Positions 1 to 64,000 of a stretch of 64,000 bases of DNA are shown here, one piece after another. The notes below the pieces were generated by a model, which saw only the letters and a list, made by a program, of their open reading frames with translations, did no database searches and was not told where the DNA came from. Each line of letters starts with the position of its first letter. Positions within the stretch are counted from its first letter, which is position 1. Made by a program: the position numbers and the translations under genes. The DNA comes from Clostridia bacterium (GTDB lineage Bacteria > Bacillota > Clostridia > Christensenellales > CAG-138): NCBI GenBank assembly GCA_017438865.1, contig JAFRUN010000058.1, positions 12,833 to 76,832 of the forward strand, written 5' to 3'.

Positions 1-682
1 CCATTGCAATCGGCTGCTTCTGCAAAAGCCATGTATCCACGATCCTGCGAAGGCCGAGAGAAGCGATCACAAAGTCTTTTTCCATATGAATGAAATGAAA
101 CAGGTAGTAATCCTCCGGCGTCATCCGAAAGATGTTTCCGCGGATGCGAACCGCTCTGTCCCACATTTCCTGTTCCCATTTCCGGATCTCTGCGCTGTCG
201 TCTGTGAGGCGTTTGTGCATCTCCACAAACACCTTGCCTTTTTTGAAATTATCGTGCTTCCAGGAAGACTCGCTGTATGCCCAAAACCCCAGCTTTTCCA
301 TGATTGCCTTGATACGGCGGTACTCATACGGACGGACAAGGATATCCAGATCCGCCATCTGGCGCATGTTGGATCTCGGATACAGTTTTTGAAGCTCCCA
401 GCCCTTCAGGGCGATGCAGTCAAATCCCGCGTCGCTCAGAGCGTTCAGGATATTCTCTCCCTCATATGTCTGAAGGATCGATTGCTTGAGCGCGGCGGCG
501 TAGGACGCTTTAAACGGCTCCTGTTCTTTCGCCGAAAGAACGGGATATACAGTCAGCAGAAGTCCGCTGCGCATAACCGTCTCCAACAGCTCACTTTCGT
601 CTTCCGTTTCATACGATTCCCCGCTCAGTCCGAATGCCCTTCGGAGCAGCAAAAGAATGCTCATCTGATCGTTTGTCAGCAT
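1..682 (-). CDS. Uncharacterised nucleotidyltransferase-family protein (NTP_transf_5-like); its 3' end runs off the window
   Basis: My own reverse-strand translation from the ATG at 682-680 reads MLTNDQMSILLLLRRAFGLSGESYETEDESELLETVMRSGLLLTVYPVLSAKEQEPFKASY...DAGFDCIALKGWELQKLYPRSNMRQMADLDILVRPYEY... and stays open to position 1. It is absent from the ORF track because it is truncated. The KG...DLDILV pattern is typical of this family, which is common in polysaccharide loci. Confidence 0.6.
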   Translation of the reverse strand, partial: MLTNDQMSILLLLRRAFGLSGESYETEDESELLETVMRSGLLLTVYPVLSAKEQEPFKASYAAALKQSILQTYEGENILNALSDAGFDCIALKGWELQKLYPRSNMRQMADLDILVRPYEYRRIKAIMEKLGFWAYSESSWKHDNFKKGKVFVEMHKRLTDDSAEIRKWEQEMWDRAVRIRGNIFRMTPEDYYLFHFIHMEKDFVIASLGLRRIVDTWLLQKQPIAM

Positions 683-713
683 CGTCCCGTACCTCTTTTC
701 TGTTCGGATGGGA

Positions 714-902
714 TCATCCGAGTTCCTTCAATATCCGAATCGTCCGCTCCATGCCGCTTCGGATGTCATACTGCGGCTTCCGGCCGAGCGCTTCCCGCGT
801 ACAGATCAGCACCGGCTTATCATAGACGTTGATGAACTGCTTCGGGATATCCTGTCCCATTCTGGCGCCGGATCCTCCGGCAATAATAATTGCGATCGTC
901 AT
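714..902 (-). pseudogene. Truncated remnant of an IspD/TarI-type sugar-phosphate cytidylyltransferase (only about 35 N-terminal residues are family-like)
   Basis: The 62-aa ORF starts MTIAIIIAGGSGARMGQDIPKQFINVYDKPVLICT, which is the glycine-rich NTP loop plus the PKQF motif of IspD/TarI enzymes (normally about 230 aa). Similarity then ends and a stop follows. The next gene starts only 32 nt downstream, so no frameshifted continuation can fit. Confidence 0.5.
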
Positions 903-989
903 ACGTCTTTCTCTGTTCCTTTCACATTCCCCGAAAAAAACGCCGCTTCCCTGCTTGTTCTGTCAGACTCAAAGGAACCGAAGCGAGGA

Positions 990-2519
990 TTACCTTCCCG
1001 TCTTCTTTTTCACCAAAGAAAGAAGATCATCCAATTCCGTAATCTTCAAAAGTTTCAATACGCCGAAATACAGCAGGATTGCCGACAATGCGGAAATCAA
1101 AAGAACCGCATACCGATTGATCGGATATATCCAGAAGATCGCACGCGGAATGAGACACGCGATTACAGAACCGAGCAATACTTTTAAGGCGGTAATGACC
1201 ATCTTTTTGTTGTCAAGTTTTATATACTTCCTCGTTGCCGCTAAACGTATGAAGAATGTGATGGCCGCAGACAGCGAGGTTGCCGACGCAAGACCGTTCA
1301 CACCCCAAAGCCGGATCAGAATCAGGTTTAACACGACATTGATGGCAAGATTGGCCATGCTGATAAACATCGGCGTCTTGGTGTTCCCGTACCCGTAGAA
1401 CAGGTTGGTGATAACGGTATTGCAGGCGGCAAAAAAGATACCGACGCTGTATAGCGCAAATATACCGGCCGTGATCTCGGTGCTCTGCTCGGTAAACGCT
1501 CCTCTCTCGAAGGCAACTGAAACCAACTCCGTGCGGAACAGTATGCTTGCAACGGTAATCGGGATCATCAGCAGACTGAACATATTGATGATCTTTACGA
1601 CCAGACGGCTCAATTCGTCTTCCTTTTTGAGCGCAATCAGCTCGATCATCTGCGGATAAAGCGCCGTTGCGATCGCAGAGGAAAGGAGCCCGCTGAGAAC
1701 ATTCATCAGCCGTTGGCCGTAGTTTAATCCGGAAATCGTCCCTTCCGGAAGCGTTGACGCCATCGCTTTATCAATCAGGATATTCAGCTGCGTTACGCCT
1801 TCCGAAAGCAAAGCCGACGGAAGTCTTCTCAGCATCAATCCGAATTCCTGCGACCTGAACCTGAAATCCGGTCTGAACCGATACCCCCACGTGACAAACG
1901 GAAGTTCGATCAGCAGCCTGACCGCTCCGCCGACCACCAAAGCGATCGCCATTGCTTCAATGCCGAAGGTTTTATAAAAGAAAACGGCTGCGAGAATCGT
2001 AGGAATATGGGAGGCGACTTCTCTGATCTGGCTGCCGAGGAATTTATTGTTTGCCTGAAGAACGGAGGCATAGATTGCTGCGGCGATAATAAAGAAATAC
2101 ATCGGCGCGGAAATACGCACCAACTTGATGCAAAGTGCTTTTGTTTCCCCCTCAAATCCCGGCGCAACAACGGAAACCACAGGATCTGCAAGGAGAATCA
2201 ACAATCCGACGGCAATAAAGGAGACAACTGAGAAAAACGTTATGGCTTTATTGGTCAGCGCCGCCGCTTCATCATTCAGCCCAAGCGTAGTCTTTTCCTT
2301 GTAGATCGGCATAAACACCTTCCAGATGCCGACGCTCAGCATCGGATAAATAACCGCCTGAATGCTGGTTACCATGTAATAGGCGTCGCTCCGGAAAGTT
2401 GTCCCCAGATAGGCAGCCAAAACAGCTTCGCTTATGAAAGATGTTATTTTTGCAAGTATTCCGACAAGAACGATCACTACCGTCCCGCGGAATACTTGTT
2501 TTCCTGCCGAATTATCCAT
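990..2519 (-). CDS. murJ: MurJ/MviN-family MOP flippase; probably the repeat-unit flippase of this polysaccharide operon
   Basis: 509-aa polytopic membrane protein with MviN/MurJ-like N-terminal sequence (GTVVIVLVGILAKITSFISEAVLAAYLGTTFRSDAYY...). Its start overlaps the licD stop. No other Wzx-type gene is present in the locus. Confidence 0.75.
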   Translation of the reverse strand: MDNSAGKQVFRGTVVIVLVGILAKITSFISEAVLAAYLGTTFRSDAYYMVTSIQAVIYPMLSVGIWKVFMPIYKEKTTLGLNDEAAALTNKAITFFSVVSFIAVGLLILLADPVVSVVAPGFEGETKALCIKLVRISAPMYFFIIAAAIYASVLQANNKFLGSQIREVASHIPTILAAVFFYKTFGIEAMAIALVVGGAVRLLIELPFVTWGYRFRPDFRFRSQEFGLMLRRLPSALLSEGVTQLNILIDKAMASTLPEGTISGLNYGQRLMNVLSGLLSSAIATALYPQMIELIALKKEDELSRLVVKIINMFSLLMIPITVASILFRTELVSVAFERGAFTEQSTEITAGIFALYSVGIFFAACNTVITNLFYGYGNTKTPMFISMANLAINVVLNLILIRLWGVNGLASATSLSAAITFFIRLAATRKYIKLDNKKMVITALKVLLGSVIACLIPRAIFWIYPINRYAVLLISALSAILLYFGVLKLLKITELDDLLSLVKKKTGR

Positions 2520-3390
2520 TATCCCTATTGGCTATTTTCTCAAAAAAGCGAAATCTTCGTACTGCATCTGTCACTTGCCGAATACAGGTTTTAAGAGGAG
2601 GGTATTCCGTATAATTCCCGAACTCCATCTTAAGAAATCCTTCGTAATCAATCGGAATTCTATACTCGCCGATTTCAGAATGGTATAAAAATGTTTCCGT
2701 TACCATTTTAATCGGAAACAAATCGACAACGGCAAAAAAATCAGCCGATACGGCATATTTGCTTTGTTCAATCGGATACAGATAGATCAGTCGGTTATAC
2801 CTTTCATCTGTTTTTTTCTCATTGAATACGGAATAGACAACCTTCGCCGCAAATAATTTAAGCATCCTGCCGAATTTTCCGACCGATTCCTCTTTTATGT
2901 TCACTTTTTTTGAAAAGCGGATCCTCGCGCAGCGACGAAGACTTCTATTAAATCTTTTTCTTTCTCTTGCATCATCCGGTGCACCGCAATAAAAGAACAC
3001 ATCCAAATGGACAGCCGCCGAATTGTACCCTTTCGGACAAATTCGAGCAATATAATGACGGCAGGATGCATCCGTCTCCGGGCACATTACATAATACTCT
3101 TCGGATAGATCCTGCTGCAGCGCGGTTATCAATTCTTTCTTTTGCGATACCGATACGAACGTGTCAATATCATAATCCCACGGAATCAATCCGTCGTCTC
3201 GAATCAAACCAAGCAGGGAACCGTACGTGACATGATAATTGATCTGGTTTTTTTCGCATACTCTGTGAAACTCTTTCAGCACTTCAAGCACGATACCCTG
3301 ATATCTGCAAAAACAGCGATACTGATCATCAAAATCACCGGGGCATTTGGATGATTCCTTTGCTTTTTTAAGAAACTCTTCCGCTTTCAT
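2512..3390 (-). CDS. licD: LicD-family phosphotransferase (transfers phosphocholine or a phospho-alditol from a CDP-activated donor)
   Basis: Carries YGSLLGLIRDDGLIPWDYDIDTFV, the diagnostic LicD nucleotidyltransferase-fold motif. 292 aa. Confidence 0.8.
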   Translation of the reverse strand: MKAEEFLKKAKESSKCPGDFDDQYRCFCRYQGIVLEVLKEFHRVCEKNQINYHVTYGSLLGLIRDDGLIPWDYDIDTFVSVSQKKELITALQQDLSEEYYVMCPETDASCRHYIARICPKGYNSAAVHLDVFFYCGAPDDARERKRFNRSLRRCARIRFSKKVNIKEESVGKFGRMLKLFAAKVVYSVFNEKKTDERYNRLIYLYPIEQSKYAVSADFFAVVDLFPIKMVTETFLYHSEIGEYRIPIDYEGFLKMEFGNYTEYPPLKTCIRQVTDAVRRFRFFEKIANRDNG

Positions 3391-3412
3391 TTTTCCTCTT
3401 TTGACTCTCGCA

Positions 3413-4423
3413 TTATTTGTTCCGAAACATGCCGTTCAAGATATAAAACGGTAAAACCAATCGCCTTTTCAGGCAAAAAACGAAATGCCGAAAAACGCTC
3501 CCTTTATCGAATCTGCAATTATCGATTGCCTCGGCAAATACCGGATTCTTCAAATGATCTTGAATTTCCTTTTTCACGAAACGATACCCTTCGGTTCCGT
3601 TAAAACGCGATCTTGCGGTACTGATAAATCCTCTGACGATCCTTCGGTACATCTGCCCCTGAAAATCCGTGACGCTGCGGTCTGTTTCACGATACAATAC
3701 ATCCGCAATATACCGCTGATTGTCCCAATCATACCGTTTGCGACCTTTTGTCATAGATTGATAATTCGCTCTGTAGCAGTAGAGAGGAAGGTCTGAAATA
3801 TAAAGCGTGTCGGCATGAGACAGGATCGGGACCGTACACGCTCCGTCCTCTCCGATCGTGATCCGATCATCTACCGCCAACTGATATTTTTCATACAGTT
3901 CCCTTCGGAAAACCTTTGACCAAACCGTTGGGAGAAAATAGCTGCCGTCCGCTGCGGTAATCAGCTTTGGAAAAACAATTTCTTCTATCTTTGCTCTGTC
4001 ATATACGCCGAGGTCCATCCCTTTGTATGCATTCGCTTTGATACACCTCTCAGGCGAGTATGAATAATAATCGAAACAGACAACGTCCGGTTCGTACTGC
4101 TCTGTCAGCTTGCATAACTCCGACAAAAAGCTGTCGCCGACAAAATCGTCGCCGTCAACGCAGCAGATATACTGCCCCCTCGCGATCGCCGTGCCCGCTT
4201 TTCTTGCGCTGACAAGTCCGCCGTTCGGTTTATGGATCACGCGGATATTGTCGTGTTCAGCCGCGTATTCATCGCAGATCCGTGGGCAATTGTCCGGAGA
4301 GCCGTCGTCGACCAGAATGATCTCGTATGAAGAACACACCTGCCTGAGCAGACTGTCAATGCAGCAGCGCAGATATTCTTCAACCCGATAGACCGGCACA
4401 ATAATGCTGAATTGAATACTCAT
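3413..4423 (-). CDS. Family 2 glycosyltransferase
   Basis: FSIIVPVYRVEEYLRCCIDSLLRQVCSSYEIILVDDGSPDNC plus DGDD give the GT-A fold and DxD signatures. I moved the start to the internal ATG (MSIQF...) at 4423, 7 nt after the upstream stop and preceded by CAGGGA. Confidence 0.85.
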   Translation of the reverse strand: MSIQFSIIVPVYRVEEYLRCCIDSLLRQVCSSYEIILVDDGSPDNCPRICDEYAAEHDNIRVIHKPNGGLVSARKAGTAIARGQYICCVDGDDFVGDSFLSELCKLTEQYEPDVVCFDYYSYSPERCIKANAYKGMDLGVYDRAKIEEIVFPKLITAADGSYFLPTVWSKVFRRELYEKYQLAVDDRITIGEDGACTVPILSHADTLYISDLPLYCYRANYQSMTKGRKRYDWDNQRYIADVLYRETDRSVTDFQGQMYRRIVRGFISTARSRFNGTEGYRFVKKEIQDHLKNPVFAEAIDNCRFDKGSVFRHFVFCLKRRLVLPFYILNGMFRNK

Positions 4424-4430
4424 ACGGCAA

Positions 4431-5603
4431 TCATCCCTGCGGCACTTGCAGTACATTTCGTTTTTCAGCAATTACCGTCACGAACACGACAATACCCCAA
4501 TAAACCAGTCTCCGCATTGCGAATCCTGCCAGACCGTACGCATACATCGCAACCAGAATGGGAAACAATTTCCAATCGGCTTTCAGAACATCCCTGAATA
4601 ATCCTATTGAATAGACGATAAATGCAATGCCTCCGATCACGCCGGATGCGGCAATAATCTCCAGATACGTATTATGGAATTCGATCGTCCCTCCTACGCC
4701 GTGCACGCCGGGGCCCAATCCGAACAACGGGCTTTTGATAAACGCCGTTCCGAAGCTGGAAAAGATTTCTATTCTGCCCAGACCGTTTTTATCTTCCATA
4801 ACCCATTCCATAAACTGACCGTAGAAAAAACTCCAGAATACCAACGAGATCAGCAGAAGGATCAATGACAGGATCACAATTGCACCGACTTTGTTCTTCG
4901 GAAACAGATCCGCCACGAGGAAATATGCCGAGACAGCGATCCCGAGCGCAATGGAAAGTACGCCGGTAGAAGAAGCGGTCTCCAGCATCAGATAAACGCA
5001 GACGACCAGAAACACGATGCTTCTGATTATTTTTTCTTTTTTCAGCAAACTGCGCAGAAAGATAAAAACCAGACCGCACAGCAGAACGGCGATCTGATGC
5101 GGATTCGTGCCGCCGCCGGAATAACGAACGCCGTTATACCATAGCGGCGCGCCGAACAGCGTGCTGCCGACCAAGCGACTGTAAAAGAAAAGAAACAGAT
5201 TCCAGACCGTTGCAACTTCCGCGAAGGTAAAAAAAAGCGTTTCAAGATCGTGCAGCGGCTTTGTCTTCAATCCTTCGTGCAGCGAAATTGCAATGATGCC
5301 CAAGTAGATCCATGTCAAAAGATCGACCGTCCTCAATTCATTCGACGCAATGATGAATCCGATGATTGAACCCGCCGCCATGGCAACGATGAACAGAGCA
5401 AAAAAGAATGAAAGATCGCTCTTCAGAGATTTCGCCTTAAACAGATAGCGTATGCCCCAAAGCAGACATAGAACTTCACCCGGACCGATTTTCCAGATGC
5501 GAAGACCGGTCATCGGCGCAAGGCAGAGACCTATGATGAGAAGCCAGTCCGCAAATTCAATACGGGCTGACTCCCATGTTTTCGATCCCGCTGTGATCCT
5601 CAT
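4431..5603 (-). CDS. O-antigen ligase/polymerase family membrane protein (Wzy-like)
   Basis: 390-aa protein with about 10 TM segments and the Wzy_C-type loop ...GLGPGVHGVGGTIEFHNTYLEIIAASGVIGGIAF. It has an ATGA overlap with the upstream gene. Confidence 0.7.
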   Translation of the reverse strand: MRITAGSKTWESARIEFADWLLIIGLCLAPMTGLRIWKIGPGEVLCLLWGIRYLFKAKSLKSDLSFFFALFIVAMAAGSIIGFIIASNELRTVDLLTWIYLGIIAISLHEGLKTKPLHDLETLFFTFAEVATVWNLFLFFYSRLVGSTLFGAPLWYNGVRYSGGGTNPHQIAVLLCGLVFIFLRSLLKKEKIIRSIVFLVVCVYLMLETASSTGVLSIALGIAVSAYFLVADLFPKNKVGAIVILSLILLLISLVFWSFFYGQFMEWVMEDKNGLGRIEIFSSFGTAFIKSPLFGLGPGVHGVGGTIEFHNTYLEIIAASGVIGGIAFIVYSIGLFRDVLKADWKLFPILVAMYAYGLAGFAMRRLVYWGIVVFVTVIAEKRNVLQVPQG

Positions 5604-6505
5604 TCAAACATCCTCAGTTCAAATCCTTCTCCGAACCGGTAATCCGCTTCATCCGGCATGTATTGCACATATCCGCTCCACGGATAGAACGTTAATTCTC
5701 CGAAATAAACTTTGCCGTCTACATCGTACAAATCTACACGGACATACGGAAAATCCCCGGCCAGCTTTTCCGCAACGGCCAGCATTTCGTCCAAATTCTC
5801 CGGCCGGTCGATCATTCTGTCAATTGCCGGGCAGTCGCTCAAAATGTGAAGATCGTTCCAGTCACGGTCATAGAAATTCCGTTTGTGACCGATATATCGA
5901 TCCACATCTACGACAACATATCTGACATGGCCGTTGTAGCAAAAGAATTTATAGTCGTTGATTCCCGCCGCCGGATTCTCACGGTTAGTCAGCAATTCCT
6001 CCGCCACGATGCCGGGCTGCAAACCGTAATATGCCCACTCGCGTCCGAGTGTATTGGTTCTCACCGGGTACGGTTTAAAAGACAGCTTTTCTCTCGTTTC
6101 CTCCATGGAAAGACGGCTTTTGTCGCTGCAAACAACGACGTTGAGCCCGCCGCCGCCGTGCGTGGTTTTTAAAACAAACCGGCCCGGAAGATCCTCCCAC
6201 TTGATCTCGTCAAACGTATCATATTTCGCAATAAGAGGAACAAGAATGCGCTCCAACCCCTTCCCCTTAACATACTCTCTGACAAGATACTTATCCGCAC
6301 ATTGATGCATCAAGGGATTCCGGTAATGCATTTTATACCATTGCAGTTTCTCCGTAAACCGTGCGGGGTTCTTCAAATTCAGTTTTCTGCCGAGTTTTAT
6401 CCGATACTGGATCGGAAGCATGATCGAATCCGGCACGAAACGCAGCGCATTTAAAACCGCCTCGCGGGAACTCTTTGTTTTGAAAATCTTTTTGTAGTCT
6501 ATCAC
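5600..6505 (-). CDS. TupA-like ATP-grasp amidoligase
   Basis: N-terminal NLKNPARFTEKLQWYKMHY motif and ...FVLKTTHGGGGLNVVVC..., characteristic of the ATPgrasp_TupA family (teichuronopeptide-type polymer modification). Confidence 0.75.
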   Translation of the reverse strand: MIDYKKIFKTKSSREAVLNALRFVPDSIMLPIQYRIKLGRKLNLKNPARFTEKLQWYKMHYRNPLMHQCADKYLVREYVKGKGLERILVPLIAKYDTFDEIKWEDLPGRFVLKTTHGGGGLNVVVCSDKSRLSMEETREKLSFKPYPVRTNTLGREWAYYGLQPGIVAEELLTNRENPAAGINDYKFFCYNGHVRYVVVDVDRYIGHKRNFYDRDWNDLHILSDCPAIDRMIDRPENLDEMLAVAEKLAGDFPYVRVDLYDVDGKVYFGELTFYPWSGYVQYMPDEADYRFGEGFELRMFE

Positions 6506-7614
6506 TTCAGAACCTTCCCGATTTCATCCAGATATTTCTCAACAACGATTTCGCGGTCGAACTCCCGTTCGATCTTCGCGCGTCCTGCCAGGCCCATGTC
6601 GCGCTTCTGTTCCCAGCTCATTTTCAGGAATCTTTCCAGCGCATCCGTCAGCGCGTCTTCGTCTTTGATCGGAATGATGAATCCGCTCTTTCCGTCCTCC
6701 ACCGTTTCTCTGCAGCCCGCACGGTCGGTCGTAATGATCGGTCTGCCGTGTGCGGCGGCCTCCAGCAGCACGTTGCTCATTCCCTCCGGATAGTAGGACG
6801 GATGCACGATGCAATGCGCCGCACCGTAGAACGGTGTCATATCCTTTTGCTCTCCGTGATAAACGATATACCCTGCCTTCTCCGCCTCTTCAAGCCGATC
6901 GAGATAATTCCCGTCGTCGCATTGCCCGCAAACATGGAATTCGGCGTTTCCGTGCGCTTCACAGATCCGTCTTGCCGCCGCAAGGTAAAGATCGATCCCT
7001 TTTTCACGCATAACGCGCGCGATAAACAAAAAGCGGATCTTTCCGTCGCCGTCCGGATACGGTACCGTCCTGTGCGCGTTCAGGTTGACTCCGGAGCCGG
7101 GAAGGATCCTCGTTTTCGCGCCGTCCGGAAGCATATGGTGCGTCTCAAAAAAAGATCTGTTCTCTTCGTTCTGGAAAAACACGCAGTCCGCGGCGGCTAT
7201 GCCGGATTTATAGAGTCTTGAAGTAATCGCCTGCATGAGTCCCGGATATTCCAGAGCAGTGCCGAGTCCGGTGACATTCGGCAGATAATGCGTTTTCGTC
7301 ATCCGGCAAGCCATACCGCCGTACACGTTCGGCTTGATGTTGTACGTCAGAACGACATCCGGTTTTTCGTCGTTCAGGAGTTTTCTGTACCGGATCAAAA
7401 GCCGCAGATCGGCGACCGGATTTTTCCCGTGGCGGTTTGTATCCAGATCGACGAGCCGGCATCCGAGCGTCCTTAATTCTTCGGCAAACGAAAGCAGCTT
7501 GCATGCGATGACGACATCATGCCCGGCGGCGATCAGTCTTTCAAGAAGCTCGTAACGAAGATGATAGGTATAGGTCGTATCGTTTGTTAAAACCAGTATC
7601 TTCCGTCTTTTCAA
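6502..7614 (-). CDS. Family 4 (GT-B) glycosyltransferase
   Basis: 370 aa. The C-terminal EGMSNVLLEAAAHGRPIITTDRAGCRETVEDGKSGF is the E-x7-E GT4 signature. The N-terminus resembles PglA/WbpH-type enzymes that act on Und-PP-linked sugars. Confidence 0.85.
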   Translation of the reverse strand: MKRRKILVLTNDTTYTYHLRYELLERLIAAGHDVVIACKLLSFAEELRTLGCRLVDLDTNRHGKNPVADLRLLIRYRKLLNDEKPDVVLTYNIKPNVYGGMACRMTKTHYLPNVTGLGTALEYPGLMQAITSRLYKSGIAAADCVFFQNEENRSFFETHHMLPDGAKTRILPGSGVNLNAHRTVPYPDGDGKIRFLFIARVMREKGIDLYLAAARRICEAHGNAEFHVCGQCDDGNYLDRLEEAEKAGYIVYHGEQKDMTPFYGAAHCIVHPSYYPEGMSNVLLEAAAHGRPIITTDRAGCRETVEDGKSGFIIPIKDEDALTDALERFLKMSWEQKRDMGLAGRAKIEREFDREIVVEKYLDEIGKVLK

Positions 7615-7701
7615 CGTGCAGTCCCTCTGATTCTTTTCCGCGGCGAACCCGTTCGATGTACGTTCCGTTTGTTGTGCGCGCAGCGGAAAACAAATTGTAT
7701 T

Positions 7702-9141
7702 TTATGCAACTGTGGAGTCTTGTTTCAGGTCGTCCTTTTCTTCACCCGTTCGGTCCGCGTTCTCCCCGGCGTTCTCGCGGTCCTCCCTGTCCATTGCCGT
7801 GATCTGACCGTCTTTGACGCCCTCCGTGCTTTCCGGCATGAACAGGATCTTGACCGTTGCAAACACGATGCGGAGATCCTGAAGAATTCCCGGGTTTGCA
7901 ATATACATCATATCCATCATCAGTTTGTCGTAAGGCGTCGTGTTGTACTTGCCGTAGACCTGCGCGTATCCGGTCAAGCCGGCTTTGCATTGAAGCCGCA
8001 GGCGAAACTCCGGCATTTCTTCTTCGTATTGCCGCGCAATGCTCGGTCTTTCGGGACGCGGTCCGACAAGGCTGAGATTTCCCTGCAGAATATTGAATAT
8101 CTGCGGAAGCTCGTCGATGCGAAGTCTTCTGATGACTTTTCCGACCGGCGTGATGCGATCGTCGTTTTCTCCCGTGCTCAGTCGGGCAATGCCGTCCTTT
8201 TCCGCATCAACGCGCATGGATCGGAATTTGATCAGCTTGAAAACCTTGCCGTCTTTAGTCAGACGCTCCTGCCTGTAGAACACCGGTCCGCCGTCTTTCT
8301 TGATGCATATCGCGGTTACAAGAAATACGGGAGAAAGGACGACGAGCGCCAGTACGCTGAAAATGAGATCAAAGATCCTCTTGGCGAGCAGATATTCCGG
8401 TTTCGGATTATACCTTTGAACCCGGAGCACGGGCAGATGCATAATGTGCATTTTTTTCGCCCCGAGCATGATCGCGTCGCCGAGCCGCGGAAGAACAAGC
8501 GCCTCGATCCCTCTGTCTATGCAGTACTTGGCAATGATGTTGCGGTCGTGACTGTGGATCCCGCTCAGAAAAACCTCCTGCACCTCGTTCAGCATGCTCA
8601 GGTCGCGAAGAACGTCCGCCACCGGAATGACTTTCTCTACGGCATACTTTCGGGATAATCCGTAATCCTTCAACCTTGCGTCGATCCCGAATCTCGTATC
8701 GTAAATCACATACGTCTTCTTCGGCGGGAAATGTCTGAAATACCATTTCCTGGAACAAACCGACCAGAGCGTGCTCAAGACAAACTGTCCCGCGATTGCC
8801 GCCGCGCCCGGCCACAGGGGCTGTAGCTTCTTGCAGAAAATGCAGATCACGATGTAGACAAGTCCGTCCGCGATACACGCGGCGAGCATCTGGCTGTAAA
8901 CCATTTCAGACACTCTGTAATACGATACAAGAAAAGCGTTGTATATTCTGGCAAGGGTAACGTATAACGCGACGAACAGAACGGGAAGAAGGAAATACAG
9001 CATTGCATTCTGCGCAGGCAGCGCTTCCGCCCGTGCGGCATAATAGAAATGCCAGCAAAGCATAAAAGGACACGCTATTAGAAGGATATTGATCAGCTTT
9101 ATTACCCTGAGCCCGATATCATGCATCCAGTTTCTTGTCAT
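7702..9141 (-). CDS. Polyprenyl glycosylphosphotransferase (WbaP/EpsL-type priming sugar transferase)
   Basis: The C-terminal bacterial sugar transferase domain reads KRIFDLIFSVLALVVLSPVFL...PVFYRQERLTKDGKVFKLIKFRSMRVDAE...DDRITPVGKVIRRLRIDELPQIFNILQGNLSLVGPRPERP. It has N-terminal TM segments and an acidic C-terminal tail. Confidence 0.9.
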   Translation of the reverse strand: MTRNWMHDIGLRVIKLINILLIACPFMLCWHFYYAARAEALPAQNAMLYFLLPVLFVALYVTLARIYNAFLVSYYRVSEMVYSQMLAACIADGLVYIVICIFCKKLQPLWPGAAAIAGQFVLSTLWSVCSRKWYFRHFPPKKTYVIYDTRFGIDARLKDYGLSRKYAVEKVIPVADVLRDLSMLNEVQEVFLSGIHSHDRNIIAKYCIDRGIEALVLPRLGDAIMLGAKKMHIMHLPVLRVQRYNPKPEYLLAKRIFDLIFSVLALVVLSPVFLVTAICIKKDGGPVFYRQERLTKDGKVFKLIKFRSMRVDAEKDGIARLSTGENDDRITPVGKVIRRLRIDELPQIFNILQGNLSLVGPRPERPSIARQYEEEMPEFRLRLQCKAGLTGYAQVYGKYNTTPYDKLMMDMMYIANPGILQDLRIVFATVKILFMPESTEGVKDGQITAMDREDRENAGENADRTGEEKDDLKQDSTVA

Positions 9142-9225
9142 TGTCCGTCCTCATTTCGGGGCAGTTTTCACATGCGCCCGTTTCATACCCGATAGATCTT
9201 TTTCTTCAAACCGTTCTGCGTCGGA

Positions 9226-9678
9226 TCACATGCCCGGTCCGTCTGTCCGCCGTGATCCCCGCAGGAGCACCACCCCGAGCAGCAATCCCATGGAGACCCC
9301 GATCAGGTCTATCCAGACGTCGGCGATCATCGCGCCGCGATCCGAAAACAGCTGTATACTCTCATCGAGAAACGCCGCCAGATAACCGGTGCCGAAAGCA
9401 ACGGCGGTCCGTCCCCGAAAGCAGAATACCAGCAGAAGCTCAAGCAGGAAAAATTCCGCCACATGCGCGGTTTTGCGTACCGCATTGTGCGTGAGCGGTC
9501 CGAGTCCGAACACGGCAAGCGCCGGATTCAGTACCCTGTCCGTTACCCAATCGCTCTCCCTGGCGGAAACGCTCTTCGGAAGCATGGACTGCACGAAGAT
9601 GAACGCGACCACAAATACCGTGACGATCAGAATGATGATCCTTTTCTTCGGGATGCGTTCGTTTTTCTTCGGCTGCAT
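9226..9678 (-). CDS. VanZ-family membrane protein
   Basis: 150 aa, 4 TM segments, with RKTAHVAEFFLLELLL and ...DESIQLFSDRGAMIADVWIDLIG matching VanZ-like conserved blocks. Confidence 0.7.
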   Translation of the reverse strand: MQPKKNERIPKKRIIILIVTVFVVAFIFVQSMLPKSVSARESDWVTDRVLNPALAVFGLGPLTHNAVRKTAHVAEFFLLELLLVFCFRGRTAVAFGTGYLAAFLDESIQLFSDRGAMIADVWIDLIGVSMGLLLGVVLLRGSRRTDGPGM

Positions 9679-9761
9679 ATGGTTTTCCCTCTTCGCATTC
9701 CGGACCGCAGTCCCCGGTCATCGGTTCAGATACGCCGCTTCAACGCTCCGGCGGCAACCGC

Positions 9762-11309
9762 TTACGCGAAATTGACGTAGACCTCGTTGATGTCGCTGTT
9801 TCGTTCGGACCAGTCGGCGATGTTCTGATTCCATCTCGGCCGGTACGGTTTGCCGAACAGCTCGTTCAGCGCGTTTGCCGATTTCTTCAGTCGTTCCTCG
9901 AGCGTCAGAAGCGTGGCGTAATACTCGTCCCGCTCCAGCTCTTCTTCCTCGGTCAGTTTGACCGTTTCATCACAGCGCGCCTTCGTCCACTGATCGACGG
10001 TATGGAACATCGTCTGCAGATTCTCATAATCCTGCCAGCAGGATGCGTAAGCCCTTTTCTGCTCCTCGCTCCAGTTGCCCGAATCGGAAACGCCGTTCAC
10101 CGCGGCGAACAGTTTTTTGGAAATGTTCATATAAAGAATGGCGCGGAATCCGCTCTTATGCAGGAATCGTTCGTATACAGGCGTATCGACCGGCATCGGT
10201 CCCGCGTCGATTCCGTAGATTTTTTTGATGAGATCGATCCGCGCCTGCTGATCGATGAAGCAGTACCGCCATTCATAATTACATTTCATATAGCCCTGGA
10301 TGCTGTAGGTCTGTATGCTGTCCGCATCGATATCCTTTGCGAAATTGACGAGCGCTGCCGTTTGTGCAAGACTGGTATTTGTGTAGACGTTGTCCCCCAT
10401 CACCTTCAGCATTTCCGGGATCATGGACAGCTTGCCTTCCTGTTTCAGCTTCTTGAAAATCGCCACCAGCATTTTGCGCTGGCGTGCCGTCCGGCTGGAA
10501 TCGAGACCGTCGGCAGATCTTCGCACGCGCATATAAGCCAGGACTGCAAGCCCATCCAGATGATGCATGCCCCTTCCGATCGCCCGGCCGTCAAACGTAT
10601 GAACGACGATATCCAGATCATAATCGATGCCGCCGATCATGTCGACCAGATCGATCAGCGCCTGGAAATCCACGCAGTAATAGTACGGGATCGAAATGCC
10701 GCCGAGCCATTCCTCCGCCGCGCGGCAGCTCAGCTCAAGCCCTGCTTTCGGATTCTGCATACCGCCGCCGACGTTGAACACGCAGTTAAACTTATAGAAT
10801 CCGGTATAGCCGGGCGCAGTCGTCAGGCAGTCGCGCGCGATAGAGATCAGACTGACCTCCTTCGTGTCGAAATTGATCGCCAGAACGAGGTTCGCATCGG
10901 TATGCGGCATGGTCCCGCTTGTGGTCCTTCCGTTTTCAAACGCATCGATCCCGAACAGCGCGACGTTGACGATCCCTTTCGGTTCTCCGTCGTCCGGCTG
11001 CTCCGTCACTTCGGGCTCCGCCGATGGAACCGGCGTCGGAAGCGGCGTGGCGCCGGGTTCCTCCGTCGGAAGATATTCGATCACGTTGAATGCAGGCGTC
11101 ACCTGCGGCGTCGTTACCGCAGATACGCGAACCGACGAGTCGAAGAACGCATCGGGCTTGTTCAGCACATGCCACACGAAGACGCCCCCGCCGATCAAAG
11201 CGAGACACAGGATTCCGAGAACGATCCAGAGCACGATCCTTCTCTTTTTTCTCTTTTTTTCCGGTCGACGGACCGGTTTGTTTTCTTCTCGGTCGATCTG
11301 ATTTTTCAC
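9762..11309 (-). CDS. LytR-CpsA-Psr (LCP) family polymer-to-wall ligase with a C-terminal extension
   Basis: N-terminal basic region and one TM segment, then NVALFGIDAFENGRTTSGTMPHTDANLVLAINFDTKEVSLISIARDC (LCP core). GTG start at 11309. Confidence 0.8.
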   Translation of the reverse strand: MKNQIDREENKPVRRPEKKRKKRRIVLWIVLGILCLALIGGGVFVWHVLNKPDAFFDSSVRVSAVTTPQVTPAFNVIEYLPTEEPGATPLPTPVPSAEPEVTEQPDDGEPKGIVNVALFGIDAFENGRTTSGTMPHTDANLVLAINFDTKEVSLISIARDCLTTAPGYTGFYKFNCVFNVGGGMQNPKAGLELSCRAAEEWLGGISIPYYYCVDFQALIDLVDMIGGIDYDLDIVVHTFDGRAIGRGMHHLDGLAVLAYMRVRRSADGLDSSRTARQRKMLVAIFKKLKQEGKLSMIPEMLKVMGDNVYTNTSLAQTAALVNFAKDIDADSIQTYSIQGYMKCNYEWRYCFIDQQARIDLIKKIYGIDAGPMPVDTPVYERFLHKSGFRAILYMNISKKLFAAVNGVSDSGNWSEEQKRAYASCWQDYENLQTMFHTVDQWTKARCDETVKLTEEEELERDEYYATLLTLEERLKKSANALNELFGKPYRPRWNQNIADWSERNSDINEVYVNFA

Positions 11310-11482
11310 TGTTCGGGGCTCCTGTCAAACTGGATTTTTCCGTATTTTGCGTTGCCTTCGGCATACGGCGCGGTTTTCGCGTCGCATCCGGCAAAACACG
11401 ATCTGTTCGACCGGCAGGTTACGGGGCGACTGTGGCCGCGCGCCGCCCGTTTCGGTCTCTTTTCCCCCTTTTCGACAATCCG

Positions 11483-13015
11483 TCAGTACAGGTTCGGGAT
11501 CAGTTCTTCCGTCGCCTGCATAACGGTCTTCCATTCCTCCGGATAATGCGCCTTTACGGCCTGCCAATCCGAATAGCCGACCTTCATTCCGTGGATATCG
11601 CTTCCCAGCGCGACGATCTTGCCTTCCCGCATCCAGTTGCGGAGGTACGCGCTCTGCACATGCCTCGTCAGCGCGGAAACGTTTACCTGCCCGTATACGC
11701 GATCAAGCGCAAGCATCGATTCCACCTGATTCCGGTCATAGCGGTCCACATGCGCAAGAACGATCGTGAAATCGCCGCGCTCGCTCAGCGCTTCGACGGA
11801 ATCCTTCAGCCGCTCCGTCCACCCCGTGAACGGCATCTCCAGAAGCAGCAGATCGGTCCCCATGAGACAAAGGTCCTCAAGATGCGGCAGCCCCTCGATC
11901 CCTTCAAATGCAAGCACCTCCGCGCCGAGAAGGATCCGCGGACTTCCCTCCGGGAGCTTTGCTTTCAGCTCCAGCCAGCTGCGCGCGCGCTTTTCGAGAA
12001 AGGTTTCCGCATCGGTCTGCTGTCCGTAAAAGTGCGATGTCGCACAGATCACGTCAACGCCGCTCTCCATTGCCGATTTGATCTGCCGGAGCGAATTCTC
12101 CGTGTCCGCGCTGCCGTGATCCAGTCCGGGCAGGATATGCGCGTGGAAGTCGATCTCCCTCGCCTTTTTCTTTGCCGGTCTTCGCGCCGCGGCGGCCGCC
12201 GTGCCGAAATTGAACTCCGGCGCGCTTCCGTCATGCCGGTATTCGTACTTGTATCCGTACTTGTATCCGTACTTGTATCCGTACTTATACCCGTATTTGT
12301 ATCCGTACTTACCGCCCTGCTTGAGGTTCAGGTCATTGATGACCACACCGCAGATCCGGCTGCCCGCGCTTTGCAGCGCGCTTTCGGCTTCAATCAGATC
12401 CCGCTGCTTGGACTGACCGGAACGAACGACCAGCAGCATTCCGTCGACAACGCGCGAAACGATCTGCGCGTCTGCGACCTCGTTGATCGGCGGCGTGTCG
12501 ATGATGATGTAGTCGTATTTCCTTCTGAAATATTCGATCGCGTTCTGGAAAGCTGCGGAAGCCAGCATCTCCGACGGATTCGGCGGGATCTTTCCGCAGG
12601 CGATGATCGAAAGCGACAGCCCGTCCGCGCCGTATACGTCGCAGGAATCCACCTTTGCGATCAGATCGCTGAGTCCGTTTTTCGTATGGATATGCCAGAG
12701 ACGGGCAATGTTCGGCTTGCGCATATCGCAATCGATCAGAAGCGTCTTTTTTCCGAGCATGGCAAACGAGATCGCGATATTGGACGCCGTTAAACTCTTG
12801 CCCTCGGAAGGATTCGGGCTGGTCACGCCGAATACCTTGCAGCCGCGATCGTCCATTGACGATACGCTGTACATCAGATTCGTGCGAAGCTGAACATATG
12901 CTTCGCGGATTGCAAACGCGCTGCTGTCGGTCAGGATCTTCTTTCTGTTTTCCCAGACCTGTGCGCGTTCTTCCTGTCTGCGGTCCGATCCGGAACGGTT
13001 CTTTCTGTTACTCAT
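11483..13015 (-). CDS. Fusion protein: CpsD/Wze-type bacterial tyrosine (BY) autokinase, internal Tyr cluster, then a CpsB/YwqE-type PHP phosphotyrosine phosphatase
   Basis: Kinase signatures are Walker A SPNPSEGKS, Walker A' LLIDCDMRKP and Walker B YIIIDTPP. The Tyr cluster is GKYGYKYGYKYGYKYGYKYGYKYEY. After a basic/Ala linker come the PHP motifs IDFHAHILPGLDHG, ATSH, GAE, LAHVDRY and GSDIHG. The start is set at ATG 13015 (MSNRKN), which overlaps the cpsC stop as ATGAGTAA. Confidence 0.85.
   Translation of the reverse strand: MSNRKNRSGSDRRQEERAQVWENRKKILTDSSAFAIREAYVQLRTNLMYSVSSMDDRGCKVFGVTSPNPSEGKSLTASNIAISFAMLGKKTLLIDCDMRKPNIARLWHIHTKNGLSDLIAKVDSCDVYGADGLSLSIIACGKIPPNPSEMLASAAFQNAIEYFRRKYDYIIIDTPPINEVADAQIVSRVVDGMLLVVRSGQSKQRDLIEAESALQSAGSRICGVVINDLNLKQGGKYGYKYGYKYGYKYGYKYGYKYEYRHDGSAPEFNFGTAAAAARRPAKKKAREIDFHAHILPGLDHGSADTENSLRQIKSAMESGVDVICATSHFYGQQTDAETFLEKRARSWLELKAKLPEGSPRILLGAEVLAFEGIEGLPHLEDLCLMGTDLLLLEMPFTGWTERLKDSVEALSERGDFTIVLAHVDRYDRNQVESMLALDRVYGQVNVSALTRHVQSAYLRNWMREGKIVALGSDIHGMKVGYSDWQAVKAHYPEEWKTVMQATEELIPNLY
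12245..12310 (-). repeat. About 5.5 copies of a 12-bp in-frame tandem repeat (plus strand gtacttgtatcc) encoding (YGYK)n
   Basis: The direct read of 12245-12310 is gtacttgtatcc gtacttgtatcc gtacttgtatcc gtacttataccc gtatttgtatcc gtactt. It encodes the phospho-acceptor Tyr cluster of the kinase. Confidence 0.9.
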
Positions 13016-13820
13016 TGACGATTTCCTCCCGAAGCGAAACTTCCCATGTGCTCGTTTCCTCATTGCCGACGACGATCATCGGCACCGTTCCGATGACCGG
13101 GCAGCGGCTGACCTTCTGCACCTCTTCCGACGTGTAGATCGTCGTATCGAGGAACGCCCGCAGCAGGAAATAGATCGCCGCAAGCACAAAGCCCGCGAGG
13201 AAGCCGACGATGATGTTTCGTGTGAGATTCGGACTGGACGCTTTCCTCGGGACCGTCGCATAGTCGACGATCTCAACGCCGCCGGCTTTTGTGATGCGGA
13301 CGATCTGATCCGGAATATATTTAGCAAAGGTATTGGCGATATCCGCAGAAAGCAGCGGATCCTCGGTTGCGACGTTGATCCGGATCAGCTTGGTACCTTC
13401 CGGAACGGATACCGTAACGGCTTTCAACAGCATATCCGGCCGCACATTCCGCGACGCGTGTTCCGGGTGCTCCGCATTGAAGCGTTCCGAAACGACATCC
13501 AGAACGGAATTGCTTTTCACGATGACCTGATAGGTTTTGATAAGGTTGTCCGCAGCGACAAGCTCGCTGTTGCTGATCGTGCCCGTCTGATTCTGTTCGG
13601 CAGTCGTAAAAACGTACATGGACGTATTCGCCGTGTATTTCTTGCGAATAAAGAAATGCGTTACAAGACCGACGATCACCGCAACGAGAATCCCCGCGAT
13701 CAGAATGAAGATCCATTTCGAAAGCAAAATCTGAAAGATATCTCTGAGATTGATTTCGACTTCGTTTTTCTCTCTTCTCACCTGTTCCAAAGCTGTCTGT
13801 CCTTTCCCTTGAAAATACAA
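13008..13820 (-). CDS. CpsC/YveK (Wzz-type) chain-length determinant / BY-kinase transmembrane modulator
   Basis: ...INLRDIFQILLSKWIFILIAGILVAVIVGLV (TM1), a Wzz-like periplasmic region, then a second TM (GFLAGFVLAAIYFLL) and the cytoplasmic tail that normally activates CpsD. The start is ambiguous: TTG at 13820, TTG at 13790 (RBS GGGAAAGGA 9 nt upstream) or GTG at 13781. Confidence 0.8.
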   Translation of the reverse strand: MYFQGKGQTALEQVRREKNEVEINLRDIFQILLSKWIFILIAGILVAVIVGLVTHFFIRKKYTANTSMYVFTTAEQNQTGTISNSELVAADNLIKTYQVIVKSNSVLDVVSERFNAEHPEHASRNVRPDMLLKAVTVSVPEGTKLIRINVATEDPLLSADIANTFAKYIPDQIVRITKAGGVEIVDYATVPRKASSPNLTRNIIVGFLAGFVLAAIYFLLRAFLDTTIYTSEEVQKVSRCPVIGTVPMIVVGNEETSTWEVSLREEIVNE

Positions 13821-13880
13821 TGCTTCCTGCTTTTTTCGAGTTTTTGTTCAAAATTTCAAAATAGTATGTTTACTATGATC

Positions 13881-13904
13881 GATTATGCGTTTATTTGCAT
13901 AATC
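13881..13904 (-). repeat. Perfect 8-bp inverted repeat (hairpin GAUUAUGC-N8-GCAUAAUC) in the EPS operon 5' leader
   Basis: Read directly as gattatgc gtttattt gcataatc. It lies between the predicted promoter (13938-13966) and the cpsC start. Confidence 0.6.
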
Positions 13905-13937
13905 GGCACATAATATCGCATATTATTAGACTTTAAC

Positions 13938-13966
13938 ATTATACATGAATCGTTCCCATGCGTCAA
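13938..13966 (-). promoter_or_regulatory. Sigma-A type promoter of the EPS operon
   Basis: The minus strand reads TTGACG-17 nt-TATAAT (cgtcaa at 13961-13966, attata at 13938-13943), inside the only AT-rich gap of the locus. Confidence 0.6.
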
Positions 13967-13994
13967 TATGCAGGGCGTTTATCAAAGATATGTC

Positions 13995-14024
13995 AAAAAA
14001 CGGCTGCCGAAGCGCCGCCGTTTT
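13995..14024 (-). terminator. Candidate intrinsic terminator immediately after loaP
   Basis: The minus strand reads AAAACGGCGGCGCTTCGGCAGCCGTTTTTT. The stem is imperfect (4 bp, one mismatch, then 2 bp) and is followed by a T6 tract. Confidence 0.45.
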
Positions 14025-14041
14025 GTCTGTTTGTTTTCGTT

Positions 14042-14584
14042 CTATTCCTTTGCCGCCCGTTCCGTTCCCCGGCGAATCGGATCGAGATCCGCGTTGCTTT
14101 CAATGTATTCGATCGAACACCAGATGTTCCGGAACAGTGCGTCGCCGCCGCCGAGCGCGATCTGCACGAGTTTCCGCCCCTTATTGACCTTGACGACCTT
14201 TGCCTCCATGCCGACAAGCGGACCGCCGACGAATGCGATCTTCGTGCCGACCTTCACGACCTGTGACACGTCGACCAGCCCCTCATAGCGCTTCAGCCAT
14301 TCGACGAATGCAAGGTCTCCGCCGTGCAGCGCGCCGGTCCCGTCCTCGTACCGCAGCGTTTTCAGAACGCCGGAGCAGCGCCGGATCAGATCCCATTCCG
14401 GTTCCGTATCCGCATCGAAAAAGACATATCCCGGAAGCAGCCGCACCTTTGTTTTCCTGACGCCGCCCGCATCCGGCTTACTGCGGACCGCAAGCGGGGA
14501 GAACGCCGCATAACCGCGGCGCGCAAGGTAATCGATGACAAGACCTTCCTGCCCGCTTTTGCAAAACAGACAGTAACTCTCCAC
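14042..14584 (-). CDS. loaP: NusG-family specialised paralog (LoaP-like processive antiterminator)
   Basis: The NGN domain (YCLFCKSGQEGLVIDYLARRGYAAFSPLAVR...RLLPGYVFFD) is followed by a KOW motif (VKVGTKIAFVGGPLVGMEAKVVKVN). The start is reassigned to GTG 14584, preceded by AAAGGAGGGGG. It sits directly upstream of a polysaccharide operon. Confidence 0.7.
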   Translation of the reverse strand: MESYCLFCKSGQEGLVIDYLARRGYAAFSPLAVRSKPDAGGVRKTKVRLLPGYVFFDADTEPEWDLIRRCSGVLKTLRYEDGTGALHGGDLAFVEWLKRYEGLVDVSQVVKVGTKIAFVGGPLVGMEAKVVKVNKGRKLVQIALGGGDALFRNIWCSIEYIESNADLDPIRRGTERAAKE

Positions 14585-14620
14585 GGTTCCCCCTCCTTTT
14601 GCGTTTGTTCCGGTGTTTTT

Positions 14621-14650
14621 ATTATAGGGAGCGCCGCGCCGGATTGTCAA
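14621..14650 (-). promoter_or_regulatory. Sigma-A type promoter for loaP
   Basis: The minus strand reads TTGACA-18 nt-TATAAT (tgtcaa at 14645-14650, attata at 14621-14626). Confidence 0.5.
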
Positions 14651-14668
14651 GAATCTGCGCTTTTTCTC

Positions 14669-14697
14669 TTGAAGCATCCGCCTGTTTGGGATATACT
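14669..14697 (+). promoter_or_regulatory. Candidate promoter for the esterase/thioesterase/GH13 genes
   Basis: TTGAAG-17 nt-TATACT, about 48 nt upstream of the ATG at 14745. Confidence 0.4.
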
Positions 14698-14744
14698 GTA
14701 GAAAAATGCGCCGACGGTTCTTCGTTTGGAAAGGAGACGCGCGG

Positions 14745-15509
14745 ATGATTTATGTAAAGAGAATTCAGATCCCGGAACTTCCGACCGAAAAACCGCGCCG
14801 GCTGTATATCGATCTGCCGCGCGGATATCATTCCGGCGAGCAAAGATATCCCGTTCTTTACATGTTCGACGGGCACAATGTCTTCTACGACAGCCATGCG
14901 ACCTACGGAAAAAGCTGGGGCATGAAGGAATATCTGGAAAAGCAGAAGCCGCAGCTGATCCTCGTTGCGGTCGAATGCAATCCCGAGGGATTCCGCCGGC
15001 TGTTCGAATACAGTCCGTGGGATTTTTCGGCGCCGCGTCCGATCGGCGACGTGCAGGGGCTCGGCATGGTCACGATGGACTGGTTCACGACCGTTCTGAA
15101 GCCGGAGATCGATGCGGCGTACCGCACGCTGCCCGACCGCGAACACACCCTGATCGGCGGAAGCTCCATGGGCGGATTGATGTCGCTCTACGCCGCGGTG
15201 GAATACAATCACGTCTTCTCCCGCGCGGCGGTTCTGTCCCCCAGTCTCTGGGTATCGCCGAAAAAGCTCAAAGAGCTGATCCGCTCGCATCCGCTTGCAT
15301 CGCCGACACGGATCTACATGGACATGGGAACCGGCGAGATCGACAAACGCCGCCTTTCGCCTGCGGGTATGTTCGAAACCGCAAAGGAGCTGAGCAAGGC
15401 GGGCGCGGACGTTTCCGCAAACGTCATTCCCCGCGCGGTCCACAACGAGGCCGCGTGGGAAAAGCGCATTCCCGACGTGTTCGGATACCTGTTTAACAAT
15501 TTGAAGTAA
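14745..15509 (+). CDS. Alpha/beta-hydrolase, putative esterase family (esterase D / enterochelin-esterase-like)
   Basis: YPVLYMFDGHNVF... and the nucleophile elbow GGSSMGG. The start is moved to ATG 14745, which has AAGGAG 8 nt upstream. Confidence 0.7.
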   Translation: MIYVKRIQIPELPTEKPRRLYIDLPRGYHSGEQRYPVLYMFDGHNVFYDSHATYGKSWGMKEYLEKQKPQLILVAVECNPEGFRRLFEYSPWDFSAPRPIGDVQGLGMVTMDWFTTVLKPEIDAAYRTLPDREHTLIGGSSMGGLMSLYAAVEYNHVFSRAAVLSPSLWVSPKKLKELIRSHPLASPTRIYMDMGTGEIDKRRLSPAGMFETAKELSKAGADVSANVIPRAVHNEAAWEKRIPDVFGYLFNNLK

Positions 15510-15518
15510 GGAGCCGTC

Positions 15519-16244
15519 ATGGAAGTTTTTACCCGGGATTACCGCATCGCCTATTCCGATGCCGATTTAAAACAGCAGCTCCGGCTGTCGCGGCTGTTCA
15601 CGCTTCTGCAGGAGGCGGCGACCGACCATGCCGCGCTGCTCGGCGCAGGCAGCGACAAGACGCTTGACCGCGGGCTTTTGTGGATCGTCACGCTGCAGGA
15701 GGCGATCGTTCACCGGATGCCCGCCTATGACGAATCCGTGCGCATCGTCACCTGGCCGGGAAAGATCCGGCATCTGCTGTTTCCGCGTTTCTACCGCATC
15801 GAGGACGGGGCGGGAAACGCGCTGATCGAAGCCAGCTCTTTATGGGCGCTGATGGACCGCGAAACGCGCAAGGCGGCTTTTTTCGGGCAGCACGGGATCG
15901 ACGTTCCCCCCGTCGTGACCGGAAACGAGATCCCTCTGCCGTCCGTTCCGCGGACACAGCCGGCGGAGGTTACGGGCGCGTTCACCGTACCGTACAGCTA
16001 TATCGACCAGAACGGTCATATGAACAACACCCGCTATTTCGATCTTGCGGAAGACGTGATGCCCGCGGATCTGCGCAGGCGTCCGCTGTGCCGCGTGCAG
16101 ACCGAGTATTCCCGTGAGGCGGTCCTCGGCACGGAGATCACGCTGAAAAGCGAACGGGACGCCGACACGTTCCTGCTTGTCGGCGAAAACGAGGAACAGA
16201 AGCTCTTTAAGCTCGCCTTTACCTATGCATCCGAACAAAACTGA
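15519..16244 (+). CDS. Acyl-[acyl-carrier-protein] thioesterase
   Basis: 241-aa double hot-dog protein. YRIAYSDADLKQQLRLSRLFTLLQEAATDHA... and ...YSYIDQNGHMNNTRYFD are typical of the FatA/B-like bacterial acyl-ACP thioesterase family. Confidence 0.75.
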   Translation: MEVFTRDYRIAYSDADLKQQLRLSRLFTLLQEAATDHAALLGAGSDKTLDRGLLWIVTLQEAIVHRMPAYDESVRIVTWPGKIRHLLFPRFYRIEDGAGNALIEASSLWALMDRETRKAAFFGQHGIDVPPVVTGNEIPLPSVPRTQPAEVTGAFTVPYSYIDQNGHMNNTRYFDLAEDVMPADLRRRPLCRVQTEYSREAVLGTEITLKSERDADTFLLVGENEEQKLFKLAFTYASEQN

Positions 16245-16266
16245 TCCGTTTTCGGGAGGGACTTCC

Positions 16267-17526
16267 ATGCAGCTCCGCAACATGACGCTTTATTCGATCT
16301 TTATCCGCAATTTCGGCGGAACGTTTGCCGCCGTCGAGGCCGATCTTCCGCGCATCCGCGCGCTCGGCGTCGACGCGATCTGGCTTCTGCCCGTCCATCC
16401 GATCGGCACGGACAAACGCAAGGGCTCGCTCGGTTCGCCTTACGCGATCAGCGATTACCGCGCCGTCAACCCGGAATTCGGCACAACGGACGATTTCATT
16501 CATCTTTGCGATACCGCACATGCGCTCGGTCTGAAGGTGCTGATCGACGTGGTATACCACCACACCTCGCCGGATTCCGTTCTGGTCCGAACGCATCCCG
16601 AATACTTCTACCGGAAACCGGACGGCTCGTTCGGCAATCACGTCGGCGAATGGACCGACATCATCGATCTCGATTTCTCCGCCCGTCCGCTTTGGGACGA
16701 GCTGATCGATACGCTGTGCTTCTGGGCGAAGTATGTCGACGGCTTCCGCTGCGACGTTGCGTCGCTGGTTCCGCTCGCTTTCTGGCTCGAAGCAAGAAAG
16801 CGTGTGGAAACCGTCCGTCCCGGCTGCATCTGGCTTGCGGAATCGGTCGAGCACGATTTCATCCGCTATAGCCGCGCGCAGGGACTGGACGCGCTGTCCG
16901 ATTCCGAGCTGTACCGCGCATTCGATATCTGTTACGATTACGACGTCTATCCGGAATATGTCGCCTATCACGAGGGCAGGATCCCGCTTGCCGAATATGC
17001 CGCGGCGCTCGTCCGGCAGGAAAGCACCTATCCCGCCGATTATGTGAAGCTGCGCTTCACCGAAAACCATGACCGTCCGCGCACTGCAAAGCTGTTTCCG
17101 GATCGCGTCACGCGAGAGAACTGGATCGCGTGGACCTTCTTCCAGAAGGGTATGCCGATGCTCTATTGCGGGCAGGAATGGGCGGACGATCATCAGCCCA
17201 CGCTGTTCGATCCCGATCCGATCGCGCGCGAGGGCGAGCCGATACACGCGCCGCTTCTCAGAAAGCTCATTGCCATGAAGAAGGATCCGCTGTTTTCGGA
17301 CGGCGTCTATGCGATCGAAGCGCGTCCGGACGACACGATCGTTTCGACATGGGCGCTCGGCGATCGCAAAGCGGTCGGCGTATTCCGTCTGCGCGGGAAG
17401 CCCGGCTCCGTCGAGGTCCCGCTGCCGGACGGAGAATACCGCGATCTGCTTTCCGGACGCGGACGTCTTGTGCAGAGCGGCGTTCTGTCCTCCCCCGGCG
17501 AACCGATGATTTTTCTTGTCGAATAA
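16267..17526 (+). CDS. Cytoplasmic GH13 alpha-amylase-family glycoside hydrolase
   Basis: GVDAIWLLPVHP, LKVLIDVVYHHTS and DGFRCDVA correspond to GH13 conserved regions I and II. The start is at ATG 16267 with a GGGAGGG RBS. Confidence 0.8.
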   Translation: MQLRNMTLYSIFIRNFGGTFAAVEADLPRIRALGVDAIWLLPVHPIGTDKRKGSLGSPYAISDYRAVNPEFGTTDDFIHLCDTAHALGLKVLIDVVYHHTSPDSVLVRTHPEYFYRKPDGSFGNHVGEWTDIIDLDFSARPLWDELIDTLCFWAKYVDGFRCDVASLVPLAFWLEARKRVETVRPGCIWLAESVEHDFIRYSRAQGLDALSDSELYRAFDICYDYDVYPEYVAYHEGRIPLAEYAAALVRQESTYPADYVKLRFTENHDRPRTAKLFPDRVTRENWIAWTFFQKGMPMLYCGQEWADDHQPTLFDPDPIAREGEPIHAPLLRKLIAMKKDPLFSDGVYAIEARPDDTIVSTWALGDRKAVGVFRLRGKPGSVEVPLPDGEYRDLLSGRGRLVQSGVLSSPGEPMIFLVE

Positions 17527-17549
17527 GCGATAAAAAACCGGTCAGGGCA

Positions 17550-17578
17550 TTGCGAACGGACGGCAAAACTGATATACT
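17550..17578 (+). promoter_or_regulatory. Candidate promoter for the first transketolase pair
   Basis: TTGCGA-17 nt-TATACT. Confidence 0.4.
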
Positions 17579-17634
17579 GTAAAAGATGCATAAACAAACC
17601 GGCGCGTCTGCCGGAAATGAAAAGGGAGGAAGCT

Positions 17635-18477
17635 ATGGAATTCAAAGAGAAACAGGCAATCGAAGCGTTTGCTCTGCGCATCCGCATGGCGGCGCTCGAA
17701 GCGATCCACTCGATCGGTTCCGGTCACGTCGGCGGCGTTATGAGCATTTCCGACGCGCTGGCGGTGCTGTACGGGCGGGAAATGAAGGTCCGTCCCGAGG
17801 ATCCGAAATGGCCGGACCGCGACTATCTCGTGATGTCGAAAGGTCACGCGGGACCGGCGGTGTACGCCACGCTCGCACTGAAGGGTTTCTTTCCGTATGA
17901 AGAACTGAAAACGCTGAACCGCGGCGGCACGCGGCTTCCGAGCCATTGCGACCGCAACAAGACGCCCGGCGTGGACATGACGACCGGATCGCTCGGTCAG
18001 GGCACCTCGCAGGCGGCGGGACTTGCGCTCGGCAACAAGCTCAGAGGACGCGACAACCGCGTGTTCCTGATCGTCGGCGACGGCGAGATGGACGAAGGTC
18101 AGTGCTGGGAATCCTTCCTGTTCGCAAGCGCGAAAAAGCTCGGCAATCTCGTCGTTCTGATCGACTGGAACAAGCGTCAGCTCGACGGTTATCTGGACGA
18201 GGTTCTGCCGATGGGCGATTTCGTCGCCAAGATGGAGGCGTTCGGTTTTGATGCGGTCAAGGTCGACGGCGGCGACGTGGAAGCGATCGCGGCCGCTTTG
18301 GAACGCACGAGAAACGGCGGCGACAAACCGTACGCGATCGTGCTCGATACGATCAAAGGTCACGGCGTCGACGAGGTGGAAGCCATCGCGATGAACCACA
18401 GCTTGCCGGTGACCGACGAACGGTTTGCAAATTGGACCGCCGAGCTCAAAGCGAAGCTCGATGCATTGGAGGGCTGA
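17635..18477 (+). CDS. Transketolase, N-terminal (TPP-binding) subunit, copy 1
   Basis: SGHVGGVMS, SKGHAGPAVYA, GSLGQG and GDGEMDEGQCWE (TPP/Mg motif GDG-x-EG). RBS GGGAGGAAGCT precedes ATG 17635. Confidence 0.9.
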   Translation: MEFKEKQAIEAFALRIRMAALEAIHSIGSGHVGGVMSISDALAVLYGREMKVRPEDPKWPDRDYLVMSKGHAGPAVYATLALKGFFPYEELKTLNRGGTRLPSHCDRNKTPGVDMTTGSLGQGTSQAAGLALGNKLRGRDNRVFLIVGDGEMDEGQCWESFLFASAKKLGNLVVLIDWNKRQLDGYLDEVLPMGDFVAKMEAFGFDAVKVDGGDVEAIAAALERTRNGGDKPYAIVLDTIKGHGVDEVEAIAMNHSLPVTDERFANWTAELKAKLDALEG

Positions 18478-18480
18478 AAA

Positions 18481-19443
18481 ATGACGAAAATCGTTTATAA
18501 CGGAGAAACGGATCCGCGTCTGTGCAAAGACGTGATCGGCGCAACGGTCGCTTCGCTCGTCGACGGCGATCCGGACGTGATCTTTCTGGACGCAGACCTG
18601 ATGAGCTGCTCCGGCACGCTGAAATGGTCCAAGACGCATGGCGACCGCGCAATCGATTGCGGCATCGCGGAAGCAAACATGGCGGGCGTCGCGGCAGGTC
18701 TTGCCGCCGCGGGCTTCAAGCCGATCATCCACAGCTTCGGTACGTTCGCCTCGCGCCGCATCTATGACCAGATCTTCCTGTCCGGCGGCTATGCGAAGAA
18801 CGACATCACGGTCATCGGCACCGATCCCGGCGTCACCGCCACGATGAACGGCGGTACGCATATGCCGTTTGAGGACGTCGCGCTCTACAACGCGCTGCCC
18901 CACGCGACCGTGATCGATGCGTCCGATCCGACCTGTCTCGAAAGCGTGCTGCGCCAGTGCGTGAACCGCCCCGGCATCAAATACATCCGCGTCGGCAGAA
19001 AACAGTACGCGAAGATCTATGAGGAAGGCAGCGAGCTTCCGATCGGCAAAGCCGTCACGCTTCGCGAGGGCAAGGACGTCGTGATCTTTGCCGCGGGCAT
19101 CATGCTGCACGAAGCCATGAAGGCGGCGGCTTCCCTCGAAGCGCAGGGCGTTTCCGCCGCGGTCGTCGACTGCTTCACGATCAAGCCGATCGACGCCGAC
19201 GCCGTTGAAGCGTGGGCGAAGAAGTGCGGCGCGGTCGTCGTCGCGGAAAACGCAAACCGCCACGGCGGTCTCTACGACACGATCCTCGAAGTGCTCGCGG
19301 AGCGCTGCCCCATCCCCGCCGCCGTCGTCGCAGTCGAGGACGAGTTCGGTGAGGTCGGCACGCAGGGATACCTGCAGGAGCGCTTCGGTCTGACCGCCGC
19401 GCACATTGAAGAACAGGTCAGATCCGTACTTGCAAGAAAATAA
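18481..19443 (+). CDS. Transketolase, C-terminal (pyrimidine-binding plus C-terminal domain) subunit, copy 1
   Basis: DCGIAEANMAGVAAGLAAAGFKPIIHSFGTFASRRIYDQI. 320 aa, 3 nt after the N-terminal subunit gene. Confidence 0.9.
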   Translation: MTKIVYNGETDPRLCKDVIGATVASLVDGDPDVIFLDADLMSCSGTLKWSKTHGDRAIDCGIAEANMAGVAAGLAAAGFKPIIHSFGTFASRRIYDQIFLSGGYAKNDITVIGTDPGVTATMNGGTHMPFEDVALYNALPHATVIDASDPTCLESVLRQCVNRPGIKYIRVGRKQYAKIYEEGSELPIGKAVTLREGKDVVIFAAGIMLHEAMKAAASLEAQGVSAAVVDCFTIKPIDADAVEAWAKKCGAVVVAENANRHGGLYDTILEVLAERCPIPAAVVAVEDEFGEVGTQGYLQERFGLTAAHIEEQVRSVLARK

Positions 19444-19460
19444 CGGTAAGGAGATATTTC

Positions 19461-20633
19461 ATGGATTACGCAAAAGAATCGCTCCGTCTGCACGGAGAAT
19501 GGAAAGGCAAGATCGAAGTCATCGCAACGGTTCCGGTCGCCACGAAGGAAGACCTGAGTCTTGCTTACACTCCCGGCGTGGCGCAGCCGTGTCTGGAGAT
19601 CCAGAAGGACATCAACAAGAGCTACGAACTGACGCGCCGCCACAACCTCTGTGCCGTCATCACCGACGGCAGCGCGGTCCTCGGTCTCGGCGACATCGGT
19701 CCCGAAGCCGGTATGCCCGTGATGGAAGGCAAATGCGTGCTGTTCAAGTCGTTCGGCAACGTCGACGCGTTCCCGCTTTGCATCAAGACGCATGACGTGG
19801 ACGAGTTCGTCAACGCGGTATATCTGCTCTCCGGCAGCTTCGGCGGCATCAACCTCGAGGACATTTCGGCGCCCCGCTGCTTCGAGATCGAGCGCAAGCT
19901 CAAGGAAAAATGCGACATCCCGATCTTCCATGACGATCAGCACGGCACCGCGGTCATCACGCTCGCGGGGCTCACGAACGCTTTGAAGGTGGTCGGCAAG
20001 AAGAAGGAAGACGTCAAGGTCGTAACAAGCGGCGCAGGCGCGGCGGCGGTCTCGATCGTGAAGCTGCTCCTCTCCGCGGGCTTCAGAAACATCACCATGT
20101 GCGACCGCAAGGGCGCGATCTACAAGGGCCGCGAAGGCCTGAACTGGATCAAGGAGGAGATGGCGGAGGTCACGAACCTCGATCGGAAGCCCGGCACTTT
20201 GGCGGATCAGCTCGTCGGCGCGGACGTGTTCATCGGCGTTTCTGCGCCCGGCACGGTCACGACCGAGATGGTAAAGACCATGAACCGCGACGCGATCGTC
20301 TTTGCCTGCGCGAACCCGACGCCCGAGATCTTCCCGGACGACGCAAAAGCGGGCGGCGCAAAGGTCATCGCAACGGGCAGAAGCGATTATCCGAACCAGA
20401 TCAACAACGTTCTGGCGTTCCCGGGCATCTTCCGCGGCACGTTCGACGTCCGCGCAAGCGACATCAACGAAGAGATGAAGATGGCGGCGGCGAAGGCGCT
20501 TGCCGACCTGATCTCCGATGAAGAGCTCTCCCCGGACTACATCATTCCGAAGGCGTTCGATCCGCGCGTGGGCAAAGCCGTCGCGGCGGCGGTCGCGGAA
20601 GCGGCAAGACGCAGCGGCGTCGCCAGGATCTGA
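19461..20633 (+). CDS. NAD(P)-dependent malic enzyme (short, MaeB-N-type)
   Basis: LSLAYTPGVAQPC, VITDGSAVLGLGDIGPEAGMPVMEGKCVLFK and VVTSGAGAAAVS. 390 aa. Confidence 0.9.
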   Translation: MDYAKESLRLHGEWKGKIEVIATVPVATKEDLSLAYTPGVAQPCLEIQKDINKSYELTRRHNLCAVITDGSAVLGLGDIGPEAGMPVMEGKCVLFKSFGNVDAFPLCIKTHDVDEFVNAVYLLSGSFGGINLEDISAPRCFEIERKLKEKCDIPIFHDDQHGTAVITLAGLTNALKVVGKKKEDVKVVTSGAGAAAVSIVKLLLSAGFRNITMCDRKGAIYKGREGLNWIKEEMAEVTNLDRKPGTLADQLVGADVFIGVSAPGTVTTEMVKTMNRDAIVFACANPTPEIFPDDAKAGGAKVIATGRSDYPNQINNVLAFPGIFRGTFDVRASDINEEMKMAAAKALADLISDEELSPDYIIPKAFDPRVGKAVAAAVAEAARRSGVARI

Positions 20634-20648
20634 TCACACAGGCACACA

Positions 20649-20677
20649 AAAAGCAGGCGGTCACCGCCTGCTTTTTT
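20649..20677. terminator. Bidirectional rho-independent terminator
   Basis: GCAGGCGG-TCA-CCGCCTGC, flanked by an A-run upstream and TTTTTT downstream. It lies between convergent genes. Confidence 0.8.
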
Positions 20678-20686
20678 CGTGTGTTT

Positions 20687-21355
20687 TCAGATCTTCAGCG
20701 TCAGATTTTCGCCCGTGATGCCGACGAACGCGCCCTTTTCCGCCTGCGGGGAATCCGGATGGCACAGAAGCCACTTGTTTTGCATCCAGAGCAGTCCCGC
20801 TTCGCCCGGCGCGGATGTGTCGACCGCGGGGAGAGGCGCATTTGTGCCGCGTTCGAGCACGACGAGACAGTTGAAGCCGGATTCATTGATGCGGCACGGT
20901 GCAAAATGCAGCACGCGCGGGAAAATCTCGACAAGCGTTTCGGGCGGCAGATAAAAGCCCTTGACGTCGCGCGAATCGAGCGTGCGGTCATGCACGTCCG
21001 ATGGCAGCGCGAGCAGCAGCACCAGCCCGGTCGTCGAGTAGTTGACCTCGCTGCACTTGTGGTACTCCTCCGCGTTCAGCGTAAACCCTCTGCCGTTGCA
21101 GAAGCCCGCCTGCACCGGCATGCCGCCGTAAACGGTCCTTCCGACCGTCTGCACGGCGTCGAGCGCTTCGAGCGCCGGTTCCGACGCGACGTAACGGTTC
21201 CCGCCTTCAGGAATGCCGGTCCCTTCCACCGCGTGCGAAAGCGCGTCCGTCCCCTCGCATGCAAGCACCTGTCCGTATGGCGCAAACGCCGGATCCGTCA
21301 CACAGAACAGCGGAAGGTCCGGGTTCTTCCCGCGAAGCCGATCGAGCGTATTCAT
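20687..21355 (-). CDS. DUF4867-like protein (cupin-like; unknown function)
   Basis: 222 aa. The N-terminus ...LFCVTDPAFAPYGQVL and the overall size and composition resemble the DUF4867 family as I remember it. It is the last gene of the tightly coupled sugar operon. Confidence 0.5.
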   Translation of the reverse strand: MNTLDRLRGKNPDLPLFCVTDPAFAPYGQVLACEGTDALSHAVEGTGIPEGGNRYVASEPALEALDAVQTVGRTVYGGMPVQAGFCNGRGFTLNAEEYHKCSEVNYSTTGLVLLLALPSDVHDRTLDSRDVKGFYLPPETLVEIFPRVLHFAPCRINESGFNCLVVLERGTNAPLPAVDTSAPGEAGLLWMQNKWLLCHPDSPQAEKGAFVGITGENLTLKI

Positions 21356-22572
21356 TCGGTCATTCCTCCGTTTTTGTAAAAATGTATCGTATACAGAAGC
21401 GCAGCCGCTTTCTCCTCGAGCCGGCCGTTGAAACGGCTCTTTTCCATCGGAACCGTATGTGCCGCGTCGACGCCGACGTCCGTTTCCGCGGACAGGCGGG
21501 ACAGGAAATACGGATGTTCAAAAATGTCCCCGTACAGAACGATCTTGCCCGGGTCGAACAGATACACGACGCTCTTCAGCGCGTCCGCCAGCGCCTCCGC
21601 CGCACGGTCCGCGATCTTCGCCGCGCCCGCGTCGCCGCCGCGCGCCGCATCCAGCACGAGCGCGGTCGTGACCGCGCCGCGGTTTCCGTTCGCCATCTGA
21701 TAAAGCAGCGGCGTTTCCGTTTCGGAAAAGGCCGCCTGCGCGTCCTCACGGATCGCCGCGGGCGACGCGATCGTTTCGAGACAGCCGGACTTGCCGCAAT
21801 GGCACGGCTTCCCGCCGCGCCGGATCACCGGGATATGCCCGATCTCTGCGCACTGTCTGCGGTCGCCCTCCAGGACTTCGCCGTTGACGGAAAACGCGGC
21901 GCCGATGCCCGTTCCGCAGCGCAGAAAGAACCGGCTCTCCCCCTTGTCGTCGCGCGAGAGAAACATTTGCGCCAGCAACAGCGCGCGAACGTTGTTGGAC
22001 AGCACCGAGGAAAACCCCGTATACGCTTCGAACCGGTCGCAGACCGGAAAATCGGGCGTGTCCAGCGCGTCGAAACTGGTCTTTACGGAGCGTCCGTCCG
22101 CGCCGATCACACCGCGCATCGCAATGCCGAGCCCGAGGATCGTTTTTCGATCGATCCTTTGAAGCTCCAATACCGCAAGCAGCCGTTCGGAAAGCATCCG
22201 GACCGTTTGTTCCGCCGGCGCGCACACCGGCAGCGGCACCGGTTCATAAAAAAGTGTTTCGCCGTCGAGCCGGACGCCCGACAGAATCGCCTGACCGAGA
22301 CCGATCCAAACGCCGAGCGTACAGAATGCGTCCGCATTGAGCCGCAGACGGATCTCCCGCCGTCCCGCGCCGCCCGAAGCAAGCAGACCGTCCTCAAAGA
22401 CAAGCCCTTCACGGATCAGCTCCGCGGCGATCTTCGTCATCGCGGCGGGCGTCAGTCCGAGCATCGATGCAAGGCGTTTTCTCGAGAGACCGCCGTACCG
22501 GTGCAGACACCGCAAAACCGCGGCGCGGTTCTGCCGCTTCAGCCCGATCATGTTGTCGCCTTCGGTTCTCAT
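21352..22572 (-). CDS. ROK-family transcriptional regulator
   Basis: The N-terminal wHTH (NRAAVLRCLHRYGGLSRKRLASMLGLTPAAMTKIAAELIREGLV) is followed by a ROK sugar-kinase-like domain with the zinc motif CHCGKSGCLE. Confidence 0.85.
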   Translation of the reverse strand: MRTEGDNMIGLKRQNRAAVLRCLHRYGGLSRKRLASMLGLTPAAMTKIAAELIREGLVFEDGLLASGGAGRREIRLRLNADAFCTLGVWIGLGQAILSGVRLDGETLFYEPVPLPVCAPAEQTVRMLSERLLAVLELQRIDRKTILGLGIAMRGVIGADGRSVKTSFDALDTPDFPVCDRFEAYTGFSSVLSNNVRALLLAQMFLSRDDKGESRFFLRCGTGIGAAFSVNGEVLEGDRRQCAEIGHIPVIRRGGKPCHCGKSGCLETIASPAAIREDAQAAFSETETPLLYQMANGNRGAVTTALVLDAARGGDAGAAKIADRAAEALADALKSVVYLFDPGKIVLYGDIFEHPYFLSRLSAETDVGVDAAHTVPMEKSRFNGRLEEKAAALLYTIHFYKNGGMTE

Positions 22573-23496
22573 TTACGCGTCCTCCTTTTTCGGTTTCTCC
22601 TCCGGATGCAGTTTCCCGCGCAAGAGGATGATCCCCGCGCCGATCAGTACCACGCCGATGCCGACGAGTTTCCATACCGTCGGTTCCTCTTTGAGAAAGA
22701 GTACACCGACGATGCAGCTCAGAACCGGCATCAAAAGAAGCCAGAGCTTGACAACCCAGACCTCATGGCGTTTGAGATTCCGGTAGTAGAAAAAGTAGAT
22801 CCCGGTCTGCGCAAGTCCGCCCAAAGCCGCCAGCCACCAGAAGCCGGGCGTTTCGGATGGCTTCAGCGCGGCAAGGTCGCCGCGCGATACCGCAAACAGC
22901 GCGAACAGAAGCAGAACGACGAAGTTGTTGTAATACGAGATCGTGTCCGCCTTCCGGTTGTGTTTGTCCTGCGCCGTTTTGATGATGAACGCGTTTGCCG
23001 TGACGCACGCCGCGCTCGCGAGAAAGAACAGATCCGTCGGGCGGAAGGTCAGCGCGGAAAAGTCCAGTCCGAGCACGAGCAGCACGCCGAACAGCATCAG
23101 AATGCTGCCGATCCAGTCCGTCGCGTACAGACGCTTGCGGTAAATCGCCACCGTCAGCAGGTTTACCATCAGCACGTCGGTTTTCAGAAGCGCCGTTCCG
23201 GTGCCGAGCGAGCCGCCCGCGGCGTAGCCGAGGTTTGCGAACAGGTCCAGAAGGAAGCCGAACACGCCGATGATCACAAGGATCACCGTCGCTCTCCCCT
23301 GCCGGAAAAGGTCTTTGAAACCGCCGGTCACGGCAAGCTGCACGGTGAGGAAGACGAGCGCCGCCGCGCGCAGCAGAAAGCCCGCCGCGTACGGGGAGTT
23401 CGTCACGTCCACCATGTATTTGCTGACCGCGTAGTAGATCGTCCACGCGATCACCATGCCGGCGATCATGCCGACGTCCTTCAAACGACCTTTCAT
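22573..23496 (-). CDS. DMT-superfamily (EamA-like) transporter; candidate product exporter
   Basis: 307 aa, 10 predicted TM segments, two EamA-type halves. Confidence 0.75.
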   Translation of the reverse strand: MKGRLKDVGMIAGMVIAWTIYYAVSKYMVDVTNSPYAAGFLLRAAALVFLTVQLAVTGGFKDLFRQGRATVILVIIGVFGFLLDLFANLGYAAGGSLGTGTALLKTDVLMVNLLTVAIYRKRLYATDWIGSILMLFGVLLVLGLDFSALTFRPTDLFFLASAACVTANAFIIKTAQDKHNRKADTISYYNNFVVLLLFALFAVSRGDLAALKPSETPGFWWLAALGGLAQTGIYFFYYRNLKRHEVWVVKLWLLLMPVLSCIVGVLFLKEEPTVWKLVGIGVVLIGAGIILLRGKLHPEEKPKKEDA

Positions 23497-24590
23497 TTCA
23501 GCGCTTCAAACATATTCCGCAGCGCAGCTTCATCCATCGCCACGGGATTGTTCCGCATCAGCGGGTGCTTCGCCGCGTCGCGGCAGAGCTTGTCCATATC
23601 CACCTCGCCGAGATCGGCAAGCGTCATTCGGAGACCGGCGAGCTTTTTCAGCGTCTTGATGCGTTCGGCAAGCTCTTCCGTGCCGGACAGCCCCGCCTTT
23701 TTGCAGAGCGTTTCCAGCCGCTCGTCGGCGTTGATGCGCACGAAGCTGTCGAGCGTGAACGCGCACGCCTCGCCGTGCGGCAGATGATAATCCTCGGACA
23801 GCGGATAGCTGCACGCATGGCTGCCCGCGGTCTTGGGAAGCGCAAAGCTCATGCCGCCGAGCAGTGCCGCAAGCGACATGTTTTCGCGCGCAGCAAGGTT
23901 CGATCCGTCGCGGTACGCCGTTTCGAGGTTTTCGAGCACGAGACGGACCGCTTCGATCGCGCAGAGGTCGGAGATCGGCTGATGGTTTTTGCTCCAGTAT
24001 CCTTCGAGCGCATGCGCCATCGCGTCGAGACCGGTGTTCATCGTCGTGCGCGGCGGCACGGTCAGCGTCAGCTCGGGATCGACGATCGCCAGCGTCGGCA
24101 TAAAGACCGGATCGTTGATCGTCTTTTTCTCCCTGCCGCAGCTGATGACCGAGACCTGCGTGACCTCGCTGCCGGTACCCGCGGTGGTCGGCACCGCGAT
24201 CATCGGAAAACGCGTTTTGGGGAACGGAATCCCGCCCCGAAAGCACGCAAGCGCGTCGGCGTTTTCCCGCGCGATCGCCGCCGTGAACTTCGCCGTATCC
24301 ATCGTGCTGCCGCCGCCGATACCGACGACCGCGTCCGCATGCGTTTCGCGGACGAGCTTCGCCGCTTCGATCACGCCGCGAAGCTGCGGGTTTTCTTCCA
24401 CATCGGAAAAGACCGCGGCGATCTCGGGGATCTCCTTTTGCATCGCTTCAACGGCCGGGCGCAAAAACCGGTCGCACACGACCAGGCAGCGCGTCGCGCC
24501 GATCGAACGGATCTCCCCGCCGAGCGAGCGGATGCTGCCGCAGCCGAAGCGGATCTTGACCGGCTGCCGGTACAAAAACTCAAGCGCCAT
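23493..24590 (-). CDS. Iron-containing (group III) alcohol dehydrogenase; candidate aldehyde reductase of the pathway
   Basis: AVVGIGGGSTMDTAKF (GGGS NAD motif), and metal ligands in ...GLDAMAHALE... and ...SHACSYPL...HGEAC. The start is set at the internal ATG 24590 (MALEFLYRQP). Confidence 0.85.
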   Translation of the reverse strand: MALEFLYRQPVKIRFGCGSIRSLGGEIRSIGATRCLVVCDRFLRPAVEAMQKEIPEIAAVFSDVEENPQLRGVIEAAKLVRETHADAVVGIGGGSTMDTAKFTAAIARENADALACFRGGIPFPKTRFPMIAVPTTAGTGSEVTQVSVISCGREKKTINDPVFMPTLAIVDPELTLTVPPRTTMNTGLDAMAHALEGYWSKNHQPISDLCAIEAVRLVLENLETAYRDGSNLAARENMSLAALLGGMSFALPKTAGSHACSYPLSEDYHLPHGEACAFTLDSFVRINADERLETLCKKAGLSGTEELAERIKTLKKLAGLRMTLADLGEVDMDKLCRDAAKHPLMRNNPVAMDEAALRNMFEALK

Positions 24591-25056
24591 AGATCCCGTC
24601 CTCGATCTTTTTGACCTCAGCGGCAAACTTATGCATATTCACCGCGCGCCAGTCCTCCAGGTCCTGACACCATTCGGTAGCAAGGAACGTCCTGACCATC
24701 TCGATCGCCATTTCGGGACCGACGATCCATCCGCCCATGCACAGCACGTTCGCATTGTTGATCGCGCGCGCCATCTTGGCGGAATAAACGCCCTCGCACG
24801 CGACGGCGTGAACGCCCCTGAACTTGTTCGACACCACACACATTCCCGCGCCGGTGCCGCAGATCAGGATCGCCTTTTCATAGGTCCCGTTCTGCACGAG
24901 CGGCGCAACGTCGCCCGCGACGCGGTAGTAGGGATGCACGTCGTTCAGATCGACGGTGCCGAGATCGTCGAATCCGATCCCCGCTTCGCAAAGATACGCC
25001 TTGACCGCTTCCTTGACGGCAAAGCCGGACTTATCGCTTCCGATTGCAAGTTTCAT
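24580..25056 (-). CDS. rpiB: RpiB/LacAB-family sugar(-phosphate) aldose-ketose isomerase
   Basis: MKLAIGSDKSGF...AILICGTGAGMCVVSNKFRGVHAV...NANVLCMGG. 158 aa. Confidence 0.85.
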   Translation of the reverse strand: MKLAIGSDKSGFAVKEAVKAYLCEAGIGFDDLGTVDLNDVHPYYRVAGDVAPLVQNGTYEKAILICGTGAGMCVVSNKFRGVHAVACEGVYSAKMARAINNANVLCMGGWIVGPEMAIEMVRTFLATEWCQDLEDWRAVNMHKFAAEVKKIEDGIYGA

Positions 25057-25071
25057 GGTTTTTATCCTCCC

Positions 25072-26001
25072 TTATTTGAGCGTGACCGCACGTTTTGCGG
25101 TTTTGATGATGTTTTCAACGGTCAGTCCCGTAACTTCGCGAAGATACGGGAGCTTGCCGACCTCGCCGAACCGGTCCCGAATGCCGACGGCGCAGACCGG
25201 GATCTTTTCCTCTGCAAGCGCCTCGAGCACCGCGGAATGCAGTCCGCCGATGACGTTGTGGTTCTCGACCGTCAGCACAGCGCCGGTCTTTTTCGCCGAC
25301 GCGAGCACCGCTTCGCGGTCGATCGGCTTGATCGTGTGCACGTTCAGCACGTCGCAGGAGACGCCCTCCGCTTTCAGCGCGTCCGCCGCGTCCAGCACGT
25401 CTTTGATCAGCATGCCGGAAACGAAGATCGAAAGGTCCGTTCCCTCGCGCAAGACGTCCGCCTTGAACAGATCGAAGGTATAGTCTTCGGGGAACACCGT
25501 CGGCAGCTCCTTCCGGAACAGACGCACATAAACCGCGCCGTAATAATCGTTCAGCGCCGGCATCGCCGCTTTCAGCTGCACGCCGTCGACCGGCTCGAAA
25601 ATGACCATCCCCGGGATCGAGCGCAGAACGCCGATGTCCTCCATGCTCATGTGTGTTCCGCCGTTGAGCTCTGCGGAGATACCAGGATCGGTGCCGATGA
25701 TCTTCACGTTCTGCTTTGCGTACGCGATCGAGATCGCGATCTGGTCGCAGATGCGGCGGGACGCAAACGGCGTAAAGCTCTCGATCCACGGCTTGAACCC
25801 GTAACTAGAAAGCCCCGCCGCGATCGACGCCATGTTCTGTTCGGCGACGCCGCAGTCAAAGATCCGATCCGAAAAGCGCTCGCGCAGCTTGATCGTGCCG
25901 CTCGCCTTCGCAAGGTCCGCGTCCAGCAGCACGATGTGCCGGTCGGCTTCCATCAGTTTTGCGAGACATTCCGCATAAATCGCTCTCATTTCCATGTTCA
26001 T
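25072..26001 (-). CDS. Transketolase, C-terminal subunit, copy 2 (pathway-associated)
   Basis: DCGVAEQNMASIAAGLSSYGFKPWIESFTPFASRRICDQI. 309 aa, with a 4-nt overlap with the N-terminal subunit gene. Confidence 0.9.
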   Translation of the reverse strand: MNMEMRAIYAECLAKLMEADRHIVLLDADLAKASGTIKLRERFSDRIFDCGVAEQNMASIAAGLSSYGFKPWIESFTPFASRRICDQIAISIAYAKQNVKIIGTDPGISAELNGGTHMSMEDIGVLRSIPGMVIFEPVDGVQLKAAMPALNDYYGAVYVRLFRKELPTVFPEDYTFDLFKADVLREGTDLSIFVSGMLIKDVLDAADALKAEGVSCDVLNVHTIKPIDREAVLASAKKTGAVLTVENHNVIGGLHSAVLEALAEEKIPVCAVGIRDRFGEVGKLPYLREVTGLTVENIIKTAKRAVTLK

Positions 26002-26870
26002 GCCTCCCCTCTCAAATCACGGATCGCCGCTTCCGCCTGCTCCATCGTGAGGTTCGTGTTGTGATTTCCGGTGCCGAGATCCTCGATCCACTTGACGCCG
26101 CAGCCCTTCCTGGTGTTCAGGATCACCATCGTGGGCTTTCCGGAACCGATCCCGAGCTTCGCATGCCCGACCGCCGCCTGCACCTGCTCGATATCGTTGC
26201 CGTCCTCGACGTCGATCACGTTCCAGCCGAACGCCGCCCATTTTTCACCGAGCGGCGCGATGTCGTTGACTTCCGCGACCGTGCCGTCGATCTGCAGTTT
26301 GTTGTAATCGGTAAACGCGATCAGGTTGTCGAGCTTCTTTGCCGCCGCGAACATCGCCGCTTCCCAGATCTGTCCCTCCTGGCTTTCGCCGTCGCCGATC
26401 AGCGTATAGATCGTCGCGCCGTCGTTTTCGAGCTTGCTGCCCAGCGCCGCGCCGACCGCGCAGGAAAAGCCCTGTCCCAGAGATCCCGTCGTCATGTCGA
26501 CGCCGATCGTGCGGTTCATGTCGCAATGGCTCGGCAGGTTCGTGCCGCCGCGGTTCAGCGTCAGAAGCTCCTTTTTGTCGAAATAGCCGCGGTTTGCGAG
26601 CGCTGCGTAAACCGCCGGACCTGCGTGTCCCTTGGAGCAGATAAAGCGGTCGCGTCCCGCTTTTTTCGGCTCCTTCGGATCGACGTTCATTTCCTCAAAA
26701 TACAGAACCGTCAGCAGCTCGACGACCGACAGACAGCCGCCGATATGCCCGACGCCGAGGTTTCCGATGCTCATCAGTACGTCGCAGCGAATATCCTTTG
26801 CAATTTCCTTCAAATCCGTTTTCAAGTCCCTGTTCTCCTCTATTTGATTAAATTTGTTAACCAATTTCAT
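25998..26870 (-). CDS. Transketolase, N-terminal subunit, copy 2 (pathway-associated)
   Basis: VGHIGGCLS, SKGHAGPAVYA, GSLGQG and GDGESQEGQIWE. The start is taken as ATG 26870 (MKLVNKF...). The TTG at 26897 offered by the track coincides with a TTGACA box. Confidence 0.85.
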   Translation of the reverse strand: MKLVNKFNQIEENRDLKTDLKEIAKDIRCDVLMSIGNLGVGHIGGCLSVVELLTVLYFEEMNVDPKEPKKAGRDRFICSKGHAGPAVYAALANRGYFDKKELLTLNRGGTNLPSHCDMNRTIGVDMTTGSLGQGFSCAVGAALGSKLENDGATIYTLIGDGESQEGQIWEAAMFAAAKKLDNLIAFTDYNKLQIDGTVAEVNDIAPLGEKWAAFGWNVIDVEDGNDIEQVQAAVGHAKLGIGSGKPTMVILNTRKGCGVKWIEDLGTGNHNTNLTMEQAEAAIRDLRGEA

Positions 26871-26907
26871 TTTATCCGCGCATGCCGCGATTGTCAAGGG
26901 AAAAACA

Positions 26908-26936
26908 TTGACTTTTTACGGTGTTTGGATTATGAT
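26908..26936 (+). promoter_or_regulatory. Promoter of the isomerase / PNP-like operon
   Basis: TTGACT-17 nt-TATGAT in the divergent intergenic region, about 39 nt upstream of ATG 26975. Confidence 0.5.
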
Positions 26937-26974
26937 TGATTAAAAATATGAAATAATACGGAGGACGGTATTTC

Positions 26975-28312
26975 ATGAAGGAGTTTACCCCTGTATACGT
27001 TCCGGTCGGCGTGCCGACGTTCCATATGGAAAGTGCGCAGGACGCGTTTATCCGCTCGTGCACGGTTTTGAAAGCGCTCGATCCGCGCTTCGTCTGCCCT
27101 GCCGAAAAACTGCTTTCGATCGACGCGCTCAAAGCATATCTGGAACCGCTCGATCCCGACCTGATCGTCTTTCAGAATCTGACGTTTGCAAACGCCGCCT
27201 ATATGTCCGAAGTGCTGCGCAAATTCAACTGTCCCGTCGTTCTGTGGACGCTCCGCGAGCCGGTGATCGACGGCGGGCGGCTGCGGCTGAACTCGCTGAC
27301 CGGCGCGTACTCCGCGGCAAACACGCTGCGCGCGTTCAACCGGTCTTTCTTCTATACCTTCGGCGCGCCGGAGGAAGACTCCCTGAAGTGTGATCTTCGC
27401 GATCTGCTCACGGCGGCAAAGCTCAGGCATGCGATGCGTTCGCTGAAGATCGCGGCGATCGGACACACGCCGCAGGGCTTCGGGTTCGGGCGCGCGCTCG
27501 ACGGCGAGATGATGAATACCTTCGGCGCGGAACTCGTTTCGATCGAGGCGCGTGAACTCATTGACCGCGCGAAGGGCTATACGGACGGGGAATGTGCGCC
27601 GTATCTGGAAAAAACCGCCTGCATAACCTGCGGGTTCGACAAAACGCCCGAAAAGAACCGGCTTGACCACGCGCGGCTCTATAAGGCGTACAGCGATTTC
27701 ATTGCCGAGAACGGCGTCGGCGCGCTTGCGTCGCGCTGCTGGCCGGACTTCTTCACCGCGTTCGGCACACCGGTCTGCACGGTGCTGTCCATGCTGAACG
27801 ACGACGGCGTCGCCGCCGCCTGCGAAGCGGATATCTACGGCGCGCTGTCCATGTGGGCGGGCATGCAGATTTCCGGCTCCCCCGTCTTTTTCGGCGATCC
27901 GGTCTCTCTGGACGAGGGGGAAAACACGATCACCTTCTGGCACTGCGGGGCGGCGGCGTGCTCGCTCGCCAGAAAGGACACCGGCGCGGTCGTCGGCGTA
28001 CACCCGAACCGCAAAATCGGTCCCGCGATGGATTTCGGCTGCGAAGCGTTCCCGGATGCAACGATCTTCCGCATCGGCAGAGAGCCGGACGGCAAGTTCC
28101 GCTTCTTTCTCTGCGAAGGCGCGGCGCTTTCAAAGCCGAAGCAGTTCACCGGCACAAGCATCGTGATCCAGACCGACAATCCTGCGAAGGGGATCGTCAT
28201 GGACAGCGTGTGCAAGGGGTTTGAGCCGCACTTTGTCGTGATCAAAGGACGCCATGCCGGTACGCTGGAAGCGCTTGCGGGCTTTCTCGGGCTGCCGGTC
28301 TGCCGGTATTGA
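26975..28312 (+). CDS. L-fucose/L-arabinose-isomerase-family sugar isomerase (short form, unknown specificity)
   Basis: 445 aa. N-terminal Rossmann-like swivel domain, and ...GVAAACEADIYGALSMW... matching the conserved CEAD/E-x-x-GA catalytic block of this superfamily. Confidence 0.7.
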   Translation: MKEFTPVYVPVGVPTFHMESAQDAFIRSCTVLKALDPRFVCPAEKLLSIDALKAYLEPLDPDLIVFQNLTFANAAYMSEVLRKFNCPVVLWTLREPVIDGGRLRLNSLTGAYSAANTLRAFNRSFFYTFGAPEEDSLKCDLRDLLTAAKLRHAMRSLKIAAIGHTPQGFGFGRALDGEMMNTFGAELVSIEARELIDRAKGYTDGECAPYLEKTACITCGFDKTPEKNRLDHARLYKAYSDFIAENGVGALASRCWPDFFTAFGTPVCTVLSMLNDDGVAAACEADIYGALSMWAGMQISGSPVFFGDPVSLDEGENTITFWHCGAAACSLARKDTGAVVGVHPNRKIGPAMDFGCEAFPDATIFRIGREPDGKFRFFLCEGAALSKPKQFTGTSIVIQTDNPAKGIVMDSVCKGFEPHFVVIKGRHAGTLEALAGFLGLPVCRY

Positions 28313-28314
28313 GT

Positions 28315-29064
28315 ATGATTACGGATTCATTTGACAACAAAAGCGAACCGCTGTTCACCGTCGAATCGTTCGCCGGCCCGCAGAAGCACCTTTGCGACGT
28401 CTGCATCCTGACGTTCTCCGACGTGATTCTGGAAGAGATGCGAACACGCTTTGCGCTGCGTGAAGTCGGATACAAGAAGAACGTCAACGGCAACCGTCCG
28501 ATCTACCTGTTTGAATCCGGCGGAAAAACGCTCGCGACAACGCTCTGCGGCGTCGGCGCCACGCTTGCGGGCGGCGATATCGAGGAGCTCAACTGGCTCG
28601 TCGGCGCAACGAAGTTCGTCATGTTCGGCTCGGCGGGTTCCCTGAACCGCGAAGCGACCGTCGGCAGGTATGTGATCCCGACGGAGGCGTACCGCGACGA
28701 GGGCATGTCCTATCACTACGCCCCGCCTGCGGACTATATCGCGGTGAAAAACGCGGACCGCGTCGAGGCGATCTTCCGGGAGCTCGGCCTCCCGTACGTT
28801 TCGGGACGCGTATGGACGACCGACGCGTTCTACCGCGAAACGCGGAATCAGTTTGAAAAGCGCAAAACGGAGGGCTGTCTTGCGGTTGAAATGGAGGTCG
28901 CGGGCGTCGAGGCGGTCTGCGACTTTTACGGCTTCGAGCTCTATGATTTTCTCGTCACCGGCGACGTGCTCGACGCGCCGGTCTATGAAAACGACGGACT
29001 GCACGGCGCCAACCACGATCTCGACAAGCTCGATATCGCTTTGGAGATCGCAGGACGGATCTGA
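28315..29064 (+). CDS. PNP/UDP-family (NP-I, DeoD/Udp-like) nucleoside phosphorylase homologue
   Basis: CGVGATLAGGDIEELNWLVGATKFVMFGSAGSL, VWTTDAFYRE and LAVEMEVAGV align with the phosphate-, ribose- and base-binding blocks of hexameric nucleoside phosphorylases. The ATG is 3 nt after the isomerase stop. Confidence 0.65.
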   Translation: MITDSFDNKSEPLFTVESFAGPQKHLCDVCILTFSDVILEEMRTRFALREVGYKKNVNGNRPIYLFESGGKTLATTLCGVGATLAGGDIEELNWLVGATKFVMFGSAGSLNREATVGRYVIPTEAYRDEGMSYHYAPPADYIAVKNADRVEAIFRELGLPYVSGRVWTTDAFYRETRNQFEKRKTEGCLAVEMEVAGVEAVCDFYGFELYDFLVTGDVLDAPVYENDGLHGANHDLDKLDIALEIAGRI

Positions 29065-29074
29065 AAAAGCACAC

Positions 29075-29108
29075 AAAAACGGCACGGTTTCGACCGTGCC
29101 GTTTTGTA
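29075..29108. terminator. Bidirectional rho-independent terminator
   Basis: ACGGCACGGT-TTCG-ACCGTGCCGT (10-bp stem) flanked by AAAAA and TTTT, between convergent genes. Confidence 0.85.
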
Positions 29109-29117
29109 TTCCGGAAA

Positions 29118-30569
29118 CTACGCCGCCGCGTTTTCCTCGCGCAGGATCTTTTCTTTTTCGACCTGAAGCTCTTGAACGCGCTTCTTGGAAAGCGGATAGA
29201 CAAACCGCAGGAACACGAACAGCAGCAGGAACAGAACTGCGGGGATCAGCACGGATGCATTATACATGGTGAGCAAGTTCTCGTCCGTGATGTTTTCGAC
29301 CAGAAGACGTCCGCCGTCATAACCGATAATGAGAAGCGGGATGTTAATCAAAATCGTCGCTACCGTTTGACCGAGCTTTCTTGTGAATGTGAAGAATGCG
29401 TAGCTCGTTGCGTCGTCGTCGATGCCGTAGGTCACGCGGTTAAAGTCGATCGCGTCCGCCGCAAGGATCCAGTTCAGCAGGAACATGAACGCCGTGCCGA
29501 TTCCGCCCATCAGACAGCCGAACAGATACAGCCAGATGTTCCGGATATTGAAGACGGAAAGAATGAACAGGATCAGATAGCATACTGCCGAGAACAGCAC
29601 GCCGTAGGAGCAGATCTCGCGGCGGCCGAACCGGTTGCCGAGCTTGGAAGCAAAGAACATGATAAACGCCACAGGCAGATACTGGAACACGGCAGGCAGA
29701 ATGTTCAGCGCGGGCTTATGAAAGTAACAGTTAAACAGATACAGGTTGTAGCCCTGTCCGAACATTTGTGCTGCCAGCAAAAGCATGGACGCGATGGATA
29801 CCGCCATGAACGGCCGGCTCTTCAAGAGTGAGCGGATGACCTTTTTCGCCTCGCCCTTCTGCTTCGGTGCAGGATGCGAAACGACGCGTTCCTTCGTCAT
29901 TTTGTGGCAGAGGAAGAAGAAAACGACGGACAGTGCCGCAATCACGCAGACGCCGATCAGCACCACCGTCGGCTTAATCGTCGTGATCTTGATATCCTTG
30001 ATGACGAGCGGCTGACCGTTTTCCATAACCGGCTGATAGCAGATCATGGCAAGGACCATCGCGGGCAGCCCTCCGATGACCGATCCGATCGAACGGAACA
30101 CGGATAGCGTCGAGCGCTCCTTGTCGTCCGAGGTGATGACCTGCGCCATCGAACCGTACGGAATGTTGATGCACGTATAGAGCATTCCGAACAGCACATA
30201 GGTGAAGAACGCCCAGATATACCGTGCGACGGTCGGAAGTCCGCCGACGTTCAGGAACATCAGAATTGCGGCGATTGCCACCGGGACCGCGAAGACTTTG
30301 ATCCAATGACGGTAGCGTCCGTCGGGACGCGCCTTTGCGCCCTGAATGATGCGTCCCCAGATCGGGTCGTTGACCGCATCCCAAAGGCGTGCGATGACGA
30401 TGATGATGAGCGTACCGAGCGCGCTGATTTTGAGAACGTCCGTATAGAACGAATTCAGAATCCCCGCCGTCAGACCGAACACCAGACAGCTTGCGAGATC
30501 GCCGAACGCGTAGCCGATCTTGTCCTTCATTTTGATCCCGCTGGTACGGGAAATGTAAGACTCCTCCAT
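29118..30569 (-). CDS. Glycoside-pentoside-hexuronide (GPH):cation symporter family transporter
   Basis: KIGYAFGDLASCLVFG...IARLWDAVNDPIWGRI is the GPH signature (MelB/YihO/YihP-like). 483 aa, 12 TM segments. RBS GGAGGAG lies 5 nt upstream. Confidence 0.85.
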   Translation of the reverse strand: MEESYISRTSGIKMKDKIGYAFGDLASCLVFGLTAGILNSFYTDVLKISALGTLIIIVIARLWDAVNDPIWGRIIQGAKARPDGRYRHWIKVFAVPVAIAAILMFLNVGGLPTVARYIWAFFTYVLFGMLYTCINIPYGSMAQVITSDDKERSTLSVFRSIGSVIGGLPAMVLAMICYQPVMENGQPLVIKDIKITTIKPTVVLIGVCVIAALSVVFFFLCHKMTKERVVSHPAPKQKGEAKKVIRSLLKSRPFMAVSIASMLLLAAQMFGQGYNLYLFNCYFHKPALNILPAVFQYLPVAFIMFFASKLGNRFGRREICSYGVLFSAVCYLILFILSVFNIRNIWLYLFGCLMGGIGTAFMFLLNWILAADAIDFNRVTYGIDDDATSYAFFTFTRKLGQTVATILINIPLLIIGYDGGRLLVENITDENLLTMYNASVLIPAVLFLLLFVFLRFVYPLSKKRVQELQVEKEKILREENAAA

Positions 30570-30586
30570 TGTTTCTCCTCCGTTTT

Positions 30587-32566
30587 TTATTTGTTTTCAT
30601 CCGCAGTTTTGCGGAACAGTTCCGAGTATTCGCTTCCCTTGCGGTAAAACACAGGCGTCTGCCCGAGCGGCGCGGGCACGGTATAATCCGCGTCCCCCGC
30701 GTATTCCCTGCCGGACCAGAAGCCGATCCACTCGCCCGCAGGCAGGGATACCCTGCGCGTCTTTGCGTGCAGCTTGATCACCGGGCAGACGAACAGGTCC
30801 TCGCCGAACAGGTAGCTGTACGCGTCGCGGTTCTTTTGGAAATCCATCGCTTCGTAGAAATCCGGGCGCATGGCGGGAAGCCCCGCTTTTGCAAGCGCCT
30901 CGCAATGCCTGATATACGGTTTCAGCGCGGCGTGTATCTTCGTGAGCCGGACCGTGTGCGCCTTGACCTCCGGCGCGTCGAACTGCGCGTTCGCCCACGG
31001 ACGGATCGATTCGTGGCTGCGCATCAGAAGCGAGAATGTGCACATCTCCATCCAGCGCGTAAACAGCTCCGGCCTGCGCTTCATCTTGCCGAACGAGAAG
31101 AACCCGCCGACGTCGCAATGCACCATCGGCACGCCTGAGAAGCCCAGCGAGAAGCTCGCAGGCATCACGCACGGCATGCCGTAGTCCTTCGTGGTATCGG
31201 TGTGCTGGTCGCCGTTCCACAGCACCGGCGCGTAGGTCTGGATCCCGACGTAACCGGAGCGCATAAAGAACATGACGTCCTTTGCGCCGTACTCCTCGAC
31301 CGCCTCGCGGTTCAGCTTCGCCCACAGCACCGGCCAGAGGTTGTGCAGCTCCTTCGGATCGCCGTCACGGAGTACGCAGTCGACCGGCAGATATTCGCCG
31401 AAGTCCGCCATCCAGCCGGACACGCCGAGATCGAGCATGTTCTTTTTGATCAGCACGTCCTTGGTGAAACGCACCGCTTCGGGGTTTGTGAGATCGAGCA
31501 TGCCCGCGTCGAACGTGGTGGACTTGATATGATAGACGCTGCCGTCCGTATGCGTGATCAGATAGCCCTTGTCCCTGCATTCGTTGTAGAGCCGGCTGTC
31601 CTTCACGAGATACGGATTGATGTACGCAAGGAAGCGCACGCCGCGTTCGTTGAGCTTTTGAATGGCGCTCTTCAGATCGGGATACAGCGTTTCGTCGACT
31701 TCCCAGTTCCAGTAGACCTGCTTTCCCATGACCGTGCGGTTTTCGCCGGACCAGTCCTGACTCCAAACGCCCGCGATCTTCGCGCCCGCGTCGAGCATGG
31801 CGAACGTCTTTTCGAGGACCGTCTGCGTACCGCCCTGAATGCCGAGGATCATGCCGTCGAAGCACCAGTCGGGCAGATACTGCCGGTTTTCGACGCGCGC
31901 CGCGTACGCGGTCAGAAGCGCGTCGAAGCTGTCGCCGAACGTGACCGCGAGCGATTTCGGGCAGGCGTCGAAAACGAACGTATACGCGTCTTTCCCGAAG
32001 GTCGATTTGCCGTCGGATGCGGTGTCGAACCGGATCATCCGCCCGCGGTCGGTCACGAAAACCGGCATCGGCGCATAGCTGCCGATCTTTTTGTGCGGTT
32101 TCGGCGCGTACAGCGCGCGCGGCAGAAGCGCCTTCTCGATGATCGTCGCCGCTTTGATATGCTCCGAAACGAAGTTCACGACCGTTTCGCCGCGCAGATT
32201 CGTCTTGCGGTACTGCTCGCCGCCGCCGAACACCGCTTCGTTTTCGATTGCCGGAAGCCGGAATTCATACGCCCAGCCGTCCTCGCCGGAAAGCGCAAGC
32301 CGGACGCCGTCCGGCAGTTCGGAAACGGCGACCGAAACGCTGTGTCCTTTTGCCGAAAACGTCAGCCCGCCGCCGGTTTCGGACACGTCGGCAAGCGGGA
32401 CGCGCTCGACTTCCGTCACGCGTTCCTTCACCGTGCCGCGGTTGGCTTCATACGTTTTTTCACGGCGGATCGCCGTTATGAAAGGAAGATCGGAAGAATG
32501 GACGAAAACCTGCCGATCGCCGAAAGAAAATGTCCGGCGCCCGGATTCAACACTTGAAAACAGCAT
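30587..32566 (-). CDS. GH31 alpha-glycosidase of the YihQ (sulfoquinovosidase) subfamily; substrate uncertain
   Basis: It is collinear with E. coli YihQ as I recall it: LPDW..DG..LGIQGG, QDWSG......GK.V.WNW, FLAYINPY, GWMADFGEYLP (nucleophile Asp) and W.GDQ (acid/base Asp). The start is moved to the second ATG (32566, RBS GAGGGG) because the first ATG overlaps a TATCAT -10 box. Confidence 0.85.
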   Translation of the reverse strand: MLFSSVESGRRTFSFGDRQVFVHSSDLPFITAIRREKTYEANRGTVKERVTEVERVPLADVSETGGGLTFSAKGHSVSVAVSELPDGVRLALSGEDGWAYEFRLPAIENEAVFGGGEQYRKTNLRGETVVNFVSEHIKAATIIEKALLPRALYAPKPHKKIGSYAPMPVFVTDRGRMIRFDTASDGKSTFGKDAYTFVFDACPKSLAVTFGDSFDALLTAYAARVENRQYLPDWCFDGMILGIQGGTQTVLEKTFAMLDAGAKIAGVWSQDWSGENRTVMGKQVYWNWEVDETLYPDLKSAIQKLNERGVRFLAYINPYLVKDSRLYNECRDKGYLITHTDGSVYHIKSTTFDAGMLDLTNPEAVRFTKDVLIKKNMLDLGVSGWMADFGEYLPVDCVLRDGDPKELHNLWPVLWAKLNREAVEEYGAKDVMFFMRSGYVGIQTYAPVLWNGDQHTDTTKDYGMPCVMPASFSLGFSGVPMVHCDVGGFFSFGKMKRRPELFTRWMEMCTFSLLMRSHESIRPWANAQFDAPEVKAHTVRLTKIHAALKPYIRHCEALAKAGLPAMRPDFYEAMDFQKNRDAYSYLFGEDLFVCPVIKLHAKTRRVSLPAGEWIGFWSGREYAGDADYTVPAPLGQTPVFYRKGSEYSELFRKTADENK

Positions 32567-32654
32567 AGCATCCCCTCTGCATACCCTTTTTTTCATGATA
32601 CAGGAAAAGCCCGTGCCGTGTCAAGCATTGACCGGACGGGCTTTTGCGAAAACG

Positions 32655-34085
32655 TCAGTATCCGAGCGCAATGCCGAGCGCGAGGAACGCGACGACCAGC
32701 GCAAGATTCACAAGAAAGAGCGGCACGCTCTTCTTCACCCACTTGAAATAGTCGATCCCGATCATCGAAAGCGAGATCAGAAGAACCGGCGACGTCGGGA
32801 ACAGCACGTTCGTATAGCCGTCGGCAAAGGTGTAGATCAGAACGAGCATCTGCTTAGAAAGCGGCACGCTGACCACCGCAAGCATTCCCATGACGAGGAT
32901 CGCCTTCGCCGTCGAGGACGAAATAAAGAACTCGAGCACGAGAATGATCGCGTACAGCACGAGCGCGACGAGGAACGGACTGTGCCCCGAAACAAGCGTG
33001 TTGATCGAATGCACGATCGTCGGCATGATCGCGCCCTCGTCGAAGATGTACTTGATCGAAGACGCCAGCGCAATGAACACAATCGTCGGCAGCGCGCCCA
33101 CGATCCCCTTCCAGAAGCTCAGAAACACCGGCTTTGCCGCCTTTGCGGAAAGGAAGCCCGCAAGGAGTCCGAAGATCAAAAAGTACGCGATCAGCACGAC
33201 CACGGTATAATCGCGCAGCGCGGAAATCGCGGAACACGCGATGATCAGCCCGAGACAGACGAGCAGAAATACGATATAAGTCAGCCGGATGCGCTTTTCG
33301 TCCTGCGGCGCGATCGGATTCTGTTCATCCGCCGCGCCCGCCTCGCGCAGCGTTTCATCGTGCGCAAGCGTCAGACTCGACGCCGGATCCTTTCTGAGCT
33401 TTTTAACGTACAGGAAGACGAACCCGAGCAGCAGCAGGTACATCACGGCAAAGATGATCACGCGGTACCAGATGTTTTCCATCGGGTTCGCGTCGATGAT
33501 CTCGGATGCGAGCAGGACCGTGAACGGATTGGTGATCGCGCTTGCGAAGCCGAAGCCGCAGGCGATGATGCAGACGAGAAATCCCGTGAACGAGTCGTAC
33601 CCGATCAGCACGCACAGCGCGGTCACGATCGGCAGCATCGAAAGCATCTCCTCGAACAGTCCGAGGAACGCGCCGAACGCCATAAACACCAGCGCGACCA
33701 TGCACAGAAGCAGCGCGCGCCGCTTCCGGAACCGTCTTGCAACGGCGCCGACCAGCGCGCGGATGCCGCCGACGTCGTTCATCACCTGAAACGCCGCAAA
33801 CACCATGACAAGGAACAGCGACAGCATGATCAGCGTCAGACCGTTGTCCGAGCCGAACACAAGGAACGGCGCCAGAAGTCCCTTCCAGACCGGAATGCCC
33901 TTCGCGCCCTCGACGGCCCGATAGTCCAGATAATCCGTTTTCCCGTCCGCGGTCGTGCCGAATTCGCCCTTCGGGATCACATACGTCAGCACGATGGCGA
34001 CGAGCATCAGTACGAACAGCAGAACGACGACCTGAATAAATGTTTTGGTCGACAGATTCACGAGTGTTTTATTCTCTTTCTTCAT
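32655..34085 (-). CDS. YfcC-family (DcuC-like) membrane transporter
   Basis: 476-aa polytopic protein whose N-terminus (...TFIQVVVLLFVLMLVAIVLTYVIPKGEF...) and overall layout are typical of YfcC-family putative amino-acid/carboxylate carriers. Confidence 0.7.
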   Translation of the reverse strand: MKKENKTLVNLSTKTFIQVVVLLFVLMLVAIVLTYVIPKGEFGTTADGKTDYLDYRAVEGAKGIPVWKGLLAPFLVFGSDNGLTLIMLSLFLVMVFAAFQVMNDVGGIRALVGAVARRFRKRRALLLCMVALVFMAFGAFLGLFEEMLSMLPIVTALCVLIGYDSFTGFLVCIIACGFGFASAITNPFTVLLASEIIDANPMENIWYRVIIFAVMYLLLLGFVFLYVKKLRKDPASSLTLAHDETLREAGAADEQNPIAPQDEKRIRLTYIVFLLVCLGLIIACSAISALRDYTVVVLIAYFLIFGLLAGFLSAKAAKPVFLSFWKGIVGALPTIVFIALASSIKYIFDEGAIMPTIVHSINTLVSGHSPFLVALVLYAIILVLEFFISSSTAKAILVMGMLAVVSVPLSKQMLVLIYTFADGYTNVLFPTSPVLLISLSMIGIDYFKWVKKSVPLFLVNLALVVAFLALGIALGY

Positions 34086-35922
34086 CGCGCATCTCCTTGA
34101 CGATGTCGACGATCAGCGCCCAGCGCACGACCTGCCGACGGTTTTCCCTCGGGTAGAAATAATACTGATCTCCGTTGTAATAGGTCTCAAACTCTTTGCC
34201 GACGGAGAACGGGAGCGCGGGCAGCGCATCGAAGCCGATCGTGAACGTCACGCTGTCCGAACGGTAGGAAAAGCCCTCCGGAGAAAGCGTGCAATGTCCT
34301 TTCTCGCGCGTCCTGTATTTCCCCGTGTCGCGGAAGATCTCGGTGTCGACGTCCGCTTCGAGACAGAGTTCCGGCAGCCCCTTTTTTTCGAGTTCCTTGA
34401 TCCGTTCATAGTATCCGCCGATCGAGAACGGTTCGTCCTCGAAGAGATACTGCTCGTTGAGCCGGTGCGTTTTTCCGCACGCCGAACAGACGAGTTCGTT
34501 TCCGACGCCCCTCGTGGTATACAGCGCGCCGCAGTCCGCGCAGCGGTACAGAAGCGCTTCAAGCCCCTTCGCCTTGTTCTTCTGCCGGTACGTTCCGACC
34601 GGATCCTTCGATTCATCGTAGGCGATCGACGCGTCGATCAGCCGGTTCAGCGCATCGTCGGTCATCGCGGCGATCTCGTCCCTTGTGATCACGCGGTCCG
34701 CGGAGATATATATGTCTGAACGGAAGAACCTGCCGCGCCACTTGGGCTTTGCGAAATACGCACCGCGGATCTTCGCGATCACGATGTCCGTTTTCAGACG
34801 GCGGTAAAACGCCGCGCTTTGATCGACGATCGGATAGGACCTGCCGTCGACCGAAAGCCGCGCCTCCGGAAAAATGACGACCGGATATCCCTTTTTCAGC
34901 ATACGCATGATCTGCAGCGGGACGGCGACGTCCGGATAAAAGAGCTTTTTCGGAACGGCGCCGGATTTTGCAGCGATCTTCCGGATCAGCGGATGCGACA
35001 GATAATGCTTGTTGACGACATATGAGGCGCTCGCCGGCGCGCACGAGAGCAGTCGGTGCGTGTAGTACATATCGAAGAACGATTCGTGGTTGCAGAGCAC
35101 GATATACGGCGTGGGCAGGTCACGGATCTTCCCGTCGTCGACGTGCAGGCGCTGCCGGTGACGGCAGAACCGGTGCAGAACGCCGAAGAACGCGGTCATG
35201 TAGAATGAATCGGGCGTGCCTGCGTTCTCCCGGAGTACGATCTTGTTCAGAAACACGAGCAGCACCGCGAGCAGGACGGCGGCGAGAAGCACGATGATCA
35301 GGATCAAAAGCCAGAACGGAAGATCGTTCGCGATAAAATACCGCACGGCAAGCCCCATGAGGTTGGACGTCACGATCGACGGGATGACACCGGTGGCGAC
35401 GGTGAAGATGTACCGGCTGTACTTCATTTTCCGGTAGCTGCCGTAGTAGCAGATCGCACCGAACGGGATCAGCGGCATGATGAACAGCAGATACAGCAAA
35501 AGCTGTGTGCCGCGGTCCTTTTTGACGCGCGCAGCGAGCTTTTCGATCTTTTTCTCATTGCGTTCAAAGGCATTGCTGCTGAAGCGGAACGCCGTGACGA
35601 GCACATAGATGATCGTTGCGCCGAGGCATACGCCGAGATCGCACAGAAGCAGCGCGATATAAAACGGATAACTCAGACCAGAAGAGATCTGAATAAACTC
35701 CGCGGGGATGAAAACGACGACCATCTGCAGCGCTTCGACCAGCACGACGGACAGAAAGCCCAGAACGCCGCGGGACGACAGAAGATCCTTCGCCCCCTCG
35801 ACGTCGTTTGCAAGCTCCATGCGGATAAACGGGATCAGAATGTCGGAAAGGAACAGCACGAACAGCCCGACGGCTGCGACGAGCGATGCCAGTATGATGA
35901 TCCGCTGCGTTGTTTTCTTCAT
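34069..35922 (-). CDS. Fusion of a DedA/VTT (SNARE-associated) membrane domain with a PlsC-type acyltransferase and a C-terminal Cys4 zinc-ribbon region
   Basis: Residues about 1-230 form a VTT-like domain (...VVFIPAEFIQISSG...LLFIMPLIPFG...). Acyltransferase motifs follow: NHESFFD (H-x4-D) and VIFPEARLS. Then comes CADCGALY...CSACG. Confidence 0.7.
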   Translation of the reverse strand: MKKTTQRIIILASLVAAVGLFVLFLSDILIPFIRMELANDVEGAKDLLSSRGVLGFLSVVLVEALQMVVVFIPAEFIQISSGLSYPFYIALLLCDLGVCLGATIIYVLVTAFRFSSNAFERNEKKIEKLAARVKKDRGTQLLLYLLFIMPLIPFGAICYYGSYRKMKYSRYIFTVATGVIPSIVTSNLMGLAVRYFIANDLPFWLLILIIVLLAAVLLAVLLVFLNKIVLRENAGTPDSFYMTAFFGVLHRFCRHRQRLHVDDGKIRDLPTPYIVLCNHESFFDMYYTHRLLSCAPASASYVVNKHYLSHPLIRKIAAKSGAVPKKLFYPDVAVPLQIMRMLKKGYPVVIFPEARLSVDGRSYPIVDQSAAFYRRLKTDIVIAKIRGAYFAKPKWRGRFFRSDIYISADRVITRDEIAAMTDDALNRLIDASIAYDESKDPVGTYRQKNKAKGLEALLYRCADCGALYTTRGVGNELVCSACGKTHRLNEQYLFEDEPFSIGGYYERIKELEKKGLPELCLEADVDTEIFRDTGKYRTREKGHCTLSPEGFSYRSDSVTFTIGFDALPALPFSVGKEFETYYNGDQYYFYPRENRRQVVRWALIVDIVKEMRDEERE

Positions 35923-36106
35923 GCTTCTCCCGATCGTTTCCGCCCTGTTCCCGCGCTGCGCGGTTCGGCGGATGACAATATATTGTATAACGAAACGCTT
36001 TTTTTGTCAATCAAGCGCATACCCGGCTCCTTCCGCTTTTTCTCTTTTCTTTTCGCAGCGGATATGATATGATAATAAAATCAGAACGAAACGAAAGGAC
36101 GTCCGG

Positions 36107-37051
36107 ATGAATACAGCGCTTTTTGACGCCATCCGTCGGGCAAAAACGCTTTCCATTGTCGGAATGTGCAAGAACGCGGGCAAAACGACCGTGCTGAACC
36201 GGCTTTTGGCCGAATCGCACGGGCGCGTTCTCGGTCTGACCTCGATCGGACGCGACGGCGAATCCGTCGACGTCGTGACCGGCACGGAAAAGCCGGGGAT
36301 CTTTGTTCCGGAGGGCACGCTGATCGCGACCGCGAAGGACCTGCTTTCGCTTTCCGATATCACGCAGGAGATCGTCTGTACCACCGGTATTCCCACGCCG
36401 CTCGGCGAGGTCGTGCTCGTCCGCGCAAGGAGCGCGGGCAGCGTACAGCTTGCCGGTCCCTCCATCACCTCGCAGCTTCGCACCGTTTCGGACCTGTTCT
36501 TTTCGCTCGGCGCGGAGCAGGCGATCATCGACGGCGCGCTCGGCAGAAAATCGCTCGGCGCGCGCACCGTTGCGGAAAGCGTGATCCTTTGCACCGGCGC
36601 AAGCTACGATATGCGCATGGAAAATGTCGTAAGCGATACCGCGAACGTCTTTCGCGTTATGAATCTCAAGAAAGCGGAGACCGTGCCGGAAGCGTCCGAA
36701 TTGTCGCTTGCCGACGTGCTCAAAGAAACCGGCGAGGCGCTTGTTCCCGGCGCGCTTTCCGATTCCGCGATCCTGCCGCTTCTGAAGAGCGGCGTCTTAA
36801 AAAACGTCCGTCTTGTCGTAAAGGATCCGAGCAAAGTGCTGCTTTCGCCGGACACGCTCGACAAGCTCGCGATCCGCGGCGTTTCGCTGGAAACGGTTGA
36901 AGCGGCGACCGTACTCTGTGTGACGGTCAACCCCGTGTCCGCCTACGGGTGGAAGTTCGATCCCGATGCGTTCAAACGCGCCGTACAGGCGGCGGTGAAC
37001 GTTCCGGTCATCAACGTAAAGGAGGCGCAACATGATCTCGATCGGCTTTGA
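36107..37051 (+). CDS. kamB: P-loop protein, KamB-like (putative lysine 5,6-aminomutase reactivase subunit)
   Basis: Walker A GMCKNAGKTT near the N-terminus. 314 aa, overlapping the downstream MutS-like ATPase gene. Pairs like this accompany kamDE in lysine fermentation clusters; the family name is from my memory of RefSeq naming. Confidence 0.5.
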   Translation: MNTALFDAIRRAKTLSIVGMCKNAGKTTVLNRLLAESHGRVLGLTSIGRDGESVDVVTGTEKPGIFVPEGTLIATAKDLLSLSDITQEIVCTTGIPTPLGEVVLVRARSAGSVQLAGPSITSQLRTVSDLFFSLGAEQAIIDGALGRKSLGARTVAESVILCTGASYDMRMENVVSDTANVFRVMNLKKAETVPEASELSLADVLKETGEALVPGALSDSAILPLLKSGVLKNVRLVVKDPSKVLLSPDTLDKLAIRGVSLETVEAATVLCVTVNPVSAYGWKFDPDAFKRAVQAAVNVPVINVKEAQHDLDRL

Positions 37052-38492
37052 CGATAAGGTGAAGATCGGTCTGCAATACATTACGGACAGTCTGCATCCC
37101 TGCAGCCCGTTCGGCGTCGAACGCGTTCGGAAGCTGCGCTTCTATGCCCCGGACGAGCGGGCGGAGCTGGAATCGGAGCTCGATAACACGGATCGCGCGC
37201 AGAAAGCCGCGGACGCGCTCGGTTCGCTCTATGAAAAGATCATGCTCGTGCTGTGTCAGATGAAGGATGTGCGCGGCTCGATCAATCGGCTTTCCGAGGG
37301 CGCGTGTCTCGATCATGTGGAACTGTTTGAGCTCAAGGGGTTTCTGCTGCGCGTGAGCGAGCTGATCCCGCTGTTTACCCGGATGAACGAGACCGTGCAT
37401 GCCGAAGGCATCGCGTTCTCCGATCCCGAAGGCGCGCTCGACGTGCTCGATCCGGAGCATACGCGTTCCCGCGGGTTCTATATCCCCGACGGCGCGTCGG
37501 AACCGCTTCGCACGATCCGGAGAGAGAAAAAGCGATTGGAGCAGCGGCTGTACGAGGCGCGGACGGACGCGGAAAAGGAAGCGGTCCGCGCGGAACGTTT
37601 GCGCGTGTGCGCGGGCGAGGACGCCGAGGAACGGAAGATCCGCAGAACGATGTGCGACGCGCTTCTCCCCCGCGTTTCCGCCATGCGTTCGGACGCGGAC
37701 GCCGCGGGACGGCTTGATGTTCTGATCCAGAAAGCGCTGTTCGCAAAGAAATACGGCGGCGTGCGCCCCGAGATCACGGAAACCGCGCTGGAGCTCGTCG
37801 ATATGGTAAATCCGGAGCTTGTCGACCTCCTGAACAAAAAAGGACGCGCATTCGTGCCCGTTTCGATCGCCGCCGACCGCGGCGCAACGGTCATCACCGG
37901 CGCAAACATGGGTGGCAAGAGCGTCGCGATGAAGACCGTCGCGCTGAACGTGCTGCTGATGCACGCGGGATTCCCTGTCTGCGCAAAAGCGGCGCGCATC
38001 CCCATGTTCCATAGCGTGAAAATGCTGTTCGACGACGCGCAGTCCATGCAGTCCGGATTGTCCGGCTTCGGTTCCGAGATCGTGCGGTTCAACGCCGCGC
38101 TGAAGGACGTCGAGCAGGGCTATTCGCTGTTCCTGATCGACGAGCTCGCGCGCGGCACGAACCCCGACGAGGGCGCGGTGATCGTGCAGGCGGTGACGCG
38201 ATACCTGAACGGTGCGAACGCGATCTCGATCCTTGCGACGCATTACGACGGCGTTGCCGAAAACGCGCGGACGCACTATCAGATCATCGGATTGAAGGAC
38301 GTCGATCCGGATGCGATCAGGGTCGAGCTTCAGGCGGCGGGCGAAGACGGCGTCGCAATCATCGCGCGGCATATGAACTACGGACTGTACCGCGTGGAGG
38401 GAAAGGCGGACTGTCCCAGGGACGCGCTGAACATCTGCCAGATGCTGTCGCTGAAACCGGAAATTTTAGAGCGCATCGAACGGGCGTACTGA
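37032..38492 (+). CDS. kamC: MutS domain-V-type ATPase, KamC-like (putative lysine 5,6-aminomutase reactivase ATPase)
   Basis: ITGANMGGKSV (Walker A), LFLIDELARGTNPDEG (Walker B / MutS signature) and ATHY. It has no mismatch-binding or endonuclease domains. 486 aa. Confidence 0.6.
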   Translation: MISIGFDDKVKIGLQYITDSLHPCSPFGVERVRKLRFYAPDERAELESELDNTDRAQKAADALGSLYEKIMLVLCQMKDVRGSINRLSEGACLDHVELFELKGFLLRVSELIPLFTRMNETVHAEGIAFSDPEGALDVLDPEHTRSRGFYIPDGASEPLRTIRREKKRLEQRLYEARTDAEKEAVRAERLRVCAGEDAEERKIRRTMCDALLPRVSAMRSDADAAGRLDVLIQKALFAKKYGGVRPEITETALELVDMVNPELVDLLNKKGRAFVPVSIAADRGATVITGANMGGKSVAMKTVALNVLLMHAGFPVCAKAARIPMFHSVKMLFDDAQSMQSGLSGFGSEIVRFNAALKDVEQGYSLFLIDELARGTNPDEGAVIVQAVTRYLNGANAISILATHYDGVAENARTHYQIIGLKDVDPDAIRVELQAAGEDGVAIIARHMNYGLYRVEGKADCPRDALNICQMLSLKPEILERIERAY

Positions 38493-38493
38493 T

Positions 38494-38937
38494 ATGAAAT
38501 TCGGCTGGATCAACCTTTTCGGCGTGATCATCGTCATCCTGCTGATCATACCCAATATCGTTTATGCGATAAAGAACCGGAATGAAAAGAACCGCTGCAC
38601 AAACCGGCTGATGGATGTATTGGAGCAGATCGGACGGTACGCCTGCATCGTTCTGATGTGGCTGCCTCTGCTCGTTTGGAAATTCGGCTTTGCAAGTGTT
38701 TTCGCTATGGTGCTTTATCTTTTCGGAAACGGTTCACTGCTCACCGCATACTGGGTTCTGTTTGCGCGGTATCTGAAAGTGAAAAATGCTGGGCTTGCGC
38801 TTTCGCTTGCCATTATTCCCGCATGCATCTTTCTGCTGAGCGGACTGCTCCTCAGGCACTGGCTGCTTGCCGGCTTTGCGATCCTGTTCGCAATCGCGCA
38901 TATCTATGTTACGCGGCAGAATGCCGTTTCCCGTTGA
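38494..38937 (+). CDS. Small integral membrane protein, unknown function
   Basis: 147 aa with 4 predicted TM helices. It starts 2 nt after the kamC-like stop. Confidence 0.55.
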   Translation: MKFGWINLFGVIIVILLIIPNIVYAIKNRNEKNRCTNRLMDVLEQIGRYACIVLMWLPLLVWKFGFASVFAMVLYLFGNGSLLTAYWVLFARYLKVKNAGLALSLAIIPACIFLLSGLLLRHWLLAGFAILFAIAHIYVTRQNAVSR

Positions 38938-38974
38938 CATTTTCGCATTACTGTTTATTTCAATAGGAATATTC

Positions 38975-39004
38975 TTGACAACGCCCGCAAAAATCGGGTA
39001 TAAT
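38975..39004 (+). promoter_or_regulatory. Sigma-A promoter of the lysine fermentation operon
   Basis: TTGACA (38975-38980), an 18-nt spacer, then TATAAT (38999-39004). Confidence 0.65.
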
Positions 39005-39024
39005 TTTTATGCAAAATTCCATTT

Positions 39025-39197
39025 GGTCTTCAATAGAGGCGCGGACAGCAGGGTATCCGTTCGACCGGCAGGGCAGCCGAAACGGTCTTCGGAAAAGGGG
39101 CCGTCCGCCGAAGGAAGCGGATGTGCCCGAACCGGTTCCTGGCGTCGTCGTGTAAGCGGCGGTGCTGTCATGTTCAAAGAGCATGGAGCGCTATTGG
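39025..39197 (+). promoter_or_regulatory. Lysine riboswitch (L-box) aptamer
   Basis: The L-box conserved blocks are read in order: CAAUAGAGGCGCGG, GAAAAGGGGCCGUCCGCCGAAGG, CCUGGCGUCGUCGUG, GGUGCUGUCA and UGGAGCGCUAUUG. The last closes P1 with the 5' CAAUAG. Confidence 0.8.
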
Positions 39198-39226
39198 TCG
39201 ATCATCGACCGACAGCGCCTTTTTTC
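39188..39226 (+). terminator. Intrinsic terminator forming the riboswitch expression platform
   Basis: GCGCU-AUU-GGUCGA / UCA / UCGACC-GAC-AGCGC followed by CUUUUUU. Its 5' arm contains the P1 3' strand (CUAUUG, 39191-39196). Confidence 0.7.
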
Positions 39227-39301
39227 ATTACAAAAAGCGCTTCGAAGGCTTCGGATGCGCCCATCCCCTTAAAAAGCAAATCTTGAGAAGGAGAATGACA
39301 C

Positions 39302-39709
39302 ATGGAAAAAATCACATCCCTGATCCGACTCCGCATGAGCGCGAAGGATGCACACTACGGCGGAAACCTGGTTGACGGCGCGCACATGGTGCATCTGTTC
39401 GGCGACGTTGCGACCGAGCTTCTCATCAAGTGCGACGGCGACGAAGGTCTGTTCTGCGCGTACGATATGGTCGAGTTCCTCGCGCCGGTCTATGCGGGCG
39501 ACTACATCGAAGCGTACGGCGAGATCGACCGCATCGGCAATACCTCCCGCGGCATGACGTTCGAAGCGCGCAAGATCATTCAGGCGCGTCCCGACATCAG
39601 CCCGAGCGCGGCGGAAGTTCTGCCGGAACCCATCGTGGTCTGCCGCGCACACGGCACCTGCGTCACGCCGAAGGACTGCCAGCGCATCGATCACAGCCAG
39701 GACAAATAA
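39302..39709 (+). CDS. kal: 3-aminobutyryl-CoA ammonia-lyase
   Basis: 135-aa hot-dog-fold protein ([29 protein letters not shown]...) as the first gene of a kce-kdd-kamADE cluster. RBS GAAGGAGA. Confidence 0.75.
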
Positions 39710-39720
39710 CGGAGGGAATT

Positions 39721-40548
39721 ATGGAGAAACTGATCATCACCGCCGCCATCTGCGGCGCGGAAGTCACCAAGCAGAACAACCCCGCCGTCCCCTATACCGT
39801 GGAGGAAATGGTGCGCGAAGCGAAGCTCGCGTACGAAGCGGGCGCGGCGATCATCCACGTGCACGTCCGTGAGGACGACGGCACCCCCACGCAGGACCGC
39901 GAACGTTTCCGCGTGGTCATGGACGCGATCCGCAAAGAGCTTCCCGACGTCATCATGATCCCGTCGACCGGCGGTGCGACCGGCATGACGCCCGAAGAGC
40001 GTCTGCAGCCGACCGAGCTCATGCCCGAGATGGCGACGCTCGACTGCGGCACCTGCAATTTCGGCGACGAAGTATTTGAAAACACCATGCCCACCATGCG
40101 CGCGTTCGGCAGGCGCATGATCGAGAACGGCATCAAGCCCGAGTATGAATGCTTCGAGCTCGGACATCTCGACACCGTGCTGAACATGGCGAAGAAAGGC
40201 GAAGTCCCCGGCGCGCCGATGCAGTTCAATTTCGTTCTCGGCGTGCCCGGCTGCGCGCCCGCGACCGTCGACAACCTTGCATTCATGGTCTCAAAGATCC
40301 CCGCGGGCTCGACCTGGACGGTCACCGGCGTCGGCAGATCCGCCTGGACGATGGCGGCAGCCGGCATCATCATGGGCGGCAACGTCCGCGTCGGCTTCGA
40401 GGACAACGTGTACCTCGGAAAAGGTCACAAGGCGGCTTCAAACGGCGAACTCGTCGAAAAGGTCGTCCGCCTCGCGAAGGAACTCGGCAGAGAGATCGCA
40501 ACGCCCGACGAGGCGCGCGCGATCCTCGGCATGGCTCCGCGCAAATAA
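39721..40548 (+). CDS. kce: 3-keto-5-aminohexanoate cleavage enzyme (BKACE/DUF849 family)
   Basis: MEKLIITAAICGAEVTK...AAIIHVHVRED...GGNVRVGFEDNVY is the BKACE TIM-barrel signature. The start is at ATG 39721 after GGAGGG. The upstream part of track ORF 39430 is an out-of-frame overlap with kal. Confidence 0.85.
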   Translation: MEKLIITAAICGAEVTKQNNPAVPYTVEEMVREAKLAYEAGAAIIHVHVREDDGTPTQDRERFRVVMDAIRKELPDVIMIPSTGGATGMTPEERLQPTELMPEMATLDCGTCNFGDEVFENTMPTMRAFGRRMIENGIKPEYECFELGHLDTVLNMAKKGEVPGAPMQFNFVLGVPGCAPATVDNLAFMVSKIPAGSTWTVTGVGRSAWTMAAAGIIMGGNVRVGFEDNVYLGKGHKAASNGELVEKVVRLAKELGREIATPDEARAILGMAPRK

Positions 40549-40592
40549 TCGCAATCAAAACCCGTTCAAAATACATTTCAGGAGGAACAACA

Positions 40593-41645
40593 ATGGAACA
40601 GTTAAAGGGCAATAAGTACGGCACTCACCGCGTCATCGAGCCGAAGGGCGTTCTCACCCAGGCGGCATGGAAGATCGACAACGACATGACCAAGCGCTAC
40701 AGCAACGAGATCATCTGCGACGTCATCTCGCTGAACATCGACTCCGCTTCCTTCACGCAGATCGAAGAAGCGTGCGGCGGCGACGAGCAGAAGATCGGCG
40801 AAATGATCCTCGGCATCGTTGCGGAACGCGGCAAGCAGCAGAACCCGGTCACCGGCTCGGGCGGCATGTTCATCGGCAAGGTCGCGTACATCGGCGAGGA
40901 CCTTCTGAAGAAGCCCGACTTCGACCTCAAGGTCGGCGACAAGATCGCATCCCTCGTTTCCCTGTCCATGACGCCTTTGAAGATCGACCGCATCAAGGCG
41001 ATCCACAAGGATATCGACCGCGTCGACATCGACGGTCAGGCGGTCCTGTTTGAGTCCGCGATCTACGCGAAGCTCCCCGAAGACATGTCCGAAGCGCTCG
41101 CGCTTGCGGCGCTTGACGTAGCCGGCGCACCCGCGCAGGCAAGAAAGCTCCCGAAGGAAGGCGATTCCGTGCTGATCCTCGGCGCAAACGGCAAATCCGG
41201 CGTGCTCTGCGGCTGGGAAGCACTGAAGAAGGTCGGCCCGAACGGCAAGGTCGTCGGCGTCGTCCGGAACCCGAAGCAGGTTCCCGCGCTGATCGAGCTC
41301 GGCGTTTACACCGACGTCATCGTTGCGGACTGCACGAAGCCCGTCGAAGTGCTGGAAAAGGCGCTTGAAGTCAACGGCGGCAAGGAATACGACATCTCCA
41401 TCTGCTGCGTCAACATCGAATCCTGCGAGATGAGCGCGATCCTCCCGGTCCGCGACGACGGTCTCGTTTACTTCTTCTCCATGGCGACCTCCTTCACGAA
41501 GGCGGCTCTGGGCGCGGAAGGCGTCGGCAAGGACGTCACCATGATCGTCGGCAACGGCTACACCAAGAACCATGCCGAAATCACGCTGAACGTGCTCCGC
41601 GAGAACGAAAAGCTCAGAAAGCTGTTTGACGAAAAATACTGCTGA
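40593..41645 (+). CDS. kdd: L-erythro-3,5-diaminohexanoate dehydrogenase
   Basis: 350 aa. Rossmann LILGANGKSG. The N-terminus MEQLKGNKYGTHRVIEPKG is typical of Kdd. The position between kce and kamA fits, and the RBS is AGGAGG. Confidence 0.75.
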   Translation: MEQLKGNKYGTHRVIEPKGVLTQAAWKIDNDMTKRYSNEIICDVISLNIDSASFTQIEEACGGDEQKIGEMILGIVAERGKQQNPVTGSGGMFIGKVAYIGEDLLKKPDFDLKVGDKIASLVSLSMTPLKIDRIKAIHKDIDRVDIDGQAVLFESAIYAKLPEDMSEALALAALDVAGAPAQARKLPKEGDSVLILGANGKSGVLCGWEALKKVGPNGKVVGVVRNPKQVPALIELGVYTDVIVADCTKPVEVLEKALEVNGGKEYDISICCVNIESCEMSAILPVRDDGLVYFFSMATSFTKAALGAEGVGKDVTMIVGNGYTKNHAEITLNVLRENEKLRKLFDEKYC

Positions 41646-41716
41646 ACCCCTTGCGAGAGCGGACGGAAGCGTCCCGCTCTCGCGGTTTTATTCCGAACGA
41701 TCAAGGAGGAAACTCT

Positions 41717-42967
41717 ATGAAAACCCGTAACGGTCTTTTTGCCGACGTCCCCGAAGCACAGTGGAACGACTGGCACTGGCAGGTTCAGAATCGCGCCGAG
41801 ACGCTCGACGATCTCAAGAAGGTCATGACGCTGACGCCCGAAGAGGAGGAAGGCATCAAAAAGACGCTCGGCAAACTGCGCATGGCGATCACGCCGTACT
41901 ATCTCTCGCTGATCGATCTCGACGATCCTTATGATCCGATCCGCAAGATGGCGATCCCGCGCGCGGAGGAGCTCGACTATGCCGATTATGAGGACGCCGA
42001 CCCGCTGCACGAGGACACCGATTCCCCGACGCCCGGTCTCACCCACCGCTATCCCGACCGCGTGCTGTTCCTGATCACGGATATGTGCTCCATGTACTGC
42101 CGTCACTGCACGCGCCGCCGCTTCGCGGGACAGAACGACTGCGGCGTTCCGATGTCGCAGATCGACAAGTGCATCGAATATGTGGCGAACCATCCCGAAG
42201 TGCGCGACGTGCTTCTTTCCGGCGGCGACGCGCTGATGGTCAGCGACGCGGTGCTCGAGAGCATCATTTCGCGGCTTCGCGCGATCCCGCATGTGGAGAT
42301 CATCCGCCTCGGCTCGCGCACGCCGGTCGTGTGCCCGCAGCGCATCACGCCGGAGCTTTGCAGTATGCTCAAAAAATATCATCCGATCTGGCTCAACACG
42401 CATTTCAACACGCCGAAGGAATTCACGCCCGAAGCCGCGAAGGCGTGCGCCATGCTCGCCGATTCCGGCATTCCGCTGGGCAACCAGAGCGTTCTGCTCG
42501 CCGGCATCAACGACTGCAGCCACGTCATGATGGAGCTCGTGCACGGGCTCGTCAAGATGCGCGTGCGCCCGTATTACATCTACGCATGCGATCCCTCGCT
42601 CGGTCTTTCGCACTTCCGCACGCCGGTATCGAAGGGCATCGAGATCATGGAAGCGCTGCGCGGACACACCTCCGGTTACTGCGTGCCGACGTTCGTGGTC
42701 GACGCGCCGGGCGGCGGCGGCAAGACGCCCGTCATGCCGACCTACCTGATCTCGCAGACGCCGAGAAAGATCATTCTCCGCAACTTCGAGGGCGTGATCA
42801 CGTCCTATACCGAGCCGGAACATTATGTGCAGAACTGCCATTGCGACGTCTGCACCGGCAAAAAGAAGATCGAAAAAACCGGCGTCGCATACGTCGCCGA
42901 GGGCACGAAGCAGCATTACCTCGAACCGACAAAGCTCCTCCGCAACGAGCGGCACGTCAAGCACTGA
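41717..42967 (+). CDS. kamA: L-lysine 2,3-aminomutase (radical SAM, PLP)
   Basis: WNDWHWQVQNR, HRYPDRVLFLITDMCSMYCRHCTRR (CxxxCxxC cluster) and SGGDAL. The start is at ATG 41717 after AAGGAGG. Confidence 0.92.
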   Translation: MKTRNGLFADVPEAQWNDWHWQVQNRAETLDDLKKVMTLTPEEEEGIKKTLGKLRMAITPYYLSLIDLDDPYDPIRKMAIPRAEELDYADYEDADPLHEDTDSPTPGLTHRYPDRVLFLITDMCSMYCRHCTRRRFAGQNDCGVPMSQIDKCIEYVANHPEVRDVLLSGGDALMVSDAVLESIISRLRAIPHVEIIRLGSRTPVVCPQRITPELCSMLKKYHPIWLNTHFNTPKEFTPEAAKACAMLADSGIPLGNQSVLLAGINDCSHVMMELVHGLVKMRVRPYYIYACDPSLGLSHFRTPVSKGIEIMEALRGHTSGYCVPTFVVDAPGGGGKTPVMPTYLISQTPRKIILRNFEGVITSYTEPEHYVQNCHCDVCTGKKKIEKTGVAYVAEGTKQHYLEPTKLLRNERHVKH

Positions 42968-42976
42968 GGGACGGCT

Positions 42977-44539
42977 ATGGAAAGCAAACTCGGCTTGAAT
43001 TTCGATCTGGTCAATGAAGCGCGCGCAAGCGCGGCGCATGTCGCCGCCGACGTGCAGCGCTTTATCGACGTGCACACCACCGTCACGGTGGAGCGTACCG
43101 TCTGCCGGTTGCTCGGCATCGACGGCGTCAACGACATGGACGTTCCCATGCCGAACGTCGTCGTGGATTACCTGACCGAAAACGCGCTGCTTCCGCAGGG
43201 CGCCGCCTGGCATCTCGGCAACGCGATGCTGGAAACGGGACTCGATCCGCAGGGCGTCGCGGAAGCGATCGACAGAGGCGAGCTCGACCTTGCGAAGCTC
43301 CCGGCGCACAGGGAGAAGGAGATCCGGAAAGCGCTGCAGCCGCACATCGACGCGGCGATGACGCGCATCAACCAAAACGTCGCGAAGCGCAACGAATACC
43401 TCGACCGCTTCGGCGACAAGCAGGGCCCGTACCTCTACATCATCGTCGCGACCGGCAACATCTACGAGGACATCGTGCAGGCGAAGGCGGGCGCGAAGCA
43501 GGGCGCGGACATCATTGCGGTCATCCGCACGACCGGTCAGTCGCTTCTGGACTACGTTCCCTACGGCGCGACGACCGAGGGCTTCGGCGGCACCTACGCC
43601 ACGCAGGAGAACTTCCGCCTGATGCGCGCGGCGCTCGACGAGGTCGGCGAGGAGCAGCACCGCTATATCCGGCTGTGCAATTACTGTTCCGGTCTGTGCA
43701 TGCCGGAGATCGCGGCGATGGGCGCATTGGAACGGCTCGACGTCATGCTGAACGACGCGCTGTACGGCATTCTGTTCCGCGACATCAATATGCAGCGCAC
43801 GATCGTCGACCAGTACTTTTCCCGCATCATCAACGGCTACGCGGGCGTCATCATCAACACCGGCGAGGACAACTACCTCACCACGGACGACGCGATCACC
43901 TCGGCGCACACGGTGCTTGCTTCGCAGTTTCTGAACGAAGCGTTCGCAAAATGCGCGGGCATGCGCGAGGAGCAGATGGGACTCGGCCACGCGTTTGAAA
44001 TGGATCCCGCCGTGGAAAACACGTTCCTCTACGAGCTTGCACAGGCGGAGATGGCGCGCGAGATCTTCCCGAACGCGCCGTTAAAGTACATGCCGCCGAC
44101 CAAGTACATGACCGGCAACATCTTCCGCGGGCACATTCAGGACGCGCTCTTCAACATGATCACGATCCTGACGAACCAGAAGCTGCATCTTTTGGGCATG
44201 ATGACCGAGGCGATCCACACGCCGTTCATGTCGGACCGCGCGCTGTCGATCGAAAACGCGCAGTACATCTTCCGCACGATGAAGGACCTCGGAAGCGAGC
44301 TGACGTTCAAGGAGGGCGGCATCATCCGCACCCGCGCAAACGAAGTGCTCGTAAAAGCGACCGAGCTTTTGAAGGAGATTGAAACGCTCGGGCTCTTTAC
44401 CACGCTGGAGCGCGGCATCTTCGCGGACGTCAAGCGTCCGAAGGACGGCGGCAAGGGATTGAACGGCGTCGTCGTAAAGGACGATTCCTACTTCAACCCG
44501 TTCATCGAGGTGATGAAAGGCAAGGTGGCAAACGAATGA
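42977..44539 (+). CDS. kamD: Beta-lysine (D-lysine) 5,6-aminomutase alpha subunit
   Basis: 520-aa TIM-barrel subunit. N-terminus MESKLGLNFDLVNEARASAAHVAADVQRFI. Translationally coupled to kamE by a 4-nt overlap. Confidence 0.85.
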   Translation: MESKLGLNFDLVNEARASAAHVAADVQRFIDVHTTVTVERTVCRLLGIDGVNDMDVPMPNVVVDYLTENALLPQGAAWHLGNAMLETGLDPQGVAEAIDRGELDLAKLPAHREKEIRKALQPHIDAAMTRINQNVAKRNEYLDRFGDKQGPYLYIIVATGNIYEDIVQAKAGAKQGADIIAVIRTTGQSLLDYVPYGATTEGFGGTYATQENFRLMRAALDEVGEEQHRYIRLCNYCSGLCMPEIAAMGALERLDVMLNDALYGILFRDINMQRTIVDQYFSRIINGYAGVIINTGEDNYLTTDDAITSAHTVLASQFLNEAFAKCAGMREEQMGLGHAFEMDPAVENTFLYELAQAEMAREIFPNAPLKYMPPTKYMTGNIFRGHIQDALFNMITILTNQKLHLLGMMTEAIHTPFMSDRALSIENAQYIFRTMKDLGSELTFKEGGIIRTRANEVLVKATELLKEIETLGLFTTLERGIFADVKRPKDGGKGLNGVVVKDDSYFNPFIEVMKGKVANE

Positions 44540-45324
44540 GCAGCGGATTATACAACACGCATAAAATCGAGTTCGACACCACGCTCGACCTCACGCGCCT
44601 GAAACCGTACGGCGACACGATGAACGACGGCAAGGTGCAGCTGAGCTTCACCCTCCCCGTCAAGGACGACGAACGCGGCGTGGAAGCGGCGCGGCAGATC
44701 GCGAAGAAGATGGGTCTGGACGAGCCGAACGTGACGTATCACGCGCCGCTCGACAAGGAGTTCACCTTCTATGTGGTCTACGGCAGCTGCGTGCACACCG
44801 TGAACTATGAGGATATCCACGTCATCACCGTCGAATCCGACGTGATGACGATGGAGGAAACGAACGACTATATCCGCGAGCATATCGGCCGCAAAGTCGT
44901 GATGGTGGGCGCAAGTACCGGCACCGACGCGCACACGGTCGGCATCGACGCGATCATGAACCGCAAGGGCTTCGCCGGACACTACGGCGTGGAGCGCTAC
45001 GAGATGATCGAGGCGTACAACCTCGGCTCGCAGGTCCCGAACGAGGACTTTATCAAAAAAGCGCTTGAGGTCCATGCGGACGCGCTGCTCGTTTCGCAGA
45101 CGGTCACACAGAAGGACATCCACATTCAGAACCTCACGAACCTGATCGAGCTTCTGGAAGCCGAAGGGCTTCGCGACCGGTTCGTGGTGGTCTGCGGCGG
45201 TCCGCGCATCACGCACGAGCTTGCGAAGGAGCTGGGCTTCGACGCGGGCTTCGGCGCAGGCACTTACGGCGACGACGTCGCGAGCTTCGTCGTGACGGAA
45301 ATGGTCAAACGCGGCATGAAATAA
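44536..45324 (+). CDS. kamE: Beta-lysine 5,6-aminomutase beta subunit (B12/PLP-binding)
   Basis: The cobalamin-binding D-x-H-x-x-G motif is present in GASTGTDAHTVGIDAIM. 262 aa. Confidence 0.85.
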   Translation: MSSGLYNTHKIEFDTTLDLTRLKPYGDTMNDGKVQLSFTLPVKDDERGVEAARQIAKKMGLDEPNVTYHAPLDKEFTFYVVYGSCVHTVNYEDIHVITVESDVMTMEETNDYIREHIGRKVVMVGASTGTDAHTVGIDAIMNRKGFAGHYGVERYEMIEAYNLGSQVPNEDFIKKALEVHADALLVSQTVTQKDIHIQNLTNLIELLEAEGLRDRFVVVCGGPRITHELAKELGFDAGFGAGTYGDDVASFVVTEMVKRGMK

Positions 45325-45360
45325 GCCGCTTCGATACAGAATCAACAAGGAGGAACAATC

Positions 45361-46053
45361 ATGGCAAAGAAACCGGTCATCACTGCCGCTGAGGCAGCGA
45401 AAATGATTCCCGACGGCGCAACCGTCATGTGCGGCGGTTTTCTCGCATGCGGACAGGCGCGCGCCATCGTCAAAGAGCTTGTGAAGCTCGGCACGAAGGA
45501 CCTTACGCTGATCGCAAACGATATGGGCAGAGCCACAGGTCCCATGGGCGAAGAGTTCTTCGGTATCGCGGAGCTCATCCACAACCATCAGGTCAAGCGC
45601 GTCATCGCAACGCACGTCGGCATGACGCCCGAGGTCGGCGAACAGATGAACGCCGGCACGCTGGAAGTCAACCTGATCCCGCAGGGCTCCATGGCGGAGT
45701 GCATCCGCGCGGGCGGCGCGGGACTGGGCGGCGTTCTGACTCCCGTCGGCGTCGATACGCTGATCGAGGAAAGCCCGCTTTGCCTTGGCAAGCAGGAGAT
45801 CGACGGGAAGCCGTACCTTCTGATGAAGCCGATCCACGCGGACTTCGCGCTCCTCGGCACCTATAAGTGCGACGAAGCCGGCAACTGCTGGTACAAGGGC
45901 ACGATGCGCAACTTCAACACGGTCATGGCGACCGCGGCGGACGTCGTCATTGCCGAAACCGAATACCTCGTTCCCGTCGGCGAGATCGAGCCCGAGAACA
46001 TCCATACCTACGGCATGTGCGTCGACTACATCGTGGAAGGAGAGAGAAAGTAA
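45361..46053 (+). CDS. atoD: 3-oxoacid (acetoacetate):butyrate/acetate CoA-transferase subunit A
   Basis: AAKMIPDGATVMCGGF..., IPQGSMAECIRAGGAGLGG. Confidence 0.85.
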   Translation: MAKKPVITAAEAAKMIPDGATVMCGGFLACGQARAIVKELVKLGTKDLTLIANDMGRATGPMGEEFFGIAELIHNHQVKRVIATHVGMTPEVGEQMNAGTLEVNLIPQGSMAECIRAGGAGLGGVLTPVGVDTLIEESPLCLGKQEIDGKPYLLMKPIHADFALLGTYKCDEAGNCWYKGTMRNFNTVMATAADVVIAETEYLVPVGEIEPENIHTYGMCVDYIVEGERK

Positions 46054-46721
46054 TGGATAAGAACGAAATCAAAGCGTTCATCGCAAAGCGCTGCGCGAAA
46101 GAACTGAAGGACGGCGACGTCGTCAACCTCGGCATCGGCCTTCCCACCATGATCCCCGGCTTCCTTCCCGAGGGCGTTGACCTTGTCATCCATGCCGAGC
46201 TCGGCATCGTCGGCGCAGGCGCGACGCCGAAGCCCGAGGACGCGAACTACGATCCGTACCACGTCGTCGACGCGGGCGGCAACGTCGCATCCGTGGCGTT
46301 CGGCGGCGGCTTCATCGACTCCGCAACGAACTTCGGTCTCATTCGCGGCGGGCACGTGGACGCGTGCTTCCTCGGCGCTTTGGAAGTCGACCAGGAAGGC
46401 AACCTCGCAAACTGGATCATCCCCGGCAAACGCATGCCCGGCATGGGCGGCGCAATGGACCTCTGCGTCGGCGCGCGCAACTGCATCGTCTGCATGGAGC
46501 ACACCGCGAAGGGCAACCCGAAGATCCTCGAAAAGTGCCGTCTCCCCTTGACCGCTTCGCATTGCGTGAAGAAGATCATCACCGAGATGTGCGTCCTCGA
46601 AGTCACCGAGAACGGTCTTTTGATGACCGAGATCAACCCGGAATTCACCGTCGACCAGGTCAGGGCGGCAACTGCCGCTCCGATCACCGTGGCAGAGAAC
46701 CTGAAATCCATGGTGGACTGA
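46053..46721 (+). CDS. atoA: 3-oxoacid CoA-transferase subunit B
   Basis: VNLGIGLPT and the catalytic-Glu block ...GALEVDQEGNLANW..PGKRMPGMGGAMDL. It has a TAATG overlap with subunit A. The upstream part of track ORF 45867 is spurious. Confidence 0.85.
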   Translation: MDKNEIKAFIAKRCAKELKDGDVVNLGIGLPTMIPGFLPEGVDLVIHAELGIVGAGATPKPEDANYDPYHVVDAGGNVASVAFGGGFIDSATNFGLIRGGHVDACFLGALEVDQEGNLANWIIPGKRMPGMGGAMDLCVGARNCIVCMEHTAKGNPKILEKCRLPLTASHCVKKIITEMCVLEVTENGLLMTEINPEFTVDQVRAATAAPITVAENLKSMVD

Positions 46722-46734
46722 AAAACAATATCAT

Positions 46735-46765
46735 AAAAGCCCGACCGAACCGGTCGGGCTTTTAT
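46735..46765 (+). terminator. Rho-independent terminator of the lysine operon
   Basis: GCCCGACC-GAACC-GGTCGGGC followed by TTTT. Confidence 0.8.
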
Positions 46766-46791
46766 CACTGTTTTCGAATCAAATGCTTTAT

Positions 46792-47790
46792 TCAAAATAT
46801 ATCCTTTGAAACCGGAATATAAACCATTTGCAACGGAATGATTCGTTTATACTTTTCACTCAAATCCTTATAGTACTTGATAACCAAGTCGACTAATTCC
46901 GTTCCGTTGATTCCCCGGATGATCGGCGTGTTTCGGAGATATGCTTTTGCATTCTTCGTATAGTCCGAAAGCGTAATAAACAGACCGTAATCTCCTTCGC
47001 GCATTGCTCCTTTCAAGGATTGAATCGTAGTCTCTTTGATATCTCCATCCTGGCTCTTGACCTGTACCAGAATCCGCGGCGGAAGTTCATCCTTATAAGC
47101 CGTGATGTCGATCCCGCTGTCGCCTCCGTGCGGCGACACCGTTGTGCGATACCCCATTGCACGCAAAAGATCGGCAACGAATTCTTCAAGATCATATCCC
47201 TTTAACTGTCGGCTAAGCTCTTTCAGTATAAAGTCTTTCGTGTTTTCAATAATAGCTTCTGCTGTTACTTCTACTTCTTCAACATCAACTATATCGACTT
47301 TCTTGAATCCTTTATCAAGAGCGGCAAAAAACTCATCCGCATAGTTTTTCACCATAAAGAAGGAAAGCGCCGAACCGATTTCATACAGCGCCCCTTGTGA
47401 AAAATAGGTCCGCGGCAATTGCTTAAGCCACTTGACTTTACGAGTTTGCACATATTCCGGATGCGTTGCATTATAGAAGTATTGTCCTTCAATAGTACCG
47501 ATGTTCACCTGTCGATCGCCCTTTGAAGGATAGACGACATAATCACCGATTTGCGCTTCATGGCAAAAACGATACAGCATCCCCGCTCCGTTTGCGATAT
47601 TGCCCTTGCTCGCATCGACATACACTTCGGCATATCGTTTTTTGAATGCTTCACGATCCGAATCAAGAGTGCTTAAGTCGCCCATTTCTTTCCATCCGAT
47701 TGCAATGATACTTTCTCTTCGGAACAGATTGTCATCCTTGCAATGAATGCCCCATACCCGTTTTTCTTCTTTTGTAATCATTTCTCCCAT
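46792..47790 (-). CDS. mrr: Mrr-family (type IV, modification-dependent) restriction endonuclease; solitary
   Basis: The C-terminal Mrr_cat core reads FEEFVADLLRAMGYR...GGDSGIDITAY...ILVQVKS (the D...(Q/E)xK PD-(D/E)xK motif). The N-terminal winged-helix-like Mrr_N region contains WGIHCKDD... . The gene is visibly AT-rich compared with its flanks. Confidence 0.75.
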   Translation of the reverse strand: MGEMITKEEKRVWGIHCKDDNLFRRESIIAIGWKEMGDLSTLDSDREAFKKRYAEVYVDASKGNIANGAGMLYRFCHEAQIGDYVVYPSKGDRQVNIGTIEGQYFYNATHPEYVQTRKVKWLKQLPRTYFSQGALYEIGSALSFFMVKNYADEFFAALDKGFKKVDIVDVEEVEVTAEAIIENTKDFILKELSRQLKGYDLEEFVADLLRAMGYRTTVSPHGGDSGIDITAYKDELPPRILVQVKSQDGDIKETTIQSLKGAMREGDYGLFITLSDYTKNAKAYLRNTPIIRGINGTELVDLVIKYYKDLSEKYKRIIPLQMVYIPVSKDIF

Positions 47791-47821
47791 TGCCTTCACC
47801 CCGGATTAATCAAGAATACGT

Positions 47822-47852
47822 AAAAATCATCCCGAGGGCGAATGCCCTCGGG
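47822..47852 (-). terminator. Terminator of the crt-hbd-bcd-etfBA operon
   Basis: CCCGAGGGC-loop-GCCCTCGGG followed on the minus strand by AUGAUUUUUA. Confidence 0.7.
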
Positions 47853-47866
47853 ACGGGATTCTTATA

Positions 47867-48985
47867 TTATTTCGCCGCTTTGGCAGCGCGGATGGATTCG
47901 ATGAGCTCGGGCACGACCTTGAAGAGGTCGCCCACGATGCCGTAGTCCGCGCACTCGAAGATCGGCGCCGTTTCGTTCTTGTTGACCGCAATGATGCATT
48001 CGGATTCCTGCATACCCGCCTTGTGCTGGATCGCGCCGGAGATGCCGAGCGCAACATACACCTTCGGGTGGACGGTCTTGCCGGTCTGTCCGACCTGATG
48101 ATCCGCGCCGATCCAGCCGGCGTCGACACAGGCACGGGACGCGCCGACCACGCCGCCGAGCTCGTTTGCAAGCTCTTCGGCAAGGGCTAGCCCCTTTTCG
48201 ACGTCCTTAGAAATGCCTCTGCCCACGGATACGATGAAGTCCGCGCCGATCAGATCGACGAGCTTCTTCGCCGCCTTGACGGTTTCGACGACTTCGGTCC
48301 TGATGTCGTCCGGGCTCAGGAGGAAGTTCGGATGCAGAATCTCGGCGGTCCGTCTGTTCTCGCGCTTTTTCATCACGCCGGGACGCACCGTCGCCATCGC
48401 GGGACGGAAGCGCGGGCAGATGATGGACGCCATGAGGTGTCCGCCGAACGCCGGACGCGTCATCTTGAGGTCGCGCGCGACGGAATGATCCGCGCCCGCG
48501 AGCTTGACGCTCTTCGTGCGCTCGATGCGGTCCTCCGGAAGCGTGGACGCCTCTTTCAGGAACTTCTGGTAGTTCTCGAGGTCGATATCCAGATGCGTGC
48601 AGTCCGCGCAGAGACCGGTGTGCAGCCGGGCCGCGCAGCGCGGCGCGAGGTCGCGGCCGATCGTGGATGCGCCGAACAGAAGGATCTCGGGCTTGAACTC
48701 CGCGACCGCATCGGTGATGATCTTGGTATACGCATCGGTCGTGAAGGTTTTGAGAAGCGGACTGTTGTATACATAGACCTTATCCGCGCCGTAAACGCCA
48801 AGCTCGGGCGCGATGCCGTCGACGTCGTCGCCGAGAAGGATGCCGCAAAGCTCTACGCCGAGCTCGTCGGCGAGCTTTCTGCCCTCGCTGATCAGCTCGA
48901 AGGTGGTGGGCATCATTTCGCCGTTGCGCTGTTCACAGAACACCCAGACGTTCTTGAAGGCCTCGATTTCGCTGCTGTTAAACAT
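47867..48985 (-). CDS. etfA: Electron transfer flavoprotein alpha subunit (bifurcating Bcd-Etf type)
   Basis: VVGASRACVDAGW...QVGQTGKTVHPKVYVALGISGAIQH (FAD-binding block). Confidence 0.9.
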   Translation of the reverse strand: MFNSSEIEAFKNVWVFCEQRNGEMMPTTFELISEGRKLADELGVELCGILLGDDVDGIAPELGVYGADKVYVYNSPLLKTFTTDAYTKIITDAVAEFKPEILLFGASTIGRDLAPRCAARLHTGLCADCTHLDIDLENYQKFLKEASTLPEDRIERTKSVKLAGADHSVARDLKMTRPAFGGHLMASIICPRFRPAMATVRPGVMKKRENRRTAEILHPNFLLSPDDIRTEVVETVKAAKKLVDLIGADFIVSVGRGISKDVEKGLALAEELANELGGVVGASRACVDAGWIGADHQVGQTGKTVHPKVYVALGISGAIQHKAGMQESECIIAVNKNETAPIFECADYGIVGDLFKVVPELIESIRAAKAAK

Positions 48986-49003
48986 AATACCGTTCCCCCT
49001 TCC

Positions 49004-49804
49004 TCAGATAATGTGCTTCGCGGCAAGGATGCCCGCGAGCTTGTCGGTGGTTTCCTTTCCGTCGCCCGCAAGCATCATGCCTGCGCCCTTCTGCGGCGGT
49101 GTGAACGACGTGAGGATGTTCGTGGGAGAACCCAGAAGGCCGATCGTGCTCTTGTCGATCAGCGGATGATCCTTCAGCGTTTCGTACGTCATGGTGACGA
49201 CCGGCTTATTGTAGCACTCGAAGATGCCGCCGATGTTCATGTAGCGCGGGTTGTTCAGCTCCTTGATGCAGGTGATCATGCAGGGCGTGTGGACCTTGAC
49301 CGTCATGTAGCCGTCCTCAAGGATGCGCTTGACGGTGAGCACGTCGCCGTCCTTTTGGATCTCGCCAGCGTAGGTGACCTGCGGCAGGTGCAGCTTCTCC
49401 GCGATCTGCGGACCGACCTGCGCGGTGTCGCCGTCGATCGCCTGACGGCCCGCGAGGATGATGTCTTCGGGCTCGACGCCGTAGGTGTCAATCGCCGCCG
49501 CGATGATCTGGCTCGTCGCATAGGTATCGGAACCGCCGAACTCGCGCGCGGTGATGAGAACGCCCTCGTCCACGCCCATTGCCATGAGCTCGCGGAGCAT
49601 GCCCTCGGCGGGCGGCGGTCCCATCGTGAACGCAACGACCTTGCAGCCGAGCTCGTCCTTTAAGGTCAGCGCGGCTTCGACGGCGTTCATGTCGTCGGGG
49701 TTGATGATGGTCTGCATGGACGCGCGGTCCAGCGTGCCGTCCGGATTGACGGCGACCGTACCGGAGGTATCGGGAACCTGCTTTACCGTGACAAAAATCT
49801 TCAT
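49004..49804 (-). CDS. etfB: Electron transfer flavoprotein beta subunit
   Basis: MKIFVTVKQVPDT...NPDDMNAVEAAL.... Confidence 0.9.
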   Translation of the reverse strand: MKIFVTVKQVPDTSGTVAVNPDGTLDRASMQTIINPDDMNAVEAALTLKDELGCKVVAFTMGPPPAEGMLRELMAMGVDEGVLITAREFGGSDTYATSQIIAAAIDTYGVEPEDIILAGRQAIDGDTAQVGPQIAEKLHLPQVTYAGEIQKDGDVLTVKRILEDGYMTVKVHTPCMITCIKELNNPRYMNIGGIFECYNKPVVTMTYETLKDHPLIDKSTIGLLGSPTNILTSFTPPQKGAGMMLAGDGKETTDKLAGILAAKHII

Positions 49805-49821
49805 GTTCTCTGCCCTCCTTC

Positions 49822-50964
<1,143 letters not shown>

Positions 50965-50983
50965 TCTGTTTCTCCTTTACCCC

Positions 50984-51820
50984 TTACTTGTTGTACTTGA
51001 AGAAGCCCTCGCCGGTCTTGATGCCCAGCTTGCCCGCGCGGACCATCTTACGGATCAGCACGTTGGCGCGGTACTTCGAATCATGCGTTTCGTTGTAGAG
51101 CACGTCCATGATGTTCAGAACGACGTCCCAGCCAATGAGATCGCCGAGGTGCAGCGGTCCCATCGGATGATTGCAGCCGAGCTGCATCGCGATGTCGATG
51201 TCTTCCGCGGATGCAACGCCTTCCTGCAGCACGCAGACGCCCTCGTTGCAGTACGGGATCAGGATCTTGTTGACCACGAAGCCCGGCGCCTCGTTGACGA
51301 CGACCGGCGTCTTGCCGATTTCGACGCAGAGGTTCTTCGCCCATTCGACGAGCTCGGTCGGCGTGTTCGCGCCCGCGATGACCTCGACGAGCTTCATCAC
51401 CGGAACCGGATTGAAGAAGTGGAGACCGACCATCGGATGCATGAGTCCCTTGCCCATCTCGGTGATCGACAGCGAGGAGGTGTTGGTCGCAAACACGGCC
51501 TCTTCCTTGCAGAGCGTGTCGAGACGCTGCAGAAGCTCCTTTTTCACCGCCATGTTCTCCGCCACGCACTCGATGACGAGATCGGCGTCCGCCGCCGCGG
51601 CGACTTCGTCCACGACGATGCGGCTCATGAGATCGTCCGCCGCTTCCTGCGACATCTTGCCCTTCAGAACGCGCTTGTTCAAAGACGCCGCGAGCTTGTC
51701 CTTATGCCGCTGCGCGCTCTCCACGCTCGTCGCGTACAGAAGCGCCGTGTGTCCGCTTGCCGAGAAGACCTGCGCGATACCGCTGCCCATGGTTCCTGCG
51801 CCGAAAATTGCAACTTTCAT
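50984..51820 (-). CDS. hbd: 3-hydroxybutyryl-CoA dehydrogenase
   Basis: MKVAIFGAGTMGSGIAQV and HFFNPVPVMKLVEV. The start is at ATG 51820, preceded by AGGAGG. Confidence 0.9.
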   Translation of the reverse strand: MKVAIFGAGTMGSGIAQVFSASGHTALLYATSVESAQRHKDKLAASLNKRVLKGKMSQEAADDLMSRIVVDEVAAAADADLVIECVAENMAVKKELLQRLDTLCKEEAVFATNTSSLSITEMGKGLMHPMVGLHFFNPVPVMKLVEVIAGANTPTELVEWAKNLCVEIGKTPVVVNEAPGFVVNKILIPYCNEGVCVLQEGVASAEDIDIAMQLGCNHPMGPLHLGDLIGWDVVLNIMDVLYNETHDSKYRANVLIRKMVRAGKLGIKTGEGFFKYNK

Positions 51821-51872
51821 GTTCGTTCCTCCTGATTGTTTTTTAGATGATTCGGACGATCCCGTCCGTTGT

Positions 51873-52652
51873 TTACCGGTTCTGATACGGGTCATGTCTG
51901 CGCTTTTCGAGAAACGCCTGCATGCCCTCTTTCTGATCCGCGGTCTCGAAGCAGCTGCCGAACAGCTTTTCTTCCAACGCGACCGCCTCGTCCATCGGCA
52001 TTTCCAGCCCTTCGTTGATCGCTTTCTTGCAGGCGCGCACCGCGATCGGCGCGTTCTTTGCGATCGTCTCCGCGAGCTTTTCCGCCGCAGGCATCAATTC
52101 CTCCGCGGGGTACACCGCGTTGCAGAGCCCGATGCGCAGCGCTTCGTCCGCCTTGATGTTCCGCGCGGAATAGATGAGCTGCTTTGCCATGCCCGGCCCC
52201 ACGAGCCGCGCAAGCCGCTGCGTGCCGCCGAAGCCCGGCGTGATGCCGAGCCCGGTCTCCGGCTGACCGAACGCCGCCGTGTCCGCGCAAAGACGGATAT
52301 CGCATGCCATCGCAAGCTCGCACCCGCCGCCCAGAGCATAGCCGTTGACCGCGGCGATCGCCGGGATCGGGAGCGTTTCGAGCTTACGGAACACGTCGTT
52401 GCCCTTCTTGCCGAACGCCTCGCCCTCCGCCTTCGTCAGCGTCGACATCTCGCCGATGTCCGCGCCCGCGACGAACGCCTTTTCGCCGCTGCCGGTCAGA
52501 ACGAGCACACGGATCTCCGGATCGGCGGCGATCCCGTCAAGCAGCGTATTCAGATCGTTGAGAACTTCGGAATTGAGGGCGTTCAGCGCCTTGGGACGGT
52601 TGACCGTCGCGATCGCGACGTGATCCTTTTTTTCGAGTAAAATGTGCGTCAT
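51873..52652 (-). CDS. crt: Short-chain enoyl-CoA hydratase (crotonase)
   Basis: KALNALN, FVAGADI and AAVNGYALGGGCELAMACD. Confidence 0.9.
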   Translation of the reverse strand: MTHILLEKKDHVAIATVNRPKALNALNSEVLNDLNTLLDGIAADPEIRVLVLTGSGEKAFVAGADIGEMSTLTKAEGEAFGKKGNDVFRKLETLPIPAIAAVNGYALGGGCELAMACDIRLCADTAAFGQPETGLGITPGFGGTQRLARLVGPGMAKQLIYSARNIKADEALRIGLCNAVYPAEELMPAAEKLAETIAKNAPIAVRACKKAINEGLEMPMDEAVALEEKLFGSCFETADQKEGMQAFLEKRRHDPYQNR

Positions 52653-52770
52653 GATGATCCTCCGCAGAAACGATCGGGCAATGCGCCCATAACGTAATTA
52701 TTATAGTACATTTATGAAGTTTTATCAAGTCCGATTCCGGTTTTCGGCACATCGTATATGAAACTTCCGA

Positions 52771-52799
52771 TTGCCTAAAACCGAACGCTGTGCTATAAT
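52771..52799 (+). promoter_or_regulatory. Candidate promoter for the DMT transporter gene
   Basis: TTGCCT-17 nt-TATAAT, 22 nt upstream of ATG 52821. Confidence 0.45.
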
Positions 52800-52820
52800 T
52801 TCGTGCGGAAAAGAAACGCC

Positions 52821-53726
52821 ATGGAAATCAAGGAACGCAGAGCCAACAAAATACTCGGGCACGTCTTCGCGCTGTTCTCCGTCGTCGTATGGGGCAGCTG
52901 CTATGTGCTGACAAAAAACCTGCTCAATGCGGGCTTTACCGCGCTGCAGATCACGCCGGTCCGCATGGCGCTTGCCTACGTCGTGCTGCTTTGCATGCGT
53001 CCGAAGTTTCAGCGGCTCTCTTGGAAGGATGAAGGCATCTTTCTATTGATCGGGCTGTTCGGCGGCAGCGTCTACTTCTTCCTGCAGAACACGGCGCTGA
53101 CCTACACCTACGCCGCGAACGTCAGCATCATCGTGTGCCTCTCCCCCATCTTCACGGCGATCCTCGCGGCGATCTTCAGCCGTGGCAACGAGCGGCTCGG
53201 TAAGTTCCTGCTGTTCGGTTCCGTCCTTGCGATCGCGGGCGTGGTGCTCGTCGTTCTGAACGGCAGTCTCGTCTTCCATCTGAGCCCGATGGGCGATCTT
53301 CTGGCGCTGCTCGCGGGCATTTCGTGGGCGGTGTATTCGGTGCTTATCAAGCGATACACCGAAACGATGGACGGCTTCCTCGTTACGCGGCGCGTGATGT
53401 TCTGGGCGTTTCTGACCTCGATCCCGCTGATGCTTGCCTTCGACGGTATGCCGGACCTTGCGCCGCTGTTCACGGTGCCGAAGGTGCTTTTAAGCTGGCT
53501 GTTTCTGGGCATCCTCGGCAACGCGGTCTGTTTTGCGCTCTGGAACATCGCGTTTCGTGAACTCGGCGTGGTCGTGACGAACAATTACCTGTATGCTTCG
53601 CCGTTCGTGACGCTGATCGTGGGCTGGCTTCTTCTTTCCGAACCGATCTCGTGGATGGGCGTGCTCGGCGCGGTGCTGATCACCGCGGGCGTCATTCTTG
53701 CACAGAGGGACAAACGCAGCGTATAA
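52821..53726 (+). CDS. DMT-superfamily (EamA-like) transporter
   Basis: About 300 aa, 10 TM segments, two EamA repeats. Confidence 0.75.
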   Translation: MEIKERRANKILGHVFALFSVVVWGSCYVLTKNLLNAGFTALQITPVRMALAYVVLLCMRPKFQRLSWKDEGIFLLIGLFGGSVYFFLQNTALTYTYAANVSIIVCLSPIFTAILAAIFSRGNERLGKFLLFGSVLAIAGVVLVVLNGSLVFHLSPMGDLLALLAGISWAVYSVLIKRYTETMDGFLVTRRVMFWAFLTSIPLMLAFDGMPDLAPLFTVPKVLLSWLFLGILGNAVCFALWNIAFRELGVVVTNNYLYASPFVTLIVGWLLLSEPISWMGVLGAVLITAGVILAQRDKRSV

Positions 53727-53727
53727 C

Positions 53728-53765
53728 AAAAAAGCTGTGATCGCTCACAGCTTTTTCTTTTTGTG
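53728..53765. terminator. Bidirectional rho-independent terminator
   Basis: AAGCTGTGA-TCGC-TCACAGCTT, flanked by an A-run and a T-run, between convergent genes. Confidence 0.8.
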
Positions 53766-53766
53766 T

Positions 53767-54765
53767 TTATTTATCCAGAACCTCCACCTGGATCGGCTTT
53801 GCGGCTTCTTCCATGGAAGCAAGTTCGTCCGGCGTGAGAACGACGTCGAGGCACTTCGCCGTGTCCGCGACGTTTTCGGGCTTGCGCATGCCGACGAGCA
53901 AGCTCATGTTCCCGTACTGCGCAAGCGCCCACGCCTCGAAAAGCTGCGAAAAGCTGCAGTTGTGCGCGGCGCGGATCGGTTCCCAAGCGTCGAACGCGCG
54001 GCGAAGTCCCGCCTTGACCTCCGGCTGCACCCACGGGATGCGGGAGCGGATGTCCGTTTTTACGAACGTGCGTTCCATGAACGCGGGCGAGGTCAGAAAG
54101 CCCTCTTCGAGCACGCCGTAGGTCTGAAACGTCGTGCCGTGCGGTTTGCACGCCTTGAAATACTCCCGCCCGTGGAACGGGCTCAGAATGCTGAAAAACT
54201 CCTGCACGAGATCGACGTGTCCGCCGACGCCCTGATATTCTTCGAGGTCCGCGGGTTGGCTGTTGCTTAGCCCGTACGCGCGGATCTTGCCCTGCTCCTT
54301 GAGCCGTTCGAGCGCTTCGACCGTGTCGGAAACCGGAAAGCTCCCGCACACATAATGCACGATCACGGAATCGAGATAATCCGTCTGCATGCGTTTGAGA
54401 GAATCTTCGACGTCGCGAACGATCGCGGTCGGACGCGTATCGTTGTTGACCGTGTAGCCGTCGCGCGAGTAGTGGAAGTTGCCGCCCTCGTTCCGCCAAT
54501 TCAAAGAGCACTTCGTCTGCAGGATGAAATCATGCCGGAGGCCTTTCAGCGCTTCGCCCAAAAGCCGCTCGCTCTCGCCCGTGCCGTAGACCGGCGCGGT
54601 ATCGATATAGTTGATGCCGAACTCCTTGCAGGCGGAAAGAAGATTCCTTGCTTCCGCTTCGGTTGAATCATGGTCCGACCACACGCTGCCGCCGCCGAGC
54701 CCCCATGTGCCGAGCGCGACGACGGAGACATCGATGTCCGACCGGCCGAGTTTTCTCGTCTTCAT
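53767..54765 (-). CDS. Aldo/keto reductase
   Basis: MKTRKLGRSDIDVSVVALGTWGLGG...INYIDTAPVYG (AKR N-terminal signature). The start is set at ATG 54765. Confidence 0.85.
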   Translation of the reverse strand: MKTRKLGRSDIDVSVVALGTWGLGGGSVWSDHDSTEAEARNLLSACKEFGINYIDTAPVYGTGESERLLGEALKGLRHDFILQTKCSLNWRNEGGNFHYSRDGYTVNNDTRPTAIVRDVEDSLKRMQTDYLDSVIVHYVCGSFPVSDTVEALERLKEQGKIRAYGLSNSQPADLEEYQGVGGHVDLVQEFFSILSPFHGREYFKACKPHGTTFQTYGVLEEGFLTSPAFMERTFVKTDIRSRIPWVQPEVKAGLRRAFDAWEPIRAAHNCSFSQLFEAWALAQYGNMSLLVGMRKPENVADTAKCLDVVLTPDELASMEEAAKPIQVEVLDK

Positions 54766-54781
54766 ATCGTGTTTCCTTTCG

Positions 54782-55594
54782 TTATATCTTCCAGATTGCG
54801 TCGATCGTATTCCGGTTCGGGATCTTCTCAAACCCCATCTTTTCATACAGGCGGATCGCGGGTTCGTTGTCGATATCCACCTGCAGCGTCATCTCCTTCG
54901 GATGGTTCATTTCAATGGCTTTCGCAAGAAGCTTCCGCCCGTACCCCTTTCTCCGCTGCGTTTCGTCCACATACAGATCGGAAATATTGTTGGTTTCATC
55001 GCAATGCGTTACGTCCAGATATCCGACGACGCGCCCGTCTTCGACGGCAAGAAACACACGAAACGTTTCCGGTCTGGAGGCAACCTCCTCCCCATCCAGA
55101 TACGCGTCCGAACCGGCGTCGTGCAGCGCGCAGTACTGCGCCAGATATCGCTCGCTCAAAAGTGCAACGCCGCTTGTGTCCGTCTCCGTCGGACGATGCG
55201 CAAGCCGCATGTCCATCTGTTCCGGATAAACCGTCGCGTCGGTTCTGAGAAGCGCGGCGTGTAAAAGCATTTCCTCCGGACGGAACGTGAACTCGACCTG
55301 CCCCGGAGAATATGCTTCCTTCAAATATGCGAGCATTTCATCTGCAGCAGACTCGGAATCGGTGATCCATTCGCTCAATTCAAGGATTCGTTCCTCAAAA
55401 TACTGTCGGAAGGCAAATAAACCGGTCGCCCTGTCGCCTTCGAACGCCGCAAAGCCGATGATTTGTTCATCCCGGTACAGCTTTTGTAAAATCCGGTGAT
55501 GCGCTTCCGGGTGCGCGTCCAAAAAAGCCCTCAGCGAAGCGAATGCTTCGCAAAGGGTTTTGAGTTCCTCCACGCTTTGTACGGTGCGGATCAT
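54782..55594 (-). CDS. GNAT-family N-acetyltransferase
   Basis: The C-terminal acetyl-CoA-binding block reads LYVDETQRRKGYGRKLLAKAIE...AIRLYEKMGF. Confidence 0.8.
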   Translation of the reverse strand: MIRTVQSVEELKTLCEAFASLRAFLDAHPEAHHRILQKLYRDEQIIGFAAFEGDRATGLFAFRQYFEERILELSEWITDSESAADEMLAYLKEAYSPGQVEFTFRPEEMLLHAALLRTDATVYPEQMDMRLAHRPTETDTSGVALLSERYLAQYCALHDAGSDAYLDGEEVASRPETFRVFLAVEDGRVVGYLDVTHCDETNNISDLYVDETQRRKGYGRKLLAKAIEMNHPKEMTLQVDIDNEPAIRLYEKMGFEKIPNRNTIDAIWKI

Positions 55595-55602
55595 GCTGTT
55601 TT

Positions 55603-56538
55603 TCAGTCGAGATTGAAGTCGTTGACGTCGTCGATGCTTTCGCCGCCGATGCCCGGACCGACGCGGCCGGCGATCAGGTAGCAGCGCTCAATCGGATCGT
55701 ACACGATGCGGTGCAGCAGGCGGAACTCCTCCACCTTGCCCGTGCTCGAAACGTGCGTGCGCGGACCGGTGCAGGGATGGACGATGTCGCCGATGCGCAC
55801 ATGGCTTTCATCGACGTACGAGATCGGCAGGTCGGACGCGATCGCGGTGCTGACCTTCAGCTCCAGCTCGTCGAGGTCCACGTTCGGCTCCTTCCCGTCG
55901 AACGCAAGCAGGAAGCCGTGCTTGATGTCGCGATGGCGCGCGCGCTTATAATCCTCTTCCGGCAGGAAGATCTCGCAGAGGTCCTCTGCGGTGTGCGCCA
56001 TGCGGCGGTAGACGATCGACCTCGCAACCTTGTCGTGCAGCTCGCTCGGAAGCGGTCCGAAGAGCGTGGGACGGGATACGATGATCTCGTCGCCGACGCC
56101 GATCATCAGATCCGCGTTGCGTTCGTTCATGAACGGATAGATCATGTCGAAATGCTCGACGACCACGCGCTTGCCGTTGTCGATCGCCTCGAGGATCGCC
56201 TTCGCAAGCACGCCCATCTGCGTGAACGCCGCTTCGAACCGGATATCGACGTGATAGGTATGCGCGGTGAAGAACCCGCCGCTGCACTGGTCGAGCAGCG
56301 GAAGCGGACGCATATTTACGCCGTTGTCGTCGTTGGTCAGCTCCAGCCCCGGGAACATACCCTTGATCAGCATGCTCTTGCCGGAACCCGCTTCGCCGAT
56401 GATGCCGATCAGCTTATCGAACGGAGACAGATAAAGCTGCGCGATCTGCATACCGAGATCGTAAATGCGATCGCGTCCTCTCGGCGCGAAAAAGACACTG
56501 TATGAATGGTTTTGCTGCATTCTTCCGGAATACGACAT
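55603..56538 (-). CDS. Uncharacterised P-loop NTPase
   Basis: Walker A GEAGSGKS and a plausible Walker B VVVEHFD. I recognise no other domain. Confidence 0.5.
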   Translation of the reverse strand: MSYSGRMQQNHSYSVFFAPRGRDRIYDLGMQIAQLYLSPFDKLIGIIGEAGSGKSMLIKGMFPGLELTNDDNGVNMRPLPLLDQCSGGFFTAHTYHVDIRFEAAFTQMGVLAKAILEAIDNGKRVVVEHFDMIYPFMNERNADLMIGVGDEIIVSRPTLFGPLPSELHDKVARSIVYRRMAHTAEDLCEIFLPEEDYKRARHRDIKHGFLLAFDGKEPNVDLDELELKVSTAIASDLPISYVDESHVRIGDIVHPCTGPRTHVSSTGKVEEFRLLHRIVYDPIERCYLIAGRVGPGIGGESIDDVNDFNLD

Positions 56539-56663
56539 AAACGTTCCTCCTGCTCATGATTGCGCACTTATTATAATACACCTTTTCGGTTTTCTCAACG
56601 GGGGAGAACATTATATTATTCGAAACCGCCCGGTTTTGCTTGCTTTTTCACGGCAAAACGCTA

Positions 56664-56692
56664 TTGAATGTTCGTTCGTTCGGCGTTATAAT
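56664..56692 (+). promoter_or_regulatory. Candidate promoter of the citE-citF-hydrolyase operon
   Basis: TTGAAT-17 nt-TATAAT. Confidence 0.45.
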
Positions 56693-56741
56693 AACAATAT
56701 CTGCGGAGGTTTTTCCGAAAGATCAATCACGGAGGGGAATT

Positions 56742-57623
56742 ATGCGAAGAAGCATGCTCTTTTTGCCGGGCAACACGCCGAACATGATCATCAACGGCGA
56801 CGCGCTCGGCGCGGACAGCATCATACTCGACCTCGAAGACGCCGTTTCGCCGGACGAAAAGGACGCGGCGCGGCTTCTCGTTCGCAGCGCGATCGAAGAG
56901 ATGGGATTTTCGGGCGTGGAGATCACCGTGCGCATCAACGCGATCGACACGGCGTACTGGAAGGACGATCTCGAGGCGATCGTGCCCTTGAAGCCCGATC
57001 TCATCATGCCGCCGAAGGCGTCGAGCGCCGAGGATATGCGAACGCTGGATGCATACATCGCAGCCGTCGAAGAAAAATCGGGCATTCCGGTCGGCACGGT
57101 CAAGCTGATTCCGCTGATCGAAACGGCTTTGGGCGTAGAGCGCGCGTTTGAGATCGCCTCCGCCTGTCCGCGAGTCACCGCGCTCTTTTTAGGCGGCGAG
57201 GACCTCACGGCGGACCTTCGCTGCAAGCGCACGAAAGCGGGCAACGAGATCGACTACGCCAGAAAACGCCTCGTCTGCGCGGCGCGTGCGGCAGGCATCG
57301 ACGTATACGACACGCCGTTTACCGACGTCAACGATGACGAAGGCATCGTCATCGACGCGGAATACGCAAAGTCCCTCGGCTTCACCGGAAAATCCGCGAT
57401 CGCGCCGCGGCATGTGCGCGTGATCAACGAGGTGTTCAGCCCCTCGCTTGCGGACATCGAGTATGCAAAGCTCGTGTTTGAAGCGATCCGCATCGGAAAG
57501 CTGCAGGGCAAGGGTGCGGTATCTCTGCGCGGAAAGATGATCGACAAGCCGATCGTCGAACGCGCGCGGCAGACGCTGGAAGCCGCAAAACAGCTCGGGA
57601 TCGGAGGACTTACCGATGAATAA
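56742..57623 (+). CDS. citE: CitE-like (HpcH/HpaI aldolase / citryl-, citramalyl- or malyl-CoA lyase beta subunit)
   Basis: RRSMLFLPGN...DSIILDLEDAV...LIPLIETA...LGGEDLTADL. The start is at ATG 56742 after GGAGGGG. Confidence 0.8.
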   Translation: MRRSMLFLPGNTPNMIINGDALGADSIILDLEDAVSPDEKDAARLLVRSAIEEMGFSGVEITVRINAIDTAYWKDDLEAIVPLKPDLIMPPKASSAEDMRTLDAYIAAVEEKSGIPVGTVKLIPLIETALGVERAFEIASACPRVTALFLGGEDLTADLRCKRTKAGNEIDYARKRLVCAARAAGIDVYDTPFTDVNDDEGIVIDAEYAKSLGFTGKSAIAPRHVRVINEVFSPSLADIEYAKLVFEAIRIGKLQGKGAVSLRGKMIDKPIVERARQTLEAAKQLGIGGLTDE

Positions 57624-59022
57624 GATCAGAAATTCCATTCGCGAAGCGATCGTCGACAGCGGTCTTAAAAGCGGCATGACCGTTTCGTTCCACCACCACC
57701 TCAGAAACGGCGACTACGTTCTGAACATGGTGATGGACGAGATCGCGCGCTTAGGCATCCGCGATCTCACCGTCAACGCAAGCTCGCTGTTCGACGCGCA
57801 TGCGCCTTTGAAAGAGCACATCCGAAACGGCGTCGTCACGAAACTCCTGACGGACTATATGTCCGCGGGGCTCGGCAGCTTTATCTCCGCGGGCGGCATG
57901 GAAACGCCCGTGCAGTTCCGTACACACGGCGGTCGTCCCGCCGCCATTGAAAACGGCACGACGCCGATCGACGTGGCGTTCATCGCCGCACCCGCCTGCG
58001 ATCCGATGGGCAACTGCACCGGAAAGATCGGAAAATCCGCCTGCGGTTCTCTCGGCTATGCGATCCCCGACGCAAAGAACGCAAAGTTCGTCGTGGCGAT
58101 CACCGACGAGCTGCACCCCTATCCGCTGACCGAGCGGTCGATCCCCGAAACCGATGTGGACGCCGTGGTCGTCGTCGATTCGATCGGCGATCCGAAAGGT
58201 ATCGTGTCCGGCACGACGAAGATCACCCGCGATCCCGTGGGGCTTCTGATGGCGCAGACCGCGGTCGACGTCATCAAAGCGTCCGGTCTTTTGAAAGAGG
58301 GCTTCAGCTTCCAGACCGGCGCGGGCGGCGCGTCGCTCGCCGCGGCGAAATATCTGAAGGACGTCATGCTGAAAGAAAAGATCCGCGGCAGCTTCGGTCT
58401 CGGCGGCATCACCGGGTATCTCGTCGATATGCTGAACGAGGGCTGCTTCGACGCGCTGATGGACGTGCAGTGCTTTGATCTCAAAGCGGTCGAATCCATC
58501 CGCAGCAATCCGAAGCATTGCGAGATCTCGGCAATGCAGTACGCCTCGCCGTTTGCGAAGAGCGCGGTCGTCGATTCGCTCGACGTCGTCATTCTGGGCG
58601 CGACGCAGATCGACACCGATTTCAACATCAATGTGCACACCGACTCGAACGGCAGCATCATGGGCGGTTCCGGCGGGCACAGCGACACTGCGGCGGGCGC
58701 AAAGCTCTCCATGATCATTGCGCCGCTGTCGCGCGCGCGGCTGCCGATCGTCACCGATCGCGTGACCTGCATCAGTACCCCCGGCAGCACGATCGACGTG
58801 CTGGTGACGCAGAAGGGCGTCGCGGTCAATCCGAAAGACCGGGAGCTGGCGCAGCGGCTGAAGGACGCGGGGATCCGCGTGGTCGACATTCACGCGCTCA
58901 AAGAGATCGCGGAGCGCACGAGCGGCGTGCCCGAAAAGCCGCGGCTCGGCGAGAAGATCGTCGCCGACGTCATCTATCGCGACGGCACGGTGATCGACCG
59001 CATCCGTGCGGTTCGGAAGTGA
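57616..59022 (+). CDS. citF: CitF-like citrate-lyase alpha subunit / CoA-transferase (short N-terminus)
   Basis: SGLKSGMTVSFHHHLRNGD...; 468 aa. It overlaps citE by 8 nt. Confidence 0.8.
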   Translation: MNKIRNSIREAIVDSGLKSGMTVSFHHHLRNGDYVLNMVMDEIARLGIRDLTVNASSLFDAHAPLKEHIRNGVVTKLLTDYMSAGLGSFISAGGMETPVQFRTHGGRPAAIENGTTPIDVAFIAAPACDPMGNCTGKIGKSACGSLGYAIPDAKNAKFVVAITDELHPYPLTERSIPETDVDAVVVVDSIGDPKGIVSGTTKITRDPVGLLMAQTAVDVIKASGLLKEGFSFQTGAGGASLAAAKYLKDVMLKEKIRGSFGLGGITGYLVDMLNEGCFDALMDVQCFDLKAVESIRSNPKHCEISAMQYASPFAKSAVVDSLDVVILGATQIDTDFNINVHTDSNGSIMGGSGGHSDTAAGAKLSMIIAPLSRARLPIVTDRVTCISTPGSTIDVLVTQKGVAVNPKDRELAQRLKDAGIRVVDIHALKEIAERTSGVPEKPRLGEKIVADVIYRDGTVIDRIRAVRK

Positions 59023-59032
59023 GGAACAATCC

Positions 59033-59872
59033 ATGAGAGAGATTCAGGCAAGCGTTTTGACCGACGCCGTTGCAAAGCTCTGTATCGAAGCGAACTGCGT
59101 CCTTCCCTGCGACGTGAAGCGCCGCATCGAGGATGCGCGCAAAAACGAACCGTGGGAGACCGCGCAGGGCATTTTGGACAAGATCATCGAGAACTACGGC
59201 ATTGCGGAAGCGAACACCGTTCCGATCTGCCAGGACACCGGCGTGTGCTGCGTGTTCCTGAAGATCGGGCAGGACGTGCATCTCTGCGGCGATCTGCGTT
59301 CCGCGGTCGACGAGGGCGTGCGCAGGGGCTACGCCGAAGGGTATCTGCGCAAGTCCGTGGTAAAGGATCCGCTGCGCCGGCAAAACACCGGCGACAACAC
59401 GCCCGCCATGCTCTATACCGAGATCGTGCCGGGCGACGCGCTGACCGTGACCGTCGCGCCCAAGGGCTTCGGCAGCGAAAATATGAGCCGCCTCGCGATG
59501 CTGAAACCGTCCGACGGCGTGGAAGGCGTGAAGGCGTTTATCCTGAAAACCGTTGAGGAAGCGGGACCGAACCCCTGCCCGCCGGTCATCGTCGGCGTCG
59601 GCATCGGCGGCACGTTCGACAAGGCGGCGTATCTTGCGAAGAAGGCGCTGATGCGCAGCACGGACGAGCGCAATGCCGATCCGTACTATGCAGGGCTCGA
59701 AGCGGAACTGCTCGAAAAAATCAACGCGCTCGGCGTCGGACCGCAGGGATTCGGCGGACGCACCACCGCGCTTGCAGTCAATATCGAATGGATGCCCACG
59801 CATATCGCGGGGCTGCCGGTGGCGGTCAATATCAACTGCCATGTGACGCGTCACAAGACGGTCGAGCTGTGA
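59033..59872 (+). CDS. Class-I Fe-S hydro-lyase, alpha subunit (fumarate/tartrate/mesaconate hydratase type)
   Basis: VPICQDTGVCCVFLKIG and PPVIVGVGIGGT. Confidence 0.85.
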   Translation: MREIQASVLTDAVAKLCIEANCVLPCDVKRRIEDARKNEPWETAQGILDKIIENYGIAEANTVPICQDTGVCCVFLKIGQDVHLCGDLRSAVDEGVRRGYAEGYLRKSVVKDPLRRQNTGDNTPAMLYTEIVPGDALTVTVAPKGFGSENMSRLAMLKPSDGVEGVKAFILKTVEEAGPNPCPPVIVGVGIGGTFDKAAYLAKKALMRSTDERNADPYYAGLEAELLEKINALGVGPQGFGGRTTALAVNIEWMPTHIAGLPVAVNINCHVTRHKTVEL

Positions 59873-59882
59873 GGTGAACGGT

Positions 59883-60437
59883 ATGGAAAGACAGATTCAG
59901 CTTCCCATCACCCGGGAAACGGCAAGAACGATTAAAAGCGGCGAAAGCTGTCTTTTGTCCGGCGTGATCTACACCGCGCGCGACGCGGCGCACAAGCGGC
60001 TCTGCGAGCTTCTGGAAGCGGGCAAACCTCTGCCCTTCGACGTGAAGGACGCAACGATCTATTATGTGGGACCGACGCCCGCAAAACCCGGTCAGGTGAT
60101 CGGCTCGGCGGGTCCGACGACCAGCTACCGCATGGACGCGTACTCGCCTATGATGATCGCCGCCGGCGAAACCGGCATGATCGGCAAGGGCAAGCGCAGC
60201 GCGGAGGTCGTCGCCGCGATGAAGGAGCACGGCGCGGTATATTTCGCCGCGATCGGCGGCGCGGGCGCGCTTCTTTCCAGCTGCATCAAAAAAGCCGAGA
60301 TCGTCTGCTACGAAGATCTCGGCGCGGAAGCGGTGCGGCGTCTTACGGTCGAAAACCTCCCCGTCGTCTGCGTCATCGACAGCGAAGGCAACAACCTCTA
60401 CGAGACGGGACGAAGCGCGTACCTCGCAACCCTGTAA
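59883..60437 (+). CDS. Class-I Fe-S hydro-lyase, beta subunit
   Basis: GVIYTARDAAHKRL and YYVGPTPAKPG...GPTTSYRMD...IGKG. Confidence 0.85.
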   Translation: MERQIQLPITRETARTIKSGESCLLSGVIYTARDAAHKRLCELLEAGKPLPFDVKDATIYYVGPTPAKPGQVIGSAGPTTSYRMDAYSPMMIAAGETGMIGKGKRSAEVVAAMKEHGAVYFAAIGGAGALLSSCIKKAEIVCYEDLGAEAVRRLTVENLPVVCVIDSEGNNLYETGRSAYLATL

Positions 60438-60449
60438 ACGGTATTTGCT

Positions 60450-60477
60450 GCGCCGGCGGATCTGCCGGCGCTTTTTT
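60450..60477. terminator. Rho-independent terminator
   Basis: GCGCCGGC-GGATCT-GCCGGCGC followed by TTTTTT. Confidence 0.85.
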
Positions 60478-60478
60478 A

Positions 60479-61618
60479 TTATCCGATCGAATGCAGCGTA
60501 AGCTCGTGATAGTCCGATTCGGAAAGATCACAGTGATAAAACAGCTTGAAGTATTCCGCAACCTCGGTATAGAGTTCATAGTCCGCGGCTTCGGGATACA
60601 GCAGCTTTGCCATCCACAGCATGCCGAGCAAGCGCTGCACGGACGGCGGGAAGCCCATCCAGTTGTACGGACCGAACGGCACTTCATAATATGCGCCGGT
60701 CTTGATCGCCGCGATCTCGCTCCACATGGGATCGCTGCCGACGGCTGCATAGACGCTGCCCGGCGCGAACAGGATCACGTCCGGATTCCAGAGCATGATC
60801 TGCTCCATATCGACCTCGTTGCCCGTGCCCTTGCTCGACGGATTGTCCACGACCGCAAGATTGTTGGAAAGGAGATCGATGATCTCCGCATGATAGCTGC
60901 CCCGCGCGATCACGTTCAGTCCCTTGTCGCCCGTGATATAGAGCAGATCGACCTTTTCGACGCGCTCCGCGAGCTTCGCGATCTTCGCATAGGTCCCGTC
61001 GCAGTACGCCGCAAGCGCCTCTGCTTCATCCGGCATATGCAGGAGCTCGCCGAGCTTACGGTACGCGTCGCCCATTATGCCGATCGTCGCGGTGATGTGC
61101 ACGAACGGAATGCCCGTCTGCTCGGAAAGCGCATCGAGGTCCTCCGCGATCGAGCCCTTCGGCTCGCCGACGTCGATCACGACCTGCGCGCCGCTTGCCA
61201 GCAGCGTTTCCAGATTCAGCTCACCCTTGCCGCCATAGAGCTGTCCGAGCGCGGGCAGGTGATAGTATTCGGTCGCAAGGTATTTCTCCGCGGTCTTGTC
61301 CCATTTCTGCGCGATCCCGACCAGCTTGTCCGGACAGAGCGCAAACACGACGATCTGCGCCAGCGGTCCGGAGACTGCAACGCGTTCGATATCGGTCGGC
61401 AGCTCAACCGTGCGTCCGACGGAATCGGTGAACGTGAACGTCTCGGGCAAAGCGGGTTCGGGTTCCGGTTCCGGCTCGGGATCCGGTTCCGCAGGCGCCT
61501 CGGTCGGCGTTTCGGCGACGGGCGCCGGCTCTTCGGCGAGCTTCGGCGTGTTTGCCGCGCAGCCGATCAGCGCGAACAGCATGCATGCCGTTAAAAAAAG
61601 TGCGGTCAATCGTTTCAT
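60479..61618 (-). CDS. ABC transporter substrate-binding lipoprotein (class III; FecB/BtuF iron-siderophore or cobalamin type)
   Basis: Lipobox LFALIGC, a Pro/Glu-rich linker, then a periplasmic-binding-protein type-2 fold (RVAVSGPLAQIVVFALCPDKLVG...). Confidence 0.8.
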   Translation of the reverse strand: MKRLTALFLTACMLFALIGCAANTPKLAEEPAPVAETPTEAPAEPDPEPEPEPEPALPETFTFTDSVGRTVELPTDIERVAVSGPLAQIVVFALCPDKLVGIAQKWDKTAEKYLATEYYHLPALGQLYGGKGELNLETLLASGAQVVIDVGEPKGSIAEDLDALSEQTGIPFVHITATIGIMGDAYRKLGELLHMPDEAEALAAYCDGTYAKIAKLAERVEKVDLLYITGDKGLNVIARGSYHAEIIDLLSNNLAVVDNPSSKGTGNEVDMEQIMLWNPDVILFAPGSVYAAVGSDPMWSEIAAIKTGAYYEVPFGPYNWMGFPPSVQRLLGMLWMAKLLYPEAADYELYTEVAEYFKLFYHCDLSESDYHELTLHSIG

Positions 61619-62409
61619 GGTTGTTTTGCTCTTTCTTTCGTTTGATCTGCAGCGGGCAGGATCACCGGTCCGCCCGGCGTGTCGTACAATTCCGCGCGCG
61701 TACCGTACAGCGACTCCAAAAGCGCGGGTGTCAGAACCTCCTTTGCCGGTCCGAACGCCGAAACGCGTCCGTCCAGGAGCGCAAGCACGCGGTCGGCATA
61801 TCGGAGCGCATGCTGCGGGTTGTGCGTGGACAACAGCACCGTGTACCCCTCGGCGGCAAGCCCCTTCACAACCGACAGCACCTTCAGTTGATTCCCATAA
61901 TCCAGCGAGGACGTCGGCTCGTCCATCAGAAGGATCTTCGCCTGCTGCGCGAGCGCGCGTGCGACGTAGGTAAGCTGCTGTTCGCCGCCGGAGAGCGTGT
62001 CAAAGCTGCGATCTTTAAGATGCAGGATCCCGAGTTTTTCCAGCGCTTCTTCGGCGATACGCTCCTGCGTCCGCCCCGGCGAAGCCGTCGTCGACAGCAT
62101 ATGCGTTGTGCCCATCAGCACCGTATCGCGCACCGAAAAGCGGAACGTCATCGCATGCGTCTGCGGGATATAGGCGATGCGGTGCGCCGTCTCCCGTGCG
62201 GAAAAACCGCGCATGTTTTCGCCGTCGACGGCGATCGTGCCCAGGTATCGCTTCTGTTCGCCGAGAATACAGCGGAACAGCGTGGTCTTGCCGACGCCGT
62301 TCGGTCCGAGGATCGCCAACAGCTCGCCCGGCGCGGCGTTAAAGGAAACATCCGTCAGTACCGGTGTTTTCCGGTATGCAAAGGTCAGATTGCGAACGGA
62401 AAGCGTCAT
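61615..62409 (-). CDS. ABC transporter ATP-binding protein (FecE/BtuD type)
   Basis: GPNGVGKTT (Walker A), LSGGEQQ (signature) and ILLMDEPTSSLD (Walker B). The start is at ATG 62409, in an ATGA overlap with the permease stop. Confidence 0.9.
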   Translation of the reverse strand: MTLSVRNLTFAYRKTPVLTDVSFNAAPGELLAILGPNGVGKTTLFRCILGEQKRYLGTIAVDGENMRGFSARETAHRIAYIPQTHAMTFRFSVRDTVLMGTTHMLSTTASPGRTQERIAEEALEKLGILHLKDRSFDTLSGGEQQLTYVARALAQQAKILLMDEPTSSLDYGNQLKVLSVVKGLAAEGYTVLLSTHNPQHALRYADRVLALLDGRVSAFGPAKEVLTPALLESLYGTRAELYDTPGGPVILPAADQTKERAKQP

Positions 62410-63455
62410 AGCGTCTTCTCCTTTCGCAGTAAAAGCCAGATAAAGAACGGCGCGCCGATCACGGCGGTCAGAATGCCGATCGGGATCTCGGTCGCGAGAA
62501 GATTTCGGGAAACGTCGTCGACAAGAAGCAAAAACGACGCGCCGACGAGCATCGAGCACGGCAGAAGCCCGCGGTTGTCGCTGCCGATCAGCTTGCGGCA
62601 GAGATGCGGGATCACCAGCCCCACCCAGCCGATCACGCCCGAAACGGAGATCGACGCCGCGGTGATCAGCGTGGCGCACAGGATCAGCACCGCGCGCAGA
62701 AGGTCGGTGTTGACGCCGAGCGCGCGCGCTTCGCTCTCCCCGAGCGACAGCAGGTTCAGCCGCCAGCGAAGAAGCAGCAGCGGCACAATCCCCGCCGCCA
62801 TCGGGATCGCGACAGGCAGAATCGATGAAAGCCGCACACCGGACAGCGAGCCCATCAGCCAGTATGTGATCGCGGGAAGCTGATTGCCCGGATCTGCGAC
62901 GAGCTTCAGATAGGACGTGCCCGCGGAAAACAGCGAGCCAACCATGATGCCCGCAAGGATCAGATTGACCGTTCTTTGTCCCGGTGCGCGCTGCGCGATC
63001 AGAAACACAAGCGCAACCGTGAGGATCGAGCTGATAAAAGCAAAGATCGTGATGAATTGCGTCGAAACGCCCAGAAGGATCGCAAGCGCCGCGCCGAACG
63101 CCGCGCCGCTCGACGCGCCGAGAATGTCCGGCGACGCCATGGGATTACGGAACACGCCCTGAAACACCGCGCCCGCCGCGGAAAGCGAACAGCCGACCAG
63201 ACACGCCGTCAGAATGCGCGGCAGCCGGATGGAGATCACCGTTTTTTCCATCGCCTCCGTCCATGAAACGGTCATCGGCAAGACACGGTCCAATCCGGTC
63301 AGCGTCCAGAGCCGGTGCCAAAGGATCTTTGCGACGCCGGAGAGCGGCACGGAATACCGCCCGAACGTCAGCGAGACAAAAAACAGCACGAAAAGCAGGG
63401 CCGCGCTCAAAAGCAGCACCGACGTCCGTCTTTTTCGTCCGCCGACCGTGTTCAT
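62406..63455 (-). CDS. FecCD-family ABC permease
   Basis: About 10 TM segments, and ...GVIGWVGLVIPHLCRKLIGSDNR... is the FecCD signature. The start is at ATG 63455 after GGAAGGAGAG. Confidence 0.85.
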   Translation of the reverse strand: MNTVGGRKRRTSVLLLSAALLFVLFFVSLTFGRYSVPLSGVAKILWHRLWTLTGLDRVLPMTVSWTEAMEKTVISIRLPRILTACLVGCSLSAAGAVFQGVFRNPMASPDILGASSGAAFGAALAILLGVSTQFITIFAFISSILTVALVFLIAQRAPGQRTVNLILAGIMVGSLFSAGTSYLKLVADPGNQLPAITYWLMGSLSGVRLSSILPVAIPMAAGIVPLLLLRWRLNLLSLGESEARALGVNTDLLRAVLILCATLITAASISVSGVIGWVGLVIPHLCRKLIGSDNRGLLPCSMLVGASFLLLVDDVSRNLLATEIPIGILTAVIGAPFFIWLLLRKEKTL

Positions 63456-63567
63456 GCCGTCTCTCCTTCCCATCGTTATTCTTTGAAAAGTATAACACGC
63501 GGTCGGCTTTACGGCAAGCAAAATGCATATTATCCGGCAATGCCGGATGATGTTTCGTATTTGCGCA

Positions 63568-63593
63568 GAAAAAAGCCCCGCAGACCGCGGGGC
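63568..63593 (-). terminator. Rho-independent terminator after the DUF4097 gene
   Basis: The minus strand reads GCCCCGC-GGTCT-GCGGGGC followed by TTTTTT. Confidence 0.8.
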
Positions 63594-63609
63594 CTATGAA
63601 TCGGATCCG

Positions 63610-64000
63610 TTACTCGACCGTAACGCTGCCGGAAACGACGTCGATCTGTACCTTCATCGCGCCGTTGCCGATCGTGTATGTTCTGCCGGAATTCTCGTAC
63701 GGCAGGTCGCAATGAAAGCTGCCGGAGACGGACTCGAAGTCGATCTTTGCGCCCGCTTCTTTGTCCGCAAGTCCGAGCCGGATCGCGCCGGACGCGCTGT
63801 CGATCCTGACCGTATCCGCCGCGATCTTTCCGAACGTGACGCCGCCGGACGCGCTGTTCACCTCAACCGATCCCGCCGTAATTGCATCGACGGTCAGTCC
63901 GCCGGACGCCGTGCCGACTTCGAAACTGCCCGAAACGGAGACCATGCCGAGATCCCATGCGCCGGACGCCGTTTCGATCCCGACCTCCTTTGCGGAAAGG
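63610..64000 (-). CDS. DUF4097-type beta-strand-repeat protein (C-terminal part; its 5' end lies outside the window)
   Basis: Repeated ...(S/T)ASGG(L/V)T(V/F)... units (SASGGVTFGKI, SASGAIRLGL, SVSGSFHC, VVSGSVTVE). My translation shows the frame stays open upstream of the tracked Met to position 64000 (LSAKEVGIETASGAWDLGMVSVSG). Confidence 0.6.
   Translation of the reverse strand, partial: LSAKEVGIETASGAWDLGMVSVSGSFEVGTASGGLTVDAITAGSVEVNSASGGVTFGKIAADTVRIDSASGAIRLGLADKEAGAKIDFESVSGSFHCDLPYENSGRTYTIGNGAMKVQIDVVSGSVTVE

Follow-up and report, generated by a model that had tools for sequence, protein, structure and literature searches.

The locus described here, from an uncultured rumen Clostridia bacterium, appears to encode a reductive sulfoglycolytic transketolase (sulfo-TK) pathway, a reading of the sequence to which we give a probability of about 80%. 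As a kind, such a locus is not new: the pathway was published in 2021, and reports of sulfo-TK clusters in rumen Oscillospiraceae followed in 2025-26. One part of it is unusual, namely a glycosidase without the arginine and the tyrosine used for recognising such enzymes. The original prediction had proposed the sulfo-TK route, and every enzyme class of the published pathway (reviewed in PMC9594981) is indeed present. This interpretation is supported by the RAFDR motif in the C-terminal transketolase subunit (TK-C), by a sulfoquinovose isomerase model as the sole match of the aldose-ketose isomerase, by the likeness of the DUF4867 protein to SqvB, and by the recurrence of the core in about 70 genomes. 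Several features speak against it: the two replaced residues of the glycosidase, the low score of the aldose-ketose isomerase, the distance of the Fe-ADH from models of characterised sulfoacetaldehyde reductases, an exporter candidate from another family than SqwE, and variants of the RAFDR motif in a paralogue and in three orthologous clusters.

From homology and context, the proposed route would begin with the import of the plant sulfo-sugar sulfoquinovose (SQ) or an SQ-glycoside by the GPH symporter and the release of SQ by the GH31 glycosidase. The SftI-like isomerase, possibly with the help of the DUF4867 cupin, would convert SQ into 6-deoxy-6-sulfofructose, from which the split transketolase would transfer C1-C2 to glyceraldehyde-3-P to give xylulose-5-P and 4-deoxy-4-sulfoerythrose. 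The RpiB-like isomerase would make the corresponding ketose, on which the same transketolase would act again to yield a second xylulose-5-P and sulfoacetaldehyde. Finally, the Fe-ADH would reduce sulfoacetaldehyde to isethionate with NADH, and the EamA/DMT protein would export it. In rumen microcosms, transcription of sqwGHI by Ca. Limivicinus, Caproiciproducens and a Sphaerochaetaceae species has been reported during the conversion of SQ into isethionate (PMC13219744).

At the level of gene organisation, Pfam and NCBIfam domain calls place eleven genes, where they had been predicted, in three transcription units of the window (the whole 64-kb stretch of DNA that was analysed). The seven-gene minus-strand operon matches the original prediction in genes, coordinates and families. 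Four of its junctions are overlaps (4, 11, 4 and 4 nt), at another the genes abut with 0 nt between them, and the remaining one is a gap of 15 nt that holds a ribosome-binding site (RBS); its description as translationally coupled is therefore fair, judged by junction lengths. The divergent plus-strand pair and the flanking minus-strand pair, formed by the GH31 (32566-30587) and the GPH/MFS_2 symporter (30569-29118), were also found as expected. In agreement with the claim that the locus is devoid of kinase, aldolase and transaldolase, a domain search between 17 and 36 kb found none of these domains. Its immediate neighbours, a second split transketolase (17617-19443) and a malic enzyme (19461-20633), had not been mentioned in the original prediction.

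Three sigma-70-like promoters, matching 10-11 of 12 positions, are placed exactly in the three intergenic regions. The promoter scan located that of the TK operon on the minus strand (TTGACA-17-TAAAAT, 26869-26897) and that of the sftI-PNP pair on the plus strand (TTGACT-17-TATGAT, 26908-26936), and the divergent TTGACA pair is kept across related loci. The promoter of the GH31-GPH operon (TTGACA-18-TATCAT, 32595-32624, minus strand) lies inside the hairpin that terminates the DcuC gene upstream. Two bidirectional terminators, each common to two converging units, close the transcription units: one at 29076-29105, a 13-bp stem followed by a T-run, ends both sftI-PNP and GH31-GPH, and the other at 20648-20676 ends the TK operon together with the malic-enzyme gene that converges on it.

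The transketolase is split into an SqwG-like N-terminal, TPP-binding subunit (TK-N; 25998-26825, minus strand; Pfam Transketolase_N, 4e-45) and an SqwH-like TK-C (25072-26001, minus strand; Pfam Transket_pyr and Transketolase_C). The TK-N gene is present as predicted, but its proposed start, the ATG at 26870 that opens a longer open reading frame, is overlapped by the -10 hexamer of the TK promoter. Translation probably starts at the TTG at 26825, behind a GAGGAG RBS, to give a product of 275 aa; the orthologues have 275-276 aa. By alignment, TK-N keeps the catalytic residues H26, H66, H100, D155, N185 and H261 (E. coli numbering). Alignment of TK-C with E. coli TktA and the split transketolase of C. 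hydrogenoformans reveals the head-group motif RAFDR (R6, A33, F76, D105, R163). It has been described that RAFDR, instead of RSFHR, is the head-group motif of the Faecalicatena and MSTE9 sulfofructose transketolases (PMC11659671), and its presence here supports TK-C as part of a candidate sulfofructose transketolase. The motif is found in 73/81 TK-C sequences recovered from related loci; the neighbouring transketolase paralogue carries KCFDR, and three orthologous clusters have KSFDR.

The candidate for the conversion of SQ into sulfofructose is an SftI/SqvD-like aldose-ketose isomerase of the FucI family (26975-28312, plus strand). Its sole NCBIfam match is NF048012, sulfoquinovose isomerase (SftI), over the full length, but its 363 bits fall far short of the 700 required for an equivalog; no solved structure was found for this family. 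The SqwI-like protein of the RpiB/LacAB family (24580-25056, minus strand; Pfam LacAB_rpiB, 1e-39), candidate 4-deoxy-4-sulfoerythrose/-erythrulose isomerase, scores below the RpiB equivalog cut-offs and matches an NCBIfam erythrulose-4-P isomerase at 97 bits; its position after the TK genes is kept in related loci. The SqwF-like Fe-ADH (23493-24590, minus strand; Pfam Fe-ADH and ADH_Fe_C), candidate sulfoacetaldehyde reductase, is also kept in the operon across these loci. With the model of Bilophila SarD it reaches 173 bits where 700 are required, so it is no equivalog of that enzyme, and the NCBIfam models of characterised sulfoacetaldehyde reductases gave no close match. The candidate isethionate exporter is an EamA/DMT membrane protein with two repeats (22573-23496, minus strand; Pfam EamA, 2e-25), whose gene sits between those of the Fe-ADH and the ROK regulator in most related loci. 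The SftX/SqvB-like DUF4867 cupin (20687-21355, minus strand; Pfam DUF4867, 7e-65) matches B. megaterium SqvB (PDB 9GYY) with an E value of 4e-46. A gene of the nucleoside-phosphorylase family (28315-29064, plus strand; Pfam PNP_UDP_1, 9e-25) starts 3 nt after sftI. It adjoins sftI only in the closest lineage and has a 67%-identical homologue in an unrelated context; it is probably a passenger.

The operon also encodes a ROK-family transcription regulator with an N-terminal MarR-type winged helix (21352-22572, minus strand; Pfam MarR/HTH_24 and ROK). Its best NCBIfam matches, NagC (163 bits) and Mlc (137 bits), both outscore the ROK kinase models. A candidate operator is the 21-bp dyad TTGATTAAATTTGTTAACCAA in the TK-operon leader (26844-26864); a second, weaker copy (26936-26956) overlaps both the sftI leader and its -10 hexamer. 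When up to 3 mismatches are allowed, the 64-kb window contains just two instances of TTGATTAA-N5-TTAATCAA, where 0.12 would be expected. Many loci have the half-site TTGATTAAA (at most 1 mismatch) 5' of sftI, some of them together with an inverted partner some 12 nt downstream, and TGATTGATTAAA at the second copy is kept in close loci. The ROK protein would probably repress both divergent operons via the dyad in each leader.

The GH31 glycosidase (30587-32566, minus strand) had been assigned to the YihQ subfamily. This holds at the level of the HMM, with a PRK10426 score of 607 bits where the cut-off is 553, but not at that of the sulfonate-binding residues, two of the three being replaced. 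Arg301 and Tyr508, which belong to this triad in every solved sulfoquinovosidase (5AED, 5OHS, 6PNR, 8R56), are substituted by Gln and Phe, with a coupled Asp/Glu to Lys swap at position 366. Residue mapping gives a pocket of Q283/W286/F489 plus K348, with the catalytic D388 and D453 intact; in the numbering of Arg301 and Tyr508, the protein gains Phe at 491, 495, 508, 509 and 511 and Tyr at 481. In a neighbour-joining tree it clusters with Q-type members of the family and not with R-type ones. Arg-less relatives (Q-W-Y or Q-W-F) are found in other clearly sulfoglycolytic clusters: L096 (TauE, transaldolase, YihU-like reductase, SftI and DUF4867), L101 (transaldolase, SuyAB-like SAF and GD_AH, aldehyde dehydrogenase and SftI) and L097 (RAFDR transketolase, RpiB, SftI and DUF4867). 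Therefore, the enzyme is probably an unrecognised sulfoquinovosidase variant from an Arg-less branch of the YihQ family; Gln283, Trp286 and the Lys348/Thr350 loop would bind the sulfonate. Its partner, the GPH (MFS_2) glycoside:cation symporter (29118-30569, minus strand; Pfam MFS_2, 2e-66), shares 26% identity with E. coli YihO and YihP and is a candidate importer of SQ or SQ-glycerol.

A search for synteny among relatives, as had been suggested, recovered the same core operon in about 70 rumen Clostridia loci, Ca. Limivicinus-labelled genomes among them. In these loci two GH31 clades can be told apart: the canonical R-W-Y clade goes with an ABC importer, the Q-W-F clade with a GPH importer. 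The canonical R-W-Y YihQ and ABC importer accompany the core in 30 loci, and four combine one core with GH31s of both types; the window's own lineage has solely the Q-W-F type within the sequence seen. The GPH gene always adjoins the clade-A GH31. It could be argued that the core serves free SQ and that the GH31-GPH operon is a functionally separate module for alpha-glycoside uptake and hydrolysis lying alongside. A separate promoter serves the operon, the 64-kb pattern search found no dyad copy 5' of it, its GH31 fails the sulfonate signature, and two Q-type relatives have just a GPH gene beside them, with no sulfoglycolysis genes visible. This separation is nevertheless unlikely, since linkage of the GH31/GPH pair to the core is seen in 40 loci and takes several distinct forms, the clade-A GH31 immediately follows sftI in the same orientation in six of them, and relatives are the sole glycosidase inside sulfo-TAL clusters.

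It is also quite unlikely that the same enzymes process a non-sulfonated sugar, such as a 6-deoxyglucoside (quinovoside) or another 6-substituted glucoside, with a reduced C2 product leaving the cell. The Arg-less and more aromatic GH31 pocket, with its additional Phe and Tyr residues, would then reflect an uncharged substituent; the exporter candidate is not TauE-type, the isomerase falls far under the SftI cut-off, and in an earlier study a small set of DUF4867 neighbourhoods sharing these Pfam families was classed as 'pentose phosphate pathway'. Against this, the core enzymes are 64-93% identical to orthologues in loci with canonical R-W-Y YihQ, four loci have both glycosidases with one core, and TK-C keeps both head-group arginines, R6 and R163. 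Moreover, a dedicated exporter for ethanol would make little sense, Q-type GH31s occur in clusters with sulfonate-specific TauE or SuyAB-like genes, and the D/E366 to K swap supplies a possible replacement cation. An ordinary non-oxidative pentose-phosphate or sugar-phosphate cluster of RpiB, transketolase and alcohol dehydrogenase, suggested by the generic family names that automatic annotation would assign (transketolase, ribose-5-P isomerase B, alpha-glucosidase), is very improbable given that no kinase or PTS component for making a sugar phosphate was found, that the head-group motif is not RSFHR, that the RpiB-like protein scores under the equivalog cut-offs, and that SftI-like, DUF4867 and YihQ-family genes are linked across about 70 genomes.

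The sulfo-TK reading places the locus close to the reductive sulfo-TK cluster of Clostridium sp. MSTE9 (SqvD, SqvB, SqwGH, SqwI, SqwF, SqwE, YihQ and an ABC importer; Liu et al. 2021). By gene families and motif, both have a FucI-family SQ isomerase, DUF4867, a RAFDR split transketolase, an RpiB-family isomerase, an Fe-ADH and a YihQ-family GH31, with no kinase or aldolase and with isethionate as the predicted product. They differ in the importer (a GPH symporter here, an ABC system in MSTE9), in the GH31 residues (Q/W/F instead of the archetypal R/W/Y) and in the PNP_UDP_1 gene appended to sftI here. The exporter differs as well: SqwE is described as a sulfite/sulfonate transporter (PMC12890257), and the EamA/DMT candidate is not orthologous to this TauE-type protein. 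Habitat and core genes are shared with the rumen sulfo-TK clusters of Ca. Limivicinus (Oscillospiraceae), Caproiciproducens and Neosphaerochaeta (Krasenbrink et al., ISME J 2026, PMC13219744). That study found the pathway encoded by 35.5% of 313 Ca. Limivicinus genomes, and multiple distinct yihQ clades with two yihQ copies in some species; it does not discuss active-site residues, whereas here two GH31 clades are resolved by them.

With respect to the YihQ-type sulfoquinovosidases of GH31 subfamily 13 (E. coli YihQ 5AED, A. tumefaciens 5OHS, E. rectale SftG 6PNR), the GH31 shows full-length homology (E values of 1e-126 to 1e-129; 37% identity to EcYihQ). The catalytic Asp405 and Asp472 are kept, as are Trp304, Gln262, Gln288 and His537. 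Besides the changes at 301, 508 and 366, Gly368 is replaced by Thr and several Phe substitutions surround position 508. A precedent for a true GH31 sulfoquinovosidase without the RWY residues comes from Alteromonas macleodii, whose SqgH is devoid of the Q/E-RWY motif (Nat Commun 2025, PMC12780224). That enzyme shares about 28% identity with YihQ, groups with GH31_3 and is linked to the sulfo-SDO pathway of marine Gammaproteobacteria, whereas the GH31 of the window is a YihQ-family member, above the PRK10426 cut-off, from an anaerobic Firmicute.

Gene calls across the locus, obtained by ORF listing together with Pfam and NCBIfam profile searches, recovered all the genes on which the original prediction of a sulfoquinovose (SQ) pathway had been built. 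The minus-strand operon comprises the N and C subunits of a split transketolase (TK-N, followed by TK-C at 26001-25072), an RpiB/LacAB isomerase (25056-24580; PF02502 at 1e-39), an iron-type alcohol dehydrogenase (Fe-ADH, 24590-23493; PF00465), an EamA/DMT membrane protein (23496-22573), a ROK protein whose N-terminus bears a MarR-type winged helix (22572-21352) and a DUF4867 protein (21355-20687; PF16161, 219 bits). Its junctions either overlap by 4-11 nt or abut, with the exception of a 15-nt gap that carries a ribosome-binding site (RBS) between TK-C and the RpiB gene. The composition of this seven-gene operon stands as proposed, but its start at 26870 is doubtful: the ATG there is overlapped by the TK promoter's -10 hexamer, a TTG at 26825 has a GAGGAG RBS in front of it, and TK-N orthologues measure 275-276 aa, so that the real start of TK-N is probably 26825. 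Divergent from the operon, the plus strand carries sftI, encoding a FucI-family isomerase (26975-28312), and, 3 nt after it, a PNP_UDP_1 gene (28315-29064); on these two converges a minus-strand pair formed by a GH31 glycosidase (32566-30587) and, as its second gene, a GPH symporter (30569-29118). Three sigma-70-like promoters (10-11 of 12 consensus matches) fall exactly in the three intergenic regions, and strong bidirectional terminators at 20648-20676 and 29076-29105 close the transcription units.

Some neighboring genes are not counted as part of the pathway. The membership of the PNP_UDP_1 gene is unproven, as it adjoins sftI in the closest lineage only; a 67%-identical homologue lies in an unrelated context, beside an acetyltransferase and a radical-SAM gene, and the gene is treated here as a passenger. 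The genes for a fusion of a VTT domain with an acyltransferase and for an anaerobic carrier of the DcuC family (32655-35922, minus strand) form an operon of their own. They were rejected because this operon has its own promoter (36010-35982) and ends, ahead of the GH31 promoter, in a terminator hairpin, and because the two genes are conserved in close relatives only. That hairpin also holds the -35 box of the GH31 promoter.

In the published transketolase (sulfo-TK) route, the SQ isomerase SqvD/SftI, possibly together with the DUF4867 protein SqvB/SftX, is followed by the split transketolase SqwGH acting on sulfofructose (SF); the RpiB-family SqwI comes next, SqwGH acts again on sulfoerythrulose, and the Fe-ADH SqwF yields isethionate for export (PMC9594981). 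Profile searches found every enzyme class of this route in the window. As in known sulfo-TK clusters, the split TPP-dependent transketolase is clustered with a FucI-family isomerase and is not accompanied by an SF kinase, aldolase or transaldolase; the anticipated lack of kinase, aldolase and transaldolase domains holds in Pfam and NCBIfam searches all the way from 17 to 36 kb.

The specificity of the transketolase was approached through its head-group motif. It has been reported that in the SF transketolases of Faecalicatena and Clostridium sp. MSTE9 the residues RAFDR replace the phosphate-orienting RSFHR (Borusak et al., PMC11659671). Alignment with E. coli TktA and the split enzyme of C. 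hydrogenoformans reads R6-A33-F76-D105-R163, that is RAFDR, in the window TK-C, a motif of presumptive specificity, with KCFDR and KSFDR also found among paralogues. Residues for TPP binding and catalysis are intact, and RAFDR is present in 73 of the 81 TK-C sequences recovered from related loci. Three otherwise orthologous clusters (L074, L075 and L085) encode, at about 8.0 kb in each, a TK-C that reads KSFDR, not RAFDR, and the published motif is therefore not uniform in this cluster family. Beside the locus, the plus strand also encodes a second split transketolase (17617-19443), whose N and C subunits share 48% and 44% identity with those of the locus enzyme, and then a malic enzyme (19461-20633). 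The motif of this second transketolase, KCFDR, differs both from the canonical RSFHR and from the RAFDR reported for SF transketolases. Both genes were discarded as part of the conserved locus because they occur only in the four closest genomes (L001, L007, L010 and L016).

The remaining core enzymes match their counterparts to different degrees. SftI (NF048012) is the sole NCBIfam match of the isomerase and covers it over its full length, but at 363 bits it does not reach the equivalog cut-off of 700; the isomerases of loci with a canonical YihQ score alike (400 bits), and a search for solved structures of the family returned no match at E < 0.01. The assignment of the DUF4867 protein as SftX-like is borne out by its match to B. 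megaterium SqvB (PDB 9GYY, E 4e-46) in addition to PF16161. The Fe-ADH, a candidate sulfoacetaldehyde reductase of the reductive variant, resembles SqwF in family and position, and scores 173 bits on the Bilophila SarD model against a cut-off of 700 (the MSTE9 SqwG/H/I/F accessions are EJF39089, 39090, 39099 and 39103). In L001, a metagenome contig otherwise identical to the window, gene prediction splits the Fe-ADH (6519-7616) into pieces of 128 and 219 aa, which reflects a frameshift or an assembly error; the window gene is intact. Comparison among relatives upheld the synteny: the TK-N/TK-C/RpiB/Fe-ADH/DMT unit is kept in about 70 rumen and gut Clostridia loci at 64-93% identity, usually with the ROK and DUF4867 genes and divergent from sftI, and 30 of these loci carry a canonical (R-W-Y) YihQ, beside an ABC importer where this was checked. 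It has further been demonstrated that rumen fluid converts SQ to isethionate, that sqwGHI is transcribed there by Ca. Limivicinus, Caproiciproducens and a Sphaerochaetaceae species, and that genes for the sulfo-TK pathway occur in 35.5% of 313 Ca. Limivicinus genomes (Krasenbrink et al., PMC13219744). Evidence of SQ-dependent growth or induction and of isethionate formation is confined to related rumen taxa and Caproiciproducens KNHs216 (PMC13219744). On the basis of RAFDR, the SftI and SqvB matches, the conserved core and these published data, the sulfo-TK interpretation is accepted, and from its sequence the locus is likely to be a sulfo-TK cluster (probability about 0.8).

The setting of the locus is that of the rumen. 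Its isomerase is encoded identically on several metagenome contigs and shares 99% identity with the isomerase of a rumen MAG, RUG13758 ('uncultured Clostridiales bacterium', L007). A genome scan with the SftI alignment recovered 80 related loci, all from rumen or gut Clostridia MAGs labeled Oscillospiraceae, Ruminococcaceae, Ca. Limivicinus or Christensenellales. No isethionate lyase was detected in the window, so a sulfonate product would be excreted. The remaining gene content, which includes a capsule/exopolysaccharide (EPS) cluster, lysine-fermentation and butyrate genes and a citrate lyase alpha subunit (CitF, 57616-59022, plus strand), fits an anaerobic fermenter. The capsule/EPS cluster (990-13820) encodes a MurJ-like flippase, LicD, GT2, Wzy, a TupA-like ATP-grasp protein, GT4, a priming sugar transferase, LytR-CpsA-Psr, CpsB/tyrosine kinase and Wzz, with G+C falling to 0.44 at 2-4 kb. 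Between 39430 and 52652 lie, for lysine fermentation, a beta-keto acid cleavage enzyme, lysine 2,3-aminomutase and both subunits (alpha and beta) of lysine 5,6-aminomutase and, for butyrate, acyl-CoA dehydrogenase, ETF and 3-hydroxyacyl-CoA dehydrogenase, a series split by an Mrr-type restriction endonuclease (46792-47799) whose segment has a G+C of 0.51 versus about 0.60.

It is the GH31 that departs from expectation. Its placement in the YihQ subfamily is sound at the HMM level (PRK10426, 607 bits, cut-off 553); with 37% identity to E. coli YihQ, the protein shows full-length homology to the solved sulfoquinovosidases 8R56, 5AED, 5OHS and 6PNR (E 1e-123 to 1e-129) and keeps, in YihQ numbering, the nucleophile Asp405 (D388 in the window protein), the acid/base Asp472 (D453), Trp304, Gln262, Gln288 and His537. 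The GH31 differs at the sulfonate pocket, described in the literature as Arg301-Trp304-Tyr508 (the Q/E-RWY motif): the window protein has Gln283-Trp286-Phe489 there and thus departs from the R-W-Y of all solved sulfoquinovosidases, every one of which has arginine at 301. Related loci contain two clades. Clade A, the window type (41 sequences, one partial), always adjoins a GPH symporter, in six loci follows sftI immediately and in the same orientation, and has the Gln-Trp-Phe pocket in all 40 members that reach position 508; Asp405 and Asp472 are conserved in 40 of the 41, the partial sequence, from L058, ending before both Asp472 and position 508. Clade B (31 sequences, one partial) has R-W-Y in its 30 complete members; in two loci its neighbors were checked, and they are a DUF624 gene and an ABC importer. 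Both clades surround a single core operon in L057, L074, L082 and L086. Beyond these loci, 140 YihQ-family representatives at the 50% identity level include 56 Q-W-Y, 40 R-W-Y and 15 Q-W-F proteins, and in a neighbor-joining tree the window GH31 groups with Q-W-F and then with Q-W-Y, not with R-W-Y. Family-wide, the change from Arg to Gln at 301 covaries most strongly with the 366-369 loop, in which the rumen clades show a clean reversal of charge: position 366 is Asp in 30 of 30 clade-B sequences (YLFDFGE) and Lys in 37 of 41 from clade A (YHIKSTT), and position 368 is Gly in the former versus Thr in the latter.

Judged from gene context, this arginine-less branch is probably still a sulfoquinovosidase. 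A Q-W-Y GH31 is the only glycosidase in L096, along with a TauE exporter, a transaldolase, a YihU-like reductase, a GPH symporter and SftI-like and DUF4867 proteins; in L097 another accompanies a RAFDR transketolase, RpiB, an SftI-like protein and DUF4867; and L099 combines a Q-W-F GH31 with an SftI-like protein, Fe-ADH and GPH. In L101 (1-13312), a sulfo-transaldolase-type cluster, the Q-W-Y GH31 is found with a transaldolase, SuyAB-like SAF and GD_AH proteins, a LarA-like protein, an aldehyde dehydrogenase, an SftI-like isomerase, an ABC system and a lipase of the PAF-AH/PETase type that could be a sulfolipase; such a cluster would equip a single organism for both SQ breakdown and desulfonation. 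Two further Q-type relatives have a GPH neighbor only, and one more lies in an unrelated context. L097 (1-13644) also contains a ROK gene, and in place of Fe-ADH and exporter it has a GFO/IDH/MocA oxidoreductase, AP_endonuc_2, an ABC importer, the Q-W-Y GH31 and a glycerate-kinase-like gene; it may represent an undescribed variant of the transketolase route. Mechanistically, a cation shifted from position 301 to 366 would explain how the enzyme could still bind sulfonate. Recognition without the usual residues has precedents in the SLA reductase pocket, which lacks a direct Arg contact, and in SqgH, an active GH31 sulfoquinovosidase without the RWY motif (PMC12780224). SqgH was ruled out as closest relative of the variant, being GH31_3-like and about 28% identical to YihQ. 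It is about an even bet that the Q-W-F GH31 with its GPH symporter, together with the wider Q-W-Y/Q-W-F branch, would constitute a second, arginine-free class of sulfoquinovosidases holding the sulfonate by Gln, Trp and the Lys/Thr loop (366, 368). The extra Phe residues around position 508 of the window GH31 would also be compatible with a lipid aglycone or a substituent of lower polarity. The rarer reading is that the branch acts on another 6-substituted glucoside feeding the same core.

Other explanations of the locus fare poorly. That the GH31-GPH pair is a functionally separate module is improbable, given its linkage to the core in 40 loci and in several arrangements. Slightly less probable still is a pathway devoted as a whole to a non-sulfonated 6-deoxy or otherwise 6-substituted glucoside, against which stand a core in common with loci that have a canonical YihQ, the head-group arginines kept by the transketolase, the dedicated exporter and the occurrence of Q-type GH31s in clusters containing TauE or SuyAB. 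An ordinary pentose-phosphate cluster is highly implausible in a locus without any kinase and with a non-canonical transketolase and RpiB.

Few organosulfur compounds are as abundant as sulfoquinovose, whose breakdown in the rumen supplies isethionate to sulfide-producing bacteria. As the sulfo-TK pathway is by now recognized as common among Oscillospiraceae of the rumen, the locus is a further instance of it and adds little alone; the point most deserving follow-up is the arginine-less YihQ branch, of which a literature search found no description. Such GH31s, from which the tyrosine is also missing in the lineage of the window, are encoded by roughly one in two of those related rumen clusters in which a glycosidase is seen and make up many of the YihQ-family representatives. 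If they do act on SQ-glycosides, the R-W-Y criterion is too narrow and misses a large share of degraders, residue-based and primer-based surveys of SQ degraders need revision, sulfonate recognition by GH31 without arginine becomes directly testable, and genomes with both types would use them for two different SQ-glycosides or uptake routes.

At the regulation level, the ROK protein is NagC/Mlc-like by NCBIfam, and ROK regulators are also encoded in L096, L097 and L089. A 21-bp dyad, TTGATTAA-N5-TTAATCAA, occurs twice in the 64-kb window versus 0.12 expected, once in the TK-operon leader (26844-26864, one mismatch) and once overlapping the -10 hexamer and leader of sftI (26936-26956, three mismatches), and many related loci likewise have the half-site TTGATTAAA upstream of sftI, some of them with an inverted partner. 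This dyad is proposed as a candidate ROK operator; no copy was found upstream of the GH31-GPH pair. Together with a non-orthologous exporter, it is an ordinary but testable addition.

As a kind, the locus is not new, since it belongs to the known sulfo-TK clusters of rumen Clostridia. Its accessory parts are non-orthologous to those of the MSTE9 archetype. Profile searches found no TauE domain in the locus, a feature of the MSTE9 exporter SqwE, which has been described as a sulfite/sulfonate transporter (PMC12890257); an EamA/DMT protein with a conserved operon position occupies the exporter slot instead, and the exporter is consequently a non-orthologous candidate. Similarly, whereas the archetype imports its substrate through an ABC system, the candidate importer here is a GPH symporter 26% identical to E. 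coli YihO and YihP.
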